This document shows positions 1 to 61,775 of a stretch of DNA of 61,775 nt, one piece after another. The DNA comes from a virus (taxonomy: Duplodnaviria > Caudoviricetes), in the IMG/VR virus record IMGVR_UViG_3300023112_000002, positions 1 through 61,775 of that record; one strand, 5' to 3'. Under the pieces are notes generated by a model. That model did not search any database. It saw nothing but the letters and a program-made list of their open reading frames with translations, and was not told the DNA's origin. The translations under genes and the position numbers were made by a program. The stretch's first letter is position 1, and the number at the start of each line of letters is the position of its first letter.

Positions 1-127
1 CCGAAAAAGGAACTGCATCTAAATCAGGTCGAAATCGTTCAACAACTTTCTCTTCACCGGGGGGAGGTTCTCCTGCTAAAAAAACTGTACATATAACTAA
101 AATTAGAAGAAATAAGCAGGGAAATGT
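1..127. repeat. Terminal direct repeat (copy 1); assembly overlap of a circular or circularly permuted genome
   Basis: 1-127 is identical to 61649-61775; 127 matches a common assembler k-mer; an ORF reads through the join. Confidence 0.95.
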
Positions 128-251
128 AATGTCTCTCAAAAGTAAGCAGAAAGGTATATCAGATAAAAAATTCCGAAAAGCTTCGAACAGGATTGCTGTA
201 GGTGAAGCCCGCGACAAGTTTAAAGAAAAAAAGAAAAGAATTAAAAAATGA
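1..251 (+). CDS. 3' part of a Lys/Arg-rich basic protein spanning the circular join (starts at 61570)
   Basis: Frame from ATG 61570 continues through the repeat to TGA 249-251: MKRDLSKPLAPTFGDPKPKVRKR...KFKEKKKRIKK. Confidence 0.8.
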   Translation, partial: EKGTASKSGRNRSTTFSSPGGGSPAKKTVHITKIRRNKQGNVMSLKSKQKGISDKKFRKASNRIAVGEARDKFKEKKKRIKK

Positions 252-293
252 GCTTTAAATCCGTCGCAAATAAACTTGGAAAGAATTTCTAAA

Positions 294-485
294 ATGGCTG
301 GTCGAACTAAAAAATTTCCAGCTATTAAAAAAGCTAACCGAGGTAAGTTTACCTCGTGGGCGAAGAACAATGGGTTTAAGGACGCATGTAGTGCGGCCTC
401 TGCTGTCATGAAGAGTACGGATAAGTATTCTGAAAAGGTAGTCGAGATGGCTAACTACGCTAATAACTTCGGTTGTAAAAAATAA
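294..485 (+). CDS. Small basic hypothetical protein
   Basis: ATG 294 (MAGRTKKFPAIKK...); stop overlaps the next ATG (TAATG). Confidence 0.75.
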   Translation: MAGRTKKFPAIKKANRGKFTSWAKNNGFKDACSAASAVMKSTDKYSEKVVEMANYANNFGCKK

Positions 486-658
486 TGAAAAGAACTCGCA
501 TCGCACCCTCAAGAGGTTTAGGTGATACTATAGAAAAATTCACCACTGCTACTGGAATTAAGAAGGTAGTGGATACTGTAGCTAAAGCTGCAGGTAAGGA
601 CTGCGGATGTGGCGAGCGTCGAGACACTTTAAATAGGGCGTTCCCCTACCAAAAATAA
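485..658 (+). CDS. 57-aa hypothetical protein with a CxC motif (not in the ORF track)
   Basis: Translated by hand: MKRTRIAPSRGLGDTIEKFTTATGIKKVVDTVAKAAGKDCGCGERRDTLNRAFPYQK; fills the gap exactly. Confidence 0.8.
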   Translation: MKRTRIAPSRGLGDTIEKFTTATGIKKVVDTVAKAAGKDCGCGERRDTLNRAFPYQK

Positions 659-664
659 AAAGAT

Positions 665-1153
665 ATGGCATATCAAAGATTACAAGTCAGTGAGGGGTTA
701 GCAGTTATACCGAGCAATACTGTCCCTATCCCGGACCCGTCTACGAAAGTTATAAGCGGTACTGCAGATTTTTCTGTAGCCGGGACGCTTACAGATGTTG
801 GAACCACTTTTCTGTCAGCTGGCATTCAAACGAATGCTATCGTATATAATGTAACCGCAGGTATTGCTTACTATGTAACGGCAGTTACTGACGATTTAAA
901 CTTAGCCCTTTCGCCGAGTTCTGCAGGAGGTGCTACTGATGAGTATGTTATATACAACGCAGCCACTAAAGCGGCCACTCTATATATAGGCACAACGGGA
1001 GACCTTGTGGTGGAGATGGCCAGTGAGCGAGACTCTCAAGCTACCCCTGCTTTAACCTTTTATAACGTACCCAGCAGCGCGTTCCTCCCTATCTTAGTTA
1101 CTAAGGTGGGAATAAGTAGTTCGCCTAATATGAACATCATAGCTCTCTGGTAG
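665..1153 (+). CDS. Putative virion structural/decoration protein
   Basis: 162 aa, A/T/S/V-rich beta composition, directly upstream of the adhesin. Confidence 0.7.
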   Translation: MAYQRLQVSEGLAVIPSNTVPIPDPSTKVISGTADFSVAGTLTDVGTTFLSAGIQTNAIVYNVTAGIAYYVTAVTDDLNLALSPSSAGGATDEYVIYNAATKAATLYIGTTGDLVVEMASERDSQATPALTFYNVPSSAFLPILVTKVGISSSPNMNIIALW

Positions 1154-1154
1154 T

Positions 1155-4100
1155 ATGCCTACAGGGATAGGAAACGGCATAGCGGGAGATGTTTTCCAAA
1201 ACAACCTTGGAGCGGGTGGCGGAGGCGGCCTTGTTTGTCCTTCTCGCTATTCGCTATTATTTAACGGCACGACTCAGTTCTCCTATGGGTCAACATTTGA
1301 TGTATCAGCATCCGCTTCCTCTTTATCTGTTTGGATTAATACCTCGGATAGAGCGGGGGTCTCTGCTACAGGCACCGGTATATACAGTTCCTCAGCAAGC
1401 GGAATAAGACCTTTCTCCACTTATTTCGATGCCGAGGGTGTCCTAAATTCTAAGTTAGGCCCCATGACTTTCCCTGCTCACCCCGAGCTTATAACTAACG
1501 GAAGCTTTTCCAATGTCCCTGTGGGTACGGAGCTTATCGCTAACCCTACCTTCTCTGACGCTGCGAGTATAACCCCGTGGAATACATCTTCCGGTAGGGC
1601 TACTATAGGGCCTTGGGAACCGAGGTTTATGAGACTTACTTATGATTTAGCCCAAGGTGGCGCTTTATTTGATAACCTGAGCCAGCCTTTAAACACCATG
1701 TACAGCGTTAAGATGCGTGTGCGTGGAGTCACTTCAGCGGGTGCAGACCAAGGGTCAGCCTTTAGTAACATAGGGGATAACGTAGCTCTAACCTCTGCAA
1801 ATATTATCTCTAACCCTACCTTAACTTACGACTACCAAGACTATGAGTTTAGGGTGTGGAGCACCACGGCTGAGTTTAGACTATATTTAGCTTCCGCCGC
1901 TATAGGCGACGTAGTAGATTTCGATAGCATCTCTGTTAAGCCGCTCGATATGGTGGTGGACAATGGGAACTTTAGTTCTCTTGGAGCGGATTGGACGGTT
2001 ATAGATAATGCTGCTGGCGATACGGTTACTTTTGGAGGATCATCGGCTACGTGGACAAAAACTGTCCCTGAAGCAGTCTATCTTCAACAAGATTATCCGG
2101 TAACTCTCGGAGCTTCACACAAGCTTACATATACTGTATTATCAAACACTTTTACTGGTTCAGGAACTGAGTTAGGTCTTTCGAGTGTAAGTGCATACGG
2201 ACAATCCACTATACCTTCCTCAGTAGGTACTCATACAGTATATTTAATAGTAACCCTTGATACACCAGTAGCAGCACTTAGGTTTTATTCTAATGATACT
2301 GGGGGTTCATTAGAAATCACAGATGTCTCCGTCGAAGAACTCGGAGAGGATTGGACTGTTTTAGAAGACACTTGTACTTTTGGAGAGAATGGTGTTACTA
2401 TGACTTCAACTGAAGGTACTGATTTAAGAATTAGAACTGGCGCAATACTTGCCGACACTACTTCATATAAAGTAACCTACACAATACATGCAGTCGGATT
2501 AACTGGAACAAATGCCATACAATACTACACGGGTTCAGCTTTAAATGCTTATGACGATTTACCTGAACAAGGGATAGGAACACACACTTTTTATTACACC
2601 ACACCAAGTTCAACTAACAACAACTGGTATTTTAAATTAGACCTTAGAGATGGTTCAACAAGCACGACCGACTTTGTAACTATAAGCAGCGTCTCAATCG
2701 AGGAAGTTCTTTCGGAGGACGAGTGGCACCACATAGCTCTTTCTATAGATCGTGATAGCGAGTGGAAGTGGTACGTAGACGGGGTGCTTACCAACACTAT
2801 GGATAACAGCACGGACGCCGTTCCTGATTTTGCTGGGTTTATAGGGTTTACACTACCTTCTTCATCTATTATAGGGCTTAATGATTGGTTTAATGGATAT
2901 ATGACAGAGCCTTCTTTATGGAACACAGCTTTGTCTACCAGCTCGGTAAAAGCTATATACGATAATATGTATGGGGGACAGAGGTGTTTAGGCACCCTAC
3001 CTTTTACCTCGGACTTAATTACCAACGGGAACTTTACTCAGATAGGTCCGGAGCTTGTAAGCAATCCAAATTTTACGGATACGGGAAGTGATGTAATTTA
3101 CAACGGAGGATTTGACACTTCTATTGCTTTAGGCACTACGGGTTCAGGGTGGGTAAACCCTGACGCTGCTGCTGCGTATAACTTAGGAGGATGTAAAATC
3201 ACTCGCGGAGCAGCAGGTTTTGCAAGACTAAGAGGGGCGGATATTTTAGGCAACGATGATATTATAAGTCTATCGACAAACTATAAAATTACATACACAG
3301 TTTTAGAAAATAATGGAGCTGCTTCTGTTATTTTTGAGTTAGCGGGAACTGCCTCCGATGATATTCCGCTTTCGCTCACAACTCATACGGTATATGTTAC
3401 TTCGGGGACAAGCGCAAGTCAAAGGTTTCAAGTATATAATCAAACAGCTTCTTCAAATATAACTTTAACAGATATTCTTGTTGAAGAACTCGGAGAGGAT
3501 TGGAGTATAGGAATGTCTGACGGCTCAGCGCAAACAGCCACCAAGTATGCCGAAATCTTAGCATCGGGATGTAGAATTGTTTCCGATGATACAGCGACCC
3601 CTTATATAGGTGTTCAGCAAGATGTAGTAGAAATAGGTAAAAATTACAAAGGCTCAGTGTCGGTTACAAACTCCGACACCGGAAAAATCCGTGCAAACTT
3701 TGGGGGTGTTAATAGTGATAGTTTTATTGACGGCAGTAATACTTTTTATGCTTCTGAGACCTCTTCTATAAGCGTGACTTTTTTAAGGAATGCTACTGAC
3801 GTAGACACTACTTTTACTCACGTTTCTGTAAAAGAAGTCGGACAGGGGTGGGAGGCCGAGGGCACAGGGTCTGGTGTTGTAACCTTCCCTAACGGAATGG
3901 CGAGGATTGAAACTGTAGCTGCTCCAAACTCGGCCTATATACGTCAGTATAGCGTGATGGAGGTAGGAAAATCCTATACTATGACGTACCGTATAGTAAG
4001 TAATAACGGTGGAACTCTATACAACTCCGGACAAACCCCCACCACAATGGACTCTACTGTAGGATCACACTCCGAGACCTTTATCGCCGGATCCTCCAAT

Positions 4101-4307
4101 CTACTTATTAGCCGATCTGGGAACAACACAGACATCTCTATAACAAATATCACCCTCACCCAAGTGGGCGGTGGGAACTTAGAGCGTTGGTGGAGGATGA
4201 ATGGAACGGATGACTCTTCATATATAGTAGCCAACCAAGCGCCTAATGGGACGGTAAATGATTTAGCTTTTGCAAATAGCCCACAAATAGAACCAGAAGT
4301 GCCATGA
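1155..4307 (+). CDS. LamG/concanavalin A-like protein with multiple CBM-like modules; putative receptor-binding or head/tail fibre protein
   Basis: LamG-type motifs YSLLFNG, SLSVWI, WHHIAL, WYVDG, FNGYMTEPSLWNTALS and NLERWWRM; repeated ELxxNxxF...S/V-V-E/K-E units. Confidence 0.75.
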   Translation: MPTGIGNGIAGDVFQNNLGAGGGGGLVCPSRYSLLFNGTTQFSYGSTFDVSASASSLSVWINTSDRAGVSATGTGIYSSSASGIRPFSTYFDAEGVLNSKLGPMTFPAHPELITNGSFSNVPVGTELIANPTFSDAASITPWNTSSGRATIGPWEPRFMRLTYDLAQGGALFDNLSQPLNTMYSVKMRVRGVTSAGADQGSAFSNIGDNVALTSANIISNPTLTYDYQDYEFRVWSTTAEFRLYLASAAIGDVVDFDSISVKPLDMVVDNGNFSSLGADWTVIDNAAGDTVTFGGSSATWTKTVPEAVYLQQDYPVTLGASHKLTYTVLSNTFTGSGTELGLSSVSAYGQSTIPSSVGTHTVYLIVTLDTPVAALRFYSNDTGGSLEITDVSVEELGEDWTVLEDTCTFGENGVTMTSTEGTDLRIRTGAILADTTSYKVTYTIHAVGLTGTNAIQYYTGSALNAYDDLPEQGIGTHTFYYTTPSSTNNNWYFKLDLRDGSTSTTDFVTISSVSIEEVLSEDEWHHIALSIDRDSEWKWYVDGVLTNTMDNSTDAVPDFAGFIGFTLPSSSIIGLNDWFNGYMTEPSLWNTALSTSSVKAIYDNMYGGQRCLGTLPFTSDLITNGNFTQIGPELVSNPNFTDTGSDVIYNGGFDTSIALGTTGSGWVNPDAAAAYNLGGCKITRGAAGFARLRGADILGNDDIISLSTNYKITYTVLENNGAASVIFELAGTASDDIPLSLTTHTVYVTSGTSASQRFQVYNQTASSNITLTDILVEELGEDWSIGMSDGSAQTATKYAEILASGCRIVSDDTATPYIGVQQDVVEIGKNYKGSVSVTNSDTGKIRANFGGVNSDSFIDGSNTFYASETSSISVTFLRNATDVDTTFTHVSVKEVGQGWEAEGTGSGVVTFPNGMARIETVAAPNSAYIRQYSVMEVGKSYTMTYRIVSNNGGTLYNSGQTPTTMDSTVGSHSETFIAGSSNLLISRSGNNTDISITNITLTQVGGGNLERWWRMNGTDDSSYIVANQAPNGTVNDLAFANSPQIEPEVP

Positions 4308-4582
4308 CTATAGATGATTTTAGATATGCGGAGCTCACACAAACGGAAGCTCGTGGGATAGATTTTTCTCAAGTCCTAACCAACAGTTGGGATACTGCGC
4401 GATGGAACGACGATAGCAGTATGTGTATGGTGTGCTGGGTGGGAGAAACTCCTTCTACTATATCTTCTATACAAGGGTTAGCCACGAAGACGCAGGCTAC
4501 GATGAGGACTGATTTAAGAACTCCAGGAAATAAATTTAAGAACGGAAAAGGCGATACCCCTTCTAAGAAGAAGGGAAAATAA
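4304..4582 (+). CDS. Hypothetical protein coupled to the adhesin (possible chaperone or partner)
   Basis: ATGA overlap with the upstream gene; 92 aa. Confidence 0.7.
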   Translation: MTIDDFRYAELTQTEARGIDFSQVLTNSWDTARWNDDSSMCMVCWVGETPSTISSIQGLATKTQATMRTDLRTPGNKFKNGKGDTPSKKKGK

Positions 4583-4588
4583 TTGTAT

Positions 4589-4596
4589 TATCTTTG
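4589..4596 (+). promoter_or_regulatory. Bacteroidota-type -7 promoter box TATCTTTG
   Basis: Matches TAnnTTTG; intergenic, upstream of the lysis genes. Confidence 0.6.
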
Positions 4597-4670
4597 TGAT
4601 ATGAATTACTGGACAACACACACTACATGGTCGGGGAGTTTTACGTATAGTTTTAAAAAAAGAAATTAAA

Positions 4671-4832
4671 GTGCAGGTGGAGATTAAAGATACAATTAGC
4701 GTTATCGCAGCTAACGGAGGGGCTTTAGGAATTACCCTAACCCAGTGTAATCAGTTTTTACAAATGGTTTCTTTACTCTTAGCTATCTCATATACGGGAT
4801 ATAAGATATATAAGATCTTCGAAAAAAAATGA
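4671..4832 (+). CDS. 53-aa membrane protein, holin/antiholin candidate (not in the ORF track)
   Basis: GTG start; MQVEIKDTISVIAANGGALGITLTQCNQFLQMVSLLLAISYTGYKIYKIFEKK; hydrophobic with a basic C-terminus; ATGA overlap with the endolysin candidate. Confidence 0.6.
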   Translation: MQVEIKDTISVIAANGGALGITLTQCNQFLQMVSLLLAISYTGYKIYKIFEKK

Positions 4833-5299
4833 AGCTCGAGGTTATACGATTCAGCTCCCAAGCCGACTCTACCTCCGGACTCCTTTTTGAAACGACGCCT
4901 GTAGGGAGATCTTTCTTGTGCTACACCTTGGAGGATGAGTACCAGGCTTTAAAAGTAAAAGGAGAGACGCGTATCCCAGCTGGGGTATATGAAATAAAAT
5001 TTAGAAAGATAGGTGGGTTGCATGCGAAGTACAGTAAAAAATATCCTGATATTCATCGTGGCATGCTTCATATCACTGATGTTCCTAATTTTGAGTATAT
5101 TCTTATACATACCGGTAATACTGATGAACATACTGCGGGCTGTCTCATCGTGGGGGATTCTCAAGAAAATAATATCGTCACTGAAAACGGTTGGGTTGGG
5201 AAGAGCCGTAATGCTTATAAAAGGATTTATCCTCTGGTGGCGAAAGCTTTGGAGAGGGGAGAGAAGGTAATGATAAAATATACCGACTACGATGATTAA
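4829..5299 (+). CDS. DUF5675-like protein, putative endolysin (L,D-transpeptidase-like His/Cys motif)
   Basis: CYTLED, ETRIPAGVY and ILIHTGNTDEHTAGCLIVG motifs; flanked by membrane-protein genes. Confidence 0.75.
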   Translation: MKLEVIRFSSQADSTSGLLFETTPVGRSFLCYTLEDEYQALKVKGETRIPAGVYEIKFRKIGGLHAKYSKKYPDIHRGMLHITDVPNFEYILIHTGNTDEHTAGCLIVGDSQENNIVTENGWVGKSRNAYKRIYPLVAKALERGEKVMIKYTDYDD

Positions 5300-5696
5300 T
5301 ATTTGGGCCTCTATATTTGGAAAGGTAATAGAAAGTGCCGAAGGTATCCTCGACGAAGTTATCACAACTAAGGAGGAGAAGGAGACTATTAAGTTAGAGT
5401 TAAAAAAAATCTTACTGGAAGCGGAGCGTGAAGCTTTCGCTAAAGAGGTGGAGGACCGTAAGGACGCCAGGTCGTTATATAAAGACGACGCTTTGATACA
5501 AAAAATCTTAGCCGCTTTATTTACTATAGCATATTTCACTCTCTCATATATTATGTTTAAATACTTTGTGTTCCACGACGTCGTGCTTTCGGAGTATGAG
5601 ATAGGGTTTATCTCTACGATATTTGGAGCCATGAGTGCCAAGGTAAATACCATAGTAGACTTTTTCTTTGGGGGCAGCTCAAAAGAAAATAAATAA
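5292..5696 (+). CDS. Putative holin (3TM-holin-like)
   Basis: Amphipathic N-terminus, EVEDRKDAR, two hydrophobic segments, C-terminal DFFFGGS. Confidence 0.7.
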   Translation: MINIWASIFGKVIESAEGILDEVITTKEEKETIKLELKKILLEAEREAFAKEVEDRKDARSLYKDDALIQKILAALFTIAYFTLSYIMFKYFVFHDVVLSEYEIGFISTIFGAMSAKVNTIVDFFFGGSSKENK

Positions 5697-5700
5697 ACCT

Positions 5701-5708
5701 TATCTTTG
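5701..5708 (+). promoter_or_regulatory. -7 promoter box TATCTTTG
   Basis: TAnnTTTG about 28 nt upstream of ATG 5736. Confidence 0.6.
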
Positions 5709-5735
5709 CTGTAATATTTACTTAAATCTATTACA

Positions 5736-5978
5736 ATGGAAAAGATTACAGATGCAGAGTTAAAGAGATTAAACGATCTCAACTCTGAGTTCAACACAAT
5801 TAAAACTCAACTGGGCGATTTAACTCTACAGAAGCATGGTCTTGTGTTAAGAGTGCAAGAGCTAAAGGGCGAGTTCCAAACCGCGGAAGAGGGCTTGATG
5901 CAAACCTATGGAAAGGATGCCGTCATCAACTTGGAAACCGGGGAGGTGAAGCAAAAAGAAAATGGCGAAGATAAGTAA
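5736..5978 (+). CDS. Coiled-coil hypothetical protein (possible fibre assembly chaperone)
   Basis: 80 aa with a heptad pattern, precedes the fibre genes. Confidence 0.7.
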   Translation: MEKITDAELKRLNDLNSEFNTIKTQLGDLTLQKHGLVLRVQELKGEFQTAEEGLMQTYGKDAVINLETGEVKQKENGEDK

Positions 5979-6510
5979 CACTACAGTATACCCTACAGTA
6001 ACCCCTGCAGATAACGACCTTCTTATATTAACCGACGCTACCGATTCGAATAAAACGAAGACGGTATTGATGAGCGGGGTGAAGTCTTATCTAAATGTTG
6101 ATACGTTTAATGCTACAGGGACTGTTACTTCTACGCAAATATTAAACTCTTTCGCCATACCTGTCGTTCTTATTCAGGGTGTTGCGGGAAAACATATTGT
6201 CCCCATATCTATGGTGTTTACGTTTGTGCCCAACACCACCCCTTACACGACTGCTAACGAGGCATTGTTTACTTTGGGTACGCCGTCATCAGCTGGTACA
6301 TGGAGTCGTATAACTAATGCGTACTATACGGGGTTAACTTCTAAAACTGCATTTAGTTTACCAAGCAGTTACAATACTTTTAACAACCCAGGTATTTATG
6401 CGTCAGGTGCCGGAAATGATAATTTCTTATATTCTACGACAGTAGCCGCCCCTACTGGGGGTGATGGGACTTTTACTTATAATATTATGTACAGACTTGT
6501 AAACGCGTAA
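5962..6510 (+). CDS. Short tail/head fibre-like protein
   Basis: First ~40 aa are paralogous to the N-terminus of 6514..8418 (MAKIxNTTVYPxVTP). Confidence 0.65.
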   Translation: MAKISNTTVYPTVTPADNDLLILTDATDSNKTKTVLMSGVKSYLNVDTFNATGTVTSTQILNSFAIPVVLIQGVAGKHIVPISMVFTFVPNTTPYTTANEALFTLGTPSSAGTWSRITNAYYTGLTSKTAFSLPSSYNTFNNPGIYASGAGNDNFLYSTTVAAPTGGDGTFTYNIMYRLVNA

Positions 6511-6513
6511 GCT

Positions 6514-8418
6514 ATGGCTAAAATTGAAAACACTACCGTCTATCCTTTAGTTACGCCTAACGCGTCTGACTTTGTTATTGGTACAGATACCAGCGATGAC
6601 AACCGCACGGTATCGTTTAAAATATCTGATATCACTGCATCTGGAGGCTTACAAGATCTTCAGTCTGTTTTAGACACGCCAACAACTAACACGGGAGGAA
6701 CCGCTGCTGGCGATATAAGCCTTACAGGAAACATTACTGTAAACGGAACAGTTTCCCCAATAACTATTACAGCAGCGGGAACGCCAGGATCTGCAGGGCA
6801 GATACTTAGCTCTACAGGAACAGGTATCCAATGGATCGCCGCTGCAGGAGCTCAAGACCTACAGGATGTTATAGCGGTTGACCCTAATACAACACTGGGT
6901 TTTGTAATGGACAACTGTGATATTGATACTACGGGAAGTATTAATATGTCTGGTGCGGCGCAGGTGTTAGCTTTAAGCACCAATACCGATATGACTTTAG
7001 CAGCAAATTGTGATATTACCACAGATGGAAATATTATATTAGGATCAGCTTCTGTATTAAACTTTAATGCTACGTCTAAAATAAATGACTCCACTGGCTC
7101 TACTGGAGCTGTAGGATCCATCCTTACTGTTGATGCAGCAGGGACAGGAGTAGAGTGGTCTACAGTAATCCCATCAGCTTCTATGCCTACATTACAGGAG
7201 GTCCTTAGTGCGGGTAATACAGCTACAGGGATAGGAATTTCTTTTGGTGGAGTTGGATCGGGATCTACCTACTCTGTGAGTTCTCCCATCAGCTCTTTCG
7301 CTCCAAATATCTGGCAGGGCACTAATTCATTTACGGCCAACGGAACTACAATTAGTACGGCGGGTATTGCTTTAAGCGGATCACTTTGGGACGGAGCGGC
7401 CACAGGAACATCAGGACAAGTCCTTACCTCTACAGCTACGGGAGTAGCGTGGGCAGACCTTTCAACGATTGGGGTGTCGAGTGTTAACGTGGTTTCCCCT
7501 CCTGTACCCGCAACACTTCCTTCAATGCCACTAACAATTACCCCGACTACGGGGGATGTTTTAATCAGATCAAATGTTTACGCCGGAGCTTCTCTTATAG
7601 GGTGCGTCCCCGCGGGAGGTACAGCCAGTACCTTCCTTCAGGGAGATGGCACATGGGCAACCCCTACGGGAGCGGTAACCTCAGTGAGTGTGCTCGCTTC
7701 AGGAACCTCTACAGGGCCAATAGACGCTATAAAAATAGCACCTACTACAGGACCTGTTCAGGTTCAGTCTAATGCTTTTGGAGGCGGAAACGCTGTAGGT
7801 CACGTACCGGATGCCACTGGAAATACTGCTAAATTTTTAAAGGGTGACGGAACATGGGCCGCCGCGGGAGGATCAGCCGCAGCCCCAGAGTGGGTGCAGA
7901 CTATAGGTGTGGGAAACACAAAAGTTAACATGACGGCTTCTAATTATTATATGTCCAATGCTGCAGGTGCTGCCGGAGTTGAACCTAACACCTCGAATTG
8001 GAGTTTTGACTTTGGAGCGTCTCCCCCTTCCTCGGTAGGTCCAGCAGATGACCAACATGCTATGAGTATGGTTTATGCAAACAGCTCTGCTACAGGGTGC
8101 GCAACATCTTATCCTGACCACACCCTATGTGACGCCGCTATAATGTTCAGCACGAGCTACCCGGACACATTTTTTGTTACTCTCTGGAAGAGCACTCTGG
8201 CTGCTCATAGCGTTTATGAGGCAGTGCCAGCTGCTACATGGACGGAGGCTATTACAGCGGGAAATATAAATGCTACTCAAAACATGACAATAAGCGTTTC
8301 TGGCACAGAAATCCTTGAGCCGGGGTATGGGTTTTTTGCTACGGTACGGGCTGCTACTGGTGGCATACAGGGCTCTTTCGCTGCGAGGATAGTTCTTAAA
8401 TTTAGTGGGTCGGTATAA
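6514..8418 (+). CDS. Tail fibre protein
   Basis: G/T/A/S-rich; repeats GxxGQ/S(I/V)L...TG(I/V)xW x3, LQxVL/I x3, FLxGDGTWA x2. Confidence 0.75.
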   Translation: MAKIENTTVYPLVTPNASDFVIGTDTSDDNRTVSFKISDITASGGLQDLQSVLDTPTTNTGGTAAGDISLTGNITVNGTVSPITITAAGTPGSAGQILSSTGTGIQWIAAAGAQDLQDVIAVDPNTTLGFVMDNCDIDTTGSINMSGAAQVLALSTNTDMTLAANCDITTDGNIILGSASVLNFNATSKINDSTGSTGAVGSILTVDAAGTGVEWSTVIPSASMPTLQEVLSAGNTATGIGISFGGVGSGSTYSVSSPISSFAPNIWQGTNSFTANGTTISTAGIALSGSLWDGAATGTSGQVLTSTATGVAWADLSTIGVSSVNVVSPPVPATLPSMPLTITPTTGDVLIRSNVYAGASLIGCVPAGGTASTFLQGDGTWATPTGAVTSVSVLASGTSTGPIDAIKIAPTTGPVQVQSNAFGGGNAVGHVPDATGNTAKFLKGDGTWAAAGGSAAAPEWVQTIGVGNTKVNMTASNYYMSNAAGAAGVEPNTSNWSFDFGASPPSSVGPADDQHAMSMVYANSSATGCATSYPDHTLCDAAIMFSTSYPDTFFVTLWKSTLAAHSVYEAVPAATWTEAITAGNINATQNMTISVSGTEILEPGYGFFATVRAATGGIQGSFAARIVLKFSGSV

Positions 8419-8433
8419 TTAAAATCAAATGAA

Positions 8434-8652
8434 ATGGACATCAGGAAAATATCAATCGGCGCAGACTATAAGTCTGGCGCCATGCATTATATCGTAGGGC
8501 AAGACGTCTTAGGTGGAAGCCATACGATACATCTTATACAGGACCATAACGAAGGGTATAAAATTTGGATACAGAAATCTGAGGAAGTATATTTGTGGAA
8601 AGAGTTTAGAAAAACTCTACCCATTTCTTTAGAATTTAATATCAATTTTTAA
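8434..8652 (+). CDS. Hypothetical protein
   Basis: 72-aa ORF coupled to the next gene (TAATG). Confidence 0.75.
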   Translation: MDIRKISIGADYKSGAMHYIVGQDVLGGSHTIHLIQDHNEGYKIWIQKSEEVYLWKEFRKTLPISLEFNINF

Positions 8653-9212
8653 TGCAATCTCCTTTTAGCTTTATAGTAAAGGCATACAACGAAAGGAGGT
8701 ACGACAATATTAAGGAGATAGGAGGGGTAGACTTTATCACCAGCGTGTCTAAAGAAGACCACACCGCATCCAATCGTTTCGCTACCGTAGTGGAAACACC
8801 ACTAAAATATTCTGGCCCCATAAAAAAGGGGGACAGACTTCTCGTGCACCACAATGTGTTTAAGTATTATAACGATATGAGGGGGCGAGAGAAGAGTGGG
8901 AAGAGTTATTTTAAGGACGATATGTTCTTCGTAGATATGGACCAGTTCTTTATGTACCATAATGGTACACAATGGAACGCCCACGATAAGTATTGCTTTG
9001 TAAAACCTATAGACGCCAGGGAGTCCGTTATATATAAGCGCGGGGAAGAACCTTTAGTGGGGGTAATAAAGCACGGGAACGCAGAGTTAGAGGCTTTGGG
9101 AGTCAGGGAGGGAGACGAGATAGCTTTCGAACCCGAGAGCGAGTATCCTTTTTATATAGATGGAGAGAAACTATACAGGATGTTTACCAACAATATAATG
9201 ATGATACTATGA
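8652..9212 (+). CDS. GroES-like (apparently tandem) co-chaperonin-fold protein
   Basis: Two GroES-like halves: FIVK...ATVVETP...IKKGDRLLV and CFVKP...GVIKHGN...VREGDEIAF...IDGEKLYRM. Confidence 0.55.
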   Translation: MQSPFSFIVKAYNERRYDNIKEIGGVDFITSVSKEDHTASNRFATVVETPLKYSGPIKKGDRLLVHHNVFKYYNDMRGREKSGKSYFKDDMFFVDMDQFFMYHNGTQWNAHDKYCFVKPIDARESVIYKRGEEPLVGVIKHGNAELEALGVREGDEIAFEPESEYPFYIDGEKLYRMFTNNIMMIL

Positions 9213-9781
9213 TATATGTTATAGATGATTTTTTGGAGCGCCCTATTTTAGATGTAGCTAAGAATTATTTAAACGACGAGCCTTTTGCAAAGGAGGTGGT
9301 CGGGGGAAAGAATTTTTACGTAAAAGAATCCCCTACAGATTTTACTAACTACGTAATAGACAGATTGACTGTTATAGAGAGACGCCCTTTGGTAAATATA
9401 TTATCCTTCTTTAGAGAGGCTACCGATGAGCTCGATGTCTCATGGCGCATACATTCCGATTTGAATATTAATGGGCAGAAGCCAGACAGGGCTATAGTAT
9501 TATACCTCTCTCCCCGAGAGAGAGAAGATCTGCATGGCACCGCTTTATGGGAGCACCATAGGTATGGTAAGGAGTTGCCCCACGATATCTCCGACGAAGA
9601 ATACGATAGTATGATTAGAGTAGACTCGGAAGATTTAGATAAGTGGAGGTTGAGCTCAGTAGTAGGGTATGAAAAAAACAGACTTATATCTTATCCTTCT
9701 TCATACTTTCACAGTAAATATCCTAACGTATCTTGGAAAGAAGGGAGGCAGGTTTTTGTAATGTTTTATAAATTTAATTAA
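9209..9781 (+). CDS. 2OG-Fe(II) oxygenase-superfamily protein (DUF6445-like)
   Basis: VIDDFL, IHSD (HxD), IVLYL, GTALW, NRLISY...YFHS (distal His) and GRQVFVMF (2OG-binding Arg). Confidence 0.7.
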   Translation: MIYVIDDFLERPILDVAKNYLNDEPFAKEVVGGKNFYVKESPTDFTNYVIDRLTVIERRPLVNILSFFREATDELDVSWRIHSDLNINGQKPDRAIVLYLSPREREDLHGTALWEHHRYGKELPHDISDEEYDSMIRVDSEDLDKWRLSSVVGYEKNRLISYPSSYFHSKYPNVSWKEGRQVFVMFYKFN

Positions 9782-9782
9782 T

Positions 9783-9986
9783 ATGGGAGTACAGAAAAAT
9801 ATAGCCTCACTAAAAGTAAATACAGAGGCGCTAACAGAGAATTTAAAAAAGCTTATCTTAGAGGAGCAGCAAACCAGGGAGTTGGCTGTAGGTACCTTAA
9901 ACCTTTTAAAGCTAATGCCTGGGTATGAAGAGGCTTTAGCGGAAATGAAAAAAAGCACCGAAGAAGATGGACACCAAGGAGATTAA
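9783..9986 (+). CDS. Hypothetical protein
   Basis: 67-aa helical ORF within the operon. Confidence 0.65.
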   Translation: MGVQKNIASLKVNTEALTENLKKLILEEQQTRELAVGTLNLLKLMPGYEEALAEMKKSTEEDGHQGD

Positions 9987-10245
9987 ATTACAGATCATAG
10001 AGGCGGGCGAAAAGGCTGTGCGACAATTAATTAAGGTAGCTAAAGAAGATATCATCAAGTTTGATAAGGACGATGAGTTGGCTGCGGATAGATTAAAGAA
10101 CGCAGCGGCTACCAAGAAGCTTTGCATCATGGATGCTTTTGAGATATTAAAAAGAATAGAAGAAGAGAAAGCTCTTTTAGATGGGGCTCCTTTAGAAAAT
10201 AAAACACATACCCCGAAAGGATTTGCCGAGTCAAGATCAAAATAG
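9967..10245 (+). CDS. Putative terminase small subunit
   Basis: Small helical protein immediately upstream of and overlapping TerL; positional inference. Confidence 0.5.
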   Translation: MDTKEIKLQIIEAGEKAVRQLIKVAKEDIIKFDKDDELAADRLKNAAATKKLCIMDAFEILKRIEEEKALLDGAPLENKTHTPKGFAESRSK

Positions 10246-12469
10246 TTTATATAAGGTAGTAGAAAAAGCTATACCTAAACATGTGGTGGTAAATAAAAAC
10301 CGTGCCCGCACATGGGCCTATGGCTATGACCCAAAATATGACCTCGTGGTTATATCTAAGACGGGCCAGATAGGAGAGGTGTATGAAATAAATGGTCTAA
10401 GGGTGGCTTTACCTAAAGCTCCCAAAGAAGTTTATTCTCGTTCTAAGAAAAAAGAAGAGCAATACTGGGAGCCTTTTGAATATAGCAAAGACTTAAAGCG
10501 TATTAAATCTATCTTTCAATGGCACTCTACCCCAAATACTTTTAAGTCTAAGTGGGTGGAATATATAGAGTCGGAGTTCGATAGGCGTGAGGAAGGGTTC
10601 TGGTTTTTAAACAACGGGACCCCTACATATATAACGGGAACGCATTATATGTACCTCCAATGGACGAAGATAGATGTGGGGCATCCTGACTTCCGGGAGG
10701 CTAATAGAATTTTTTATATTTTTTGGGAAGCATGTAAAGCAGATAAGCGTAGCTTTGGGATGTGTTACTTGAAGATACGTCGTTCTGGATTTTCTTTTAT
10801 GAGCTCCAGCGAAGGCGTAAACCAAGCCACTATAACTAAAGACTCACGGATAGGAATACTTTCCAAAACAGGATCAGATGCTAAAAAAATGTTTACCGAT
10901 AAGGTGGTACCTATATCTAACAACTATCCCTTCTTCTTTAAACCGATACAGGATGGAATGGATAAACCTAAGACAGAACTTGCTTATCGTGTTCCTGCTT
11001 CGAAGATTACAAAGAAAAACATGTATGAGGTCGAAGAGGAAGAGTTGGAGGGATTGGATACAACTATAGACTGGAAGAATACGGGAGACAATAGTTATGA
11101 TGGAGAGAAGCTACAGCTGCTCCTGCATGATGAGAGCGGTAAATGGGATAAGCCAGATAATATATTAAACAACTGGCGTGTAACAAAAACGTGTCTTCGT
11201 TTGGGAAGTAAGGTTATAGGGAAGTGTATGATGGGCTCTACCTCTAACGCTTTAGATAAAGGTGGTAGAAACTTTAAAGCTTTATATGAAGACTCCTTCC
11301 CTTCCAAGCGCAACTCCAACGGTCAGACTAAAAGCGGAATGTATTGCTTATTCGTTCCTATGGAATGGAATATGGAAGGGTTTATAGATATGTATGGCAT
11401 GCCTGTATTACGCACTCCGCCTAAACCTATAGTGGGGATTGATGGAGAGGATATAAATATAGGGGCTATAGACTACTGGGAGAACGAGGTGTCGTCACTT
11501 TCTCAAGACGCGGATGCATTAAATGAGTTCTACAGACAGTTCCCACGTAGCGAGTCTCACGCATTCAGAGATGAAAGTAAGCAGTCTATTTTTAATCTAA
11601 CTAAAATATATCAGCAGATAGATTATAACGACTCCTTAATTATGGACCACCACCTTACGCAGGGTTCTTTCCGTTGGAAGGATGGTATAAAAGACTCCAC
11701 GGTGATATGGTCTCCTGATAAGCGCGGTAGATTTTTAGTGGGATGGACTCCGCCTCCTCATATGCAGAACAGGGTGGAGGTGCGTAATGGGAGAAAATAT
11801 CCAGGCAACGAACACTTAGGGTCTTTCGGATGTGACTCTTATGATATATCTGGGGTCGTAGTAGGTAAGGGGTCGAATGGATCTTTGCATGGCCTTACGA
11901 AGTTTAATATGGATGAAGCTCCAAGCAACGAGTTCTTCTTGGAATATATAGCCCGCCCACAAACGGCAGAGATATTTTTTGAGGAAGTGCTTATGGCTTT
12001 AGTCTTTTATGGTATGCCTATCCTGTGTGAGAATAACAAACCGCGTCTCTTATATCATTTAAAAAACAGAGGGTACAGAGGGTTTTCTTTAAACAGACCT
12101 GATAAAATATACACCAAGCTTTCGCGTACAGAGAAAGAACTTGGCGGCATACCGAACACCTCCGAGGATGTAAAGCAATCTCACGCAGCCGCTATAGAGT
12201 CCTATATAGAAAAGCATGTGGGGATGGATATGGCGGGGGAATACCGAACTAAAGAGGACATGGGAACTATGTATTTTCGTCGTACCTTAGAGGATTGGGC
12301 GAAGTTCGATATAACCAACAGAACTAAGTTTGACGCCTCTATAAGTAGTGGTTTATCTATTATGGCTAACCAAAAGCATTTATACACCCCTGCTACAAAG
12401 AAATCAAAAATAAGCATTAACTTTGCAAAGTATAATAATAGTAGTACAACAAGTCAATTAATTAGATGA
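10223..12469 (+). CDS. terL: Terminase large subunit
   Basis: Walker A-like LKIRRSGFS, Walker B LLLHDESGK, motif III MGST, nuclease FGCDSYD; upstream of the portal; start codon uncertain. Confidence 0.88.
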   Translation: MPSQDQNSLYKVVEKAIPKHVVVNKNRARTWAYGYDPKYDLVVISKTGQIGEVYEINGLRVALPKAPKEVYSRSKKKEEQYWEPFEYSKDLKRIKSIFQWHSTPNTFKSKWVEYIESEFDRREEGFWFLNNGTPTYITGTHYMYLQWTKIDVGHPDFREANRIFYIFWEACKADKRSFGMCYLKIRRSGFSFMSSSEGVNQATITKDSRIGILSKTGSDAKKMFTDKVVPISNNYPFFFKPIQDGMDKPKTELAYRVPASKITKKNMYEVEEEELEGLDTTIDWKNTGDNSYDGEKLQLLLHDESGKWDKPDNILNNWRVTKTCLRLGSKVIGKCMMGSTSNALDKGGRNFKALYEDSFPSKRNSNGQTKSGMYCLFVPMEWNMEGFIDMYGMPVLRTPPKPIVGIDGEDINIGAIDYWENEVSSLSQDADALNEFYRQFPRSESHAFRDESKQSIFNLTKIYQQIDYNDSLIMDHHLTQGSFRWKDGIKDSTVIWSPDKRGRFLVGWTPPPHMQNRVEVRNGRKYPGNEHLGSFGCDSYDISGVVVGKGSNGSLHGLTKFNMDEAPSNEFFLEYIARPQTAEIFFEEVLMALVFYGMPILCENNKPRLLYHLKNRGYRGFSLNRPDKIYTKLSRTEKELGGIPNTSEDVKQSHAAAIESYIEKHVGMDMAGEYRTKEDMGTMYFRRTLEDWAKFDITNRTKFDASISSGLSIMANQKHLYTPATKKSKISINFAKYNNSSTTSQLIR

Positions 12470-14901
12470 AGGGACTCCAGATAGATATTAAGTCTGCTAC
12501 CTTCCCGAACCAGTTTGTTTCTGACTCTGAGAAAGCAACAAAAGAATTTGGGTTGCAGGTAGGTCAAGCAATACAGTATGAATGGTTCAGGAGGGATGGA
12601 TTATCCTGTAGGTTTTATAGTCAGTTCCAAGAGTTTCATAAGCTAAGACTTTATGCTCGCGGAGAACAATCTGTGGCTAAGTATAAAAACGAGTTGGCTA
12701 TAGATGGAGATTTATCTTACCTTAATTTAGACTGGACCCCTGTACCTATTATACCTAAGTTTGTAGACATCGTAGTAAACGGTATGTCCGATAGGCTGTT
12801 CGATGTGAAGTGCTATGCTCAAGACGCTCTGTCTGCAGAGAAGCGTAACGAGTTTCAAAACTTAGTTCAAGGCGATATGATCGCTAAGAAGCTATTTATG
12901 CAGATAAGAAAAGATTTCGATGTAGATCCCTTTACGGTAGATCCGGGACAGCTTCCTGAGAACGACCAAGAGATGGAGCTATATATGCAACTTAACTACA
13001 AGCCTTCTGTAGAGATAGCTAATGAAGTTGCTATAAACACTATGCTTGAAGAGAGTCATTATAATGACACTCGCAAAAGAGTAGACTATGATATAACTAC
13101 TTTAGGGCTCGGTATAGCAAAGCATGTTTTCCAGGAAGGGGACGGGGTAAGGGTAGAGTATGTAGACCCAGCCAATGTGGTGTATAGCTATACCGAAGAT
13201 CCGTACTTTAAAGACTGCTTCTATTGGGGAGAGCTTAAGACAATTCCTATTACAGAGGTTTTAAAGATCAACCCCGATCTTACTGAAAAAGATTTAGAAG
13301 AGATATCTCAGTACAGCCAATCGTGGTACGACTACTATAACGTAGCCGCTATGTATGAGAACAGTATGTTCGCTCGAGACACATGCACCCTCCTATACTT
13401 TAATTATAAGACGACAAACAGTTTTGTATATAAGAAGAAGGAGATGAAGGACGGGAGTTTTAAAACGGTAGAGAAGGACGATCAGTTTAACCCTCCCGAT
13501 GAGATGATGGAAGAGGGGAAGTTTGAAAGGGTAGAGAAGCGTATTGATGTATGGTATGAGGGTGTCATGGTTATGGGAACTAACATTATCCTAAAGTGGG
13601 ATATGATGAAGAATATGGTTAGACCTAACTCAGCAAATCAGTTTGCTATGTCTAACTATGTAGCCTGCGCTCCACGTATGTACAAAGGTGTATTAGAATC
13701 TTTGGTACGTAGGATGATTCCTTTCGCCGACCTTATTCAAATGAGTCACCTTAAAATCCAGCAGGTAGTAGCCCGCGTAGTTCCTGACGGAGTATTTATA
13801 GACGCGGATGGTTTGAATGAGGTGGACTTAGGAACGGGAAATGCTTATAACCCTGAAGATGCTTTACGCCTTTACTTCCAAACGGGTAGTGTAATAGGTA
13901 GAAGCTATACTCAGGATGGAGAGTTTAATAACGCTAAGGTTCCTATTACTCAACTAACCTCTAATAGCGGAGCTTCTAAGATGCAGATGCTTATAGGAAA
14001 CTATAACCACTATTTAGATATGATCCGCGCGGTAACGGGACTTAACGAAGCGAGAGATGGAAGCACCCCTGACCCTAACTCTTTAGTAGGGGTACAGAAA
14101 TTAGCTGCTTTAAATTCCAATACCGCTACGCGCCATATCCTTCAAGCAAGTCTATTTATTACAAAGACTTTAGCGGAGGCTTTATCTCTTCGTGCGGCAG
14201 ACGTTTTAGAGTATGCGGAGTTCCGTGATGAGTTTGCTATGCAGATAGGGAAATACAACCTTGGTATCTTAGAGGAGATTAAGAACTTATACATCTATGA
14301 CTTTGGGATCTTTATTGAGATGTCTCCTGACGAAGAGCAGAAGGCACAGCTTGAGGCTAATATACAGATGGCTCTTTCTCAAAAAGATATAAGCTTAGAA
14401 GACGCTATAGATATTAGGCAGATAAGAAATTTAAAGCTCGCTAACCAATTACTTAAAGTTAAGCGTAAGCAGAAGCAAGAGCAGATGCAGCAGATGGAAG
14501 CTCAGAAGCAACAGATGCAAGCTCAAGTTAACCAGCAGTCACAACAGATGGCGGCACAGGCGGCTATGCAAAAGCAGCAGATGGAGACGCAAGCTAAGAT
14601 GCAGCTACAACAAGCGGAAGCGGCTATGTCTATAGAGAAGATGAAGAATGAAGCGGCCCTTAAGCAACAGCTTATGGCGGTAGAGTTCCAATATCAGATG
14701 CAGCTTAAAGGCGTAGAGCAGTCACAGATAGACGCCCGAGAAGAATCTCGTGAGGTAGGTAAGTCTGAGCGTATAAGCCAGGCGAATACGGAGCAGTCTA
14801 AATTGATACAGCAGCGCAAGAATAATACTGCGCCTATCAACTTTGAATCGAATGAAGATAGCTTAGATGGGTTTGACTTTTCGGAGTTTAACCCACGCTA
14901 A
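12466..14901 (+). CDS. Portal protein
   Basis: 811 aa after TerL; PIIPKFVDIVVN, VTGLNEARDG and a long Gln-rich coiled-coil C-terminus as in podovirus portals. Confidence 0.85.
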   Translation: MKGLQIDIKSATFPNQFVSDSEKATKEFGLQVGQAIQYEWFRRDGLSCRFYSQFQEFHKLRLYARGEQSVAKYKNELAIDGDLSYLNLDWTPVPIIPKFVDIVVNGMSDRLFDVKCYAQDALSAEKRNEFQNLVQGDMIAKKLFMQIRKDFDVDPFTVDPGQLPENDQEMELYMQLNYKPSVEIANEVAINTMLEESHYNDTRKRVDYDITTLGLGIAKHVFQEGDGVRVEYVDPANVVYSYTEDPYFKDCFYWGELKTIPITEVLKINPDLTEKDLEEISQYSQSWYDYYNVAAMYENSMFARDTCTLLYFNYKTTNSFVYKKKEMKDGSFKTVEKDDQFNPPDEMMEEGKFERVEKRIDVWYEGVMVMGTNIILKWDMMKNMVRPNSANQFAMSNYVACAPRMYKGVLESLVRRMIPFADLIQMSHLKIQQVVARVVPDGVFIDADGLNEVDLGTGNAYNPEDALRLYFQTGSVIGRSYTQDGEFNNAKVPITQLTSNSGASKMQMLIGNYNHYLDMIRAVTGLNEARDGSTPDPNSLVGVQKLAALNSNTATRHILQASLFITKTLAEALSLRAADVLEYAEFRDEFAMQIGKYNLGILEEIKNLYIYDFGIFIEMSPDEEQKAQLEANIQMALSQKDISLEDAIDIRQIRNLKLANQLLKVKRKQKQEQMQQMEAQKQQMQAQVNQQSQQMAAQAAMQKQQMETQAKMQLQQAEAAMSIEKMKNEAALKQQLMAVEFQYQMQLKGVEQSQIDAREESREVGKSERISQANTEQSKLIQQRKNNTAPINFESNEDSLDGFDFSEFNPR

Positions 14902-14922
14902 AGTTATTAGGAATATATACAC

Positions 14923-14930
14923 TAACTTTG
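14923..14930 (+). promoter_or_regulatory. -7 promoter box TAACTTTG
   Basis: TAnnTTTG upstream of the scaffold/capsid operon. Confidence 0.55.
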
Positions 14931-14945
14931 TAAAAATTAAATCAA

Positions 14946-16076
14946 ATGGATAACGAAAAATTTGTTGTTAAAGAAGTTTCGGAAGTAGAACAAAAGTCTA
15001 AAGCACAAGTTGAAGAGGAACTACTTCAAAAACATGAGGAGCAATTTACCGCTACTGAAAGTGTTGAAGATGTGGAAAAGGTGGACACCACTGCAGAGGC
15101 AGAAGGTGCGCAGCCAGAGCCAGAGACACAGGAAGGAGTTGGATTAAAAGACGAAGACGTTCTTGAGTATATCAAGAGCAGATACGATAAAGAAATAAAC
15201 TCTGTCGATGAGTTGTTTGCACAGACAGAAGCAAACGAGGAATTGCCAGAGGATGTTTCAGCGTTCTTTAAATATAAAAAAGAAACCGGTAGAGGATTCG
15301 ATGACTACGTAAAACTGCAAAAGAATTACGAAGACATGGATGGAGATACCGTAATAGCTAACTACTATTCTCAAACCGAGGAAGGGTTGGATGAAATCGA
15401 TATTCAAGATATCATAGAAGATAAGTTTGGATACGACGAAGACCTGGATGAGGAAAAGGATATTAAGAAGAAAAAGTTAGCGCATAAAAGAGAACTTGTA
15501 AAAGCGAAGAAATTTTTCAAGGAGCAACAAGAACAGTACAAGATCCCTCTTGAGTCAAGTGGGGGTTTCAGTTCGGAGGAGCAAACGGAAGAGTTTAATC
15601 GCTATAAGAGTTATGTTGAGGAATCAACTACTCGAGAGGAGCAAATGAAAAAGAGGTACGACTGGTTTGTCGACAAGAGCAATGAGGTGCTCAACGATGA
15701 TTTTAAAGGTTTTAATTTCAACGTAAACGAGAAGCAGTATACCTTTAAACCAGGCGATGGTAAAGAGTTGTTCAATAAGCAGAAGGATGTAAATAATTTT
15801 GTAAAACCTTATTTAGATGCTGACAGCGGGATGATGAAAGACGCAGAGGGATACCACAGAGCTATGTCTATAGCGATGAATCCTGATAAGTTCGCCCAGT
15901 TTTTTTATGAGCAAGGTAAAGCGGAAGCCATAGATGATGTATCTAAAAAATCAAAGAACATCGATATGGTGCGCCAAGCCCCTCAATCGTTTAACAAGAA
16001 TGGTCTTAAGATCAGACAGGTTGGCGATACTTCGAGTGGAAAAGGACTCAAAATTAGAAGTATAAAAAAAGTTTAA
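14946..16076 (+). CDS. Putative capsid scaffolding protein
   Basis: Very acidic helical protein located between portal and capsid. Confidence 0.65.
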   Translation: MDNEKFVVKEVSEVEQKSKAQVEEELLQKHEEQFTATESVEDVEKVDTTAEAEGAQPEPETQEGVGLKDEDVLEYIKSRYDKEINSVDELFAQTEANEELPEDVSAFFKYKKETGRGFDDYVKLQKNYEDMDGDTVIANYYSQTEEGLDEIDIQDIIEDKFGYDEDLDEEKDIKKKKLAHKRELVKAKKFFKEQQEQYKIPLESSGGFSSEEQTEEFNRYKSYVEESTTREEQMKKRYDWFVDKSNEVLNDDFKGFNFNVNEKQYTFKPGDGKELFNKQKDVNNFVKPYLDADSGMMKDAEGYHRAMSIAMNPDKFAQFFYEQGKAEAIDDVSKKSKNIDMVRQAPQSFNKNGLKIRQVGDTSSGKGLKIRSIKKV

Positions 16077-16095
16077 AAATTAAAAATTAGAAAAA

Positions 16096-17547
16096 ATGGC
16101 TGTAAATGCAACGCCAGGATTTAACTTGATTCCTTCAGCGGAACGAGTAGCACTGGCCTCAAACTATATTACGGACTTCGATTTCATGAATCAGTATCTT
16201 CCTGATACTTACGAAAAGGAATTTGAGCGTTACGGTAATAGATCGATCTCTTCATTCTTAAGAATGGTGGGAGCGGAAATGCCTTCTAACTCTGACATGA
16301 TTAAGTGGGCAGAGCAAGGAAGACTTCATATTAAATACACTAATGTCACTCTTGACGCAACAAACGCGACGACTGGAGTGTTAACTGTAGGTGATGACCT
16401 TACTCCAACTATACCAGGTGGAGGTACTACTACTGCTGGACAAGGCGGTATTGCGGTAAGAAAAGGGCAGACAATTATGATCTCGGACAATACTGCTGGA
16501 TCTAACCTAAGCAACAAAGCTGTTGTTACTGACGTAGACTACGCGTTAGGTACTATTAATGTATCTTTCTACGAAGCTCTATCTGTAGTCCCAGCTACTC
16601 CATCTACATTAACTGTTTGGATCTACGGTTCTGAGTTTAAGAAAGGAACTGCTGGAATGGAAAACTCTTTAGAGTCTGACGATTTCATCTTCGAGAACAA
16701 GCCTATTATCATTAAGGACAAGTACGAAGTATCTGGTTCTGATATGGCTCAGATCGGATGGATCGAAATTACTTCTGAAGATGGAGCTAACGGATACCTA
16801 TGGTACTTAAAGTCAGAGCACGATACAAGACTTCGTTTCGAAGACTACTTGGAGACTGCTATGGTAGAAGCTGTACCAGCGGCTTCAACTTCTGGTGCTG
16901 CTGTCCATTTCGGAAACGCTGCAGGAACGGACTCTCAGGGTGGATCTCAAGGTGTATTCTATGTAGTAGGAGAGAGAGGTAACGTATACGGTGGGGGTAA
17001 CCCAGTTGCGTTAGCTGACTTCGATTCTATTATTCAGAGATTAGATAAGCAAGGTTCTATTGAAGAGAATGTTCTTTTCCTAAACCGTCAGTTCTCTTTC
17101 GATATGGACGATATGTTGGCTGCTCAAAACTCTTACGGAGCGGGTGGTACTTCATACGGACTCTTCGATAACGACGAGGATATGGCTCTAAACTTAGGTT
17201 TCACTGGCTTCCGTAGAGGATATGACTTCTACAAGTCTGACTGGAAATACCTTAACGATGCTACTATGAGAGGTGGTTTAGTAGGTGGCGCTATCAACGG
17301 ACTATTAGTCCCTGCTGGTTCTACTACTGTATATGACCAAATCTTAGGTAAGAACGCTAAGCGTCCATTCCTACACGTTAGATACAGAGCTTCAGAAACT
17401 GAAGATAGAAGATACAAGACTTGGATCACTGGTTCTGCTGGTGGAGCGAGAACATCTTCTTTAGATGCTATGGAGGTTAACTTCTTGAGTGAGAGATGTG
17501 TGTGTACTTTAGGTGCAAACAACTTCTTCTTATTCCAGAACGCATAA
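16096..17547 (+). CDS. Major capsid protein
   Basis: 483 aa after the scaffold, strongly biased codon usage, followed by a terminator; QYLPDTYEKEFERYG and KWAEQGRLH motifs. Confidence 0.85.
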   Translation: MAVNATPGFNLIPSAERVALASNYITDFDFMNQYLPDTYEKEFERYGNRSISSFLRMVGAEMPSNSDMIKWAEQGRLHIKYTNVTLDATNATTGVLTVGDDLTPTIPGGGTTTAGQGGIAVRKGQTIMISDNTAGSNLSNKAVVTDVDYALGTINVSFYEALSVVPATPSTLTVWIYGSEFKKGTAGMENSLESDDFIFENKPIIIKDKYEVSGSDMAQIGWIEITSEDGANGYLWYLKSEHDTRLRFEDYLETAMVEAVPAASTSGAAVHFGNAAGTDSQGGSQGVFYVVGERGNVYGGGNPVALADFDSIIQRLDKQGSIEENVLFLNRQFSFDMDDMLAAQNSYGAGGTSYGLFDNDEDMALNLGFTGFRRGYDFYKSDWKYLNDATMRGGLVGGAINGLLVPAGSTTVYDQILGKNAKRPFLHVRYRASETEDRRYKTWITGSAGGARTSSLDAMEVNFLSERCVCTLGANNFFLFQNA

Positions 17548-17564
17548 CATAAAATGATGGAAAT

Positions 17565-17597
17565 GGGGGAGGGGAATCCCTCCTCCCCTATTTTTTT
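17565..17597 (+). terminator. Rho-independent terminator
   Basis: gggggaggg-gaat-ccctcctcc hairpin followed by a T-tract. Confidence 0.75.
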
Positions 17598-17620
17598 AAC
17601 TTGAATTAAATTTTAATAAA

Positions 17621-18370
17621 ATGAAAAAGAAAACAGTTTTTACGTCTAAGGCGTACAGATTAAAAAATGACAAAGCGCCATTAAACTATATGTTGTCTTC
17701 GCACAACACAAGTAGATCTCCCTTGCTTTATTTCGACGAGGAAACAGGTGTTAACCGCCCCCTTCGTTATGCACGAAATCAAAAGTCTCCCTTCGTAGAT
17801 GAACAAGATGGTAATGCTATTTTAGAACCTATCGTTTTTGAAGACGGTATGTTGATGGTAGAAAAAGCCAACCAAGTTCTTCAAAAGTTTTTATACTACC
17901 ACCCAGGTAGAGATAGAGTCTTTGAAGAAGTCGATAATGAGAAAGATGCTTCACAAGATGTTACTTCATTAGAGATGGAGATAGAAGCGCAAATTATTGC
18001 TAAAGATCTTACGTTTGAGAAATTACTTTCTGTAAGTAGGATTCTTATAGGAGGAAATATAGAAAGATATAGCTCTGCAGAACTTAAGAGGGATATTCTT
18101 TTATATGCTAAACATCATCCTTACGACTTTATGGAGGTAGTAAACGATCCTGATTTAGAGTTCGATGATGAGGTAAGACAATTCTTTGATGAAAAGCTCT
18201 TATCTTTACGAAACAATAAGAAGGATGTATACTTCAACCTTAAAGGAAATAAAAAGAAAATGCTTACCGTTCCTTTCGGAGAAGACCCTTACCACGTAGT
18301 GGGGTCTTACTTAAAGACGGACGAAGGCATAGAGATATACCAAGGACTTTCTAAGTTACTAAATAAATAA
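17621..18370 (+). CDS. Hypothetical protein of the head module
   Basis: 249-aa ORF after the MCP. Confidence 0.8.
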   Translation: MKKKTVFTSKAYRLKNDKAPLNYMLSSHNTSRSPLLYFDEETGVNRPLRYARNQKSPFVDEQDGNAILEPIVFEDGMLMVEKANQVLQKFLYYHPGRDRVFEEVDNEKDASQDVTSLEMEIEAQIIAKDLTFEKLLSVSRILIGGNIERYSSAELKRDILLYAKHHPYDFMEVVNDPDLEFDDEVRQFFDEKLLSLRNNKKDVYFNLKGNKKKMLTVPFGEDPYHVVGSYLKTDEGIEIYQGLSKLLNK

Positions 18371-18378
18371 ACAAAACC

Positions 18379-18540
18379 ATGATAGATTTTATCGTAGAAT
18401 TTTGGGCAGAATTGCTAATCGCAGTAATGGCCCTGGCAAAAGTAGTAGTAAACCTTACTCCTACAGAAAAAGACAACCAAGTATTCGGTTGGATAGATAA
18501 CCTTATAGGATACTTAATTCCAGATAGAAGGAAGAAGTAA
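18379..18540 (+). CDS. 53-aa membrane protein, holin-like (not in the ORF track)
   Basis: MIDFIVEFWAELLIAVMALAKVVVNLTPTEKDNQVFGWIDNLIGYLIPDRRKK: TM segment, TPTxKD motif, basic tail. Confidence 0.7.
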   Translation: MIDFIVEFWAELLIAVMALAKVVVNLTPTEKDNQVFGWIDNLIGYLIPDRRKK

Positions 18541-18550
18541 ATCAAACTTA

Positions 18551-18580
18551 AGAGGGGGCTCAAACGGGCTCCCTTTTTTG
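18551..18580 (+). terminator. Rho-independent terminator
   Basis: agggggctc-aaac-gggctccct followed by a T-tract. Confidence 0.7.
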
Positions 18581-18583
18581 TTG

Positions 18584-18591
18584 TATCTTTG
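18584..18591 (+). promoter_or_regulatory. -7 promoter box TATCTTTG
   Basis: Immediately after the terminator, upstream of the 4-gene paralog block. Confidence 0.6.
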
Positions 18592-18620
18592 TTTTTTATT
18601 AACCCATTAATTTTTTTACA

Positions 18621-18911
18621 ATGGACAAATTTATCTCAGTACCTGTTACAGGCGAAACAAACTTCTTAGTAAGTGTTTCAGATGTAATAGCTATACAAAT
18701 TGGTGATGCCGCTGGATCTAATCCAACAACTGCTACAACTATTACTTATAACAGTGGTAATAAAGTAACGCCTACTCATGCTGCTGTAACAGGCAATGAA
18801 TTTAGAGACTCTTTGCAAAGCGCTATGACAGCGGCTCTTGCTACGTCGTGGACTAATGTAGTTGCAGACTATGTTCCACCGACAGCAGTTTCTGCTATAG
18901 CCGTTGTATAA
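18621..18911 (+). CDS. Putative virion accessory protein, paralog 1
   Basis: MxK(F/Y)-beta start, central helix, Pro-hydrophobic end shared with the next three genes. Confidence 0.7.
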   Translation: MDKFISVPVTGETNFLVSVSDVIAIQIGDAAGSNPTTATTITYNSGNKVTPTHAAVTGNEFRDSLQSAMTAALATSWTNVVADYVPPTAVSAIAVV

Positions 18912-18913
18912 TT

Positions 18914-19735
18914 ATGACTAAATACGTTGACGTTCAAGTTCCTATTTTAGCTGGCTCTACTGCAACAGGGCCGGCAAAAGTGGTATTTACAAATAGTAGT
19001 ACAACTACAGCTGCCGCAGACGGTAAGCTTACCGATACGGGTGGTACCCCAAACTTCACTGCGAATGTAGTGGTGGGTGACTATGTATTTGTTACTACAG
19101 GGATTAGCGGTTTTCCGGTTAGATCCTTTTCTATTGTTACCGCAGTAGACAGTGACTCTGTTTTATCTATTTCAGGTAGAGGTAATACTGGAGTGACAGG
19201 TTTGTCAGCTTCAGGAACTGCCTATACTATTGTAGCTGCAGCTAATGTATACGATTGTGACCTTAGTGGTGGTGGCTTTATCCAGCTTAATCGTCCTTCA
19301 GGCGTTCAGGTAGATGATGTATGGTGTAACACTACTACTAACTTAAACTACAGAGTTACCGAAGTAGTGAGTAGCACTAAAATAAAGTTAGACACTCCAG
19401 GAGCTTGTATAGTAGGAGATGATTTTTTCCTTTTAACAGACAGAGCTGAAGGCGGTAACTACAAAGTAAGAGTAGATAACGCTACACTAATTAGAGGTAA
19501 CGCTTCTAATGGTCAAACTACTGTTCACTACAAAAGAGGATCAACAAGTCAAAAGCTGGCGATGGATTTAGGAGACGCTCCTTCTTCTGCAAAAGATGTA
19601 TTCTCTACGCAGTTTAAGAAGTCTGCAGAAATGGTTATGCAAGATAGCTGGAAGTACGCTTCTATTACGATGCCTTACGTTCCGTCTGACGGAACACAGG
19701 GTATACAGTGGATAGCTACTTTTACTTACTCTTAA
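18914..19735 (+). CDS. Putative virion accessory protein, paralog 2 with inserted beta modules
   Basis: MTKYVDVQVP start; C-terminal ~90 aa resemble the neighbours. Confidence 0.7.
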   Translation: MTKYVDVQVPILAGSTATGPAKVVFTNSSTTTAAADGKLTDTGGTPNFTANVVVGDYVFVTTGISGFPVRSFSIVTAVDSDSVLSISGRGNTGVTGLSASGTAYTIVAAANVYDCDLSGGGFIQLNRPSGVQVDDVWCNTTTNLNYRVTEVVSSTKIKLDTPGACIVGDDFFLLTDRAEGGNYKVRVDNATLIRGNASNGQTTVHYKRGSTSQKLAMDLGDAPSSAKDVFSTQFKKSAEMVMQDSWKYASITMPYVPSDGTQGIQWIATFTYS

Positions 19736-19745
19736 TTCCTGAATC

Positions 19746-20051
19746 ATGGTAAAATTTTTACAAGTAGATACAGCGGCTAACGGGAATATGATAGCTCCTC
19801 TTAAGGACCTTATTTTCATAGATGCTTTTAGCACCACTCAGGTTCGATTTGTTTATAGCAATGCATATCAAGACTTAAATCAAATTAAGCTTGATCACGC
19901 TGCTGATGCAAATGCTGATGAAGAGGTTGGGAGCATGGTTGACGCTTTAAGAAAGATTGTTATAGACGTTGCTAAAGGAAGATGGAGCACTCCTGTAGTG
20001 AATATAACGAGCCTTCTTCCTAAACCCATTACGAATATAATTATAGATTAA
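19746..20051 (+). CDS. Putative virion accessory protein, paralog 3
   Basis: MVKFLQV...W...LPKPITNIIID. Confidence 0.7.
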   Translation: MVKFLQVDTAANGNMIAPLKDLIFIDAFSTTQVRFVYSNAYQDLNQIKLDHAADANADEEVGSMVDALRKIVIDVAKGRWSTPVVNITSLLPKPITNIIID

Positions 20052-20056
20052 AGATC

Positions 20057-20353
20057 ATGTATAAATTTCTATACCTCCCCATTGGCGATGCAGCAGCGAA
20101 TCTTGCTCCAGTGCTAATTGACGTCACTAATATTAAGGTGGTGGATAAGCAGAGTCTTACTGTGACTCATTTAAAGTACTCTACTTTTCAGTCCCATGAT
20201 TTTGTAACTCTTACTACAGTAGAGGATGATTCAGGTCACGTTCTTCAAAACTGGTTGGTGGAGGAGATAAGAAAACTTCTCTCTACCGGATATACCGGCA
20301 CGGGGCCTTTATTAACACCTCCTCTGGCTATAGCTTCTATTGCTATAAGCTAA
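20057..20353 (+). CDS. Putative virion accessory protein, paralog 4
   Basis: MYKFLYLP...PPLAIASIAIS (compare paralog 1, PPTAVSAIAVV). Confidence 0.7.
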   Translation: MYKFLYLPIGDAAANLAPVLIDVTNIKVVDKQSLTVTHLKYSTFQSHDFVTLTTVEDDSGHVLQNWLVEEIRKLLSTGYTGTGPLLTPPLAIASIAIS

Positions 20354-20374
20354 AGGTTAACACACACTATTAGA

Positions 20375-20407
20375 AAGGGGCTCCAAAAAATGGGGCCCTT
20401 TTTTTTT
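20375..20407 (+). terminator. Rho-independent terminator
   Basis: gggctcca-aaaaa-tggggccc followed by a long T-tract. Confidence 0.75.
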
Positions 20408-20411
20408 GTGC

Positions 20412-20419
20412 TATCTTTG
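20412..20419 (+). promoter_or_regulatory. -7 promoter box TATCTTTG
   Basis: Upstream of the tail operon. Confidence 0.6.
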
Positions 20420-20437
20420 TAAAAATAATTTTACACT

Positions 20438-21517
20438 ATGCCAGCTTCAATAAATGCGGTGCGAAATACGGTGTTGGCTATAGCTAACAAAAATAACTAC
20501 GGATATATCTCACCCCAAGATTTCAACCTCTACGCTAAACAGGCGCAGATGGATATGTTTGAGGATTACTTTTATCAGTACAACAACTGGATAAATAGAG
20601 AGAACGCACGATCTTCGGGTACAGGTTATGCAGATATAATAAAAAATATAGAAGAGGTTATAGACTCCTTCTCTGTGCAGGCGTTCTTAGCTCAGCTAAA
20701 CCCTGTAGCCGTACCTAATGTACCCTCTGGTTTATCAGGGTCTGCAGTGTATTCATTACCAGACGATTACTATCTTATAAATAAACTTTATAGATATCCT
20801 AAGCGTAGAGTAAGTGGAACCACTTCCAATTCTATTCTGGGCTCCACCCTCCTTATAGACAGCTCTCGAGATTTCTTTACTACAGGTGTACAGCCAGGAG
20901 ATATCGTGATAAACACGAGCGCTACAGGCGCTGCTCCATATCCCGCTACAGGGGCTCCTGGATTGCAGGGGTGGGTGCAGAACATTTCTAATACAGCGTC
21001 GCCCGCTGGATCGAGTATAGTGTGCTCTGCTTCTTTATTTGTAGACCCTGCAGGTGCGGGAGGAGAAGGATATGCTATATATGACGCTAATAATATTGTA
21101 GAGGTAGAGAGGGTAAGCCAAAGGAAGATATTCAATCTTACCAGCAGCAACCTCACTTACCCTACACCACAGTACCCATGCTATGTTTTAGATGGGAATT
21201 TAATATCTGTATACCCTACCATATGGGATGGTCTTAATGATCCTTTTACTATAGGAGATGGGATGGGGCCGTGCGATGTTAAGGCTCAATACATCCGCTA
21301 CCCTCGTAATCCTAATTGGACTTTCGCTTCATTGGTAGGTGGAGAACCTCTATTCGATCAATCTCAGAGTGACTTCCAAGAGTTTGAATTACCGTCTTCT
21401 GACGAGCCTTCTTTAGTGGCGAAGATATGCCAGTATGTGGGTATAGAAATAAGGGAAGCGGAAGTAGTACAGTTTGGTCAAACTGAAGAACAGGTAGATA
21501 CTCAAGAAACAAGCTAA
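20438..21517 (+). CDS. Putative tail ring/adaptor (tail tubular) protein
   Basis: ANKNNYGYISPQDFNLYAKQAQ N-terminus, YIRYP, FELP; position before the nozzle. Confidence 0.65.
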   Translation: MPASINAVRNTVLAIANKNNYGYISPQDFNLYAKQAQMDMFEDYFYQYNNWINRENARSSGTGYADIIKNIEEVIDSFSVQAFLAQLNPVAVPNVPSGLSGSAVYSLPDDYYLINKLYRYPKRRVSGTTSNSILGSTLLIDSSRDFFTTGVQPGDIVINTSATGAAPYPATGAPGLQGWVQNISNTASPAGSSIVCSASLFVDPAGAGGEGYAIYDANNIVEVERVSQRKIFNLTSSNLTYPTPQYPCYVLDGNLISVYPTIWDGLNDPFTIGDGMGPCDVKAQYIRYPRNPNWTFASLVGGEPLFDQSQSDFQEFELPSSDEPSLVAKICQYVGIEIREAEVVQFGQTEEQVDTQETS

Positions 21518-21522
21518 AGATT

Positions 21523-22446
21523 ATGGCGTATATAACAGATTACGAATACTACGAAAACAACCAAGTCTCTCCACAAGATGAGAACTGGGGGTCGTATCAA
21601 TATGTCACATTAGACGATATTGTCAACAACTTTATGTTGATGTATCAGGGGAACAATGAGCTTATAAATAACATCAGTAGGTATCAAGTTCTATTCTTTG
21701 CTAAGAGAGCTATACAAGAATTAAACTATGACGCTATGAAGGAAATAAAAATCCTTCAGCTACAAGTAAACGATCAGTTGCGTTTTGTTTTACCTCCTGA
21801 CTATGTCAATTGGGTAAGGATTTCTTTGTACAAGAACGGCGTCCTTATGCCTCTCACGGAAAATATCCAAACCAACTGGAGTGGAGCTTACCTTCAAGAC
21901 AATGAGTACAGGGTTTTATTCGACGCGTATGGGGACGTTCTTAAACCCAATGACTCTCAGTTAGACTTAGATAGAATTACAGGGCAGAAGAAAAGCATAT
22001 ACTTAAACGCAGGCAGTCCATACAATGGGGCTATGGGTTATCTATATGAGGGTGCTTGGTATTTCGATTATCAGATAGGAGCAAGGTTTGGTTTAAATAC
22101 TGAGACGGCTAATAGTAACCCTACTTTTAATATTAATAAAAGAGCGGGAGTAATAAACTTTAGCTCAGGCATGGCCGCGGAGTCAGTGGTATTAGAATAT
22201 ATCTCTGACGGGATGGAGAAAGGGAAAGACTCTAAGGTAAGTGTGAATAAATTATTTGAAGATTATATCTATGCAGCCATTAAGTATTCTATTTTAAACA
22301 ATAGACTGTCGGCGCAGGAGTACATTATTAATAGAGCGCGGAAAGACAAATCGTCTTTACTTCGTAACGCTAAACTTAGATTAAGTAACATGCACCCTGG
22401 TAGACTCCTTATGAATATGAGGGGACAGGCTAAATGGATAAAGTAA
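21523..22446 (+). CDS. Putative second tail ring/tubular protein
   Basis: FVLPPDYVNWVRI, VVLEYISDG; tail-module position. Confidence 0.65.
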   Translation: MAYITDYEYYENNQVSPQDENWGSYQYVTLDDIVNNFMLMYQGNNELINNISRYQVLFFAKRAIQELNYDAMKEIKILQLQVNDQLRFVLPPDYVNWVRISLYKNGVLMPLTENIQTNWSGAYLQDNEYRVLFDAYGDVLKPNDSQLDLDRITGQKKSIYLNAGSPYNGAMGYLYEGAWYFDYQIGARFGLNTETANSNPTFNINKRAGVINFSSGMAAESVVLEYISDGMEKGKDSKVSVNKLFEDYIYAAIKYSILNNRLSAQEYIINRARKDKSSLLRNAKLRLSNMHPGRLLMNMRGQAKWIK

Positions 22447-22447
22447 T

Positions 22448-25400
22448 ATGCTGATACAAACTAATTTTATTGCTGGTAAAATGAACAAAAGCGTCGACGA
22501 ACGCTTAGTTCCTGTAGGCGAATATGTAGATGCATTAAATGTACGCTTGGGTTCTACTGAAACGACAGAGATCGGGGCGGTAGAAAACTCTAAGGGTAAC
22601 ACCAACCTTACCCCTAATATTGAGTACAACGGAAATCCTCTATCGGCTAACGCGCGGTGTATAGGCGCTTTTGAAGATGGTATGGCGGAAACTATATATT
22701 GGTTTGTTTACGATCCAGGTGACCCTGCAACAGGGCAAGTGGAGGTAGATATGATACTATCATATAACACTAACACCAATACATTATTATATCATGTTGT
22801 CAGTACAGAGGTCCTTAACTTTAATCCGACATACCTTATCAACGCGGTAAATAAAATTGAGAATCTCTTATTCTTTACCGATGACCTTAACCCTCCGAGA
22901 TATATTAACGTAACCAGAAACTACCCTGTACCAACAGGTTTGAGTGACGGTATTGAAGAGGAAGATATCAGCGTTATTGTTAAACCCCCTGGTTTTGAGG
23001 ATGTAAATCCTACTACGGGCACCCAACCTCTTAGAGCTCCACACGTAGAGCTTGTGAACATAGGTCAGGGAGACTATATGGAGATGCGGTTCTTACGCTT
23101 TGCGTACCGCTATAGATATTTAGACGGAGGGTACAGCGCTACCTCTTTGTTTACTAACCCAGCCTTTGAGCCTAAAGACTTTGCTTTTAGCCAAGAGACG
23201 TTTAAAAACGTCGGCATGATAAATAGGTTTAATGCTGCTAACGTTTGGTTCTCTACAGGATCTGAAAGGGTAAAAGAGATACAGCTCTTATATAAAGATA
23301 CCGCCAGTAACAATATTTTTATTATTAAGAACTATAATAAAGCTGAGCTGGGTTTACCTAATGACTCTTTTGAGCAGGAACAGTTTAGCAACAGTAAAAT
23401 CCTTACACTATTAGGATCGGATGAGCTTCTTAGGTTGTACGATAATGTCCCACGAAGAGCTAAAGCTCAAACGATTCAGGGCAATAGATTGATGTATGGA
23501 AACTATATCGACCAGTATGATGTGGTCAACAGAGAGGGTGGGGATTCTATACAGATGCAGTACCAGCTATCTCCCAGCACGGAGAGCATAGACGTAACCC
23601 CATTGCCTCCTGCCACAGGATCTAATGGGACCTACAGTATAGACCCAGCAGCTCCAGGGACAGTAGTTGCAGCCGCTACAGCAGGGTTTGATCTCTCTTC
23701 CATTACTACGCCTATTCTACCAGGAACGTATTTCCGTTTCTTCTTGGCGATGCAAAACGTTCAGAGTACGCGAAGCGGAGCCGATGCTCAACCAGCCTCT
23801 GTGGTGGTTCCTGATTTTACTATAACATTAAACTTCATTGCTCCGGTACAATATAGTACGGTGAATGAGATGCTTACCTCGCAAGAGTTCGCGTCGGCTG
23901 TGGGGGCGGATAATAGCTTCCAGCAACTTATCCCTTATACTACTCCTACACCACCAGCTTATCCTCCAACGGAAAACCCTGCAGGAAATGGGGGTACTTT
24001 AACAGACTTGTTTAATGCAGCTTTGCCATACGCATGGCAGAACGCTACTACAAGCAATTATTTATTACTCGTCGACACGGCTGTTACCAGCGCGTGTACT
24101 GTGGCGGGTATGTCTCCCTTCCCCCCTACAGCCCCTGTGTGTACACAACAGAGCTTTACTTTAAACGTAGGAGTGTCTTCCTTTACTCTTACAGCTCCTG
24201 CGGCTACATACTATTTTAACTCTACCCCTGAAACTATTCAGTATGAGTACTTTGCTTTTAATTTAGCGGATACTAATGGTATAGTGCAAACTACCGCAGA
24301 GCGCGGAAGTTTACACAGCTATAGAGACTACGAGGTGGGGGTGGTATATATGGATGAGTATGCCAGATCTTCTACCGTTCTTACCAGTCCAAACAACAAT
24401 GTATTTTTCCCTGCCAGCACATCGGTATTAAAAAACAAAATAAAGGTAAACCTACAAAATGTTGCTCCTTATTGGGCAAAGTACTATAAGTTTGTGGTAA
24501 AGCCAAGCCAAGGAAATTATGAAACTATATGGAGTAGTTTAGTTTTCCAACAAACTGGAGCCGCTACTGATGAAGGTCCTACTCCTTTTAAACCTGATTT
24601 AGAAAGCTTTTGGTTTAGACTCGAGGGGGATAGCCAAAATATAGTGTCTGTAGGGGATGTGCTTACCGTAAAGCGCGATGCCAATGGTCCTATTCTACAG
24701 CATGCTACGGCAGAGGTATTGGATAAAGAGGGTTTGTATTCAGGCCAAATTAATGACACCAACCCTGCAGGTATATATATGAGGTTGAAGTCAAGTGGAT
24801 GGAACGCTATAGGCGACAACACTACGCCGAACATAAACTCTGATGTAACCTCAAATAACTCTGAAATAGGTGATTGCTCTCAGATCGCTCTTATCCCTCC
24901 CGCTTCTTCCCCTGCTATTGTAGGGTCTATCCCTGCGGGTAGTACGGTGCGGGTGGCCTCTACAAATCAAAGGCTTACAAATAATGGGGAATGCGAATCA
25001 AAACAAATTATTTGGGATAGTGGAGACATGCTGGTAGATCAAAACTATGATAATATTTACGCGTGCCTTATGGGTTTAGGTTTTGAGACCTTGGTTCAAC
25101 CAAACTCTACAAACATTATACCTCCTGTTTTAGGAGATCAAGAGATTGAATTTGACCCAGTTCTTTACACCTTTGGGGCAGGTCCAGATACTGTCGGAGG
25201 CACTTGTTTTACTTCTAAAATTTACGTCACTCAATCGGGAACCGACTACTTTATAAAAAGCAAATCCATGATCCCTACATGTACGGAAGCTACGGTTGGG
25301 TTTGATTGGCAAACAGATTCTCAAACCCAGTTAGAAGTAAATATAAACTATTCTTCTGGAACCTTCTGTTTTGAAACAGAACCTGACGCCGTAGACCCGA

Positions 25401-27367
25401 ATTTATTCTACGACGCTTCGCAAATGATGAGAGTGAAAAAAAGTATTACACCAGGGGACGATAATTTTTATCACGAAGCTGCACAAATTTGGAATCCACA
25501 GACACAGTTTTATACATTAGAACCTGGTGGACAAAACCAAACTTTTAACCTGCCTTTAGAAACAACCTTAGATTTTATAAACTGCTACACGTTTGGTAAT
25601 GGGGTAGAGAGTTTTAGAATAGAAGACCGTATAGAGGGGAGATTTTTTAGGTTGGGAGATAGGGTTATGGCGGAGTCTAACCAAACCTTTAGCGAGGCGG
25701 ATAGGTTCGCGGGGATGACATACAGCGGGGTCTTCAGCAATGGGTCAAGCTTTAATAATTTAAACGAGTTTAATTTAGGGCTGGTAAACTATAAAGACTT
25801 AGAAACCAATTTTGGTCCTATACAGGTTTTACATTCTCGTGAGACAGATATACTGGTACTGCAAGAAGATAGAATTTCATATGTCCTATCAAGCAAGAAT
25901 GTTATTACAGATTCTACAGGAGGAGGGGCTATAGCTTCTGTGCCTGAAGTTTTAGGAACGCAGATAGCTCGCATAGAGGAGTATGGAATAAGTTTCAACC
26001 CAGAAAGTTTTGTTCAGTGGGGACACAGTATGTATTTCACTGACGCTAAGAGAAGTGCAGTTCTGTCTTTAACGGGAGCCAGTAGAGGGTCTGATCAGTT
26101 ACAGGTAATTTCTCAAATGGGGATGCGGTCTTATTTTAGGGATCAATTTACCGCTCAAATTACTACTCAAAAGTTGGGAGGGTACGACCCTTATATGAAT
26201 GAGTATGTACTGGGGATGAATAGCCTTCAGATACCTATGCCATTGGTAGAGTTTCCGTGCGGGCAAGAGGCAAGTCAAAACGCTACCGACCAAACGTTAA
26301 ACTATACCGTTAACTTTGGCTCTTTAATTGGTCAAATAGATATCCCATACAGTATAACTCAGGGGTCTATTATTATAAACGTCACTTGGAACGGTGTGAC
26401 TACCAGCACAGGGGTGGTAAGCACTAATGGAACTTTGTCTTTTAATAAAACGTCTTCTAACCCCACAACAGCAACGTTTAGTATAGTGCCTTATAGCGCT
26501 GGTTTACCAGGAAATGTGCCTGCTACTTATAGCTTAACTCCTGGGTGCCCTCCTCAAGATGAGGTGACGTTAATTCAAGTTGTAGTAAACGGTAACAATT
26601 ATATAAACCAGGGCATTCATATTGAGTATGAGTGGACTGACGGGGTTACAACAAGCCCTGTCTCACAGGTGCCTGTAATTATGCAAGGAGGCATTGCTAC
26701 TTCTTTATATCAACAGCAAACGGGGCCTATGTCACAAGGGATATTCCCATACGATGGGTCTAATATTACCCTTAGAACAAACAAAATTTCACCTGACACC
26801 TTTGACTTTAACCCTACTCTGCATAAGTTTAGAATACTGTCAAGCAACACTTTGTATGCCAATACCGTAGCAGATATGACGGCTTTACTGGCTGCGGCAA
26901 GTGAGATAGTTCCTATAACAAACCCTTCAACTGCTATCTTCCAAGCTACAGAGACAGCTTTTGCTATGTCTGGAGCTAACGATTATCTATACCTTGTTTG
27001 GGATTTCAGAAACGCTACAGAAGACCAGTTGTGTTATAGCGCTGCAAGCGCTGATGACGCGTGTTGTAATTGTACGACAGCTTGCAATAGATGTTGGTTC
27101 AGCCCTGGACAACAGACGCAAATACAAGCGTGTGCGGTAGACACGAATAGTTTTGGAAGTAACCAAATAACATTTACAGGAGCGGGACCGATACCTGTTA
27201 TAGGAGATATTGTGTATGCAGCAGGTAACGTTTCTTGTCAACCGTCAGTGGGTCTTGGAACTCCAGGGTTCTATATAGTAGACCCATCTCAACCTTCCGC
27301 GGCCAGCCCTAAGAATTGGATTCAGGTAGGGCCAGGAGGTGTAGTTACAAATTCAGGAACATGTTAA
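22448..27367 (+). CDS. Tail stabilisation/nozzle protein (P22 gp10-like role) with accessory C-terminal domains
   Basis: GKMNKSVDERLVPVGEYVDALNVR start, LFFTDDLNPPRYIN, NRLMYGNY, YGISFNPESF, YFTDAKR, LGGYDPY. Confidence 0.75.
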   Translation: MLIQTNFIAGKMNKSVDERLVPVGEYVDALNVRLGSTETTEIGAVENSKGNTNLTPNIEYNGNPLSANARCIGAFEDGMAETIYWFVYDPGDPATGQVEVDMILSYNTNTNTLLYHVVSTEVLNFNPTYLINAVNKIENLLFFTDDLNPPRYINVTRNYPVPTGLSDGIEEEDISVIVKPPGFEDVNPTTGTQPLRAPHVELVNIGQGDYMEMRFLRFAYRYRYLDGGYSATSLFTNPAFEPKDFAFSQETFKNVGMINRFNAANVWFSTGSERVKEIQLLYKDTASNNIFIIKNYNKAELGLPNDSFEQEQFSNSKILTLLGSDELLRLYDNVPRRAKAQTIQGNRLMYGNYIDQYDVVNREGGDSIQMQYQLSPSTESIDVTPLPPATGSNGTYSIDPAAPGTVVAAATAGFDLSSITTPILPGTYFRFFLAMQNVQSTRSGADAQPASVVVPDFTITLNFIAPVQYSTVNEMLTSQEFASAVGADNSFQQLIPYTTPTPPAYPPTENPAGNGGTLTDLFNAALPYAWQNATTSNYLLLVDTAVTSACTVAGMSPFPPTAPVCTQQSFTLNVGVSSFTLTAPAATYYFNSTPETIQYEYFAFNLADTNGIVQTTAERGSLHSYRDYEVGVVYMDEYARSSTVLTSPNNNVFFPASTSVLKNKIKVNLQNVAPYWAKYYKFVVKPSQGNYETIWSSLVFQQTGAATDEGPTPFKPDLESFWFRLEGDSQNIVSVGDVLTVKRDANGPILQHATAEVLDKEGLYSGQINDTNPAGIYMRLKSSGWNAIGDNTTPNINSDVTSNNSEIGDCSQIALIPPASSPAIVGSIPAGSTVRVASTNQRLTNNGECESKQIIWDSGDMLVDQNYDNIYACLMGLGFETLVQPNSTNIIPPVLGDQEIEFDPVLYTFGAGPDTVGGTCFTSKIYVTQSGTDYFIKSKSMIPTCTEATVGFDWQTDSQTQLEVNINYSSGTFCFETEPDAVDPNLFYDASQMMRVKKSITPGDDNFYHEAAQIWNPQTQFYTLEPGGQNQTFNLPLETTLDFINCYTFGNGVESFRIEDRIEGRFFRLGDRVMAESNQTFSEADRFAGMTYSGVFSNGSSFNNLNEFNLGLVNYKDLETNFGPIQVLHSRETDILVLQEDRISYVLSSKNVITDSTGGGAIASVPEVLGTQIARIEEYGISFNPESFVQWGHSMYFTDAKRSAVLSLTGASRGSDQLQVISQMGMRSYFRDQFTAQITTQKLGGYDPYMNEYVLGMNSLQIPMPLVEFPCGQEASQNATDQTLNYTVNFGSLIGQIDIPYSITQGSIIINVTWNGVTTSTGVVSTNGTLSFNKTSSNPTTATFSIVPYSAGLPGNVPATYSLTPGCPPQDEVTLIQVVVNGNNYINQGIHIEYEWTDGVTTSPVSQVPVIMQGGIATSLYQQQTGPMSQGIFPYDGSNITLRTNKISPDTFDFNPTLHKFRILSSNTLYANTVADMTALLAAASEIVPITNPSTAIFQATETAFAMSGANDYLYLVWDFRNATEDQLCYSAASADDACCNCTTACNRCWFSPGQQTQIQACAVDTNSFGSNQITFTGAGPIPVIGDIVYAAGNVSCQPSVGLGTPGFYIVDPSQPSAASPKNWIQVGPGGVVTNSGTC

Positions 27368-27378
27368 AAAATTAAATT

Positions 27379-28365
27379 ATGCCAATTCCTTCAACTTTTT
27401 ATTACGACAGTACAGTATTTTGTGACGCAACAGATATATGGACGGACCTCGCGTTAATCACGCCATCTGCGGACGGGTGGTATCAGGTAGGCGGCGTGTA
27501 TCGCCAGAAGCTTAGCGGTGTCTTAGGACCCTGTCAAGCCTGTCCTGAGTGCGGCACAGGTTTTATTGATTGCGATGGAACTGTTTATGGAGCTGGAACT
27601 ACAGGTAAATACGTAGTAAACTTTAATGTAGGAACAGGAGTGGGAGCAGTAGTTATTGCTTTTAACCCTGTATCTCAACCCGATAAATGTACGTGGACCT
27701 ATGATGGTTTATCTGCTTCAGAATATTCTTCTCGCCCTTATGGATATAGGCAGGGTGTAATAGGAGATGAAACTACTGGCGGAACGATAGGGCTTACAAA
27801 TTTATTAGGAAGTAATGGGGCTACATATACTGGTAACTTATATTACTATAACTCCTCAATTTCGTCTTTTGTAATTTCTCCTCCTTCGGGCTCTGAAACT
27901 TTAGGCCCTTATCTACCACAAGCCACTTACCCCGCGGTAGGGGGGGTGGATCTTACCGCAGGAGGATACAGCGCTCCTTCGTCATTGGCATATATGGTTG
28001 TGCCTAAAACAAATCCTTTAGTAGAATTTGTTCAAATAGAAGTTGAAGCTCCAGGCCCCACTACAGTATGGAGCCTTACCGCTTATTGCCCTAAATCTCT
28101 TAACCCATTCCCATACAATCCTGTTTCAGGAGGGAGTTGCACTTCTTTAAGTAAAGTTATGTACACATGTTCGGTATCAGGAAATGGAACAAACAGTATG
28201 TTGGGATTAAATGACTGGGCGTTTGAAAATTACACGGGAGAAACACCCGTATCTGCGGGGGTATACCCTGTTGAAGATGGAGACGGTGTAACAAAATGTG
28301 TTACCGTTGACGCTAATGGAACTATCACCAATATTACCACTGGGCCATGTACAACAAATTGTTAA
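27379..28365 (+). CDS. Putative tail-associated structural protein, Cys-containing
   Basis: G/T/S-rich with paired cysteines; within the tail operon. Confidence 0.65.
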   Translation: MPIPSTFYYDSTVFCDATDIWTDLALITPSADGWYQVGGVYRQKLSGVLGPCQACPECGTGFIDCDGTVYGAGTTGKYVVNFNVGTGVGAVVIAFNPVSQPDKCTWTYDGLSASEYSSRPYGYRQGVIGDETTGGTIGLTNLLGSNGATYTGNLYYYNSSISSFVISPPSGSETLGPYLPQATYPAVGGVDLTAGGYSAPSSLAYMVVPKTNPLVEFVQIEVEAPGPTTVWSLTAYCPKSLNPFPYNPVSGGSCTSLSKVMYTCSVSGNGTNSMLGLNDWAFENYTGETPVSAGVYPVEDGDGVTKCVTVDANGTITNITTGPCTTNC

Positions 28366-28376
28366 TATAAAACACT

Positions 28377-29225
28377 ATGGCAGATAAAGCAGCTACACTA
28401 TCGTACTCGGAAGACTCCAAAGGATGGCCGTCTTTCTACTCTTACCTACCTGATTATATGATCGGGATGAATGGATATTTCTATAGCTTTGGCCCTACTA
28501 CCAATGATGACGGGAGCGTCAGTGGAGGGAATCTATATCGACATAATGTAAACGAAACCAGGAACGAGTACTACGGAGTTCAATATGACTCTACCATTAC
28601 GGGAGTGTTAAACATTGAGCCTAAGACTATTAAGCTCTTTAAGACTATGTCATACGAAAGCGATGATAGGTGGGCTTGCACAAGTTTGATTACGGACTTA
28701 GGGTCTGGATCTATGTTGGCGACATATTTTGAGCAAAAAGAAGGAGAGTGGTTTACCTTCCTAAGAGAAACAGAAGGAACAAGAGACTATCGCGATAGAA
28801 GTGTGAATGGTATAGGTAGTGCAGGCCAAGTATTTGGAGCACCTACTGTAACGATTATTACATTTACAGTTAACGTAGGATCTATTGTTAGTGTAGGAGA
28901 CTATATATACTCTACCCCTTTGACAGGCACACCGCCTGTAGCTACTGGAGCCCCTGTATATGTAGGTCAGGTAACTGAGATTAATGCTATAAGCGGTACT
29001 TTCAATGCAAATACATTAGCTATAGACCCTGCTGTGCCTGAGCCAGGTACGGGAACGACAGGAGTTTCTCCTGCTCAGGGAGACTTTATTTTTTACTTTA
29101 AAGACGTAGTAGCAGAGTCCCATGGAGCTCGAGGATACTTTATGCAGTTCAAATTAGAAAATACAAACACGGCAGCTGTAGAATTATTTGCAGTAGGAAG
29201 CAGTGTCATGAAGAGTTATCCATAA
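28377..29225 (+). CDS. Tail protein resembling the C-terminal part of nozzle/stabilisation proteins
   Basis: TLSYSEDSKGWPSFYSYLP, KLFKTMSYES, KEGEWF, GARGYFMQFKL, VELFAV. Confidence 0.6.
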   Translation: MADKAATLSYSEDSKGWPSFYSYLPDYMIGMNGYFYSFGPTTNDDGSVSGGNLYRHNVNETRNEYYGVQYDSTITGVLNIEPKTIKLFKTMSYESDDRWACTSLITDLGSGSMLATYFEQKEGEWFTFLRETEGTRDYRDRSVNGIGSAGQVFGAPTVTIITFTVNVGSIVSVGDYIYSTPLTGTPPVATGAPVYVGQVTEINAISGTFNANTLAIDPAVPEPGTGTTGVSPAQGDFIFYFKDVVAESHGARGYFMQFKLENTNTAAVELFAVGSSVMKSYP

Positions 29226-29232
29226 TTTGTGC

Positions 29233-29240
29233 TATCTTTG
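29233..29240 (+). promoter_or_regulatory. -7 promoter box TATCTTTG (likely leaderless or short-leader transcript)
   Basis: 5 nt upstream of ATG 29246. Confidence 0.55.
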
Positions 29241-29245
29241 CATAA

Positions 29246-29656
29246 ATGCAATTAAGTATAGAGCCATTACAAGAAGGGGATTATGAAAACATCTTATGCC
29301 AATGGTGGAAAGATTGGAGGTGGACCCCACCTTCTAAAGACTTTTTACCTGATGACGGGGTGGGAGGTTTCATCGTCTATGATGACGGAATTCCTGTTTG
29401 TGCTGGCTTTATGTATAGAACTAACTCTAAAGCTGTATGGTGTGACTGGATAATATCTAACATCCACTACAAAAATAGGGAAGGGAGGAAGAGAGCTCTC
29501 GAACTTCTGGTCCAAACAGTGGAGAGGCTGGCTAAAGATTTAGGTAATAAATTTATATACGCGTTAATAAAGAATAAACCACTAATAAACACATACGTAA
29601 AGATGGGATTTACTGAAGCTTCCTCTTACTCTACGGAAATGATTAAACATATTTGA
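29246..29656 (+). CDS. GNAT-fold acetyltransferase-like protein
   Basis: GFIVYDDGIPVCAGF...WIISN...ALELLV...YVKMGF pattern; precedes the ejection proteins as in many podoviruses. Confidence 0.55.
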   Translation: MQLSIEPLQEGDYENILCQWWKDWRWTPPSKDFLPDDGVGGFIVYDDGIPVCAGFMYRTNSKAVWCDWIISNIHYKNREGRKRALELLVQTVERLAKDLGNKFIYALIKNKPLINTYVKMGFTEASSYSTEMIKHI

Positions 29657-29657
29657 T

Positions 29658-30440
29658 ATGGCAGTAACAACATCGGCAGTAATAGGAATAGGTTCTGGTA
29701 TAGCCACCTCTATTCAAGGCTTTACCTCTGCATCTAAGGCCCGCACAGCTCAGCAAAATGCTGACAACGAGGCGAAGCGTATGATGATGAACGCTCGGAA
29801 GAGAGCGGAACAGAATGAATACGGAGAGTTAAGTCTACCTTTAGAAGCTTTCGAAGCGGAGTTCGAAGCGAACTTAGCGGCAGACAGGCAGGCTATAGAG
29901 GCTTTACAAGAGGGTGACTCAAGGGCATTAGCTGCTGGTGTAGGTAGAGTGGGAGCACAACAGACAGCTGAATCATCACAGACTCGTCAAACTATGGGTG
30001 ACGAAATGTTCAATATGAACAAGATGAAGGCTGACGCAAGAGAGCAGCAGAAGCAGCAGCTTATTTCTATGGATGTGGGTGAAGCTAAGATGCAGGACCA
30101 GAAAGCTCGTGAGGCAGCAGAAGCAAGACGCAGGGGTATAGAGGCTGGCTTCCAAGGTATAGGGCAGGTGGCTCAGGGAGTAGGAGACTTAGCCCCACTC
30201 TATGGTAGGAGCATGAACGACAAGAGGGCAATGGCTCTGATAGGAGACGATAACTTTGTTTCTCAAATGGGATATGACCCAAAAAATATGACGGAAACTC
30301 AAAGATTAGAGTTGCTTGAGTTAGTTTCTTCGCAGGATATTTCAGGAAAAAATTTCAGACAAGGTAGAAGAACGGACTTCTTAGCTCCTTATGACACCTC
30401 GCAGACAGGGTACTTTGATTATAGTATATTCAATCAATAA
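29658..30440 (+). CDS. Putative internal virion/ejection protein
   Basis: Gly/Ala-rich hydrophobic N-terminus, Ala/Gln-rich helices. Confidence 0.6.
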   Translation: MAVTTSAVIGIGSGIATSIQGFTSASKARTAQQNADNEAKRMMMNARKRAEQNEYGELSLPLEAFEAEFEANLAADRQAIEALQEGDSRALAAGVGRVGAQQTAESSQTRQTMGDEMFNMNKMKADAREQQKQQLISMDVGEAKMQDQKAREAAEARRRGIEAGFQGIGQVAQGVGDLAPLYGRSMNDKRAMALIGDDNFVSQMGYDPKNMTETQRLELLELVSSQDISGKNFRQGRRTDFLAPYDTSQTGYFDYSIFNQ

Positions 30441-32374
30441 TGGCAAAAGATTTTAGTATATCGAGTAAGGTATTAGATACCGACAAGTACGTATATAGAG
30501 AAGAGAGAGACCTGGCGAAAACGCAGGTCGATTGGGGAACGATAAGTAAGAACTTAACGGACACTATCAACACTGTACGTGACGAAAGGGAAACTCAGAA
30601 GGCGGAGATAGAGAAGGCGAATACTGAGGAGATGAACCGCGCTGGAGAGTTCGATCAGTACAATAATAAAACTCTTAACGAGTCTGTATTAGAGGGCAGT
30701 GAGTGGGCTAAGAACGCCCTGTCTGTGCAGATGGATCTTGTACGCAGAGGGCTTGTTACTCCAAGTGAAAACCAAAGGTATCAGCAAAGAGTAAGCGATA
30801 GCTTTACTTTTCTTAAAAAGAACTTGAGTAGTTTTGAAAAAGATTTTAATGAGAATAACAGGAGAGCGGAGGAGGGCGAGTCTAATACATATGAGCAAGC
30901 GGTTAACGGAAGTGTAGCAGGGCTTGGGGTTTTGAAAAATTGGAAGCTTTCTGGCAATGCTGCTACGGGAGAGCTTGCGTATGTAAGGACAGGCAATGAT
31001 CCTGCGACAGGAGAGCCTTACGATCCTAACAACCCAGCTAACCAAGCCAGTTTAGGGACTATAGGTGTAAGAGCTACAAATAGAAGCGACTACACCAGTA
31101 CAACTGAAATGGCTCAGACAGAAGTGGGAGCTTTAGCTGAAGTTATCAACTCTACTTTATTGAATAACCAAGCTGTACGTAGTGTAGAAGATTGGAGGCA
31201 GTTGGATGAGAGTGAAGAAATGATGACGGGTCTGGTAAAAACTCTTACCTCTACGAGGGCTAAGATCGCCAGTATAGCTCAAGATAAACTTGGGTTTACG
31301 GCTGAAACGTATAAGCAAGATTGGACAGACAAAGAGTTAGCTGAAGATCCTAATAGAGTAAGATTAATTGCTGACCCAAGTGGGTCGGGAGATTTAATAC
31401 CTGACTATAGCCCCGAGCAGATAGCGCGAGTTGAAGAGGCGGCAAGGTTATCTTTAGAGTCTCAGATAGACCAAAAAATAAAGACGGTTAAAGGATTCGA
31501 CCCTGACTCTCCAGCTAAAGCTGGAGCACGTAAAGAGCAAAGCTCTTCGTTTGGGTATATAGACCAAACCATGGAGGTAATTACAGGAGATAATACAGAG
31601 TTTAACTCGGCGGCTTCAAGTTTGAAAACAGCATGGGATAAAGCTAACCCTGACAACCCTATGGATGAAGACAATCCTATCGATAGATCAAGTGATGATA
31701 ACTACATACTCGTCAACTACGCTAACGGAGAGGTTGAAAAGATAGCGAAGTTTGAGTTGGATGAAAATGGCGATCAAATTTTAAATGATGATAACGAGCC
31801 TATCCCGGTAGCCGATGAGCTGTTGGTACAGAACTTGCTTACTAAAGTGGCTCCAGTAACAGGGTCTACCCAAGGACTTATGGATGAGTACCTACAAGAG
31901 AATCCAGACGGATTGGTAGATAGAGGAGGAAGGGGAGAGAAAACTTCTTACCAAGGTACGGGAGATAAGACTATAGAAGATACAAGTTTAGGTAATAAAA
32001 TGATTCTTGTGGAGGGGTCCCCTATGAATGTAGGAGACAGGCTCTTAGCAATATCTCAACAAGAGGGATCTGATGAGGAGCAGTTAGCTGAGTACACGAC
32101 TGTTATAAATTCTATTTTAAGTAGTGAGTTGAAAGATATTACTGCTAACTTCGAGGTGTCTTCGGAAGACATCACAACGGGGGTAGGGAATAGGAATTTT
32201 ATAACCGTAACTATTGACGGGGTGCCAACCGAAATAGAGTTTGATACTGTTGATGATTCAGCTAAGCTTCAATCAGAGGTTCAAAAAGCGATTAATGCCG
32301 CGAAGAAAAAGATTCGTGATAAAAGATCAAAGTCAAGCACAAGTAATAAAAGCGGAGGAAAAGTAAGAACTTAA
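30440..32374 (+). CDS. Putative internal virion/ejection protein
   Basis: 644 aa, lacks Cys, lies between the small and giant internal proteins. Confidence 0.6.
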   Translation: MAKDFSISSKVLDTDKYVYREERDLAKTQVDWGTISKNLTDTINTVRDERETQKAEIEKANTEEMNRAGEFDQYNNKTLNESVLEGSEWAKNALSVQMDLVRRGLVTPSENQRYQQRVSDSFTFLKKNLSSFEKDFNENNRRAEEGESNTYEQAVNGSVAGLGVLKNWKLSGNAATGELAYVRTGNDPATGEPYDPNNPANQASLGTIGVRATNRSDYTSTTEMAQTEVGALAEVINSTLLNNQAVRSVEDWRQLDESEEMMTGLVKTLTSTRAKIASIAQDKLGFTAETYKQDWTDKELAEDPNRVRLIADPSGSGDLIPDYSPEQIARVEEAARLSLESQIDQKIKTVKGFDPDSPAKAGARKEQSSSFGYIDQTMEVITGDNTEFNSAASSLKTAWDKANPDNPMDEDNPIDRSSDDNYILVNYANGEVEKIAKFELDENGDQILNDDNEPIPVADELLVQNLLTKVAPVTGSTQGLMDEYLQENPDGLVDRGGRGEKTSYQGTGDKTIEDTSLGNKMILVEGSPMNVGDRLLAISQQEGSDEEQLAEYTTVINSILSSELKDITANFEVSSEDITTGVGNRNFITVTIDGVPTEIEFDTVDDSAKLQSEVQKAINAAKKKIRDKRSKSSTSNKSGGKVRT

Positions 32375-32376
32375 CT

Positions 32377-35300
32377 ATGGACGAGCAAGTATTAAAAGAT
32401 TTAATAGCGACAGCTGAAGCTTCTAATTATAACTGGGAGGAAGTTATGCCTAAATTTCCTGAGCTTGCAGACGTAGATCTTCAAGTGTTAAAGGACTACG
32501 TAGAAACAGCGAAGCATTATGACTACGACTATGACGTTGTTAATGCTAAGTTTCCTGAGTTAGGCTTAAAAAAAAAAGGCGCGTCAGAACCTACTGTTCA
32601 AGAGGACGTTATGGAATCCACTACACCAGTCGTGGAGGAACAGCCTATCTCATCGGAGTCTTCCGCTCCTCAAGAGGGTGACCAATCTGTTTTTGATGCC
32701 GAGGTAGAAGAAGCTCCGGAAACGGTAACAGAATTTGCCGCTTACGACCCGAGGGAAGAAAGCGGAACCCCTGAATCAATGGCGCAGGGTATTGTAACTT
32801 CCGCGACGAACCCGATGTTGCGCGCTTTTGTAGACCCTGCAGATAGAACTAACGTCACATACGATGCTGACGCTACAACTTTCGAGAGGTCGCTGGCTTT
32901 TATTACTCCAGATTTAATTGGGAGAGAAGAGGAAGAGGTGGTAAATAGAATGAAGTATCATTTCACTGATTATGGATTTACCTTTTCTCAGACGGGGATA
33001 GGGGACGCTATGATTGTAAAGGCTGATAATGGGGAGGAGATAGAAATAGATTTAGACCCCTTCACTCGAGGAGGAGAGGAGCAAGGGTCTATAGAGTTGC
33101 AGAATTTTTTACAGCAGAACAGGAGGGTAGACCCAGAGATGGAAGAGCTTACATACTCCTACGATTTAAACCGTAAGAAATACTTTAGCCGTCAAGCGGT
33201 AGATAGAGATATACAAAGCGTTAGAGACCAGTCCGAAACGTTGGGTTTACGATACCAAGATTATTTAAGGGAACAGGGGGAGATAGATACCGCTATAACT
33301 GCTATGACACAAGTGCCGTTAAGTGAAAGGGGGCCAGAGTTTAAGGCGGAGTATGATGCGTTGATACAAAAGAAGAGTGAGTTAGCGGGAGTAAAAGGAG
33401 AATTACAACAGGAGGTAGGAGAGTTCCAGATTTATTCAGATAAAATAAATAGCGCAGTAGGGAACTATCTCACTATGAAGGAGGATGACAGTTCTGCGGG
33501 GTTAACATTTTTAAAAGCAGGATGGAACAATATCCTCTCAGGAATTACAGGTCCTTTAGCGAGTGCTGCAGGTATACCTATGGATCTATTCTATGGGGTA
33601 GCTCAAACGGTGGACGAAGACTTTGGGATGACGGAGGAGGAGAGGAAGGAGAGGTATATAACTATAGCTACAGATTTAGGCTATGACATCCCAGAAAATA
33701 TAGAGGACGATGCCGTGTATAATAAGTGGTTGGAAGGGTTGATGGAGAGTACTTTTGAGGCAGAGGGGGTTGAGGGAGAAGGTATATCTGCCACCATGAA
33801 TAGATATCCTAAAGAGATACGAGAAGAGTTAGAAGCTGAGGGTTATGATCCGTCTCGTGTGATTAATGCTGACGGATTAAAGATGTGGAATAACGAAGGA
33901 GGGATATTGGGTAACGGGGGATGGGAGGAAATTCCAGATTACGCTTCTGATACAAGCCCAGGAGAGAGATTGAAAAGGTTGGTGATGGATCAGGAGGTGA
34001 AAGAAAACAAAGAGCCTACCAAGCAGCTGGTAAGGAGCCTATTAGACGTTGCCAGATTCGATGACGTAAGTGAGGAGAGGGTGGCCGCTCAATCGGAGAG
34101 TGTTATTGTGGAGGGGATGTTAGGTTTAGCTCAGTCTGCGCCAAGTATTGCATTAGGTTTAATAGGTAGAGGGAAGGGCCCTAAATATAAAGGGGCTGAA
34201 AAGCCATTGGCAAAATTTATCCAGTCACTTAAAAACTATGCTACAAGCCCTGGTGCTGTATCTCAGACTATAGGCTTTAGCTTACTCCAGACCGACGCTT
34301 TGATGCAGGAGATGGAGAACGATCCAGACTTTAAATACGTTACGGAGACAGAGAAGAAGGCTCTAACAGTTCCTTTAGCTGTAAGCACAGCTATACTGGA
34401 GACGTATGGTTTACGTAGTTTAGCGAAGGGCCCTATGCTGGGTAAGCTGATGACGCAGGTGACGAAACTTCTTCCTAAAGGTGCTACACCGAAGATGTTT
34501 ACTGAGACATTCAAAAAGGTGGTAGAAAGTAATATAGCTAAAGGAGTGTATAGCAGCAAAGCTTTACGTGGCGTAGGTATAGTAGGGGGAGCCGCTGCCG
34601 TAGAGGCGGAGACAGGGGGGCTACAAACTGTGGCGGAGATAGGGATGAAGAACGTGTGGAACGATATGTATGAGAAGGAGATGTTCAATACCCCTGAGAT
34701 GTGGTCGGAGGAGTTTTATAACCAGGTAATAAGAGGGGCTGCGGCAGAGGCTGTAGGTGGTTTTGTAATGGGAACCCCTCGAGCTTTAACGACAGCTTTT
34801 AATAGGGGGGATATAGACGAAGTGTCTGACGATATGGTTGCACTGTTCAACGAGATTCGTAAGGACGGAACTACAGTAGAGGCATACAAGACGCAGTTAG
34901 ATTTAAAGGTAGCCAACCAGGAGCTAACAAAAGAAGAAGCCAACCAAGCTCTCTTAGACTTTGAAGTTCTTTCTGGAGCAGCCGCCTCTATAGAGAAAGG
35001 GACAGAGCTTACCCCTACACAAACCAAAAAAGCTTTAGGGTTGGTGTACTTAAAAAATAAGTTAGAGTCTGAGATGGACGGTATGGATCCAGACTTAGGG
35101 AGTTATAAAGCTAAGCAAGAGATGCTTGTCACAATAAAAGATAAGCTCTCTAAGATAGGTACCGAAGAAGAAGTAGATGCAAATTTAAAACCAAAGAAAG
35201 ATGCCATTCAAGAGTCAAGCACAACGGAAGTGGATGTACAAAAACAAACCCAAGATGGCGCAGCTGTGGGAGAGGGAGACACCACCGGGGGAGTTGCCGT

Positions 35301-38300
35301 TGAAAGTGAAAGCGAAACCGAAGTTTCTCCAGAGACAACGGAGGAGAAAGTAGAACTTACCGTAGAGGAACGCGCAAAACAAATAGAAGAGTTAGTGGAG
35401 CAGGAGCAGGAAGATAGCAAGCCTCTTGAGCCACAACCTATACCGCGTGAGCAGTTAGAGTCTATAGACGAAACGGTTTCTATAAATAAAAAGAACGCTC
35501 CGAAAAGAGTAAACCCTTTATTAGATACAGTAAAGAGGAGAGTTAGTAGGGCGGCTAAAGCCATTAAAAGAATTGCTCCAAGCGTAAAGATAATAATGCA
35601 TGAGAGCGCAGAAGATTTCACTGCAGCTACAGGGTCTCGAGGGAGAGGAACTTTTTTAGATAACACTATACACATAAACTTAGAAGACGCTTCAGGAACT
35701 ACAGTAGCTCACGAAGCGTTCCACGCTATCTTATTAAGTAAGATATCTACAGACCTTCAAGCGCAGCAAGTGACGAAGAGGCTGATGCAAAGTATGGCTA
35801 AGTCTTTGGATGCAAACTCTCCTTTAAAAAAGAAGATAGAAGAATTTGTGGAGGGGTACGATGAGAATATAAAGAATGAGGAGCGGTTGGCTCAGGTATT
35901 GGGGGAGCTATCTTCTAACTACACACAGTTAAAAGCTCCAGAGAAAAGTCTGGTGCGTAGGTGGATAGATAAACTTTCTAAGAGACTTGGATACGAGGTG
36001 TCGGAGTTTACTCAAGAGGATCAAGATGTGGTAGATTTACTTAACACGTTAGCCGCTAAGGTAACGGCAGGGGTAGAGGTAGAAGAGGGGGATGTAGAGA
36101 TTTTAGAAACCGAGCAGGGTGACGGAGGAGAAGTAGGTAAACTTAAAGTAAGGGAGCAGAAGGATTCTCGCAACTCCCCTAAAGTAGAGACAGACAAGAG
36201 ATCGTTTGCTAAATTTATTTCTAATAAAGACTTAGGAGATTTTGATGGGAGAGATTTCGTTACCAACATGTATGACTTTACTACAGCAGGTGTAGTGGAT
36301 ATAGGTAATGGTATTACTCTGGATCTACAGGGAGGGAAGAGTTATGTCCCTTTTATGATGGAGAAGCAGGGTTTGAATATCGGGGATGTGTCTAACTTAG
36401 CCGCGTTTAATAATAAAGCTCAGGCAGAAACTTTTGTAAGGAACTCAGAGCAAGGGAACGCAACCTTGTTTATGCCCCATGCTGGAACCATTGAAGGGTC
36501 GTGGCAATTTCAACAGTCTATATTTGAGCAGCTCATAAACGCTGCTTTAGATAATAAGATACTTTCTAATAAGGAGATAATAAACTCTTTCAACGAAGTC
36601 TTAACGAATGAGGTAGGAAAGAAAGCTTTCGCTATCTTTAAAAAGAAGTTAGGTAAGAATATAAGAAACTTTAACTCCTTCTCTAAGAACCCATTAGAGA
36701 TAGTAGAGCTCTTAAACACTACAAATAATTTTTCTCCTGAGTTAAGGAAAGCTTTAAACGATAAACTGTCTGCCAATAAAAAGTATCAGGCAGCTATCGG
36801 TGTAAAATCTAAAGAAGCTTTTGCACGTAAGATGGAGGACCCTTTGAATAAAGGTGTTGAAGGGGGTGACCTGATGGGGGTTATAGAGTTTGACAACACG
36901 AGCTTTGAGATAAGCAAACCTAAGCCAGGTGATGCAGACTACCATCCATCTTTTGCATGGACTGTCAAAGCAAAGATCGAGGGGATATATCAGCCTACTA
37001 AGTTTTACAAATCTTACGATGTGACGGAGGAGTACACCAGGTACAATCAATCTGGACCGAATGTATCTCGTAAAGCAGAGCAAACGAAGGAACAGTTTAA
37101 GAAATCCAATGTTATGGGACATACGGGGGCTGGACCTAAAGTAGCTAAGGTCTCGAAGCGTGAGCAGATTATAGGACAGAATGCAGAGCTTTCCGCACAG
37201 GTAAGAGAGGATTTACAGTACGCTAAAATTGAGCATGAAGCTTACATGATGCAGAAGGAGGGTGTCCTTGCCGCTCCTACAGAAAATATGATGAACCCCG
37301 CAGCTATTAAAGAGATAACAGGATGGGAGTTGGGGGCAGACGGGAAGTGGAAATATGAGATACAAGACGGAAGACTGAAGGAGGAGGGCACAGGTGTTTG
37401 GAAACTTTCGGATATATATGATGCCCCCGAGTTCTACGACGCATATCCCGAAGCAAAAGATATATTGGTGTCTATACAGGTCAGGCCTGAGGGTAAAGAA
37501 AATTCCTGGTATATGCCGGGTAATGAATTTATGTTACCCTCTATTGAGATAAATGTAAAAAATCAATACAGGGTTGTTCAAGACTTAGTTCATGAGCTCC
37601 AGCACTTTGTCCAATACCAAGAAGGGTTTGCTATAGGGGGTAATGAGTCTACATTCGCCTACAACCCTGAGCTGGTAAAACAAGCTGAAAAGGAGGGGAG
37701 TAAAGAGGAATTAGTTATAAAGAATGAGATGTTACGAGCTCTTTCTTTTACTATCGAAGAAGCTATAGGTGAGCATGAGGGTGTGGCTTTAGATAAAATT
37801 ATGACTAAAGAGTTTTTAGAGAAGAATATGGGCTTCTATCTTGACACCTTTGATAATCTTGTTGAGAGAGGATTGATTGACAAAGACGCAGATTTTGCTC
37901 AAGCTTTAGAAGACTTTTATTTTGAGCTCCCTGAAATGGATAGAAGAAAGCTTAAGATTGCACAGAGAGAAGGGGGAATGAATGAAGCTTTAGATGTTGC
38001 CGATGAGATATCTGAGCCTGTTAGAGAATCGCTTCAGAAGTTAGGTAATTTCGCAATGTACGAGAGGCTTATGGGGGAGGTAGAAGCTCGTAACGTCACG
38101 AAAAGATTATTTTATACCGCAGAGAAGAGAGTAAGAAATACGCTTGAGAGTACTGAGGACGTTAGCAGAGAAGACCAAATTGCATATTTTGATACGAGTG
38201 AAAGCAAGGAGGATGTAACTACCGAAGAGTCAAAGCCTGCCCCTCGTGAGCAGAAGGCTCCGATCAAGCAAACCAAAAGAGAGTTTGTAGCACGGTTGAA

Positions 38301-41300
38301 GGATGCCCTTAAGGGTGAGGGAAGTTTCGCGCATATGACGGCGGAGAATCCTGCGAACAAGACTATGTCCGCAAAGGAGAATGCTATAAGGAATAAAGAG
38401 TTGAAGGCGCAGCTCGATGAGATGGGGTACGATGCCGTAGCAATAGATGGTAGGTATGACAGAGACGAGAAGTCTTTCTTTGTGCCTGATATAAGTGAGG
38501 CGGATGCGATAGAGATAGGGAAGAAGTATGGACAAGAGTCCGTAGCCCACAGCAAGGGGATGCTATATACCACAGGTAAAGACAAAGGAAAAAGGAATCC
38601 CATCACGGGAGACGTAGAGGTAAATAATAAATTAAAGAATTACTATAGCGAGATACAAACTAAGGGTGGGAAAGTAAAGTATAGTGTGGGGTATAACTTC
38701 GACGTTCTCACAGAAGATTCCTCTAAGAAGAAGCCTGCAACTCGTGAGCAGAAGGAGGTAAGGTTCCAGAAGATAGCAGATAAGTTTCAGGATCCAGTAG
38801 AGATAATTAAACTTGCACGAACTGCAGGGTTCGAAGACTCCGAGATAAAATACTTCCTTCAGAAAACAAAGAAATTAAAAGTTAAAGAGATAAACGATCT
38901 TCTTAAAGTAGATGTAGATATGTTTGAGTCTATGCCTTCGGTATTTGGAAATGTACCAGGGGGGATGGTAGCGGGTAGGAAACTATATGAAGCTACTATG
39001 AAGAAGTTTAATTCTTTACTTAAGAAAAACTTGAAGCGCCCGAAAGAAAAGCAGGCAAGTATGGCTGATATGATAAACGAATCTATAGAGTTTATGATGG
39101 GCCGTAAAGTATATAAGGAGGCTACGGAAGGGGTGACGTCTAAAACAGAACTCTCTACCCTACAGCAGCAGCTACAAGCAGCGATGCAAGAAGCGTTAGG
39201 CGGAGGTAAGGTTAAAGATATAAGTAAGAAAATTAAAGAGCTGAAGAAGATTTTACGTCAGAAGATCCGAGGGGCGCGAGAGGTTAGAGATGTCAAGAGA
39301 CAGTTGCAAAGAACGATTCGTGAGGTGTTGCCCAAAGCTGCGTTTAATAAAACAGAAGTTAGAAACTTACTGAGAACGATACAGGACGCTGAGCCTAAGT
39401 GGTTGAAAGGAAATCTAAGGTTCCTTGCTGAAAAGATTGAGTCGTTGGCGGCAGAAAAAAATGTATCTATATTAAATAAAGCTATCCAAAAAATATTGGA
39501 CAATAAGTTTTTAGTTAAGGTGGGTGGTTTAGAGAAGTTGATTAAGATAGATCAGGCCACATATAAAATAGTGGAGTCTATAAAAGATAAGATGTATAAG
39601 GCTGCAGAAGTAAAGGATGATATCATTAAGGAGCAGACTAAACTTATCGAACAGGTAGAGGAATTAAATAGAAAGGTACAGCTGACAGAGGAAGAAGAGA
39701 CGCAGCTATTGGTGTTGAATATAGCGCTGGGTATTAACAATGCTAAGCTCATGGAGGATAGTAACCCCCGTAAAGCGGATCAGTTAGCGGAGGTATATAA
39801 CAACCTGAAAGATCTTATCACTCAAGGTCGCAACAACTATAAGGAAGCGGCGAAGGAAAGATCAAAAAGGTATGCGAAAAATACAGCCCTATTCCACCAA
39901 GCTTTAGAAGGCTATAAAGACGTATTAGATTTCACAGATCCAGAGGTGCTGGAGCGTATAAGGAAAGACCTTAAAGACAGGGCAGATGAGAAGGCTTCTA
40001 ACTACGGAAGGAACGCCCTTAAAGAATACTTTAAAAAGATAGGAGACAATATAGATAAGTACTTAAAGATGGGGACGCTGGGTTTAAGCCAACTGTCTTC
40101 AGCTTTAGATAAATCTCCTGGTGCAGCCTTCGAAGGTTTTATAAAAGACTTTGTATACCGAAAGGTGAATGAGTCTACCCGTATGTACAAAGAAAGCATG
40201 ATGGCTTTGGATCAGATACTTACGGAAAAGACAGAAGAGTATTTAGGGAAAGACTACGCAAAAAAGATTAAGGAATATAGGAAGTCTATAGATTTCCTTG
40301 AGCTACAAGACGGAAAGTTCTTGAAAGATCCGCAAGAGGTAAAGGATGCGCAGGCAGAATTTGATAAAGACCCTACCAGAAAAAATAAAGATAAATTAAA
40401 TAAGATAATTAGAAAGAATATTCCTTTCTCTAACCTCACCCCTCTGCAGCTGCAGTATCTATACTTTCAGTATAAGCAGAAGGATACGCATGCAGGTTTT
40501 AAAACTTCATTGGGGGACAACTACCAGCCTATAATGGATGGGTTGAGTAAGCATTTTGAAGAGACTTACCCTGATCTTTTAGAGCTGGGGCGCTGGCAGG
40601 TAGAGGTTTTGCTTCCTTCGCTATATGAAAAGTATAACGAAGTATACAAGAAGTTATACAATACAGACCTACCTCAGAGGGATAACTATTCTGGAAGAAC
40701 ATTTAGAGTTATATCAAAAGGAGATAAGGTAGAGATGGAGAAGTACGATCCTTTGTCTCTCCTCTCGGAACAGGGTATGCCTCAGATGGGGATGAATGTA
40801 ATAGGAAACTCTACTAAGCTGACTCAGAAAAATAGTAAAGCTATTATGCCTGTCGATGCTTTCACAGCTATCGATACATACCTGAAAGATATGGAGCACT
40901 TCGCTGCATATGCAGAGAATATCAATGAAATATCTAAAGTGTTCTTTAATAAAGATATTGTAGATACCATTGTAAGTATACACGGACAGGATGTCTACGA
41001 TACCATTAGGAAACAATTAATGGCTACAGCTCAACGCGGAGCCAATCAATCTGATAAGACTGTTGATTTGGTAAATAGAGCTAACAATATATTTATTGTA
41101 CAGAAACTGGGAGCGGGGCTTACGGTATACCTTAAGCAGTTAACTTCTATTGGGACTTACGGAAACTTTATCGGGTACGGAAACTGGATAAAGACAGCTA
41201 CCACTATGGGACCTAAAGAGTTTATAAAAGCATGGAAAGAAATCTCTGAAGAGTCGGTATATATAAAGTATAGATACTGGCAGCAGATTAGTAAAACGAT

Positions 41301-42390
41301 TGAAGCATATGGGGAGAAGCAGATGGAGACATATACTCCAGGAGATAAGGGTAATAAAACACTTCGACTCCTTATGTCACCGATTAAAGCGGGAGATAAG
41401 CAGGCTATATATTTAGGTGGTATACCTAACTATGTGTTCTTAAAAAACAAATTCATGAAGCAAGGCATGAGTGAGGAGAACGCAAAGAAGAAAGCGATGC
41501 TGATGTTTGAGGAACAAACCAAGGAGGTTCAGCAGTCTTCAGATAAGCAAGATAAAGATTCGATACAAAATGAGGGCGGTCTTGTTCAGACTTTTAATAT
41601 GTTTATGTCTGCCCCGAAAGCATACCTAAGACAAATATTTGGAGGGTATAGAGAGTTGGGGCGTAATATAAAAGATGGTTCAGGTAAAGGAACCACGGGT
41701 GAAAACCTCAGAACTATATTGGTGTATCAATTTGCTATGCCTATGATCTTTCAATGGGCAGGATCAGGATTCCCTGTAACGGACTGGGATGAAGAGGATA
41801 AGAAAGATATGGCCAGAGCAGCGATCCTAAGCGTGTTCAATTCTATCTTTGTGTTGGGTCAGATATTAGAAATGGGGGCTGACTACGCTACAGGTAAGCC
41901 ATGGTGGGATGATTTGAAACAATTCCCGGTGCTTGATTTAGTAAAGGATGCTATTAAACAGTATGACAAAACCAACCTTGAGGACTCTGAGAAAGCAGAT
42001 GAAGCTTGGAAGCAATTTATATTTACCCTTATGCCTTTAGCTTCTGTAGTTCCAGGAGGACGTACCGTAGCGGCTCTCCCTTTTAAAACTTTAGATAGGA
42101 TGAGGTTAAATATGAAGAAGATTATTCAAGATGGTGGCGACCCTAAAGAAGTCTTCTTAAGATTGTTTAACTACTCCGACTATGTTATAGAGGGGCCTGA
42201 AGAGAAAGAGAAGAAGACGAAGAAGCTAAGAAAGAGTGAGGTGGATAAGTATATGCCCGAGCTATCCGAACAGATGGAAGAGTTTAATAACGATCCAGAC
42301 TATAAAGAAATGTTAAAGGATATAAAGGATCTAAAGAAAGAGCAAGAGGCTATGCGTCAAGAGCTCTTGGAAGAGATGTTTGCTGATTAA
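32377..42390 (+). CDS. Giant (3337-aa) polyvalent ejection protein with zincin-like HExxH, LPD23-like and DUF3293-like modules
   Basis: HEAFH (~35710); TGWELGADGKWKYEI, HELQHFVQYQEGF and GEVEARNV (~37320-38100); TAENP...N..L...GY...GRY...EKSFFV (~38330-38480). Confidence 0.7.
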   Translation: MDEQVLKDLIATAEASNYNWEEVMPKFPELADVDLQVLKDYVETAKHYDYDYDVVNAKFPELGLKKKGASEPTVQEDVMESTTPVVEEQPISSESSAPQEGDQSVFDAEVEEAPETVTEFAAYDPREESGTPESMAQGIVTSATNPMLRAFVDPADRTNVTYDADATTFERSLAFITPDLIGREEEEVVNRMKYHFTDYGFTFSQTGIGDAMIVKADNGEEIEIDLDPFTRGGEEQGSIELQNFLQQNRRVDPEMEELTYSYDLNRKKYFSRQAVDRDIQSVRDQSETLGLRYQDYLREQGEIDTAITAMTQVPLSERGPEFKAEYDALIQKKSELAGVKGELQQEVGEFQIYSDKINSAVGNYLTMKEDDSSAGLTFLKAGWNNILSGITGPLASAAGIPMDLFYGVAQTVDEDFGMTEEERKERYITIATDLGYDIPENIEDDAVYNKWLEGLMESTFEAEGVEGEGISATMNRYPKEIREELEAEGYDPSRVINADGLKMWNNEGGILGNGGWEEIPDYASDTSPGERLKRLVMDQEVKENKEPTKQLVRSLLDVARFDDVSEERVAAQSESVIVEGMLGLAQSAPSIALGLIGRGKGPKYKGAEKPLAKFIQSLKNYATSPGAVSQTIGFSLLQTDALMQEMENDPDFKYVTETEKKALTVPLAVSTAILETYGLRSLAKGPMLGKLMTQVTKLLPKGATPKMFTETFKKVVESNIAKGVYSSKALRGVGIVGGAAAVEAETGGLQTVAEIGMKNVWNDMYEKEMFNTPEMWSEEFYNQVIRGAAAEAVGGFVMGTPRALTTAFNRGDIDEVSDDMVALFNEIRKDGTTVEAYKTQLDLKVANQELTKEEANQALLDFEVLSGAAASIEKGTELTPTQTKKALGLVYLKNKLESEMDGMDPDLGSYKAKQEMLVTIKDKLSKIGTEEEVDANLKPKKDAIQESSTTEVDVQKQTQDGAAVGEGDTTGGVAVESESETEVSPETTEEKVELTVEERAKQIEELVEQEQEDSKPLEPQPIPREQLESIDETVSINKKNAPKRVNPLLDTVKRRVSRAAKAIKRIAPSVKIIMHESAEDFTAATGSRGRGTFLDNTIHINLEDASGTTVAHEAFHAILLSKISTDLQAQQVTKRLMQSMAKSLDANSPLKKKIEEFVEGYDENIKNEERLAQVLGELSSNYTQLKAPEKSLVRRWIDKLSKRLGYEVSEFTQEDQDVVDLLNTLAAKVTAGVEVEEGDVEILETEQGDGGEVGKLKVREQKDSRNSPKVETDKRSFAKFISNKDLGDFDGRDFVTNMYDFTTAGVVDIGNGITLDLQGGKSYVPFMMEKQGLNIGDVSNLAAFNNKAQAETFVRNSEQGNATLFMPHAGTIEGSWQFQQSIFEQLINAALDNKILSNKEIINSFNEVLTNEVGKKAFAIFKKKLGKNIRNFNSFSKNPLEIVELLNTTNNFSPELRKALNDKLSANKKYQAAIGVKSKEAFARKMEDPLNKGVEGGDLMGVIEFDNTSFEISKPKPGDADYHPSFAWTVKAKIEGIYQPTKFYKSYDVTEEYTRYNQSGPNVSRKAEQTKEQFKKSNVMGHTGAGPKVAKVSKREQIIGQNAELSAQVREDLQYAKIEHEAYMMQKEGVLAAPTENMMNPAAIKEITGWELGADGKWKYEIQDGRLKEEGTGVWKLSDIYDAPEFYDAYPEAKDILVSIQVRPEGKENSWYMPGNEFMLPSIEINVKNQYRVVQDLVHELQHFVQYQEGFAIGGNESTFAYNPELVKQAEKEGSKEELVIKNEMLRALSFTIEEAIGEHEGVALDKIMTKEFLEKNMGFYLDTFDNLVERGLIDKDADFAQALEDFYFELPEMDRRKLKIAQREGGMNEALDVADEISEPVRESLQKLGNFAMYERLMGEVEARNVTKRLFYTAEKRVRNTLESTEDVSREDQIAYFDTSESKEDVTTEESKPAPREQKAPIKQTKREFVARLKDALKGEGSFAHMTAENPANKTMSAKENAIRNKELKAQLDEMGYDAVAIDGRYDRDEKSFFVPDISEADAIEIGKKYGQESVAHSKGMLYTTGKDKGKRNPITGDVEVNNKLKNYYSEIQTKGGKVKYSVGYNFDVLTEDSSKKKPATREQKEVRFQKIADKFQDPVEIIKLARTAGFEDSEIKYFLQKTKKLKVKEINDLLKVDVDMFESMPSVFGNVPGGMVAGRKLYEATMKKFNSLLKKNLKRPKEKQASMADMINESIEFMMGRKVYKEATEGVTSKTELSTLQQQLQAAMQEALGGGKVKDISKKIKELKKILRQKIRGAREVRDVKRQLQRTIREVLPKAAFNKTEVRNLLRTIQDAEPKWLKGNLRFLAEKIESLAAEKNVSILNKAIQKILDNKFLVKVGGLEKLIKIDQATYKIVESIKDKMYKAAEVKDDIIKEQTKLIEQVEELNRKVQLTEEEETQLLVLNIALGINNAKLMEDSNPRKADQLAEVYNNLKDLITQGRNNYKEAAKERSKRYAKNTALFHQALEGYKDVLDFTDPEVLERIRKDLKDRADEKASNYGRNALKEYFKKIGDNIDKYLKMGTLGLSQLSSALDKSPGAAFEGFIKDFVYRKVNESTRMYKESMMALDQILTEKTEEYLGKDYAKKIKEYRKSIDFLELQDGKFLKDPQEVKDAQAEFDKDPTRKNKDKLNKIIRKNIPFSNLTPLQLQYLYFQYKQKDTHAGFKTSLGDNYQPIMDGLSKHFEETYPDLLELGRWQVEVLLPSLYEKYNEVYKKLYNTDLPQRDNYSGRTFRVISKGDKVEMEKYDPLSLLSEQGMPQMGMNVIGNSTKLTQKNSKAIMPVDAFTAIDTYLKDMEHFAAYAENINEISKVFFNKDIVDTIVSIHGQDVYDTIRKQLMATAQRGANQSDKTVDLVNRANNIFIVQKLGAGLTVYLKQLTSIGTYGNFIGYGNWIKTATTMGPKEFIKAWKEISEESVYIKYRYWQQISKTIEAYGEKQMETYTPGDKGNKTLRLLMSPIKAGDKQAIYLGGIPNYVFLKNKFMKQGMSEENAKKKAMLMFEEQTKEVQQSSDKQDKDSIQNEGGLVQTFNMFMSAPKAYLRQIFGGYRELGRNIKDGSGKGTTGENLRTILVYQFAMPMIFQWAGSGFPVTDWDEEDKKDMARAAILSVFNSIFVLGQILEMGADYATGKPWWDDLKQFPVLDLVKDAIKQYDKTNLEDSEKADEAWKQFIFTLMPLASVVPGGRTVAALPFKTLDRMRLNMKKIIQDGGDPKEVFLRLFNYSDYVIEGPEEKEKKTKKLRKSEVDKYMPELSEQMEEFNNDPDYKEMLKDIKDLKKEQEAMRQELLEEMFAD

Positions 42391-42707
42391 AAGTTCTTGT
42401 CGTAGTTCTTACGCTCCGCCTCGGTCTTGTATATAAAGAATGCTTGGAACCCACTGACATGAGAGTCGGTGGGGAAGAAGTACTTCCATCCCTTGGACGC
42501 ACCCCTGTTGATATAGTAGCAGAAGGCTACGCCTATCTTACCATTGCTCTTAACAAAGTTTATCACAGCTGTGTGGTCCGACATAGGGATAACGTCCTGG
42601 ACATAAAAAGCCTCCTTGTTCACATTACCCTCACGATCTGTACATGAGTAGCGCCTGGCTATTTCCTGTGCAAACTTATTTAATTCTTTAGCTATTGGTC
42701 TTTGCAT
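42387..42707 (-). CDS. Hypothetical protein
   Basis: 106-aa ORF converging on the giant gene. Confidence 0.75.
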   Translation of the reverse strand: MQRPIAKELNKFAQEIARRYSCTDREGNVNKEAFYVQDVIPMSDHTAVINFVKSNGKIGVAFCYYINRGASKGWKYFFPTDSHVSGFQAFFIYKTEAERKNYDKNF

Positions 42708-43048
42708 TTGATTCGTCGGTTATGGGTTGCTACTCGGTGACAGTTGGAACATCTCACCTCACACTTATCTATTTCTTTTTGTATACTTTCTACACAGTAG
42801 GATCTATAAACCATGTTTGATATATCGCACACCTTCTCTCCTTTAACATGGTCAAAGTCCAACACTAAAGGATTGCTTTCCCCGCAGTCAACACACGGGG
42901 ATGACCGCTTTATCTGGTCCACAAAAGCTTTGTTTATAACCCTCTGCTTCTTATTTCTTTTATAACTTCTGGCTACTATCTTTTCTTTATTAGCCTCGTA
43001 ATGACGCTTAGCAGCCGCTGCTTGATCCTCTTTATTTTTGTAAGCCAT
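42692..43048 (-). CDS. HNH endonuclease
   Basis: CVDC...LDFDH...CEVRCSNCHR zinc/HNH motif. Confidence 0.85.
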   Translation of the reverse strand: MAYKNKEDQAAAAKRHYEANKEKIVARSYKRNKKQRVINKAFVDQIKRSSPCVDCGESNPLVLDFDHVKGEKVCDISNMVYRSYCVESIQKEIDKCEVRCSNCHRVATHNRRIKCKDQ

Positions 43049-43061
43049 GGGTGGTTAGTTG

Positions 43062-43135
43062 TGATCCCGCAGGGACTCGAACCCCAAACCGCCTCCTTAG
43101 AAGGGAGGTGCTCTATCCAGTTGAGCTACGAGACC
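43062..43135 (-). tRNA. tRNA-Arg(TCT), CCA not encoded
   Basis: GGTCTCG acceptor, GCTC/GAGC D-arm, CCTCC-CTTCTAA-GGAGG anticodon arm, GGTTCGAGTCC T-arm. Confidence 0.92.
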
Positions 43136-43136
43136 A

Positions 43137-43325
43137 TTAGGTTTCTTCAGCTAAGGATGCGAGAAGGTCGGCTAACAACTTGATAAGTTCTTGTGCCTCT
43201 TCTTTCACCTCATCATACTCCCTGTCCATCAACCCCTCGTACAGGGTGTCGGCATAGTCGTGGATGAGATTGGACACATAGTTTATATGCTGTATAGTAA
43301 CCTTATCTTCGGGGTGTACAGGCAT
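43137..43325 (-). CDS. Hypothetical protein
   Basis: 62-aa ORF within the operon. Confidence 0.65.
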   Translation of the reverse strand: MPVHPEDKVTIQHINYVSNLIHDYADTLYEGLMDREYDEVKEEAQELIKLLADLLASLAEET

Positions 43326-43576
43326 TAGGGTTTGTCTTCAGAGATTAAAAGCGCTCGACCTGTCACCTCGTCTAACTTTTTAATGGCTTTATATATAGAT
43401 CGAGAGCGACGTTTAGTCTCCAGCCTTTCGTTTTTAGTAGAGTCTATACCTAAGTTGGTATACATAATACAGTCAATACGAAGTAGGGTGTCTATCTTCT
43501 TCTTAAGACTCCAAGTGGAGAACTCTACTACCTTATCTATATCTTCTATAGTGTATTTGCAATCAGATAAAACCAT
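43325..43576 (-). CDS. Hypothetical protein
   Basis: 83-aa ORF with coupled junctions. Confidence 0.7.
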   Translation of the reverse strand: MVLSDCKYTIEDIDKVVEFSTWSLKKKIDTLLRIDCIMYTNLGIDSTKNERLETKRRSRSIYKAIKKLDEVTGRALLISEDKP

Positions 43577-44084
43577 TGATGATGTCGTATATTTTCTTCT
43601 CGATTCTTTTTAATCTATCTTCAGGTGCAATTTTCTCAAGCTTCTTAACTAAAGTAAAGTATCTTTTGTTGTCTTTACTTAACTTATCTACCTGTTCTTT
43701 AACCTCAAGCAACGCTAAATTAAGCAGATTATTTCTCTCCTCCAACTTTCGCAAATCTTTTTTCAACATAACAGGGTTAACATCAGGCAGATCCGCAGAC
43801 TTACTCAGCCATCTATCTAATACTTTACGGTAGGTTCTTTCCATTTCCTTATCAGCCTTAAGCATCCATGGGAACTCTTCAATACTGTGTAAGATCGTTG
43901 CGTGGTTTTTATTAAACTGTCTACCTATAAAAGCAGAAGTCATCTGACACTCCTCTTTCAAGATCTTGTAACAGATAGCGCGAGCCATAATATATTCCGA
44001 TTTGCGTGACCTGTGGTCTACGTTCAGTTCAAAGGCTTGGTTAACTATCTCCTTCAGGAGCGCCACTCGTTGTGTGTTCATCAT
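43563..44084 (-). CDS. DnaA C-terminal (domain IV)-like HTH protein with a coiled coil
   Basis: SRKSEYIMARAICYKIL...IGRQFNKNHATILHS matches the DnaA domain IV pattern. Confidence 0.75.
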   Translation of the reverse strand: MMNTQRVALLKEIVNQAFELNVDHRSRKSEYIMARAICYKILKEECQMTSAFIGRQFNKNHATILHSIEEFPWMLKADKEMERTYRKVLDRWLSKSADLPDVNPVMLKKDLRKLEERNNLLNLALLEVKEQVDKLSKDNKRYFTLVKKLEKIAPEDRLKRIEKKIYDIINGFI

Positions 44085-44400
44085 AATTTTTGATATATAA
44101 ATTTAAGTTAATGAGGTCTAAGTATTCATCCATACTGATTAGATTTATATCGGTAAGCAATACAACCTCGGATTCTATTTTAATAAATTTTATAGAGAAA
44201 GGAACGTCTTCATGATCAGTAGAAGCAACACCCCCTATGGTGTGGGAGATGCGGTCATCATCAGGGAGTTCTATCTGACTGTGAGATATAGATTTAGAAA
44301 TAGCTACCGCCGTTTCCAGTCCGATCTCCTGAAGCTTATCAAAGAAAGCATCTGATACATCGAACTCTTTAACCTCTATATACTTCTGTGGTAACTCCAT
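44041..44400 (-). CDS. Hypothetical protein
   Basis: 119-aa acidic ORF. Confidence 0.65.
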   Translation of the reverse strand: MELPQKYIEVKEFDVSDAFFDKLQEIGLETAVAISKSISHSQIELPDDDRISHTIGGVASTDHEDVPFSIKFIKIESEVVLLTDINLISMDEYLDLINLNLYIKNYDEHTTSGAPEGDS

Positions 44401-44608
44401 GTGCTTCTAATTCTTGTAGTCTATATTCCTGTAGCTTCGACAGCTTTCCCTTAGATGTTTTAATTTCAGAGAAGAGGACCCCGCAGTCGGGAGGTATGGC
44501 TATCAAGTCTGGTATCCCATTCTTATTTGTTTTAATTAATTTAATTACGTAGTACCCTTCAGATTCTAAGTGCTTGATACGTTTAGATTGGATCTGTTGC
44601 TCTGTCAT
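44369..44608 (-). CDS. VRR-NUC / PD-(D/E)xK nuclease
   Basis: EQQIQ...GIPDLI...FSEIK...GKLSKLQ. Confidence 0.8.
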   Translation of the reverse strand: MTEQQIQSKRIKHLESEGYYVIKLIKTNKNGIPDLIAIPPDCGVLFSEIKTSKGKLSKLQEYRLQELEAHGVTTEVYRG

Positions 44609-44867
44609 TGTAATAGTCTAATATAAACTTTTTGCTTGCATAAATTCCATGCGCTAACTTTTTTATATTTCTCCTTTGAACATTTCGTTTTAGGATATTA
44701 GTTAATGTTCTTGAGGGTATGCGTAGAGTGTCGGCAACTTCTTGTATTTCCATCCTTCTGACAGGACTCTCTAAAGAATCAATGAATTTAATTAGCTCTT
44801 TTTCCTTTATAAGGTTGTACTCTGTCTCATAGTCCCAGATATCGTCTCTTAAATTTAAGTATGGCAT
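44583..44867 (-). CDS. Winged-HTH DNA-binding protein
   Basis: IQEVADTLRIPSRTLTNILKR...IKKLAHGIY. Confidence 0.6.
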   Translation of the reverse strand: MPYLNLRDDIWDYETEYNLIKEKELIKFIDSLESPVRRMEIQEVADTLRIPSRTLTNILKRNVQRRNIKKLAHGIYASKKFILDYYNDRATDPI

Positions 44868-44890
44868 AATGTTTTTGTTTATTAAAAGTT

Positions 44891-45073
44891 TTAGTGTGGT
44901 TTAAATATTACGGGGTACTTTGATAAGAATGACTCAACCTCTTTTAGTTTAGCAAACTTTATGTACTTCCCTTCAGTGTCTAACACTTTAACCATCGATA
45001 TAATAATCTTTGGTTCCCTATCTACAACTTCGTAGTGGTATCGTGTAATCTCTAAGCTTCCTGTTTCTTTCAT
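44891..45073 (-). CDS. Hypothetical protein
   Basis: 60-aa ORF. Confidence 0.6.
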   Translation of the reverse strand: MKETGSLEITRYHYEVVDREPKIIISMVKVLDTEGKYIKFAKLKEVESFLSKYPVIFKPH

Positions 45074-45078
45074 TCTGT

Positions 45079-46311
45079 TTACAAAGTTAATAGATCTCTC
45101 TTGAAATGGTTTAAAGTGTAGTCCTTTTTCTTTATGACAGCCTTGTATATCTCGTGCTCTATACCGGTTTTACTGAAGATCCAGTACACATCATTCTTTA
45201 ATCTATCCTTGGTGGTCATCCTATCTCTTGACTGCCAATAGCTTGTCGCTGAGAAGTCTATGTTATAGTATACAAGTGCCTCAGCTTTTCGTAAGGATAT
45301 ACCCTCACGACCTGATACAATTTGTAAGGCTATAGACTTACTTGTGTCTTCAAAGACACTTAGTTCTGTACATAGGTCATCACCAAAGACTTCCTTCAAA
45401 GCGTTCAGCTCTTCCTTGAATTTATAGAACACCCCTATCTTCTTACCCTTGAAATGCTTCTTTATAAACTTAGCCTTGGTAAGGTCTAATACTTTAGAGT
45501 TTCCACTCTCAAACTTTACAGTGCCACTGCATAGCTGATGTACCTTAGTCATAAGTTTAACGGCTGTATCAGCCAAGATAACCTCATCCTTACCCTGCAC
45601 CACCAAATCTTTTTTAAGCGTCTTTATAACGCCCTTAACAGTGTCAGACATATCAACCTCCAGGATGTGTTCCTTGGTATCAACCACGAACCCCGCATCC
45701 TTTTGAGTGAAGCGTATCGTGTATGGTTTCATCTCCTCGAGGATCTTCTCCGACCCCCGAGAGTAGTCGTTGACAAACATCCCACCCACCTTAAGCTTCG
45801 TAACATGCACATACTCATGGGCAAACTTATAGAAACTTTTGTGCCTGCGGAAGGGGTTGTTAGGGATAGAGTACACCTGGTGGTACATCTGTGAGTATGC
45901 TTCAGGGGTAGGGGTGCCGCTGAGGAAGATTACATAGGGGTTGGAGTGGAAGACAAATTCCTTAAACCTCTTGGCTCTACCACTTGGTTTAGGGAAAGCT
46001 CCCATACCATGAGCCTCGTCAGCCACGATAAGGTCCCACCCCCGTGGGTTAACTTTATGTAAAGACTCGTAGTTGATTACGGTGAGCCGAAAGTCTGGGT
46101 TTAACAGCTCATAGTCATGTTCGATACTGGAGATAGCCTTCTTCTTGGTGATAAATAAAACATTAGTCATGCCTATCCTATCAGCTATACCTAAACTCGT
46201 TAGTGTCTTACCCGTGCGCACCTCCATGGCTAAGTATACAAAGCGATGGCGGGAGATAATCTTAGAGGCTTTCTCTATGATGTCTGTTTGGTAGTCTCTA
46301 AATTTTATCAT
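45079..46311 (-). CDS. SF2 (SNF2-like) helicase
   Basis: FRDYQ Q-motif, RTGKT, DEAH, SGTP, EGISL, QSRDR. Confidence 0.85.
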   Translation of the reverse strand: MIKFRDYQTDIIEKASKIISRHRFVYLAMEVRTGKTLTSLGIADRIGMTNVLFITKKKAISSIEHDYELLNPDFRLTVINYESLHKVNPRGWDLIVADEAHGMGAFPKPSGRAKRFKEFVFHSNPYVIFLSGTPTPEAYSQMYHQVYSIPNNPFRRHKSFYKFAHEYVHVTKLKVGGMFVNDYSRGSEKILEEMKPYTIRFTQKDAGFVVDTKEHILEVDMSDTVKGVIKTLKKDLVVQGKDEVILADTAVKLMTKVHQLCSGTVKFESGNSKVLDLTKAKFIKKHFKGKKIGVFYKFKEELNALKEVFGDDLCTELSVFEDTSKSIALQIVSGREGISLRKAEALVYYNIDFSATSYWQSRDRMTTKDRLKNDVYWIFSKTGIEHEIYKAVIKKKDYTLNHFKRDLLTL

Positions 46312-48716
46312 AATAGTTTAGCTTGCTTATTGTAGTAATCCTTACGAACAAACTCCATCCACTTACCTTGGTTGTCTCTCCCGGTTTGGGGAGGGCAGGT
46401 GTATTTATATTGAGAGTAAGCTTCCAACCACTTGTGAAATCTTTGTCGAGTGACGGACATCTTAGCTTTTGGTCCATAGTCTGGATACTCTTCAATAAAA
46501 TTGAAGTATAAGGTGTTGGTCATAATTCTTTCTTTCATTACCAGTAAAGGATTGGTAGTGTTTTCTAAGAGTCCACACCATTCAATAAACTCATGAGAAG
46601 TTTCAGCAGATAGCCTGCGTAGTTCTAAGTTTACAAATGTGCTGCGCAATAAACCTTTCTCTAAGTAAAGCTGAAGACAGCTAATCATAAAGTTATCGAA
46701 CTGGCACCACTCGCTATCGTCCCACTCTCCAAAGAAATGCTTTCCGAACTCCACTAAAGGAGTAAACTCTTTGGTGTAGTGCTGAGATAGTTCCAACTCC
46801 CACTTCCTGCGTTCAAAAGAACTTCCCTTCCCACGTATAGCATAGTTGGTGGTGATAGCGATCTTCGGAGACTTAGCAAAAGGAATCTTGATAGCGTCTT
46901 TGTTTTTCTTCTCTAAGGTTAACCCTTCGGTAACAACGCTGAATAGTTTTTCAAAGTCGAAGTATTTTTTTACATCATCAAAGCATAACACTTGCGTGTC
47001 AGCAGAAACTAATTGGTATGCAAAAGATCTGGCGAAATCAAAAGACTTACCGTCAATGACAACCAGCTTCTTCATCTCCGATAAACCCTTCATAAACAAA
47101 CCTTTACCTGTTCCACCTTCTGGATTGTCAGAGATAATTTCGTCATTAAGGATTACCGCAGGGCAGTAAGAAAGATTCTTAAAACCGTGGAGCATATACC
47201 CAATGGTAGAGTACATAGAGCCAACCCTCTCCCGTGTGCCTCCAGCTATGTTATGTATAAACTGTTGGTAGTCACACTCATGTCTCTCACACATAATAAA
47301 AATTCTATCTATCACATGATCCTTCCACACATATCCCCCTAAGTCTATATAATCTATAGGTATAATCTCTGTCTCCGTAACCTTTACCGCACAGTTTCGG
47401 TAATAGAGGTAGGATGTGTCGGTGGTATCTTCAATAAAGAACACATCAATGGAGGAGAGAAGGGTAAGAAACTCCTCCCTAAAATAACGGGTGTGTTCTG
47501 CAAAGTAATTATATATAGAAGTATCATCATCCTCTAATAGATAGTTGAGAACAAAATCTTTTATTTCTTTTTCAGAAGTGTGATCGATTAAGTTATTCGT
47601 TACCCTTACAAAGACGTAGCTCTTGCTACCCTCTGGATTAAACTTATAGAACCCATGCTCCTCCAAGAACTCCTTGAATGAAAGGTGTATAATTTTTATA
47701 ACCCCCTTCTCTGACTTTGTCCAAAACTTTTCCTTAGCACTATCCCCCTCCATCTTATCTAACATAACGTCAAGATTGTCCACCTTTACGTTGTCATCTA
47801 TAAGCTGACATTTAATTTCTTTTTTAGATACACCGCGGCGCATCTTCTGTTTCACTTGATTTACTTTATCCTCATCCTCATAGTACTTAGTCCCAAAGTT
47901 TTGCTTGTGCGCATAAGCAGAGTCTATAGTTCTTTTTATCTCTCCCGAAGGAAAGTCTTCAGTAGCATAGCTCCCCATAACATACTCAGATAGGTTCTGA
48001 TTGATTCCATAGTCGTTAAACGCCATAGCCAATACATAGACGTTCTGATTTCGTTGCCCCTCTACCATAGGATACTTTTTTTCCCACCACTTGATTAAGA
48101 TTTCTACTATCTTATTCTCATTCGTGATAGGGATAGTAGGTTGGTCTTTGTATTTTACTACCTCTTGATACTCTATCTCCTCTATCTTTTCCCATATACT
48201 TGACAGCTCATTCACATAGATAAGTGGATCGTAAGACTCATAACAAACCCTCGATATATTCTTGGTTGTCTTATCAAAGTAAGAGCTATTGAAATAGTTC
48301 TCAAGCGAATTAAAATAGTTCTTGTGGTTTTCTATATCTCCAGGTATCTTTACGATAACCTTCAATCCATTATCGCTGGGTGAAATAAAAACAGAGTATA
48401 CATATTTGTCTTTGCATAACCTCTGCTTCTCTTGAAGCATATCCTTCTTGCTTTTATACCCATCGAAATCTAAACATATGAACCCACTATGCTTGGTAAT
48501 AGCAGAGTCTAACCTTTTGGTAAACTCTCCGCTAAAACATACCGAAGGTAAAGATTGTTTAAGTTTATTCCTTTTAGATTTATCCTTCTCGGATCTTATT
48601 CCATTAACCTTATCCTTACTTGCCCCATCTTTTATTCTATTTAAGATGACACTAATATCTCTATGGAAAGGTTGCTCTGTATCTTTAATGTCTTTGAATA
48701 TGGTAATATTTGACAT
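46308..48716 (-). CDS. Primase-helicase (VirE-N/BT4734-like primase, PriCT, P-loop helicase)
   Basis: KQSLPSVCFSG, HSGFICLDFD, FISPSDNGLK, SRVCYESYDP, EGQRN; GGTGKG, FDD, ITTN. Confidence 0.85.
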   Translation of the reverse strand: MSNITIFKDIKDTEQPFHRDISVILNRIKDGASKDKVNGIRSEKDKSKRNKLKQSLPSVCFSGEFTKRLDSAITKHSGFICLDFDGYKSKKDMLQEKQRLCKDKYVYSVFISPSDNGLKVIVKIPGDIENHKNYFNSLENYFNSSYFDKTTKNISRVCYESYDPLIYVNELSSIWEKIEEIEYQEVVKYKDQPTIPITNENKIVEILIKWWEKKYPMVEGQRNQNVYVLAMAFNDYGINQNLSEYVMGSYATEDFPSGEIKRTIDSAYAHKQNFGTKYYEDEDKVNQVKQKMRRGVSKKEIKCQLIDDNVKVDNLDVMLDKMEGDSAKEKFWTKSEKGVIKIIHLSFKEFLEEHGFYKFNPEGSKSYVFVRVTNNLIDHTSEKEIKDFVLNYLLEDDDTSIYNYFAEHTRYFREEFLTLLSSIDVFFIEDTTDTSYLYYRNCAVKVTETEIIPIDYIDLGGYVWKDHVIDRIFIMCERHECDYQQFIHNIAGGTRERVGSMYSTIGYMLHGFKNLSYCPAVILNDEIISDNPEGGTGKGLFMKGLSEMKKLVVIDGKSFDFARSFAYQLVSADTQVLCFDDVKKYFDFEKLFSVVTEGLTLEKKNKDAIKIPFAKSPKIAITTNYAIRGKGSSFERRKWELELSQHYTKEFTPLVEFGKHFFGEWDDSEWCQFDNFMISCLQLYLEKGLLRSTFVNLELRRLSAETSHEFIEWCGLLENTTNPLLVMKERIMTNTLYFNFIEEYPDYGPKAKMSVTRQRFHKWLEAYSQYKYTCPPQTGRDNQGKWMEFVRKDYYNKQAKLL

Positions 48717-48892
48717 ACTCTGTGTTGATTTTGTGTTAATTTAATTTTACTTAACTATCTTATTTATAGTTATTTATATTCTTTTAGTGTTAAAGTGTTA
48801 AATTAAAAGTAAATATATAGATATAAAAAAAATATTATTTACTAAAAACACTATAGTGTAATATAGAGGGATGAGTTTAACATTTTAACACG
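48717..48892. repeat. AT-rich element with GTGTTAA/TTAACA repeats, candidate replication origin (copy A)
   Basis: Direct and inverted TGTTAA units; 24 bp identical to 57752-57775. Confidence 0.55.
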
Positions 48893-48900
48893 AGAGGGAG

Positions 48901-48927
48901 AAAAGAAAAGGGACGCGAAGTCCCCTT
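48901..48927 (-). terminator. Rho-independent terminator
   Basis: Minus strand gggac-ttcgc-gtccc followed by ttttctttt, downstream of the SSB-like gene. Confidence 0.7.
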
Positions 48928-48948
48928 CCTTATTCCTCAACCTGTGGT

Positions 48949-49221
48949 TTAGAATGGCATCTCCTCCTCCTCAGCTTTAGCTTTGGAAGGAGCAGCCTTC
49001 TTCTCGTCAGGTTTCCAAGTGTTGATGCGTACCCAATGAGTCTTTCCGTACTCATCAGCACCATCCTTCTTAGCCCCCACAATTAACTTTAAATAGTTCT
49101 TCCCATTAAACTCGAACATGTGTTCTTTGATTGCTGGGTTGCTTAGATCTAAGCTGAACTCTACCTGGTCTCCGTCAAACTTAGAGATACCATTGCCGAC
49201 ATAAATTTTTTCGTCTGCCAT
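48949..49221 (-). CDS. Putative single-stranded DNA-binding protein
   Basis: Small beta protein with an SSB-like acidic C-terminus EEEEMPF, next to the exonuclease and annealase. Confidence 0.65.
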   Translation of the reverse strand: MADEKIYVGNGISKFDGDQVEFSLDLSNPAIKEHMFEFNGKNYLKLIVGAKKDGADEYGKTHWVRINTWKPDEKKAAPSKAKAEEEEMPF

Positions 49222-49223
49222 AA

Positions 49224-49376
49224 TTAAAATGATTTATAAATTATTTGCTCCAACTTATCTGTAGTAGCCTCCATGAGTCGATCTCTTTCGGCTTGTGTAG
49301 TAAGGTTGGTTGGAACTTTCAACCACACTACACGTTTGTTTTTACTCTTAAAGAGTTTCTTTATGAATGTAATCAT
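49224..49376 (-). CDS. 50-aa hypothetical protein (not in the ORF track)
   Basis: MITFIKKLFKSKNKRVVWLKVPTNLTTQAERDRLMEATTDKLEQIIYKSF fills the gap. Confidence 0.55.
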   Translation of the reverse strand: MITFIKKLFKSKNKRVVWLKVPTNLTTQAERDRLMEATTDKLEQIIYKSF

Positions 49377-50088
49377 CGATACTTATTGTTGAACCCTCAG
49401 CAAAGTAGGTGTTGTATACCTCCATAGCCCTCTCAATCTTATCCCTACCATTGGCAAGGAAGTTCTCAGAAGGATAGAAGATGCCTAACTGAAGGCTGAG
49501 TTTATCTACCACATAGAACACCAAAGGTTTATCAAACAACTGCTGATAGATATACGCTTGGCTATCGTAGTTATATTTACGCGCTGAGTATTTGAAGTCA
49601 CGGATATTGGAGGTGGTCTTGAGATCGATAAGGATATCAGGCGTAACAATATCTGCCTTACCCTTCCATTTCAATCCCATAATCTCTGTCACCGCAGGAA
49701 CCTCAAACGTATTCTCCTCTTGGTAGATAGCATCATAGAAATCTAAGTTGCTTTTCATCTTAGAGATGGCGCAGTCCGTAGCCTCCTTCTCTTTAGTAAG
49801 CATCATAAGAGGTACGCCGTGTTCGTCAATAGCCTCCTTGTATATCTTAGTATTGCGACTGCCAGAATCTATAGAAATGAACTCAGAAGAGGATAACTTC
49901 TCAGGCTCAAGCATAGCGGTATGGAAGTACCTACCTATAAGCATAGCTTTAGTCATCTCTTTAGATTTACCAAAGAGGTGTGGCTCGTTTAGTAGAGTAT
50001 ATATGTTGGAGTTGGATAGCCATTGCTGACCGAACTCTCCGTAATAATGCTCGTCTATCTGTAGCTTTGCAAGAATCTCTTTCATCAT
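49348..50088 (-). CDS. RecE/exonuclease VIII-like PD-(D/E)xK nuclease (DUF3799-like)
   Basis: LSNS, GRYFHTAMLEP, KGKADI, IDLKTT, YDSQAYIY. Confidence 0.8.
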   Translation of the reverse strand: MMKEILAKLQIDEHYYGEFGQQWLSNSNIYTLLNEPHLFGKSKEMTKAMLIGRYFHTAMLEPEKLSSSEFISIDSGSRNTKIYKEAIDEHGVPLMMLTKEKEATDCAISKMKSNLDFYDAIYQEENTFEVPAVTEIMGLKWKGKADIVTPDILIDLKTTSNIRDFKYSARKYNYDSQAYIYQQLFDKPLVFYVVDKLSLQLGIFYPSENFLANGRDKIERAMEVYNTYFAEGSTISIDDYIHKETL

Positions 50089-50684
50089 ACGTGCTTACTT
50101 AATTCCTTTTTTACCATAGCCTTGATGCTATACTTCTGCTCCAAAGTCTTGACGATTTTTGGCAACCCAAGTTCTTTATTGGCGGCGACAAACTTAAGAA
50201 CTTTTGCCCAATTCTCATCACCTATATCTAAAATTAAAGAGGTAGCCTCTTTCTTAGTAGCTTTCTTAGGGGTAGGGGTAGGCTCAGAGATAACTTTGTT
50301 TAAGTCCTCACCGATCCATAGACTGAGTCCTAATCCATGCATAGCTATAGCTTTAGCAGTAGACCTCTGTATCGTAGTGTTGATATCCATAGAGGTAACC
50401 TTATCCAAGAGGATAGACTTGTTTCTAAAGTCCATAACAGGTAGGTAGTCTACATGCTCTATGCCTTCGATAGTTATTCCCACCTTTACATAAGCAGTCC
50501 TTCCATCGGTAAAGAAGTTTAACCCAGTCTCTTCACACTCGTATACCTTACGCTGTGCTTGAGGGTATTCACTCTTGATTAGATGCCATGCGGTAGCCCA
50601 AGACATATAGTCGTGCTTACCTTTCTTCTCTACCTTTCCTTTGATATCGATAGAGGATAGTTGTTTGTAAATATTATTCTTCAT
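50085..50684 (-). CDS. Sak3/DUF1071-like single-strand annealing protein
   Basis: YMSWATAW, VKVGITI, YLPVMDFRNKSI, INTTIQRSTAKAIAMHGLGLSLWIGED. Confidence 0.8.
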   Translation of the reverse strand: MKNNIYKQLSSIDIKGKVEKKGKHDYMSWATAWHLIKSEYPQAQRKVYECEETGLNFFTDGRTAYVKVGITIEGIEHVDYLPVMDFRNKSILLDKVTSMDINTTIQRSTAKAIAMHGLGLSLWIGEDLNKVISEPTPTPKKATKKEATSLILDIGDENWAKVLKFVAANKELGLPKIVKTLEQKYSIKAMVKKELSKHV

Positions 50685-51078
50685 TTTTAATTAATTTTAA
50701 TTCTGATTTACGTTTAGTATATTTTAGTAGTAGCTTATCTCGTGAGTTCTTTAACCCCCGAATAAACTTATCGTTCTTACGAGTGTTCATCTCGTTCTGT
50801 ATCTTAAACTCAATAACGTCTAACTTCCTTGTGTAGTTATCTATAGCTATCATAAGGACACCCTTGCGCCACCCATGAGTGAAGAGATACTCCAACTCGT
50901 CTGACGTAGCGTCAGCATAGTAGCCCCCAGTTTTCGTAGTGTTGAGGATAGTGATAAGGTCTTTATACTTGTGTAGCATCATGCCGTAAGAAAGTATAGA
51001 CTCTTTGTTATCATCCCTTCTATAGCACGACCTCTTATCCCTTATAGCCTGATGGTAAAGATCGGTGTAGCTATACAC
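50674..51078 (-). CDS. Hypothetical protein
   Basis: 134-aa ORF within the operon. Confidence 0.7.
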   Translation of the reverse strand: MYSYTDLYHQAIRDKRSCYRRDDNKESILSYGMMLHKYKDLITILNTTKTGGYYADATSDELEYLFTHGWRKGVLMIAIDNYTRKLDVIEFKIQNEMNTRKNDKFIRGLKNSRDKLLLKYTKRKSELKLIKNEE

Positions 51079-51364
51079 GAGAGATTTGTTTAGCTAAATT
51101 TTTGTAGTCGGGATCAGACTCTACCAAAGCTTTAGCTTTTTTATATCCATGAAGGATAGTAGAGTGACATATATTCAATCCCTTTTCTTTGAGATACCTC
51201 TGTATATATGAGGTGCGGATAGGTCTTTCCATGCATAGGTAGTAGAGCAGAAACCTTGCGTCTACACACTCCCTCGCCCTCGATCCTTCGAACATCTCTG
51301 GTACGCTGATGTTAAATTCTTTCGCTACTGCCGTAGCGTAATTGTTAAATATTTCTTTCTTCAT
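51071..51364 (-). CDS. Second DnaA domain IV-like HTH protein
   Basis: VAKEFNIS..EMF..SRARECVDARFLLYYLC...HSTILHG; ATG 51364 preferred over 51388. Confidence 0.7.
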   Translation of the reverse strand: MKKEIFNNYATAVAKEFNISVPEMFEGSRARECVDARFLLYYLCMERPIRTSYIQRYLKEKGLNICHSTILHGYKKAKALVESDPDYKNLAKQISRV

Positions 51365-51650
51365 GTTTATTAAATTTAAGTAATGCAAGGTACAAACTTA
51401 GTGTAGAACACGCAAGTTTTATGCATACTATTTTTGTTTTATTTTCACTTTTGGTTATGCTATTAGGTGATTTGATTCACTTATAACGTGAGTTCATGTT
51501 CATTTTATGACTCTTATTGAACAAATAAGAGTAATATGTTCACTTATAATGAGCGCACTTCATGATAAACGGGCGCATTGGTACATATGTATCAGTCGTG
51601 TATGCTTTTTGTACTCTCTTTGGACATACGAGGGTAATATGTTCATTTAT

Positions 51651-51977
51651 TTACTCTTGTTGGACACACGAAGGTAGTTTGGTTTGTATGTCACGCCATG
51701 TTGATGGATGATCGTCTATTAGCACCCTTTTTAACGCTTGTAACTCGTCCCAGATTTCTTTGATGACCTTAGCTTGGTCTTTAATTGTTTTGTCTTTGAC
51801 TGTTTTTTCTCTGTTATCATTTAGCATTTCTATAGCGTCGTTACAGATTTCCTCTAAATCGAATCCGTTATGGTCTTGTAAAATAGGGGCGTACATACCT
51901 CTTGTGTACCACTCCTTAACGACCTCCCAAACGTCTGTTTCGCTCAGGTTCTTTTGTTGTGTTATTTTGATTTCCAT
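51651..51977 (-). CDS. Hypothetical early protein with a C-terminal coiled coil
   Basis: C-terminal half is paralogous to 52123..52251. Confidence 0.7.
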   Translation of the reverse strand: MEIKITQQKNLSETDVWEVVKEWYTRGMYAPILQDHNGFDLEEICNDAIEMLNDNREKTVKDKTIKDQAKVIKEIWDELQALKRVLIDDHPSTWRDIQTKLPSCVQQE

Positions 51978-52126
51978 TCTTGGTAAGTTAAAAAATTTGG
52001 GTTAGTAATTCCGATCTTATTGGAGAGCCATGTGTGTTCCCCATCACCCTCAACGTCTATGCTTCGCATAATTAAACCTTGCTTCCACGCCTCGTGGAGC
52101 CCTTCTGTTATTGCTTCTTTGTTCAT
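51962..52126 (-). CDS. Hypothetical early protein
   Basis: ATG 52126 (MNKEAITEG...) overlaps the stop of the upstream 42-aa gene. Confidence 0.6.
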   Translation of the reverse strand: MNKEAITEGLHEAWKQGLIMRSIDVEGDGEHTWLSNKIGITNPNFLTYQEWKSK

Positions 52127-52251
52127 TTGTTTTGAATTTGACTCCATACATCTCTGTGGTTGTCGATTAATGTTCTCTTTAAAGCTTGTAGTTCGCGCCA
52201 AAGTTCTTTGATGACCTTAGCTTGTTCCTTAATTGTTTTCTCTTTATCCAT
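52123..52251 (-). CDS. 42-aa coiled-coil protein (not in the ORF track)
   Basis: MDKEKTIKEQAKVIKELWRELQALKRTLIDNHRDVWSQIQNK. Confidence 0.7.
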   Translation of the reverse strand: MDKEKTIKEQAKVIKELWRELQALKRTLIDNHRDVWSQIQNK

Positions 52252-52573
52252 TGTTATATATGTTTATTAAGTATACTGCTACGTTATATAAGTCCTCGAT
52301 TGAACGCCATTTCTTTTGCTTGTTCCTCCTTAGAGAATTATCAATCATTCCATGCGGATCGAGTCCGTCATTTTCGATCTTCTCTACTACGGGCATCAAC
52401 CAATCCCATGATGTGTGGTATTTCATTTCGTCAGGGGTGTAGAAATGTTGTGCGTTTTCATCATCTGAATCAACGTCTAAGCAACCTGTGATGTACACAT
52501 CCCACTCGGTAGGATTGTATTTAGGTGTACCCACAGCACCCATAAATTCCGCTATTAGTTTATTGTTGTTCAT
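52244..52573 (-). CDS. NKLIAEFMG/SWxWLMPV family protein, copy 1
   Basis: Shares motifs with three other ORFs. Confidence 0.8.
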   Translation of the reverse strand: MNNNKLIAEFMGAVGTPKYNPTEWDVYITGCLDVDSDDENAQHFYTPDEMKYHTSWDWLMPVVEKIENDGLDPHGMIDNSLRRNKQKKWRSIEDLYNVAVYLINIYNNG

Positions 52574-52781
52574 CGCTATATATATTCGCTATGTTATTAA
52601 ATAGTCCTTCGTACTCATCGTATGTTTCATTGAAGTGGTCTTGCGCCTCTTCAGTAAACTGCATAACTTCTTTCGAAGAGATATAAGTTTGCTCCCCAAA
52701 ACGACCTTCAGTTAGTTGTGTAGCTAACTCGCTGACTAACTCCATGAAGATCGGATTGTCTATGTATATTTTATTGCTCAT
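52560..52781 (-). CDS. Hypothetical early protein
   Basis: 73-aa acidic ORF. Confidence 0.65.
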   Translation of the reverse strand: MSNKIYIDNPIFMELVSELATQLTEGRFGEQTYISSKEVMQFTEEAQDHFNETYDEYEGLFNNIANIYSDEQQ

Positions 52782-52980
52782 TCTTTCTTAATGCGTTAAA
52801 GGTTAATATGCTATCGGTAATCATCTCGTTGATGAGTTGCATAAGGTATTCATTGTCCTTAAACGTAGAGGTGAGGATATTCTCCGACTCTTCTACATTT
52901 AACTCTATGTCAAGGTTGTCTGCTTGTGCTTGGACATCCTCTATGCTCCATAGTAGTTCACTTCCGTTGTAGTATTTCAT
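52771..52980 (-). CDS. Hypothetical early protein
   Basis: 69 aa, WSIEDV motif. Confidence 0.65.
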   Translation of the reverse strand: MKYYNGSELLWSIEDVQAQADNLDIELNVEESENILTSTFKDNEYLMQLINEMITDSILTFNALRKNEQ

Positions 52981-52985
52981 TGTAT

Positions 52986-53108
52986 TAGTTTTTGTAATTG
53001 TTCAAGGATAATATCTAACATCTCTCCATCAGATAAATAGTTCTCTCCCTCTTCTGAGTACTTAGGGTTTTGGGCGTACTCAATTAATCCCTTGATTTGT
53101 TCTTTCAT
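52986..53108 (-). CDS. 40-aa hypothetical protein (not in the ORF track)
   Basis: MKEQIKGLIEYAQNPKYSEEGENYLSDGEMLDIILEQLQN fills the gap. Confidence 0.55.
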
Positions 53109-53109
53109 A

Positions 53110-53418
53110 TCAGCAGTATAAAGATGTTGGTATATCCTCTTGTAACTCTCGTATCTTCTCTATGTGTTTGAACCATGTGTATGTAGTCTCCGCTTCCTCC
53201 ACCATTCCTTCCCATGCTTTGTCCCCAAATTTTACTGCATCATCCTCGCATTCAGCTATAGAATCTCTCAATCCCTGAAGTTGATATAGCATCTCATCGT
53301 TGTAGTCATATCCTCCGTACTCATTGAAGATATCCCAACAATATCCGTTGAGGCTGTTTACTCTTTTTTCGTGTATATTCATTTTATATAGTTTAATAAT
53401 ATTATGTTGAGTATCCAT
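53110..53418 (-). CDS. Hypothetical early protein
   Basis: ORF track; the true start may be the ATG at 53382. Confidence 0.65.
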   Translation of the reverse strand: MDTQHNIIKLYKMNIHEKRVNSLNGYCWDIFNEYGGYDYNDEMLYQLQGLRDSIAECEDDAVKFGDKAWEGMVEEAETTYTWFKHIEKIRELQEDIPTSLYC

Positions 53419-53457
53419 ATACCTATGGTAATCAACTTTGCTTTCTTTGTAGTTGGA

Positions 53458-53778
53458 TTAGTAATCATCTTTGTCTGCGTTCATATCGTTCCAGAACCCC
53501 CCTGAACAATCCTTAGAGCAGAACTGACCTTGTTTCTCTACACGATTTGCATCGCAGTAGTCACACATAATTTCTTCTTCCTCCTCTTCAAACTCGTATA
53601 GGATTTCTCCATCTTTAGCAATGTATCCCTCCTCAATAAGAGAGACTGCCGATCTTCCGTAATGACCTTGTAGTGTCCAAGCCATGCCCGATCTGATTAA
53701 CTCAGAGAATAACTCTATAGATTCTCTATCGTTTAATTCGCCTACCTCGTAAGCTATGATTTGATTTGTTATATTCAT
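53458..53778 (-). CDS. Hypothetical protein with a C-terminal CxxC...CxxxC zinc ribbon
   Basis: AWTLQGHYGR, CDYC...FCSKDC. Confidence 0.7.
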   Translation of the reverse strand: MNITNQIIAYEVGELNDRESIELFSELIRSGMAWTLQGHYGRSAVSLIEEGYIAKDGEILYEFEEEEEEIMCDYCDANRVEKQGQFCSKDCSGGFWNDMNADKDDY

Positions 53779-53796
53779 AATATATTATTTAATTTG

Positions 53797-53906
53797 TACA
53801 CGCAGAGGAGTCGAACCTCGAACCCATATAGGAAATTCAGAGAACCTATTGAGGGAACACCTACATTGTATCCTGAAGTTTTTGCAAACCTACAATGCTA
53901 CGTGCA
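53797..53906 (-). ncRNA. tRNA-like structured RNA (acceptor-like stem plus T-arm, no anticodon arm)
   Basis: TGCACGTAG pairs with CTGCGTGTA; GAGG-TTCGACT-CCTC T-arm; two internal stems; entirely intergenic. Confidence 0.55.
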
Positions 53907-53911
53907 TGTTG

Positions 53912-54073
53912 TTACCTTTTGTTACAATTATTCCCATCACTCCATCCACCTCCGTTTCGATTGTTTCCGTACTCAGTCGCTCCTGATGAGGTAGCGCATG
54001 AGGTTAAACTCATAGCTACAAGTATAGCTACTAAGAGTGTGTATGCTAAGCATACCTTGTTTGTGTGTTTCAT
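53912..54073 (-). CDS. 53-aa putative lipoprotein (not in the ORF track)
   Basis: MKHTNKVCLAYTLLVAILVAMSLTS-CATSSG...: basic N-terminus, hydrophobic core, LTSC lipobox. Confidence 0.7.
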   Translation of the reverse strand: MKHTNKVCLAYTLLVAILVAMSLTSCATSSGATEYGNNRNGGGWSDGNNCNKR

Positions 54074-54204
54074 AGTTTAGATAGTTTTTCGTTTATTATT
54101 CTTAATTCCTCGATTGCAAATGTGCTTCCGTGAGCATCGCACTCATCCATCCACCAAAACAATTTCTTCTTGTCTTGCAGTAGTTCTTCTTTAGTTTTTT
54201 TCAT
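54070..54204 (-). CDS. 44-aa hypothetical protein (not in the ORF track)
   Basis: MKKTKEELLQDKKKLFWWMDECDAHGSTFAIEELRIINEKLSKL; ATGA coupling. Confidence 0.6.
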   Translation of the reverse strand: MKKTKEELLQDKKKLFWWMDECDAHGSTFAIEELRIINEKLSKL

Positions 54205-54210
54205 TGTATT

Positions 54211-54432
54211 TCATTTGTTATATTCTTTAATAAATTCTACTACTGCTTGGTACACTTCTTCGATGTTGCACGTTGTTAAGGCTACAGCTAAGTTATCCCA
54301 TCCTTCGGTGTTATCTTCAGGGTTTATACACTTCTTAGCTACTGGCATCAACCAATCCCATGAGATGTGGTACTCCATATACAATGGAGGTTTTACCCCC
54401 ATAAATTCTGCTATTAGTTTGTTGTTATCCAT
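54211..54432 (-). CDS. NKLIAEFMG/SWxWLMPV family protein, copy 2
   Basis: Shared motifs. Confidence 0.8.
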   Translation of the reverse strand: MDNNKLIAEFMGVKPPLYMEYHISWDWLMPVAKKCINPEDNTEGWDNLAVALTTCNIEEVYQAVVEFIKEYNK

Positions 54433-54712
54433 TGTTATATTCTTTAATAAATTCTACTATTGCTCGGTATGTGTTATCTATATCAAATGATAACACTGCA
54501 TTATGTACTCTATTGATAGCATCATCTACTTCGTCATCCTCACCAAACATGGCATCTATCTTCTCGCCTACTGGCATCAACCAAGACCATGATGTATGAA
54601 ACTCGTATGCCCAAAACTCTCCGCTATCTAACTCTAAGTTAGAAAGATGTAGGTTGCTTGGTATTTTAATATCCCATCCCATAAATTCTGCTATTAGTTT
54701 ATTGTCTTTCAT
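54425..54712 (-). CDS. NKLIAEFMG/SWxWLMPV family protein, copy 3
   Basis: Shared motifs. Confidence 0.8.
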   Translation of the reverse strand: MKDNKLIAEFMGWDIKIPSNLHLSNLELDSGEFWAYEFHTSWSWLMPVGEKIDAMFGEDDEVDDAINRVHNAVLSFDIDNTYRAIVEFIKEYNNG

Positions 54713-54957
54713 AGTTCCTTTGCATTACAGGTTAGCATATCAGTATCCATCTGCTCAAGTTCTTTTTCAGCTATGATATCCCATATCTCATCGAAGATAT
54801 CTTCTTCATACGTTTCAGGAGTGAGGTCGATCTTTGACGCTCTAAAATCTCCATTCACAATTCTTTTAATTTGTGAAGGTGTAAGATTGTCATCGGGTAG
54901 TTCTACCCCGAATGTTGTGGTGTATGTGCGCACAACTTCTATTTCAAATTTTTTCAT
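54709..54957 (-). CDS. Hypothetical early protein
   Basis: 82 aa, ATGA coupling. Confidence 0.65.
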   Translation of the reverse strand: MKKFEIEVVRTYTTTFGVELPDDNLTPSQIKRIVNGDFRASKIDLTPETYEEDIFDEIWDIIAEKELEQMDTDMLTCNAKEL

Positions 54958-55304
54958 TGTATTTCAATTAGTTTTCCGTTAATTTCTTCGTATTGATGTT
55001 CGCTCTCATCCTCCCACTCAGTGTAGTATAGGTAGTCTTGTTGGTATCCGATAAGCAATAAATCTTCATCCGTTTCCTCCTCATTCTTTGCTCTCTCTAT
55101 CGCTTCAGCCAACTCATCCCACCTCTCGTTATCTTGTACGTTCAAAGGTGTAAGGTCATCTACTTCTCGAAGGATTGCATCTCGGTCATTTCTACATTCA
55201 GTTAACGTACTCTTCTCAGACTTGGTGTAGAACACACCTTCGCCCCAGCACCAACCTTCGTTCATTCCTTCGCCCGTTATAGAGCATTTACGTGCGTATT
55301 TCAT
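54954..55304 (-). CDS. Hypothetical early protein
   Basis: 116 aa, RKCSITGEGMNEGW and YYTEWE; flanked by TGAAATAC repeats. Confidence 0.7.
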   Translation of the reverse strand: MKYARKCSITGEGMNEGWCWGEGVFYTKSEKSTLTECRNDRDAILREVDDLTPLNVQDNERWDELAEAIERAKNEEETDEDLLLIGYQQDYLYYTEWEDESEHQYEEINGKLIEIQ

Positions 55305-55633
55305 TTGTTATATTCTTTAATAAATTCTACTACTGCTTTGTAGGTTGCTTCGTGTAGTGTTAATCCAACCTCAAAGATTCTTCTATACTTTTCGTCCTCT
55401 TTGTAGCATAGAATTACACATTGGTCAGACTCATTGTTTGTTTCTATTGTTATGGTGTGATATAACTCACCAATCTTTTCTACAACAGGCATCAACCAAT
55501 TCCATGAAGTGTGATATTGTGCTTGTTCATACACATCTACATCTACGTTTATCTTTCCTTGATGTAGTGAGGCTAATGAATCCTTGAAAGAATCCATCCC
55601 CATAAATTCTACTATTAGTTTGTTATCGTTCAT
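55301..55633 (-). CDS. NKLIAEFMG/SWxWLMPV family protein, copy 4
   Basis: Shared motifs. Confidence 0.8.
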   Translation of the reverse strand: MNDNKLIVEFMGMDSFKDSLASLHQGKINVDVDVYEQAQYHTSWNWLMPVVEKIGELYHTITIETNNESDQCVILCYKEDEKYRRIFEVGLTLHEATYKAVVEFIKEYNK

Positions 55634-55776
55634 GCTTTCTTAATTGTGTCGATTATTTTTACTCCCGATGCGCTCACCTTGTCGTACCATCTTGAAAAGT
55701 GTAGTTCGTTGTTGAACGTCTTGGTTTTAGTTATGTAGCGATTGCCTCGCTTGATTGATATGTCGTATGTTATCAT
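55630..55776 (-). CDS. 48-aa hypothetical protein (not in the ORF track)
   Basis: MITYDISIKRGNRYITKTKTFNNELHFSRWYDKVSASGVKIIDTIKKA; ATGA overlaps at both ends. Confidence 0.65.
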   Translation of the reverse strand: MITYDISIKRGNRYITKTKTFNNELHFSRWYDKVSASGVKIIDTIKKA

Positions 55777-56045
55777 AGTAGTGAAGGTATTGTTGCAAGG
55801 AGAACGTGAATCTTCTTGAAGTGATTGATGTACTCAAGTTCATCGTTTAAAGCGTCCAAAAGTTCGTCCATCGAATACTCGTCATCAACACATCCCTCAA
55901 CCTCTGCATATAGACTCTTAGCACGTTCGTATGAGTAGAGCATATGGTCGTGGTAGGTGTCTCCGCGCTGACCTTCGACTACGTAGATTCCATACGTAGC
56001 GTATGTGTCGTATATCTTGCGCATTATGTTTTGTGCTTTGTTCAT
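55773..56045 (-). CDS. Hypothetical early protein
   Basis: 90 aa, coupled. Confidence 0.65.
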   Translation of the reverse strand: MNKAQNIMRKIYDTYATYGIYVVEGQRGDTYHDHMLYSYERAKSLYAEVEGCVDDEYSMDELLDALNDELEYINHFKKIHVLLATIPSLL

Positions 56046-56242
56046 TTTGATAGGTGGTTTAAGATTTCTTGCGCTTTGTCCATCGCATAGCTACGTTGTT
56101 GTGTCATCGTTCCAGCAACTTGTGGTGTAGGTAGCATAATGCTATATGCCTTGTCTCCTACCTTTAAAGTGTAGAACTCTTGGTGACGTTGGATAGCATT
56201 AGCCATCTCGTTTGTGTGGTTGTTTGTTTCTTCTAAAGTCAT
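56042..56242 (-). CDS. Hypothetical early protein
   Basis: 66 aa. Confidence 0.65.
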   Translation of the reverse strand: MTLEETNNHTNEMANAIQRHQEFYTLKVGDKAYSIMLPTPQVAGTMTQQRSYAMDKAQEILNHLSK

Positions 56243-56268
56243 CTTAAATTAGATTGGTGAATAATTAG

Positions 56269-56315
56269 AGCGGAGAAACGGAGCGAATCGTTTCGAGGTG
56301 CGCACTACCTCCGCT
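56269..56315 (-). ncRNA. Compact multi-stem intergenic RNA element
   Basis: AGCGGAG...CTCCGCT closing stem around GAGGT/ACCTC and GAAACG/CGTTTC hairpins; GC-rich within an AT-rich spacer. Confidence 0.45.
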
Positions 56316-56322
56316 TGTTGGT

Positions 56323-56547
56323 CTATCCTATCTCGATATCCCTATTCTCGATAGCCTCTTGCATCTCATCTTCCCAATCTGAAGAGAGCATATTCTCGTA
56401 CACCTCCTCTCGTGTAACGTGCGCCCAATTCGTGCGGATGTTGTACTGACCTGATGCAACCATCTCGTCAGATGGGGTGTAGTACACCTCAATTCTGATG
56501 TTGTCTATGTCTCTCTGTCCGCAGTTAACTACTCTAAAATCGTTCAT
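56323..56547 (-). CDS. Hypothetical early protein
   Basis: 74 aa, directly downstream of the ribozyme. Confidence 0.7.
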   Translation of the reverse strand: MNDFRVVNCGQRDIDNIRIEVYYTPSDEMVASGQYNIRTNWAHVTREEVYENMLSSDWEDEMQEAIENRDIEIG

Positions 56548-56570
56548 GGTATATGTATTAGTTAATAAAT

Positions 56571-56620
56571 GTAACAGACGTCTCGCGACGTTTCGACCAT
56601 TGAGGTCTCATCAGTGTTAC
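56571..56620 (-). ncRNA. Type I hammerhead ribozyme
   Basis: GTAACA-CTGATGA-GACC(TCAAT)GGTC-GAAA-CGTC(GCGA)GACG-TC^TGTTAC: complete catalytic core, three perfect stems, GUC cleavage triplet. Confidence 0.92.
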
Positions 56621-56895
56621 TTTGGGTTATAGGACATATAAACCTCACGCTCACTTGCGCTCTTAGGCACACCCGCTTCATTCTCGTAACCGAGTAAACG
56701 TTGCTTCGTCACTTCGTGAGCATCGATGGTCTTGTTCCATTGTCTATCGTTTTGTGTTAGTCTATCTCTTAGGTTAGCTATCTCAAATTGAAGGTCTTTC
56801 CGTTCCTTTCTATGGTGGGTATTAATCTCTCGTATCTGATTAAGGTAGTCGTTCTCAAGTTGTACGAGGTCTTGGAGTGTAACTGAATCGCTCAT
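56617..56895 (-). CDS. First early gene, coiled-coil hypothetical protein
   Basis: 92 aa; the stop codon lies inside hammerhead stem I. Confidence 0.75.
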   Translation of the reverse strand: MSDSVTLQDLVQLENDYLNQIREINTHHRKERKDLQFEIANLRDRLTQNDRQWNKTIDAHEVTKQRLLGYENEAGVPKSASEREVYMSYNPK

Positions 56896-56937
56896 GGTAT
56901 TGTGTATTAAATTAGTATTAAATGTTTAATGATGGAG

Positions 56938-56945
56938 CAAATATA
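56938..56945 (-). promoter_or_regulatory. Early promoter -7 box TATATTTG
   Basis: TAnnTTTG on the minus strand about 43 nt upstream of the first early ATG. Confidence 0.6.
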
Positions 56946-57205
56946 TAGCATAACTTCTATGCTCACAAGTTTTTTAGCATAAATCTTTTACTAAATGTGC
57001 ATATTTCCTCTATAACTCCCGTAAACGCTGAGAAAAAAAGTTTAAGAAATATGTGAATCGTTTGTGGATGTCAGTGTTCGTTGGGGTTTTAACCCTTGTC
57101 TCACTGTCTCTCAACAAGGTTATTCCCCTTCACTATGGGGATATGTGGGGAGTGTGTCCGTATATTGGGAGCATATAGCTACGTATAGCGGAACGATGAA
57201 CGAAG

Positions 57206-57241
57206 AGCCGAGCCGAGCCGAGCCGATAGCCGAGCCGAGCC
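57206..57241. repeat. (AGCCG)n tandem repeat in the divergent non-coding region
   Basis: 4 units, then AT, then 2 units and a partial unit. Confidence 0.9.
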
Positions 57242-57388
57242 TATCACCCCCTACCTAAAAGCTAAAACATTTGACCGAAATTTTTGAAAACATCACCCCC
57301 CCTTCGAAAACAAATCACTTTCCTCAGACGCATACCTCGTGTGTGACCTATAATAACCCTCAACCCCTGGACATCTAAAATTTTTTTG

Positions 57389-57396
57389 TATCTTTG
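57389..57396 (+). promoter_or_regulatory. -7 promoter box TATCTTTG
   Basis: Upstream of ATG 57412; similar boxes at 57865-57872 and 58014-58021. Confidence 0.6.
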
Positions 57397-57411
57397 TCAA
57401 AAATAACTACC

Positions 57412-57612
57412 ATGAAAAAGATATCAGACTTCGTAGACGGTTTATATGTAGAGGGCGGACGTTTAATTAACGCTCGCGCACCAGGTGAAAGTGGCATTGC
57501 CCAGGCTGCTCGTATTAAAAGATCTATCTCTAACGACAGAAAGATAAACCAAATTGCAGAGGGGATTCAATTAGCTGAGGCTAAGAAGAAGTGGAATGAG
57601 TTAGAGTTTTAA
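57412..57612 (+). CDS. Hypothetical protein
   Basis: ATG 57412, with its own promoter and terminator. Confidence 0.7.
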   Translation: MKKISDFVDGLYVEGGRLINARAPGESGIAQAARIKRSISNDRKINQIAEGIQLAEAKKKWNELEF

Positions 57613-57635
57613 TTCACTATACCCATCACATTAAT

Positions 57636-57666
57636 AGAGGGAATCTTAACGGGTTCCCTTTTTTTT
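57636..57666 (+). terminator. Rho-independent terminator
   Basis: agggaatc...ggttccct followed by a T-tract. Confidence 0.7.
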
Positions 57667-57672
57667 ATCCAA

Positions 57673-57864
57673 TAGTGTTAAAGTTTAACACCTTTGTGTT
57701 AACTCAAAAAAAGTTTAACACCTTCTAACTCCTTTATTATTAATATATTACTTCTTTTAGTGTTAAAGTGTTAAACTGAAAGTAAGAATAGAGAAATAAA
57801 AAAAAAGAATAAATAGAAAATATATATAGTAGAGTATAGGTTATTCACTTTGTCACTTTAACAT
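57673..57864. repeat. AT-rich element with GTGTTAA/TTAACAC repeats, candidate origin (copy B)
   Basis: Multiple direct and inverted units; 57752-57775 identical to 48779-48802. Confidence 0.55.
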
Positions 57865-57891
57865 TATCTTTGCGCCCCAATTAATTTTAAA

Positions 57892-58002
57892 ATGAAGAAG
57901 CTTATTTACCGCTATCGATCTTTGGAGGAGAACTCCAAATTGAATCTAATAGTTATCGCCTACACGGTGTTAACTTTTTCCTTGTTATTTATTTCAGTAT
58001 AG
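57892..58002 (+). CDS. 36-aa putative membrane peptide
   Basis: MKKLIYRYRSLEENSKLNLIVIAYTVLTFSLLFISV after the promoter box at 57865. Confidence 0.4.
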   Translation: MKKLIYRYRSLEENSKLNLIVIAYTVLTFSLLFISV

Positions 58003-58047
58003 AATTTTTGTTATACATTTGTTCCACTAACTTTAATTTTATTTCAA

Positions 58048-59640
58048 ATGCAAGAGCAAGGGTATATTGCTAAAGACCTTTCCTTCGATGAAGAGGGCAG
58101 GGCAAAACTTATCAGCGGGATCACTGCTATCTCTAAAGCGGTTAAGAGTACGCTGGGCCCACGAGGCAAGACTGTCATCATTGAATCTACAAACCACCTT
58201 GGCGGATTAACTGTCACAAAGGATGGGGTCACTGTAGCGAAGAGTATTGATCTATACGATCCCGTTGAGAACATAGCTGTACGCATGGTAAAGGAGGCTG
58301 CTAATAAGACAGCTTCCATTGCTGGTGATGGAACCACCACGGCTATTGTTCTTACGGAAGCTTTGGTTTGTTCTGGCATAGAGCATATGTCTGGCGACGT
58401 CAATGCCACGGAGGTCATTGGTATCATCCGAGAGAAGGTTGACGAGGTTATTAAAAAGTTAGAGAAGCGATCTCGTAAGGTTACGGGCAAGAGGCTTTTG
58501 GATGTAGCCACTATCTCTGCTAACAACGATAAGAGTTTGGGTAAGCTTATCACGGATACCTATAACGAGGTTGGTTTGGATGGCATTGTTACGGTGGAGC
58601 GTTCTCAGACGGCAGACACCTATGCAGATATTACTACGGGTATTAAAGTTGACCGTGGGTATAGCTCCCCTTTGTTCATCAACAACCATAAGAAGGATGA
58701 GTGTGTGCTCGAGGATGTGAAGATTTTGGTATGCGATGCTGAGATCAACAACATCATGCAGATCGAGACTGTCTTGAAGGATGTGGTTCAGAAGAATGAG
58801 AAGCTGCTTATCATTGGAACGTGTAGTGTGAATATGATAAACACTTTAGCGGCCAATGTTATGAAGAACGGATTAAAGTTCTGTAACGTCCCTCCCCCCA
58901 ACTTCGGGTACAAGCAGCACGAGCTCATGCAGGACATCGCTTTGGCTGTTGGGGCTACGTACTTCTCTGAGAAGACGGGCGACGATCTTAGTCTTATCCT
59001 CCCCAGAGATTTAGGCCATGCGCAAAAAGTCGTGGCAGGCAAAGACTCTACTGTCATCCTTACGGGTAATGATATGAGCGAAGAGTGCACGACTCGCGTA
59101 GAGGAATTGCGTGAGCAGCAGGTGAGAACTAAGAACAAGGGTGAGCGTGACTTTATCAACACGCGTATCGCGAGTTTAGCTGGCGGCATAGGATGCATCT
59201 ATGTTGGTGGGGATAGTGACATCGAGCAGAAAGAAAAATTTGACCGCGTCGACGACTCGGTATGCGCTGTGCGCAGTGCCCTCCAGGAAGGCATCCTTCC
59301 GGGTGGCGGGTTAGCATTATGGCGTTTGGCTCCCGACCCTTCGCAGAGCTGTGACTATAGGGAGGAGGATTTGGCCAACCGTATTTTACACGACGCTTTA
59401 AAATCTCCTCTGCTTCAGATTATGGAGAACGCAGGATTGGATGGGGAGCGCATCATGGACAACGACGATCTTATAGACGACACCCATGGGTTCGATGTTA
59501 AGAACGAGAAGTACGGGGACATGTACAAGATGGGTGTTATCGATCCACTTAAGGTTACCAAGAATGCCTTGATCAATGCCACGAGTGTAGCCACCACTAT
59601 CCTTAGCACCAATGCTATTGTAACACACGCCCGCGCATGA
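58048..59640 (+). CDS. groEL: Chaperonin GroEL (phage-encoded, lacks the GGM tail)
   Basis: TLGPRG, VTKDGVTVAK, AGDGTTTA, DRGYSSP, GILPGGG, GVIDPLKV. Confidence 0.97.
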   Translation: MQEQGYIAKDLSFDEEGRAKLISGITAISKAVKSTLGPRGKTVIIESTNHLGGLTVTKDGVTVAKSIDLYDPVENIAVRMVKEAANKTASIAGDGTTTAIVLTEALVCSGIEHMSGDVNATEVIGIIREKVDEVIKKLEKRSRKVTGKRLLDVATISANNDKSLGKLITDTYNEVGLDGIVTVERSQTADTYADITTGIKVDRGYSSPLFINNHKKDECVLEDVKILVCDAEINNIMQIETVLKDVVQKNEKLLIIGTCSVNMINTLAANVMKNGLKFCNVPPPNFGYKQHELMQDIALAVGATYFSEKTGDDLSLILPRDLGHAQKVVAGKDSTVILTGNDMSEECTTRVEELREQQVRTKNKGERDFINTRIASLAGGIGCIYVGGDSDIEQKEKFDRVDDSVCAVRSALQEGILPGGGLALWRLAPDPSQSCDYREEDLANRILHDALKSPLLQIMENAGLDGERIMDNDDLIDDTHGFDVKNEKYGDMYKMGVIDPLKVTKNALINATSVATTILSTNAIVTHARA

Positions 59641-59789
59641 GACCTTGGGAAATAAATATAGGTTTCTATGTGGGTATCCTTATCGGCATAAGGAGTTACG
59701 ATCTGGAAGACGTAACCTCTCACGTTCTATATCTTCCTTTTATTAATATAGCTTTAATGATAGACAAGTACGATGAAACCGATTGGTAA
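59637..59789 (+). CDS. 50-aa hypothetical protein between groEL and groES (not in the ORF track)
   Basis: MRPWEINIGFYVGILIGIRSYDLEDVTSHVLYLPFINIALMIDKYDETDW; ATGA overlap with groEL. Confidence 0.6.
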   Translation: MRPWEINIGFYVGILIGIRSYDLEDVTSHVLYLPFINIALMIDKYDETDW

Positions 59790-60030
59790 ATATATAGTTA
59801 TAGAAAAGATAGAGGAGACTTTAAAGACAGAGTCTGGCCTTCTCCTTTCTCAGGAAGATGCTTCTGGGTTTAGATACCAGAAGGGAAAGGTTGTAAAGCC
59901 TGGCACCGATGTAGGGGTCATCCAAGCGGGTGACGTTATCTACTACGACAAAAACGCGGGACACAGTATGTTCGTTAACGAAAAACCATACACTGTCATA
60001 GTTGAGCGCGACGTCGTTGTTGTTTTATAA
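59773..60030 (+). CDS. groES: Co-chaperonin GroES
   Basis: MKPIGKYIVI, KTESGLLL mobile loop, GKVVKPG, GDVIYY, ERDVV. Confidence 0.92.
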   Translation: MKPIGKYIVIEKIEETLKTESGLLLSQEDASGFRYQKGKVVKPGTDVGVIQAGDVIYYDKNAGHSMFVNEKPYTVIVERDVVVVL

Positions 60031-60430
60031 AGTCGTTCATCTCTATAATCATATTCCTATATACCTTATCCATATAGGACGCGTCCTTTCTAAAGAGTGG
60101 GTTTAGTTGTGGGGATATACCTATCTCTTCTCCGTTAAGTTTCTTGTATATATTTATCACGAGGCTTCTCCCTTTGTGTGACAGGCGGTATAGTGTTGTT
60201 TGTTTCCCTGTATTCTTCCTAAACACCTGCAGCCATCCGTCCCTTAGCAGGCTATGGAACCTTCCATCGTCCCACGACATACACTGCTCGAACTCTTTAA
60301 ACTTTGACTTGTTGAATATCCCTTCGCTGTATAGGAATAGGAGCATCTCTATATCTGGGGTCCCTACGTTATATTTTGCTTTGGCCCAATACCGGATGAC
60401 TCTCCAGTACTTCATATAATTTGTTTTCAT
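59996..60430 (-). CDS. Winged-helix (MarR-like) putative regulator
   Basis: EMLLFL...FHSLLRDGWL...YRLSHKGR wing pattern; has its own promoter box. Confidence 0.55.
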   Translation of the reverse strand: MKTNYMKYWRVIRYWAKAKYNVGTPDIEMLLFLYSEGIFNKSKFKEFEQCMSWDDGRFHSLLRDGWLQVFRKNTGKQTTLYRLSHKGRSLVINIYKKLNGEEIGISPQLNPLFRKDASYMDKVYRNMIIEMNDFIKQQRRRAQL

Positions 60431-60438
60431 TTAAGTTG

Positions 60439-60457
60439 TATCTTTGCTACAAAGTTA
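60439..60457. promoter_or_regulatory. Overlapping opposed -7 boxes: TATCTTTG (+, 60439-60446) and TAACTTTG (-, 60450-60457)
   Basis: Both match TAnnTTTG within the 34-nt spacer between divergent genes. Confidence 0.6.
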
Positions 60458-60464
60458 AAACAAT

Positions 60465-60644
60465 ATGAACACATACTCCGATTGTCAGTGTAATAATTCT
60501 ACGTGTATATGCAGTAAGGATCATTTCGACTCACCTTCTTTTTTAGATCCAGGGAAGTTAAAAGAGGGAGAGGATAAAATTATATCTGGTGAGACGGTAT
60601 GTAATGTTGACTCTCCTGAAGATTGTGAGAACTGTGGAAGTTAA
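60465..60644 (+). CDS. 59-aa Cys-rich peptide ending in an RNR-tail-like motif (not in the ORF track)
   Basis: MNTYSDCQCNNSTCICSKDHFDSPSFLDPGKLKEGEDKIISGETVCNVDSPEDCENCGS. Confidence 0.7.
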   Translation: MNTYSDCQCNNSTCICSKDHFDSPSFLDPGKLKEGEDKIISGETVCNVDSPEDCENCGS

Positions 60645-60650
60645 AAAATT

Positions 60651-61307
60651 ATGAAAGAATCAGCAATAAAGACACAAGGGAAAAAGATCCGCGCCTCTGC
60701 GGATTCCGTAAAGGACCGTAGAGCTTCTATCGCCAAACAAAAGGCGAACCGCATAGCGAAAGAGAAGAAGGCTAAAGCCGAGAAGAAAGCTAAAGAGCGT
60801 AAGGAAAAGTTAGAGGAGGCTTACGATAAGCAGCGTAACAAAGTTGCAGAGAAACAAAAGAAAGCCAAAGAGAAGAAGAAGAAGAGAGAGTCTAAAGTAA
60901 AAGATAAGCAGGGGGCTAAGGTTGGTCGAGCAAAGAAGAGACTTTCTAAAAAGATTGATAAGACAGATAAAGATGTCGAGAGAGAGACAGAAAATACAAG
61001 AGGAGGAAAGAGGAGGGAGAAAAAGTATTATAAAGCACGAAAAAAGGTTAGTGAAGCTCGGAAGGCTATGTCTAAGAAAGTGAAGAGAGTTAAAGGGCGT
61101 GAGAGTAAACCTGTTACGAGAGCAACTAAAGCTGAGTCTCGCTTAAAGAAAAGATACGACACTGTTAATAGAACTATTGGCGGAGCTAAAGAGAGCGCGT
61201 TCAAGAGGGCGGATAAAAGCAAGATGCGTAAGAAGAGAAGGGCTGCGGGGGAGACTTGGCTTCAGAGACATTCCGGTAAGTGGGGTGGGAAGTTTAGTGA
61301 CCGTTAA
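60651..61307 (+). CDS. Extremely Lys/Arg-rich protein (histone H1-like composition)
   Basis: 218 aa of low-complexity basic helices. Confidence 0.7.
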   Translation: MKESAIKTQGKKIRASADSVKDRRASIAKQKANRIAKEKKAKAEKKAKERKEKLEEAYDKQRNKVAEKQKKAKEKKKKRESKVKDKQGAKVGRAKKRLSKKIDKTDKDVERETENTRGGKRREKKYYKARKKVSEARKAMSKKVKRVKGRESKPVTRATKAESRLKKRYDTVNRTIGGAKESAFKRADKSKMRKKRRAAGETWLQRHSGKWGGKFSDR

Positions 61308-61328
61308 ACCAAAGAAATAAATTAGTAG

Positions 61329-61336
61329 TATCTTTG
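61329..61336 (+). promoter_or_regulatory. -7 promoter box TATCTTTG
   Basis: Upstream of ATG 61351. Confidence 0.6.
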
Positions 61337-61350
61337 TGAAAATTAATGTT

Positions 61351-61551
61351 ATGAAAAAGCAAGGTTACAATTCAAGACTCGATGAGTCTTTAGGTGCAAA
61401 GCACAAAGGTTCTCACAAGCAATCTTTAAAATCTCGTAGAGACGAGTCTAAGGCTATGTCTAAGAAAGATTACGGACACGCATATGGTGGAGATCACGGT
61501 ATGCATTACGAAGGGGTTAAAGCAAGAAACTCTGCCAATATTAGAAAGTAA
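61351..61551 (+). CDS. Small basic His/Lys-rich protein
   Basis: MKKQGYNSRLDESLG...SRRDESK internal repeat; ATG 61351 preferred. Confidence 0.75.
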   Translation: MKKQGYNSRLDESLGAKHKGSHKQSLKSRRDESKAMSKKDYGHAYGGDHGMHYEGVKARNSANIRK

Positions 61552-61569
61552 CGATACAATAAAAAAATT

Positions 61570-61775
61570 ATGAAAAGAGATTTATCCAAACCATTAGCTC
61601 CTACATTCGGAGACCCTAAACCAAAAGTAAGAAAAAGGTCTACTAACTCCGAAAAAGGAACTGCATCTAAATCAGGTCGAAATCGTTCAACAACTTTCTC
61701 TTCACCGGGGGGAGGTTCTCCTGCTAAAAAAACTGTACATATAACTAAAATTAGAAGAAATAAGCAGGGAAATGT
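61570..61775 (+). CDS. 5' part of the basic protein spanning the circular join (ends at 251)
   Basis: Open frame to the window end, continuing through the terminal repeat. Confidence 0.8.
   Translation, partial: MKRDLSKPLAPTFGDPKPKVRKRSTNSEKGTASKSGRNRSTTFSSPGGGSPAKKTVHITKIRRNKQGN
61649..61775. repeat. Terminal direct repeat (copy 2)
   Basis: Identical to 1-127. Confidence 0.95.

Follow-up and report, generated by a model that had tools for sequence, protein, structure and literature searches.

Interchangeable folded RNAs between the early genes of a marine Bacteroidota-type phage: candidate modules for cutting the early message

Introduction

In PMC6765202, the role of most bacterial and phage hammerhead ribozymes is described as still unsettled. 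The locus analyzed here raises this question in a particular form, i.e., which job is done by a hammerhead that lies, next to two other kinds of folded RNA, in the spacers between the early genes of a phage. The window, by which the whole analyzed stretch of 61.8 kb is meant, is a complete phage genome. On balance, we lean towards the reading that three of its early spacers hold interchangeable intercistronic punctuation modules cutting the early RNA, and that host tRNA enzymes are used for the tRNA-like element E3b and most likely also for the three-way-junction element E2.

Organization of the early operon

The early region is located on the minus strand and comprises 21 tightly packed ORFs (56895-51651) downstream of one promoter of the type TAnnTTTG, which we take to be the Bacteroidota -7 consensus. 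Between 51.0 and 57.3 kb this motif is matched three times on the minus strand, always in intergenic position: the two further matches are found at 53892, within E3b, and at 51400, where the next promoter lies. A terminator scan of the same strand and interval predicted none, which fits a single long early transcript. This negative scan led us to reject intrinsic terminators, i.e., a GC-rich hairpin with an immediate U tract, as an identity of the elements; moreover, the tails after some E2 copies are not U-rich. T4-type promoter-stem-loop cassettes, which carry one promoter per spacer, were rejected as well, because TAnnTTTG is absent from the hammerhead and the E2 spacers.

Among the 20 junctions of the 21 ORFs, 14 overlap, mostly in the ATGA manner, two leave 1 and 6 nt between the genes, and four are spacers of 69, 80, 133 and 39 nt. 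One folded RNA is contained in each of the three longest, beginning 0-9 nt past the stop codon (Table 1). The preliminary description had placed these three elements correctly on the minus strand, and the AT-rich leader it ascribed to each of them was found at all three sites. It had also named the spacers as the exceptions to gene overlap, which holds for the three long ones, whereas it left the fourth unmentioned; in this 39-nt spacer (53457-53419) no recognizable element was found. The first early ORF has zero Pfam or PHROG matches. The gene orfB served as the marker by which the relatives were found.

Table 1. Positions of the early-operon features and of the tRNA-Arg gene in the window
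Feature	Position	Strand	Description
Promoter box	56938..56945	-	TATATTTG (sequence); Bacteroidota-type -7 box of the early operon
First early ORF	56617..56895	-	92 aa; TAA stop inside hammerhead stem I
Hammerhead ribozyme, type I	56571..56620	-	Rfam RF00163
Leader, hammerhead to next ATG	56548..56570	-	AU-rich
orfB	56323..56547	-	74 aa; conserved marker gene
E2	56269..56315	-	47 nt, three-way-junction RNA; covariance model R1, 88.4 bits
E2 P1	56315-56310 with 56274-56269	-	6 bp
E2 P2	56309-56306 with 56300-56297	-	
E2 junction		-	UC, two unpaired nucleotides
E2 P3	56294-56289 with 56280-56275	-	6 bp
E2 loop-loop contact (likely)	56303-56301 with 56285-56283	-	GCG with CGC
E2 conserved flanks	56318-56316; 56268	-	ACA; C
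Leader, E2 to next ATG	56243..56268	-	AU-rich
orfC	56042..56242	-	66 aa; opens overlapping gene block ending at 53912
Small ORF upstream of E3b	53912..54073	-	53 aa; membrane/lipoprotein-like, signal-like N-terminus seen in translation
E3b	53797..53906	-	110-nt tRNA-like element
Leader, E3b to next ATG	53779..53796	-	AU-rich
ORF downstream of E3b	53458..53778	-	106 aa; DUF7417 (Pfam/PHROG comparison)
tRNA-Arg(UCU)	43061..43135	-	Genuine tRNA between two ORFs

The hammerhead ribozyme

Judged from its sequence, the first element is a type I hammerhead in its core and its covarying three-helix layout. Stem I (GUAACA/UGUUAC) is open, has 6 bp and includes the upstream stop codon, while stems II (GACC/GGUC) and III (ACGUC/GACGU with a GNRA loop) are capped. 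The core consists of CUGAUGA, GAA and the A-U pair, with C at H17, and the cut site is predicted between 56577 and 56576. A single instance of this core pattern is present in the window (0.06 expected), and its MFE fold is that of a hammerhead. The match to RF00163 reached 29.0 bits (E=3e-4, 4 kb searched), which is under the Rfam gathering score of 34; in relatives the same model gave 31.0 and 27.6 bits. With its longer stem III and its loop, this hammerhead departs from the mostly eukaryotic RF00163 seed.

From relatives, 27 distinct hammerhead copies were collected, chosen by the core itself together with 13 or more of the 15 stem pairs, and all 27 keep all core nucleotides. Compensatory changes are present in all three stems. 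At H17, where a hammerhead must not have G, 25 copies have C and two have A. The next ATG lies 23-27 nt away in 28 of 34 instances. Taken as single sequences, the three elements of the window have weak folding z-scores (-2.1, -1.2 and -1.8), and it is through their copies in relatives (73 distinct for E2, 27 distinct for the hammerhead and five near-identical for E3b) that they exceed chance. The three elements are thus real, as had been proposed: they are RNA structures of the sense strand, they are conserved, and they lie in spacers between cistrons.

E2, a three-way-junction RNA with tRNA-like topology

E2 is under strong structural selection. In the alignment of its 73 distinct copies 98.4% of the cells are paired, and compensatory changes affecting both partners are seen in 12 of the 19 pairs; its score was equalled by none of 500 shuffles, and slid controls were 40-57% paired. 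Approximately 20 unpaired nucleotides are near-invariant. The GCG/CGC contact between the two loops is likely, and in two distinct copies its pair 14-30 is A-U instead of G-C. On the 3' strand P3 passes directly into P1, which gives a continuous stack of 6+6 = 12 bp, and in the modeled fold this stack together with the touching loops has the topology of a tRNA "top-half", i.e., of a tRNA without the anticodon arm. The T-like loop (AUUCGCYY) differs from the canonical T-loop, and the Rfam tRNA model gave no score on E2 at E<=10. An ATG follows at 21-29 nt in 53 of 71 instances, a distance similar to that after the hammerhead.

No family of Rfam 15 matches E2 at E<=10. Twister, twister-sister, pistol, hatchet, HDV-like and hairpin ribozymes were rejected as identities, as none of their models matched at E<=10 in searches of 4 kb, 7.6 kb and 86 nt. 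Like pistol, hatchet and twister-sister, E2 is small, highly conserved and co-occurs with hammerheads in phage-like DNA; unlike them, it lies outside their Rfam models and is built as a perfect three-way junction whose loops kiss.

Many candidate motifs near hammerheads have reportedly failed to cleave when assayed. The possibility that E2 is a new class of small self-cleaving ribozyme, in which a 47-nt perfect three-way junction with a three-base-pair loop-loop lock would be the equivalent of the hammerhead and the tRNA-like topology coincidental, has to be weighed against this background, and we regard it as a serious but rather unlikely one. It is favored by the small size of E2, its near-invariant unpaired nucleotides, its tertiary contact and conserved flanks and its position outside every known ribozyme model. 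Moreover, E2 replaces the hammerhead in exactly the same slot, and 20 of the 52 E2-bearing loci also have a hammerhead; according to PMC5737381, pistol, hatchet and twister-sister were discovered through associations of this kind. However, a cleavage site in E2 cannot be named, and the two unpaired junction nucleotides leave scant room for an active site. Furthermore, the flanks of E2 are common to elements with canonical T arms, which points to recognition by a protein or RNase P and argues against self-cleavage.

The tRNA-like elements and a genuine tRNA between ORFs

E3b is composed of an acceptor-like stem of 8 bp, two inner arms that are long hairpins, and a T stem of 4 bp with the canonical loop UUCGACU. 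The acceptor-like and T stems form a stack of 8+4 = 12 bp with an unbroken 3' strand. The consensus fold of the five copies is a four-way junction with zero compensatory changes and an invariant D region. A decoding tRNA was rejected, as ARAGORN calls none at this site and the Rfam tRNA model yields 13 bits (versus 29) with E=3.3. Relatives carry tRNA-like elements of five or more subtypes, whose T arms are canonical and whose anticodon domains are not those of a tRNA. With regard to an elbow of the D-loop/T-loop type, a covarying D stem with GG in its loop was observed in E3a, a tRNA-like element of relatives, and E2 has in its place the GCG/CGC contact with one covarying pair.

E2, E3a and E3b have their flanks in common: ACA is found at positions -3 to -1 (94-98% in E2) and C at +1 in 100% of the copies. 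These flanks could reflect shared descent or recombination joints and not enzyme recognition. Within the same genome, the tRNA-Arg(UCU) is bona fide tRNA punctuation: a stop codon lies 1 nt upstream and the next ATG 12 nt downstream, and CCA is not encoded. Since this tRNA stands in line between ORFs, mRNAs of the phage would already undergo tRNA processing.

The 110 nt of E3b are nearly invariant in phages with orfB proteins of just 68-90% identity, which exceeds what a mere processing signal needs and suggests that the released RNA may itself have a function. E2 and E3 might be chiefly functional early small RNAs, e.g., tRNA mimics acting as decoys or sponges for defense nucleases or for host enzymes that bind tRNA, with mRNA cutting as a by-product. 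The number of tRNA-like subtypes in relatives, the CCA that follows the E3a stem in five of six distinct copies and a relative in which E3b lies directly downstream of its own promoter-like TATATTTG support this idea. All elements are located within the early region, the usual place of take-over and counter-defense genes. We nevertheless consider it improbable: the hammerhead, which has no likeness to a tRNA, fills the same slots as E2, and E2 itself is present in one to five copies per genome with stems that drift freely, as those of a structural signal would.

Exchange of elements at shared gene boundaries

That the element types substitute for one another at orthologous positions had been set beforehand as the test of the proposal, and this is what was found. 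The slot between the orfB and orfC families holds E2 in four contigs and the hammerhead in one, and the slot between orfB and another family holds each of them once. Upstream of orfC, E2 was found 13 times and the hammerhead four times, while upstream of orfB the hammerhead occurs nine times and E2 twice; downstream of the small membrane protein family, represented here by the 53-aa ORF, E3a (two), E2 (two) and E3b (one) alternate, the E2 counts being inflated relative to hammerhead and E3 because loci were found by the E2 pattern. In pairwise alignment the end of the flanking gene and the leader are conserved and only the element is exchanged. As the three kinds replace one another at the same boundaries, all of them probably serve to cut the early message.

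Two further explanations bear on this exchange. Three mapped phages differ in gene order and have element and leader in common, and some E2 copies are preceded by GTAACAC, the first half of hammerhead stem I, which is likely a recombination scar. Both would suit elements that act mainly at the DNA level as recombination linkers for cassette shuffling, as in the T4-type cassettes, with RNA structure being secondary. Yet compensatory base changes indicate selection at the RNA level and the hammerhead and E2 spacers lack a promoter box, making this highly implausible as the sole role; recombination can be an additional one. The same AU-rich single-stranded leader after every element is in line with passive barriers or insulators, which would block 3' exonucleases or keep the leader unpaired while general host nucleases cut within it. 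Structured intercistronic stabilizers are common in bacteria. A plain hairpin would suffice for this purpose, however, and the invariant loops and kissing contact of E2 together with the fully conserved hammerhead core show selection for far more than stability, so that we judge passive barriers to be very unlikely.

Proposed processing and comparison with known systems

From the observed elements, their structures, conservation, positions and mutual replacement, we infer the cleavage events and enzymes of the favored reading, i.e., of punctuation modules, as follows. Each module would consist of a compact folded RNA just past the stop codon and a standard AU-rich leader of ~25 nt. The modules would cut the ~5.3-kb early polycistronic RNA in such a way that every downstream block begins with a like leader regardless of its upstream context. 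The hammerhead would cut itself, so that the upstream piece ends in a 2',3'-cyclic phosphate and the downstream piece starts with a 5'-OH. E3b would be excised by host tRNA-processing enzymes, i.e., by RNase P on its 5' side and, on its 3' side, by a cut of the RNase Z type behind the conserved C; the genuine tRNA-Arg would have to be excised in like manner. E2 is most likely handled by the same host enzymes and less likely a self-cleaver of a new class. The assignment of E3b and E2 to RNase P and RNase Z builds on their topology, on the flanks they have in common and on the tRNA-Arg standing in line between ORFs. As regards the ligation of released fragments suggested in the preliminary description, RtcB, an RNA ligase or a CCA-adding enzyme is not encoded by the phage. 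Contigs of related phages from two metatranscriptome runs continue through E2 and over the hammerhead cut site; they may represent DNA carry-over or uncut precursor and lend efficient cutting no support.

In Perreault et al., 2011 (PMC3088659), clustered hammerheads flank genes in prophages, ~2-kb polycistronic constructs were cleaved in vitro for three hammerhead arrays, and processing of phage RNA into gene-length mRNAs was already proposed. As in those arrays, hammerheads lie between genes of a polycistronic phage RNA; unlike there, the hammerhead is of type I, its open stem I has 6 bp and includes the stop codon of the preceding gene, the phage is of a marine Bacteroidota type, and other kinds of element alternate with the hammerheads in their slots. 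Hammerhead clusters in phage transcripts are therefore already published, which does not hold for E2 and the exchange of elements.

In T7 early RNA, the intercistronic RNase III sites are long imperfect duplexes, at which a dsRNA nuclease cuts to give separately stable mRNAs. The analogy to these sites drawn in the preliminary description holds functionally, as structured intercistronic sites lie on a single early transcript, but not structurally: the longest helices here have 6-8 bp and one element is of a self-cleaving type. A T7-type site with an extended stem of ~20 bp was rejected, since no helix exceeds 8 bp. In mitochondrial tRNA punctuation, plant mitochondrial t-elements and MALAT1 mascRNA, cuts by RNase P and RNase Z define mRNA ends. 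These systems likewise place tRNA or tRNA-like folds between coding regions; in contrast, the present case concerns a phage operon in a bacterium, and its proposed cut sites are tRNA-like elements of the 8+4 family and a 47-nt form lacking the anticodon arm. In engineered insulators of the RiboJ type, a self-cleaving RNA before a standard leader frees expression from the upstream context; the phage modules would correspond to these in nature, using three chemistries that can replace one another.

Significance

In E2, the analysis offers a new RNA motif that is compact, well defined and represented by 73 natural variants, and next to it a family of 8+4 tRNA-like elements. If E2 cleaves itself, it would represent a new ribozyme class; if it is a substrate of RNase P and RNase Z, it would be among the smallest natural tRNA mimics, as far as known. 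Either way, the modules could act as insulators in Bacteroidota synthetic biology. Three unrelated folds in the same slot between the same genes suggest that the job of the slot and not the fold is kept by selection, and this job is most simply to cut the message and to pass on a standard leader. In these modules, mitochondrial tRNA punctuation may have a counterpart in bacteria.

Structured RNAs in the spacers of the early operon

The window is a complete virus record (61,775 bp) with direct terminal repeats, and several features suggest as its source an uncultured marine phage with a host among the Bacteroidota, probably a member of the Flavobacteriia. This assignment is based on the early promoter box TAnnTTTG, which we take to be the Bacteroidota -7 promoter consensus, on a match of 54 nt shared with 68 Flavobacterium phages, and on seawater sequencing runs that contain window sequence. 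The minus strand has three matches to the consensus in the interval 51.0-57.3 kb, i.e., at the early promoter, inside the tRNA-like element E3b and at 51400 before the next gene block; by itself the octamer ATTCGCTC carries no information (1 match vs 1.5 expected).

The early block extends from 56895 to 51651 and comprises 21 ORFs with 20 junctions, of which 14 overlap, mostly as ATGA, and two are gaps of 1 and 6 nt. The remaining four are spacers of 69, 80, 133 and 39 nt, and the three long ones are occupied by the hammerhead, by E2, a three-way-junction RNA, and by E3b, confirming the positions assigned to these elements in the preliminary description. The 39-nt spacer, which that description does not mention, has no recognisable element. 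Terminator-like sites were not detected on the minus strand of the early region. A relative (locus L136) carries a clear intrinsic terminator in its early region, where a T run follows a long GC-rich hairpin; the early block of the window has no equivalent.

Except for DUF7417 in the ORF after E3b, the early proteins are without family matches. At least four small early genes are paralogous; their products start with M(N/K)(D/N)NKLIAEFMG, most end with VEFIKEYNK, and they match neither Pfam nor PHROG families. A blastn search of 4 kb against 50,697 cultured-phage records found none of the three elements and returned only the 54-nt match, which lies inside one of these paralogues; the end of this gene is the sole DNA similarity to cultured phages. 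The early block is closed by a 286-nt gap with several repeats of an (A/G)TGAAC(A)T-like word, which may be operator sites; the gap also holds the next TAnnTTTG box, and downstream of it is a small DnaA-C-type helix-turn-helix gene. Divergent from the early operon, and separated from it by approximately 1.1 kb of DNA that appears to be non-coding and contains G-rich runs, a GroEL/Cpn60-family chaperonin is encoded (530 aa, Pfam E=2e-58). Elsewhere, a single ORF encodes 3337 aa, and the 10 large structural-region ORFs of the plus-strand block 1155-22446 gave zero Pfam matches.

Coordinates and characteristics of features in the window and in loci from relatives
Feature	Source	Position	Strand	Characteristics
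Early promoter box TATATTTG	window	56945-56938	-	TAnnTTTG match
Hammerhead	window	56620-56571	-	stem I 6 bp, CUGAUGA, stem II 4 bp, GAA, stem III 5 bp + GNRA loop, C17, stem I
E2	window	56315-56269	-	covariance model; covariation in distinct copies
E3b	window	53906-53797	-	8-bp acceptor-like stem; 4-bp T stem, canonical UUCGACU loop
TAGGTTTG	window	53892-53885	-	-7 box match in D-like region of E3b
tRNA-Arg(UCU)	window	43061-43135	-	genuine; no encoded CCA; between ORFs 43137-43325 and 42692-43048
Early paralogues	window	55301-55633, 54425-54712, 54211-54432, 52244-52573	-	
Gap closing early block	window	51365-51650	-	TAnnTTTG box at 51400-51393
Chaperonin gene	window	58048-59640	+	
3337-aa ORF	window	32377-42390	+	
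tRNA-like subtypes	L136	9955-10069, 7910-8075	-	
tRNA-like subtypes	L137	10648-10767, 15524-15688	+	
tRNA-like subtype	L154	1939-2017	+	
tRNA-like subtypes	L151/L154			
Intrinsic terminator	L136	8605-8696	-	
tRNA-Arg arrangement	L136	157-231		
Divergent E2	L137	11636-11701	+	
Divergent E2	L207	2716-2781	-	
Divergent E2	L173	1472-1537	+	
E2 with insertion	L209	2802-2881	+	
Three hammerheads	L158	2820-4400	+	

The hammerhead

Stem I of the hammerhead contains the TAA stop codon of the upstream ORF. The Rfam type I model scored the element at 29.0 bits (E=3e-4, 4 kb searched), which does not reach the gathering score of 34; its core pattern occurs once vs 0.06 expected, and the minimum free energy structure of the window copy is the hammerhead fold. 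In loci from relatives 27 distinct copies were found, all with the full core and with compensatory changes in stems I, II and III, position H17 being C in 25 and A in two of them. The element is regarded as a genuine ribozyme that would be active. In a more distant contig, L158, an additional short hairpin, such as GAUGCA CA AUGCAUC, separates each of three hammerheads from the leader.

E2, a three-way-junction RNA

Searches of Rfam 15 with 4 kb, 7.6 kb and 86 nt returned no family for E2 at E<=10. A covariance model built from four copies located E2 once in the window, five, three and two times in three related virus records and not in a fifth. A first, loose pattern matched at least 117 stretches in viral contigs, nearly all by chance, and was replaced by a tighter one based on the conserved core, which gave nine stretches on seven viral contigs and 97 stretches in metagenome contigs, mostly marine. 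Among the bacterial and archaeal genomes of 185,579 species this pattern matched 27 times, and the E2 model scored a single locus, a phage-sized contig of 61.6 kb binned in a MAG; therefore, E2 was not found in cellular chromosomes of these species. Over 87 sources the model yielded 106 matches, 73 of them distinct.

E2 consists of a 6-bp P1, a P2 of 3-4 bp with the loop A-G-Y-G-C-G-Y, a two-nucleotide junction and a 6-bp P3 with the loop A-U-U-C-G-C-Y-Y; in the model a GCG/CGC contact joins the P2 and P3 loops. The outer helix is long, as shown by compensation at the pairs 1-45, 2-44, 3-43 and 5-41 in divergent copies, for which a compact fold with a 4-bp P1 and a 6-bp P2 was dropped. The alternative pair 5-19 is retained as a wobble in three of the four copies with U at position 5, so that switching between both folds is conceivable. 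Across the 73 distinct rows 98.4% of cells are paired, in an alignment that was fitted to a related model and leans toward that structure, and in 12 of the 19 pairs both sides have changed; the observed score was not reached by any of 500 shuffles, and slid controls were 40-57% paired. At the loop-loop pair 14-30, 2 of 73 rows have A-U in place of G-C, which is suggestive but thin support for the contact. P3 is continuous with P1 along the 3' strand, resulting in a 12-bp stack, and P2 and the junction break the 5' strand only. The topology of E2 is that of a tRNA minus the anticodon arm.

A divergent E2 subtype with P1 GCAGUG/CACUGC and junction CGAG is located at the end of a gene block, and a promoter-like box lies about 70 nt further on; thus the 3' end of an operon can be marked by E2 as well. 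One further copy, in L209, has an insertion of about 14 nt replacing the P3 loop region; this is a natural variant whose P3 has been extended, or else a copy that has decayed.

tRNA-like elements and an in-line tRNA

ARAGORN called no tRNA at the 110-nt E3b and the Rfam tRNA model scored it at 13 bits; E3b is a tRNA mimic, not a tRNA. Its five copies, which hardly differ in sequence, have a four-way junction as their consensus fold and show no compensatory changes. This near-invariance favors a rival explanation, in which the released tRNA-like RNAs serve as decoys. The TAGGTTTG box within E3b is kept in all five copies; it was not read as a promoter as it is without a suitably spaced upstream TTG box.

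The design of an 8-bp stem and a 4-bp T stem is shared by tRNA-like subtypes in relatives, i.e., E3a, E3c and two more. E3a (85-86 nt) shows covariation in the D and T stems, is followed by CCA in five of six distinct copies and scores 31.8 bits with the tRNA-Sec model. E3c has a length of 85 nt and is found just upstream of the promoter of the DnaA-C-type gene. The subtypes vary mostly in the anticodon-domain part, which fits a role needing only the top half of the fold.

The phage also encodes a genuine tRNA-Arg(UCU), placed 1 nt past a TAA stop codon and 12 nt ahead of the next ATG. As it lies in line between ORFs, host tRNA processing must already cut phage polycistronic RNA at this site. 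The downstream ORF encodes 118 aa with Cys/His motifs resembling an HNH endonuclease, and the arrangement recurs in a relative (L136).

Exchange of elements at orthologous positions

In the early-region maps of two related phages every long spacer holds a hammerhead, an E2 or an E3 element. Neighbor proteins were clustered for 130 non-redundant element instances out of 156, with E2 counts that are inflated because loci were found through E2. Upstream of the family of orfC (56042..56242, -), the gene following E2 in the window, E2 was present in 13 instances and the hammerhead in four; for the family of orfB (56323..56547, -), the gene preceding it, the hammerhead was found upstream in nine and E2 in two instances, and E2 downstream in seven and the hammerhead in four. 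The element after one small membrane-protein family is E3a (2), E2 (2) or E3b (1).

The preliminary description proposed to test whether the element types substitute for one another at orthologous positions, and substitution was found: with both neighbors fixed, the orfB-to-orfC slot holds E2 in four contigs, including the window, and a hammerhead in one. A second such slot holds one E2 and one hammerhead, and 2 of the 18 gene pairs seen at least twice hold mixed elements. In a pairwise alignment the gene end and the downstream leader are conserved and the element alone is exchanged. A riboswitch function of E2 was rejected, as the genes that follow it represent at least 10 unrelated families and it shows no expression platform. 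A protein operator is unlikely because the hammerhead replaces E2.

The distance from the element end to the next ATG is 23-27 nt in 28 of 34 hammerheads and 21-29 nt in 53 of 71 E2 copies, and the leader after the elements is similar to that of the primary transcript. Furthermore, E2, E3a and E3b have in common an ACA just 5' of the helix and a C just 3' of it, followed by (U/C)AAUU.

Proposed function and novelty

Clustered hammerheads flanking prophage genes were reported in 2011, processing of a long phage transcript being proposed and shown in vitro (PMC3088659), and a 2019 review describes the purpose of hammerheads as still open (PMC6765202). The hammerhead described here adds a new member to this known kind. 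Titles and abstracts in the literature, in which motifs confined to supplements could be missed, gave no E2-like motif or tRNA-like punctuation of phage operons, and the main text of PMC5737381 does not contain the term RAGATH. The apparent novelties are E2, the tRNA-like family with the 8+4 design and the three-way exchange; for E2 this is based on absence from Rfam 15, and an unpublished or supplement-only motif could equal it.

In two metatranscriptome runs approximately 6% of the words sampled are present, all in contigs from relatives at roughly 90% identity. These contigs end within E2 and within the hammerhead core, sites at which any assembly would be interrupted by repeats; one contig spans both elements. 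RtcB, RNA ligase and CCA-adding enzyme families had no match in the phage, so that the host would have to provide for any ligation or circularisation.

Next to the decoy role, it might be supposed that the elements are passive barriers or pure recombination linkers. Linkage is insufficient as the sole explanation, since it is on the RNA that the covariation acts. Some E2 copies retain the first half of hammerhead stem I upstream, which supports recombination linkage as a route of movement, and this is probably the way the modules move.

The earlier interpretation, in which the first polycistronic RNA is cut into separate units at these elements, is partly supported, the replacement at orthologous positions having been observed. 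As the simplest account, each slot would serve to cut the message and to provide a standard leader for the next block, every cleavage step being one that we infer. The hammerhead would cut the message unaided and the tRNA-like elements would be cut via RNase P and an RNase Z-type enzyme. E2 would perform the cut either through its own catalysis, which seems rather unlikely, or as a minimal tRNA mimic, the reading that we tentatively prefer within this account.

Follow-up and report, generated by a model that had tools for sequence, protein, structure and literature searches.

What is the 50-nt element that ends the first gene and precedes the second in the leftward gene block of a phage genome: is it a self-cleaving ribozyme, and what would its cleavage do to the mRNA? 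The window analyzed here (the whole stretch of DNA, 61,775 nt) is a complete IMG/VR virus record of 61.8 kb with direct terminal repeats. Structural genes are on the plus strand. Small ORFs form a leftward block, behind which come the replication genes, namely those for a SNF2-type helicase and for a primase-helicase whose N domain is BT4734-like; a GroEL-like gene points rightward. The plus-strand structural genes include a 3337-aa ORF (32377-42390) that had no PHROG match; the GroEL-like chaperonin (530 aa, 58048-59640, plus strand) was judged from sequence only. The nearest named relatives of the primase were from phages of Flavobacterium, Nonlabens, Polaribacter, Cellulophaga, and Maribacter, and the primase was also 66.6% identical to one in a 60.9-kb uncultured podovirus record. 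Seawater metagenomes contained the phage, and a megablast search of positions 54000-59700 against GenBank phages gave no match. The phage is of the marine Flavobacteriia-phage kind.

Hammerhead cores are defined, in the standard numbering, by C3 U4 G5 A6 N7 G8 A9, G12 A13 A14, the pairs A15.1-U16.1 and G10.1-C11.1, and a position 17 (H17) that is not G. In minus-strand order (56620 to 56571), the element consisted of the 5′ arm of stem I (GUAACA), CUGAUGA, stem II with its loop (GACC-UCAAU-GGUC), GAAA, stem III with its loop (CGUC-GCGA-GACG), UC, and the 3′ arm of stem I (UGUUAC). The conserved core was complete (CUGAUGA, the G-C pair closing stem II, GAAA, and GUC), and both the sequence and the minimum-energy fold gave a three-helix junction with stem I open and loops on stems II and III, which is the type I topology. 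A first-pass annotation of this DNA had claimed a complete type I hammerhead on the sense strand, cut between 56577 and 56576 and overlapping the stop codon of the first gene, and each of these claims held: all core nucleotides and the three stems were present in the sequence, the Rfam model of the type was matched over its full length, the ORF list placed the motif on the sense strand, C17 fell on 56577, and the TAA stop codon of gene 1 (56617-56619) coincided with nucleotides 2-4 of the hammerhead, within the 5′ arm of stem I (Table 1). The predicted cut leaves a 29-nt leader before the next ATG at 56547.

The bare core pattern was found once in the window, compared with a mean of 0.04 matches in 100 shuffles (at least one match in 4 of the 100). 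The match to the Rfam family RF00163 (Hammerhead_1) covered model positions 1-45 with a score of 29.0 bits (E = 3.1e-5 in a 401-nt search, 0.0047 in the whole window, and 1.1e-6 in the genome search), below the gathering score of 34 bits, chiefly owing to a stem III and loop that exceed those of the model in length. At gathering thresholds, Rfam therefore reported no ribozyme in the window. In both the whole-window and the genome searches, this was the sole hammerhead of the genome.

Within 76-nt and 81-nt contexts, the hammerhead was the minimum-energy fold, with a mean pair probability of approximately 0.96. When at least 70 nt of the upstream coding sequence was added as naked RNA, an alternative fold won by 1.5-2.6 kcal/mol and the pairing probability of stem I fell to approximately 0, in a model that ignores tertiary contacts, cotranscriptional folding, and ribosomes; ribosomes on gene 1 and cotranscriptional folding may remove the competing fold. 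Stem I could be extended by three A-U pairs beyond a 1-nt bulge. Comparison of loop II (UCAAU) with the flanks by eye gave no consistent complementarity and no convincing stem I/loop II contact or pseudoknot, which makes activity at physiological Mg2+ uncertain.

Table 1. Positions of the hammerhead, its neighboring features in the window, and RNA elements in related loci (L numbers).
Feature	Position	Strand	Basis or remark
Type I hammerhead ribozyme motif	56571..56620	-	Sequence, RF00163, minimum-energy fold, covariation in homologues
Hammerhead stem I arms	56615-56620 and 56571-56576	-	6 bp, open
Hammerhead CUGAUGA core	56608-56614	-	
Hammerhead stem II and loop	56595-56607	-	4 bp
Hammerhead GAAA	56591-56594	-	
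Hammerhead stem III and GCGA loop	56578-56591	-	5 bp including A15.1-U16.1
Hammerhead C17	56577	-	Predicted cut 56577/56576; cleavage-site triplet GUC
Promoter-like site upstream of gene 1	56938..56968	-	TTG, approximately 20 nt, then TATATTTG
Gene 1, 92-aa ORF	56617..56895	-	ORF list
Leader on predicted 3′ product	56548..56576	-	29 nt, A/U-rich; stem I 3′ arm plus 23 nt
Gene 2, 74-aa ORF	56323..56547	-	ORF list
GCGGAG element, structured intergenic RNA	56269..56315	-	Between genes 2 and 3, ATG 26 nt after
GCGGAG element, locus extent in window	56255-56322	-	
Gene 3, 66 aa	56042..56242	-	Opens run of genes with 4-nt stop/start overlaps
GCGGAG element, locus extents	L002:2250-2317, 2559-2626, 2980-3047, 4124-4191, 4521-4588		
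GCGGAG element copies	L005:2486-2565, 3073-3140		
GCGGAG element copies	L091:371-438, 1221-1288		
GCGGAG element copies	L089:9704-9771, 10198-10266		
GCGGAG element copy	L008:442-509		
GCGGAG element copy	L004:1921-1988		
Type III hammerheads	L062:1027-1075, about 4876-4930		
Type III hammerheads	L069:1084-1134, 2151-2201		Locus also carries type I
Type III hammerhead	L072:2044-2094		
Type III hammerheads	L073:2832-2884, 3203-3253, about 5545-5600		
Type III hammerhead	L074:2129-2179		

Gene 1 matched no Pfam or PHROG family, and no relatives were found by a pattern scan of IMG/VR or by tblastn in 80 related loci. Homology to an ORF that lies upstream of a near-identical hammerhead in locus L091 was considered and rejected, as the blastp match was weak (E = 0.004 against one sequence, in a pairwise comparison without composition correction). 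The annotation had also noted that the leaders of genes 1 and 2 are alike, and we observed the same: ATACCATG occurred on the minus strand only at the starts of these two genes (both of its two matches), and the leaders could be aligned over most of their length, that of gene 2 terminating in AUACC directly before the AUG. Only genes 1 and 2 had gaps and leaders of their own; the subsequent genes overlapped by 4 nt.

Upstream of gene 1, a TAnnTTTG motif was found at 56945, and the arrangement TTG-N20-TATATTTG is one that we take to fit the Bacteroidota promoter consensus with its TAnnTTTG -7 motif. A sigma-70-type scan also had a match here (56968-56940), in a scan that yielded 10 sites overall compared with 11.9 expected from shuffles. 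The site presumably acts as a promoter, and gene order together with this site makes it reasonable to infer that the leftward block is an “early” operon. The hammerhead lies between two ORFs on their sense strand, and genes 1 and 2 are probably on a single transcript, since there is one promoter-like site and no terminator-like site between them.

Other observations concern the region farther upstream. Approximately 430 nt of non-coding sequence upstream of the promoter-like site (56970-57400, minus strand) was conserved, with 80% identity in L005, and in each of the four runs compared it was the part of the region with the greatest contig depth. It contained a run of GGCTC repeats (approximately 57205-57245) whose copy number varied among sequencing runs, and a second TAnnTTTG was found at 57405. 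TTAACAC/GTGTTAA repeats at 57690-57790 (minus strand), where the leftward operon and the GroEL-like gene diverge, are possible operator or origin sites.

A primase search yielded 244 related IMG/VR stretches, from which 80 loci were taken, each with up to 10 kb upstream; ORF calls in this census were naive (ATG only, at least 30 aa). The 80 loci contained 22 further type I hammerheads and at least seven of type III. Including that of the window there were 23 type I instances, only 21 of them distinct because L051 repeats L050. The window and the 80 loci together represented 1.26 Mb, in which a scan requiring the core together with all three stems matched 18 times on the primase (sense) strand and once on the antisense strand (ten shuffles, 0-1 per strand). 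A covariance model built from five 50-nt copies gave 17 matches at E < 1e-5 in the same 1.26 Mb, all on the primase strand. RF00008 had 13 matches, five of which were permuted matches to type I sites; combined with a type III scan, it revealed the at least seven convincing type III hammerheads, distributed over five loci (Table 1). These occupy the same gaps of the early operon as type I, so that both topologies are in use within a single phage family.

Every counted hammerhead of either type lay in the early region, in sense orientation and between ORFs, and the same region and orientation applied to all Rfam hammerhead matches in whole related records. RF00163 matched at E ≤ 0.01 in 3 of 50 related records and exceeded its gathering score in two, and gathering-threshold Rfam reported no ribozyme in seven related loci where the other scans show hammerheads. 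When the motif, model, and RF00008 scans were combined, about 18 of the 50 whole records had at least one hammerhead, a lower bound because many records are fragments.

Several copies departed from the usual core. Those at L058:2173-2235, L058:2555-2617, and L063:1504-1566 had an extra U after A9, which is reportedly among the variations that Perreault and colleagues described, and in those at L039:2535-2583 and L020:3490-3540 positions 10.1/11.1 were U.U and stem II had compensated changes farther in. A site at L107:3956-4013 (MT497078.1, Flavobacterium phage vB_FspP_elemoE_10-3D) was not counted as a hammerhead because of its degenerate stem II; it scored 30 bits with the covariance model, had good stems I and III and a full core, and lay between two sense genes. 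The phage is cultured and its record annotates a short antisense ORF across the site, which, if active, would be a possible experimental system.

In 15 distinct type I copies, 99.1% of the cells paired and 13 of the 15 pairs changed on both sides. The covariation score was 0.773, compared with 0.229 in shuffles, and was reached by none of 500 shuffles; slid-partner controls reduced pairing to 28-41%. The two pairs that did not covary were G10.1-C11.1 (present in 13 of the 15 copies, with U.U in two) and A15.1-U16.1 (15 of 15), as expected for hammerhead core features. A model-based alignment was used because MAFFT alone misaligned the copies; it was fitted to its own model and is thus biased toward the structure, and a plain pairing scan found the same helices independently. 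The stem II subtype of the window was also found in seven further IMG/VR loci with unrelated flanking genes, where stem I had changed in a compensatory manner (for example, GUUACA/UGUAAC).

Contigs from sequencing runs contained a variant of approximately 90% identity in which this hammerhead also precedes the gene 2 homologue; stem III is CGCU/AGCG there (CGUC/GACG in the window) and has the loop GAGA, which amounts to two compensated pairs. A joint between 56264 and 56570 in a DNA contig (90% likeness) hints at a further variant with the hammerhead directly before gene 3. The two metatranscriptome runs covered a small share of the region as assembled contigs, in which RNA ends are not visible. 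RNA contigs extended 47 nt into the hammerhead and ended at the GTAACAC junction, not at the predicted cut. We rejected this shared stop inside stem I as a sign of cleavage and read it as an assembly branch point, since DNA contigs also break at the same mosaic junction.

The position of the hammerheads relative to their neighboring genes was narrowly constrained. In 22 of the 23 type I copies, the upstream ORF ended at -4 to +20 from hammerhead nucleotide 1 (the remaining copy sits at a locus edge), always before the predicted cut, so that the 5′ product retains the stop codon. An ATG ORF of at least 30 aa began 21-38 nt past the cut in 19 of the 23. In type III copies, the stop codon preceded the cut by 31-41 nt, and the ATG followed the end of the ribozyme by 26-43 nt; with this geometry, the ribozyme remains on the downstream RNA. 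The common denominator of the two types is the separation of two cistrons and no particular end structure, and a cleavage that separates gene 1 from the downstream genes would fit this family-wide layout.

We consider the window motif to be probably a self-cleaving type I hammerhead that serves as an intercistronic processing site of the leftward early polycistronic mRNA. Transcribed within this mRNA of the ~62-kb marine Flavobacteriia phage, the 50-nt motif would fold and cut after C17 (56577). The 5′ product would be a gene 1 mRNA with its stop codon, closed by the compact stem II and stem III hairpins and a 2′,3′-cyclic phosphate end; the 3′ product would carry a 5′-OH and a 29-nt unstructured A/U-rich leader ahead of gene 2, similar in both length and sequence to the primary-transcript leader. 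The hammerhead would act as a punctuation mark, uncoupling gene 1 from the downstream genes and giving each piece defined ends. The motif, its conservation and covariation, and its fixed place between ORFs are observed; that the RNA is cut inside the cell, with consequences for mRNA stability or translation, is inferred. That a 5′-OH leader resists decay is an assumption and not a general one: the 5′-OH product of the glmS ribozyme is a preferred substrate of RNase J1 in Bacillus, so a 5′-OH can also mark an RNA for decay.

Cleavage might instead mainly serve translation, by placing an unstructured, 5′-proximal leader 29 nt before the AUG and making the start of gene 2 independent of gene 1; in a host belonging to the Shine-Dalgarno-poor Bacteroidota, ribosomes would start on gene 2 via the freed leader. 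We judge this unlikely as the main function. The narrow cut-to-ATG distance (21-38 nt in 19 of the 23 type I copies) is consistent with it but may reflect only tight gene packing, and the type III hammerheads of relatives stay on the 5′ end of the downstream RNA, so that the two types would not both yield a free unstructured 5′ end. The resemblance of the post-cut leader to the primary-transcript leader of gene 1, and the restriction of such leaders to genes 1 and 2 ahead of genes that overlap by 4 nt, agree with a role in translation. An analogy points the same way: self-cleavage of type I hammerheads in the 5′-UTR is needed for initiation in eukaryotic RNA viruses, according to the available part of PMC13725137.

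No hammerhead was present at the gene 1/gene 2 junction in the four closest relatives (L002-L005) and, thus, it is not essential to this type of phage. The promoter region, the gene 1 leader, and gene 2 were common to the window, L002, and L005; in L002 the leader was identical at 35 of 35 nt and gene 2 was 90% identical, with a different RNA element in front of gene 2. L002 and L005 had a gene 1 different from that of the window and no hammerhead. Their junction contained another structured RNA, the GCGGAG element, between the shared GTAACAC and the shared leader end.

In the window copy of the GCGGAG element, a 7-bp closing helix surrounded a short hairpin (loop AGUGCGC) and a 5-bp hairpin (loop AUUCGCUC), which were connected by a 4-nt linker. 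The loops AGYGCGY and AUUCGCUC were nearly invariant among copies. A model made from seven copies gave 15 strong matches and one divergent group. With the 7-bp closing helix, 99.0% of the cells paired and 10 of the 14 pairs changed on both sides; an initial structure, in which the closing helix was short and the first hairpin had 5 bp, fitted less well and was discarded (96.7% paired, with three unpaired cells at one pair). The placement geometry was the same as that of the hammerhead: the upstream stop was 7-20 nt before the element in 11 of 14 copies and the ATG was 22-29 nt after it in 13 of 14. At least one copy followed a TAnnTTTG motif, so the element can sit at a transcript start. Rfam gave no match to the element at E ≤ 10 in the window and no family across the five copies of L002. 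Along the L091 operon, a near-identical hammerhead and the GCGGAG element alternated.

Just upstream of the GCGGAG element in L005, positions 2466-2482 read GTAACACTGATAGACC. This matches the 5′ half of the window hammerhead, covering its stem I arm, core, and stem II arm minus one core G, and looks like either a hammerhead relic or the homology behind a module swap.

Clustering of 315 sense intergenic gaps from 81 loci revealed further module families in the hammerhead position: plain hairpins followed by GUCAGUUACAAAC (six in L003), terminator-like hairpins, and T-arm-like GGTTCGATTCC elements. Each of the six gaps in L003:1092-3248 had a variable, covarying hairpin and then a conserved (G)GUCAGUUACAAAC and leader; the GUC-AGUUAC part resembles a hammerhead cleavage site plus the 3′ arm of stem I, and no CUGANGA/GAAA core was found there. 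The T-arm-like elements (L028:1206-1310, L050:1947-2026, L039:3334-3439, and L123 at about 7940-7965, the latter directly upstream of a hammerhead) combined a canonical-looking T arm (GGTTCGATTCC or GGGGGTTCAAACCC) with a short acceptor-like helix. ARAGORN found no tRNA in five loci with such elements.

Stacking of the acceptor-like 7 bp and the T-like 5 bp suggests that the GCGGAG element is a tRNA mimic; a new ribozyme is also possible. Tentatively, and with more doubt than belief, the hammerhead could be viewed as one of several interchangeable modules that cut early mRNA, with the GCGGAG element as a new processing element (either a self-cleaving ribozyme class or a substrate of RNase P or RNase Z that imitates tRNA). 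The remaining punctuation modules would then be plain hairpins, T-arm-like tRNA mimics, and type III hammerheads, and all would yield short-leader mRNAs from the early polycistronic mRNA of Flavobacteriia phages.

The same comparisons bear on whether the hammerhead is a passenger, that is, a mobile or recombination-shuffled module that is carried along in early-gene cassettes and matters little to the phage. Its spread was sporadic (3 of 50 records by RF00163 at E ≤ 0.01, about 18 of 50 by all scans), it was absent from the closest relatives, gene 1 differed between the window and L002/L005 around a common promoter, gene 1 leader, and gene 2, and nearly the same hammerhead stood beside unrelated genes in other contigs. 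A neutral module, however, need respect neither strand nor position, and all copies were on the sense strand and exactly between ORFs; in addition, intact catalytic cores with covarying stems point to purifying selection on a foldable ribozyme. Taken together, these constraints make a mere passenger role very unlikely. That the motif is a non-catalytic structured spacer (a 3′ hairpin barrier, weak terminator, or nuclease site) is scarcely credible, since it leaves the invariant CUGANGA, GAAA, and UH unexplained where the stems have changed completely, even though relatives have simple or terminator-like hairpins in equivalent gaps.

The preferred reading, a hammerhead that cleaves between early cistrons, can be placed beside known systems. 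In the early genes of phage T7, RNase III sites in the intergenic gaps are where polycistronic mRNA is cut, leaving hairpin 3′ ends. Like these sites, the window hammerhead and its relatives are structured intergenic modules of early polycistronic mRNA; T7 depends on a host protein nuclease, whereas the window RNA would cut itself to leave a cyclic phosphate and a 5′-OH. Compared with RF00163, the same conserved positions were present over the full length, but the copies of the window and of most relatives were under the gathering score. The window hammerhead merits annotation; the curated Rfam threshold misses it and most of the relatives' copies.

Perreault et al. 2011 (PMC3088659), in the part of the article available, report in vitro cleavage of tandem prophage hammerheads within polycistronic fragments of approximately 2 kb and propose that hammerheads process long phage transcripts into operon-length or gene-length mRNAs. 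For a halovirus, the same part describes a hammerhead that precedes the start of an early gene by 13 nt and has a 5′ end mapped no more than 3 nt from its cut. A 2019 review (PMC6765202, available in part) repeats the idea of transcript processing and regards the purpose of bacterial and phage hammerheads as still undefined. A role in mRNA processing has thus been proposed for phage hammerheads since 2011, and the window motif most likely fits that kind. A literature search, its matches judged by title, found no published work on hammerheads in Flavobacteriia phages; the supplementary files of PMC3088659, which list hammerhead matches, might include metagenomic relatives of the window motif.

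What is new is the family-wide census, the fixed geometry, the mixture of topologies, and the finding that an undescribed three-helix RNA takes the place of the hammerhead at the gene 1/gene 2 junction. The phage family is a natural comparative system: its hammerheads, of two topologies, number in the dozens and always lie between early genes, with a constant spacing to the following start codon. As hammerheads are swapped against other RNA modules before the same genes, mRNA punctuation, the enabling of translation, and 5′-end chemistry become testable. The undescribed structured RNA was found by guilt-by-association, the same logic as for other ribozyme classes.

Like the prophage and phage hammerheads in the available part of PMC3088659, those found here have the consensus core, are intergenic, lie on the sense strand of operons, often occur several per operon, and have variable neighbors. 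Unlike the cases in that part, they belong to marine Flavobacteriia phages, have the stop codon in or next to stem I and a tight cut-to-ATG spacing, and mix types I and III in one phage family. The HHphage of HF1/HF2, with a 5′ end mapped within 3 nt of the cut (same part of PMC3088659), differs in its core, which is atypical and contains insertions, in its requirement for high salt or Mg2+, and in its archaeal hosts; the core of the window hammerhead is fully canonical. According to the available part of PMC13725137, the type I hammerheads in the 5′-UTRs of fungal and plant RNA viruses are also just upstream of an ORF, with cleavage linked to its expression; those systems are eukaryotic RNA viruses with cap-independent translation, whereas the window is a DNA phage with a bacterial host.
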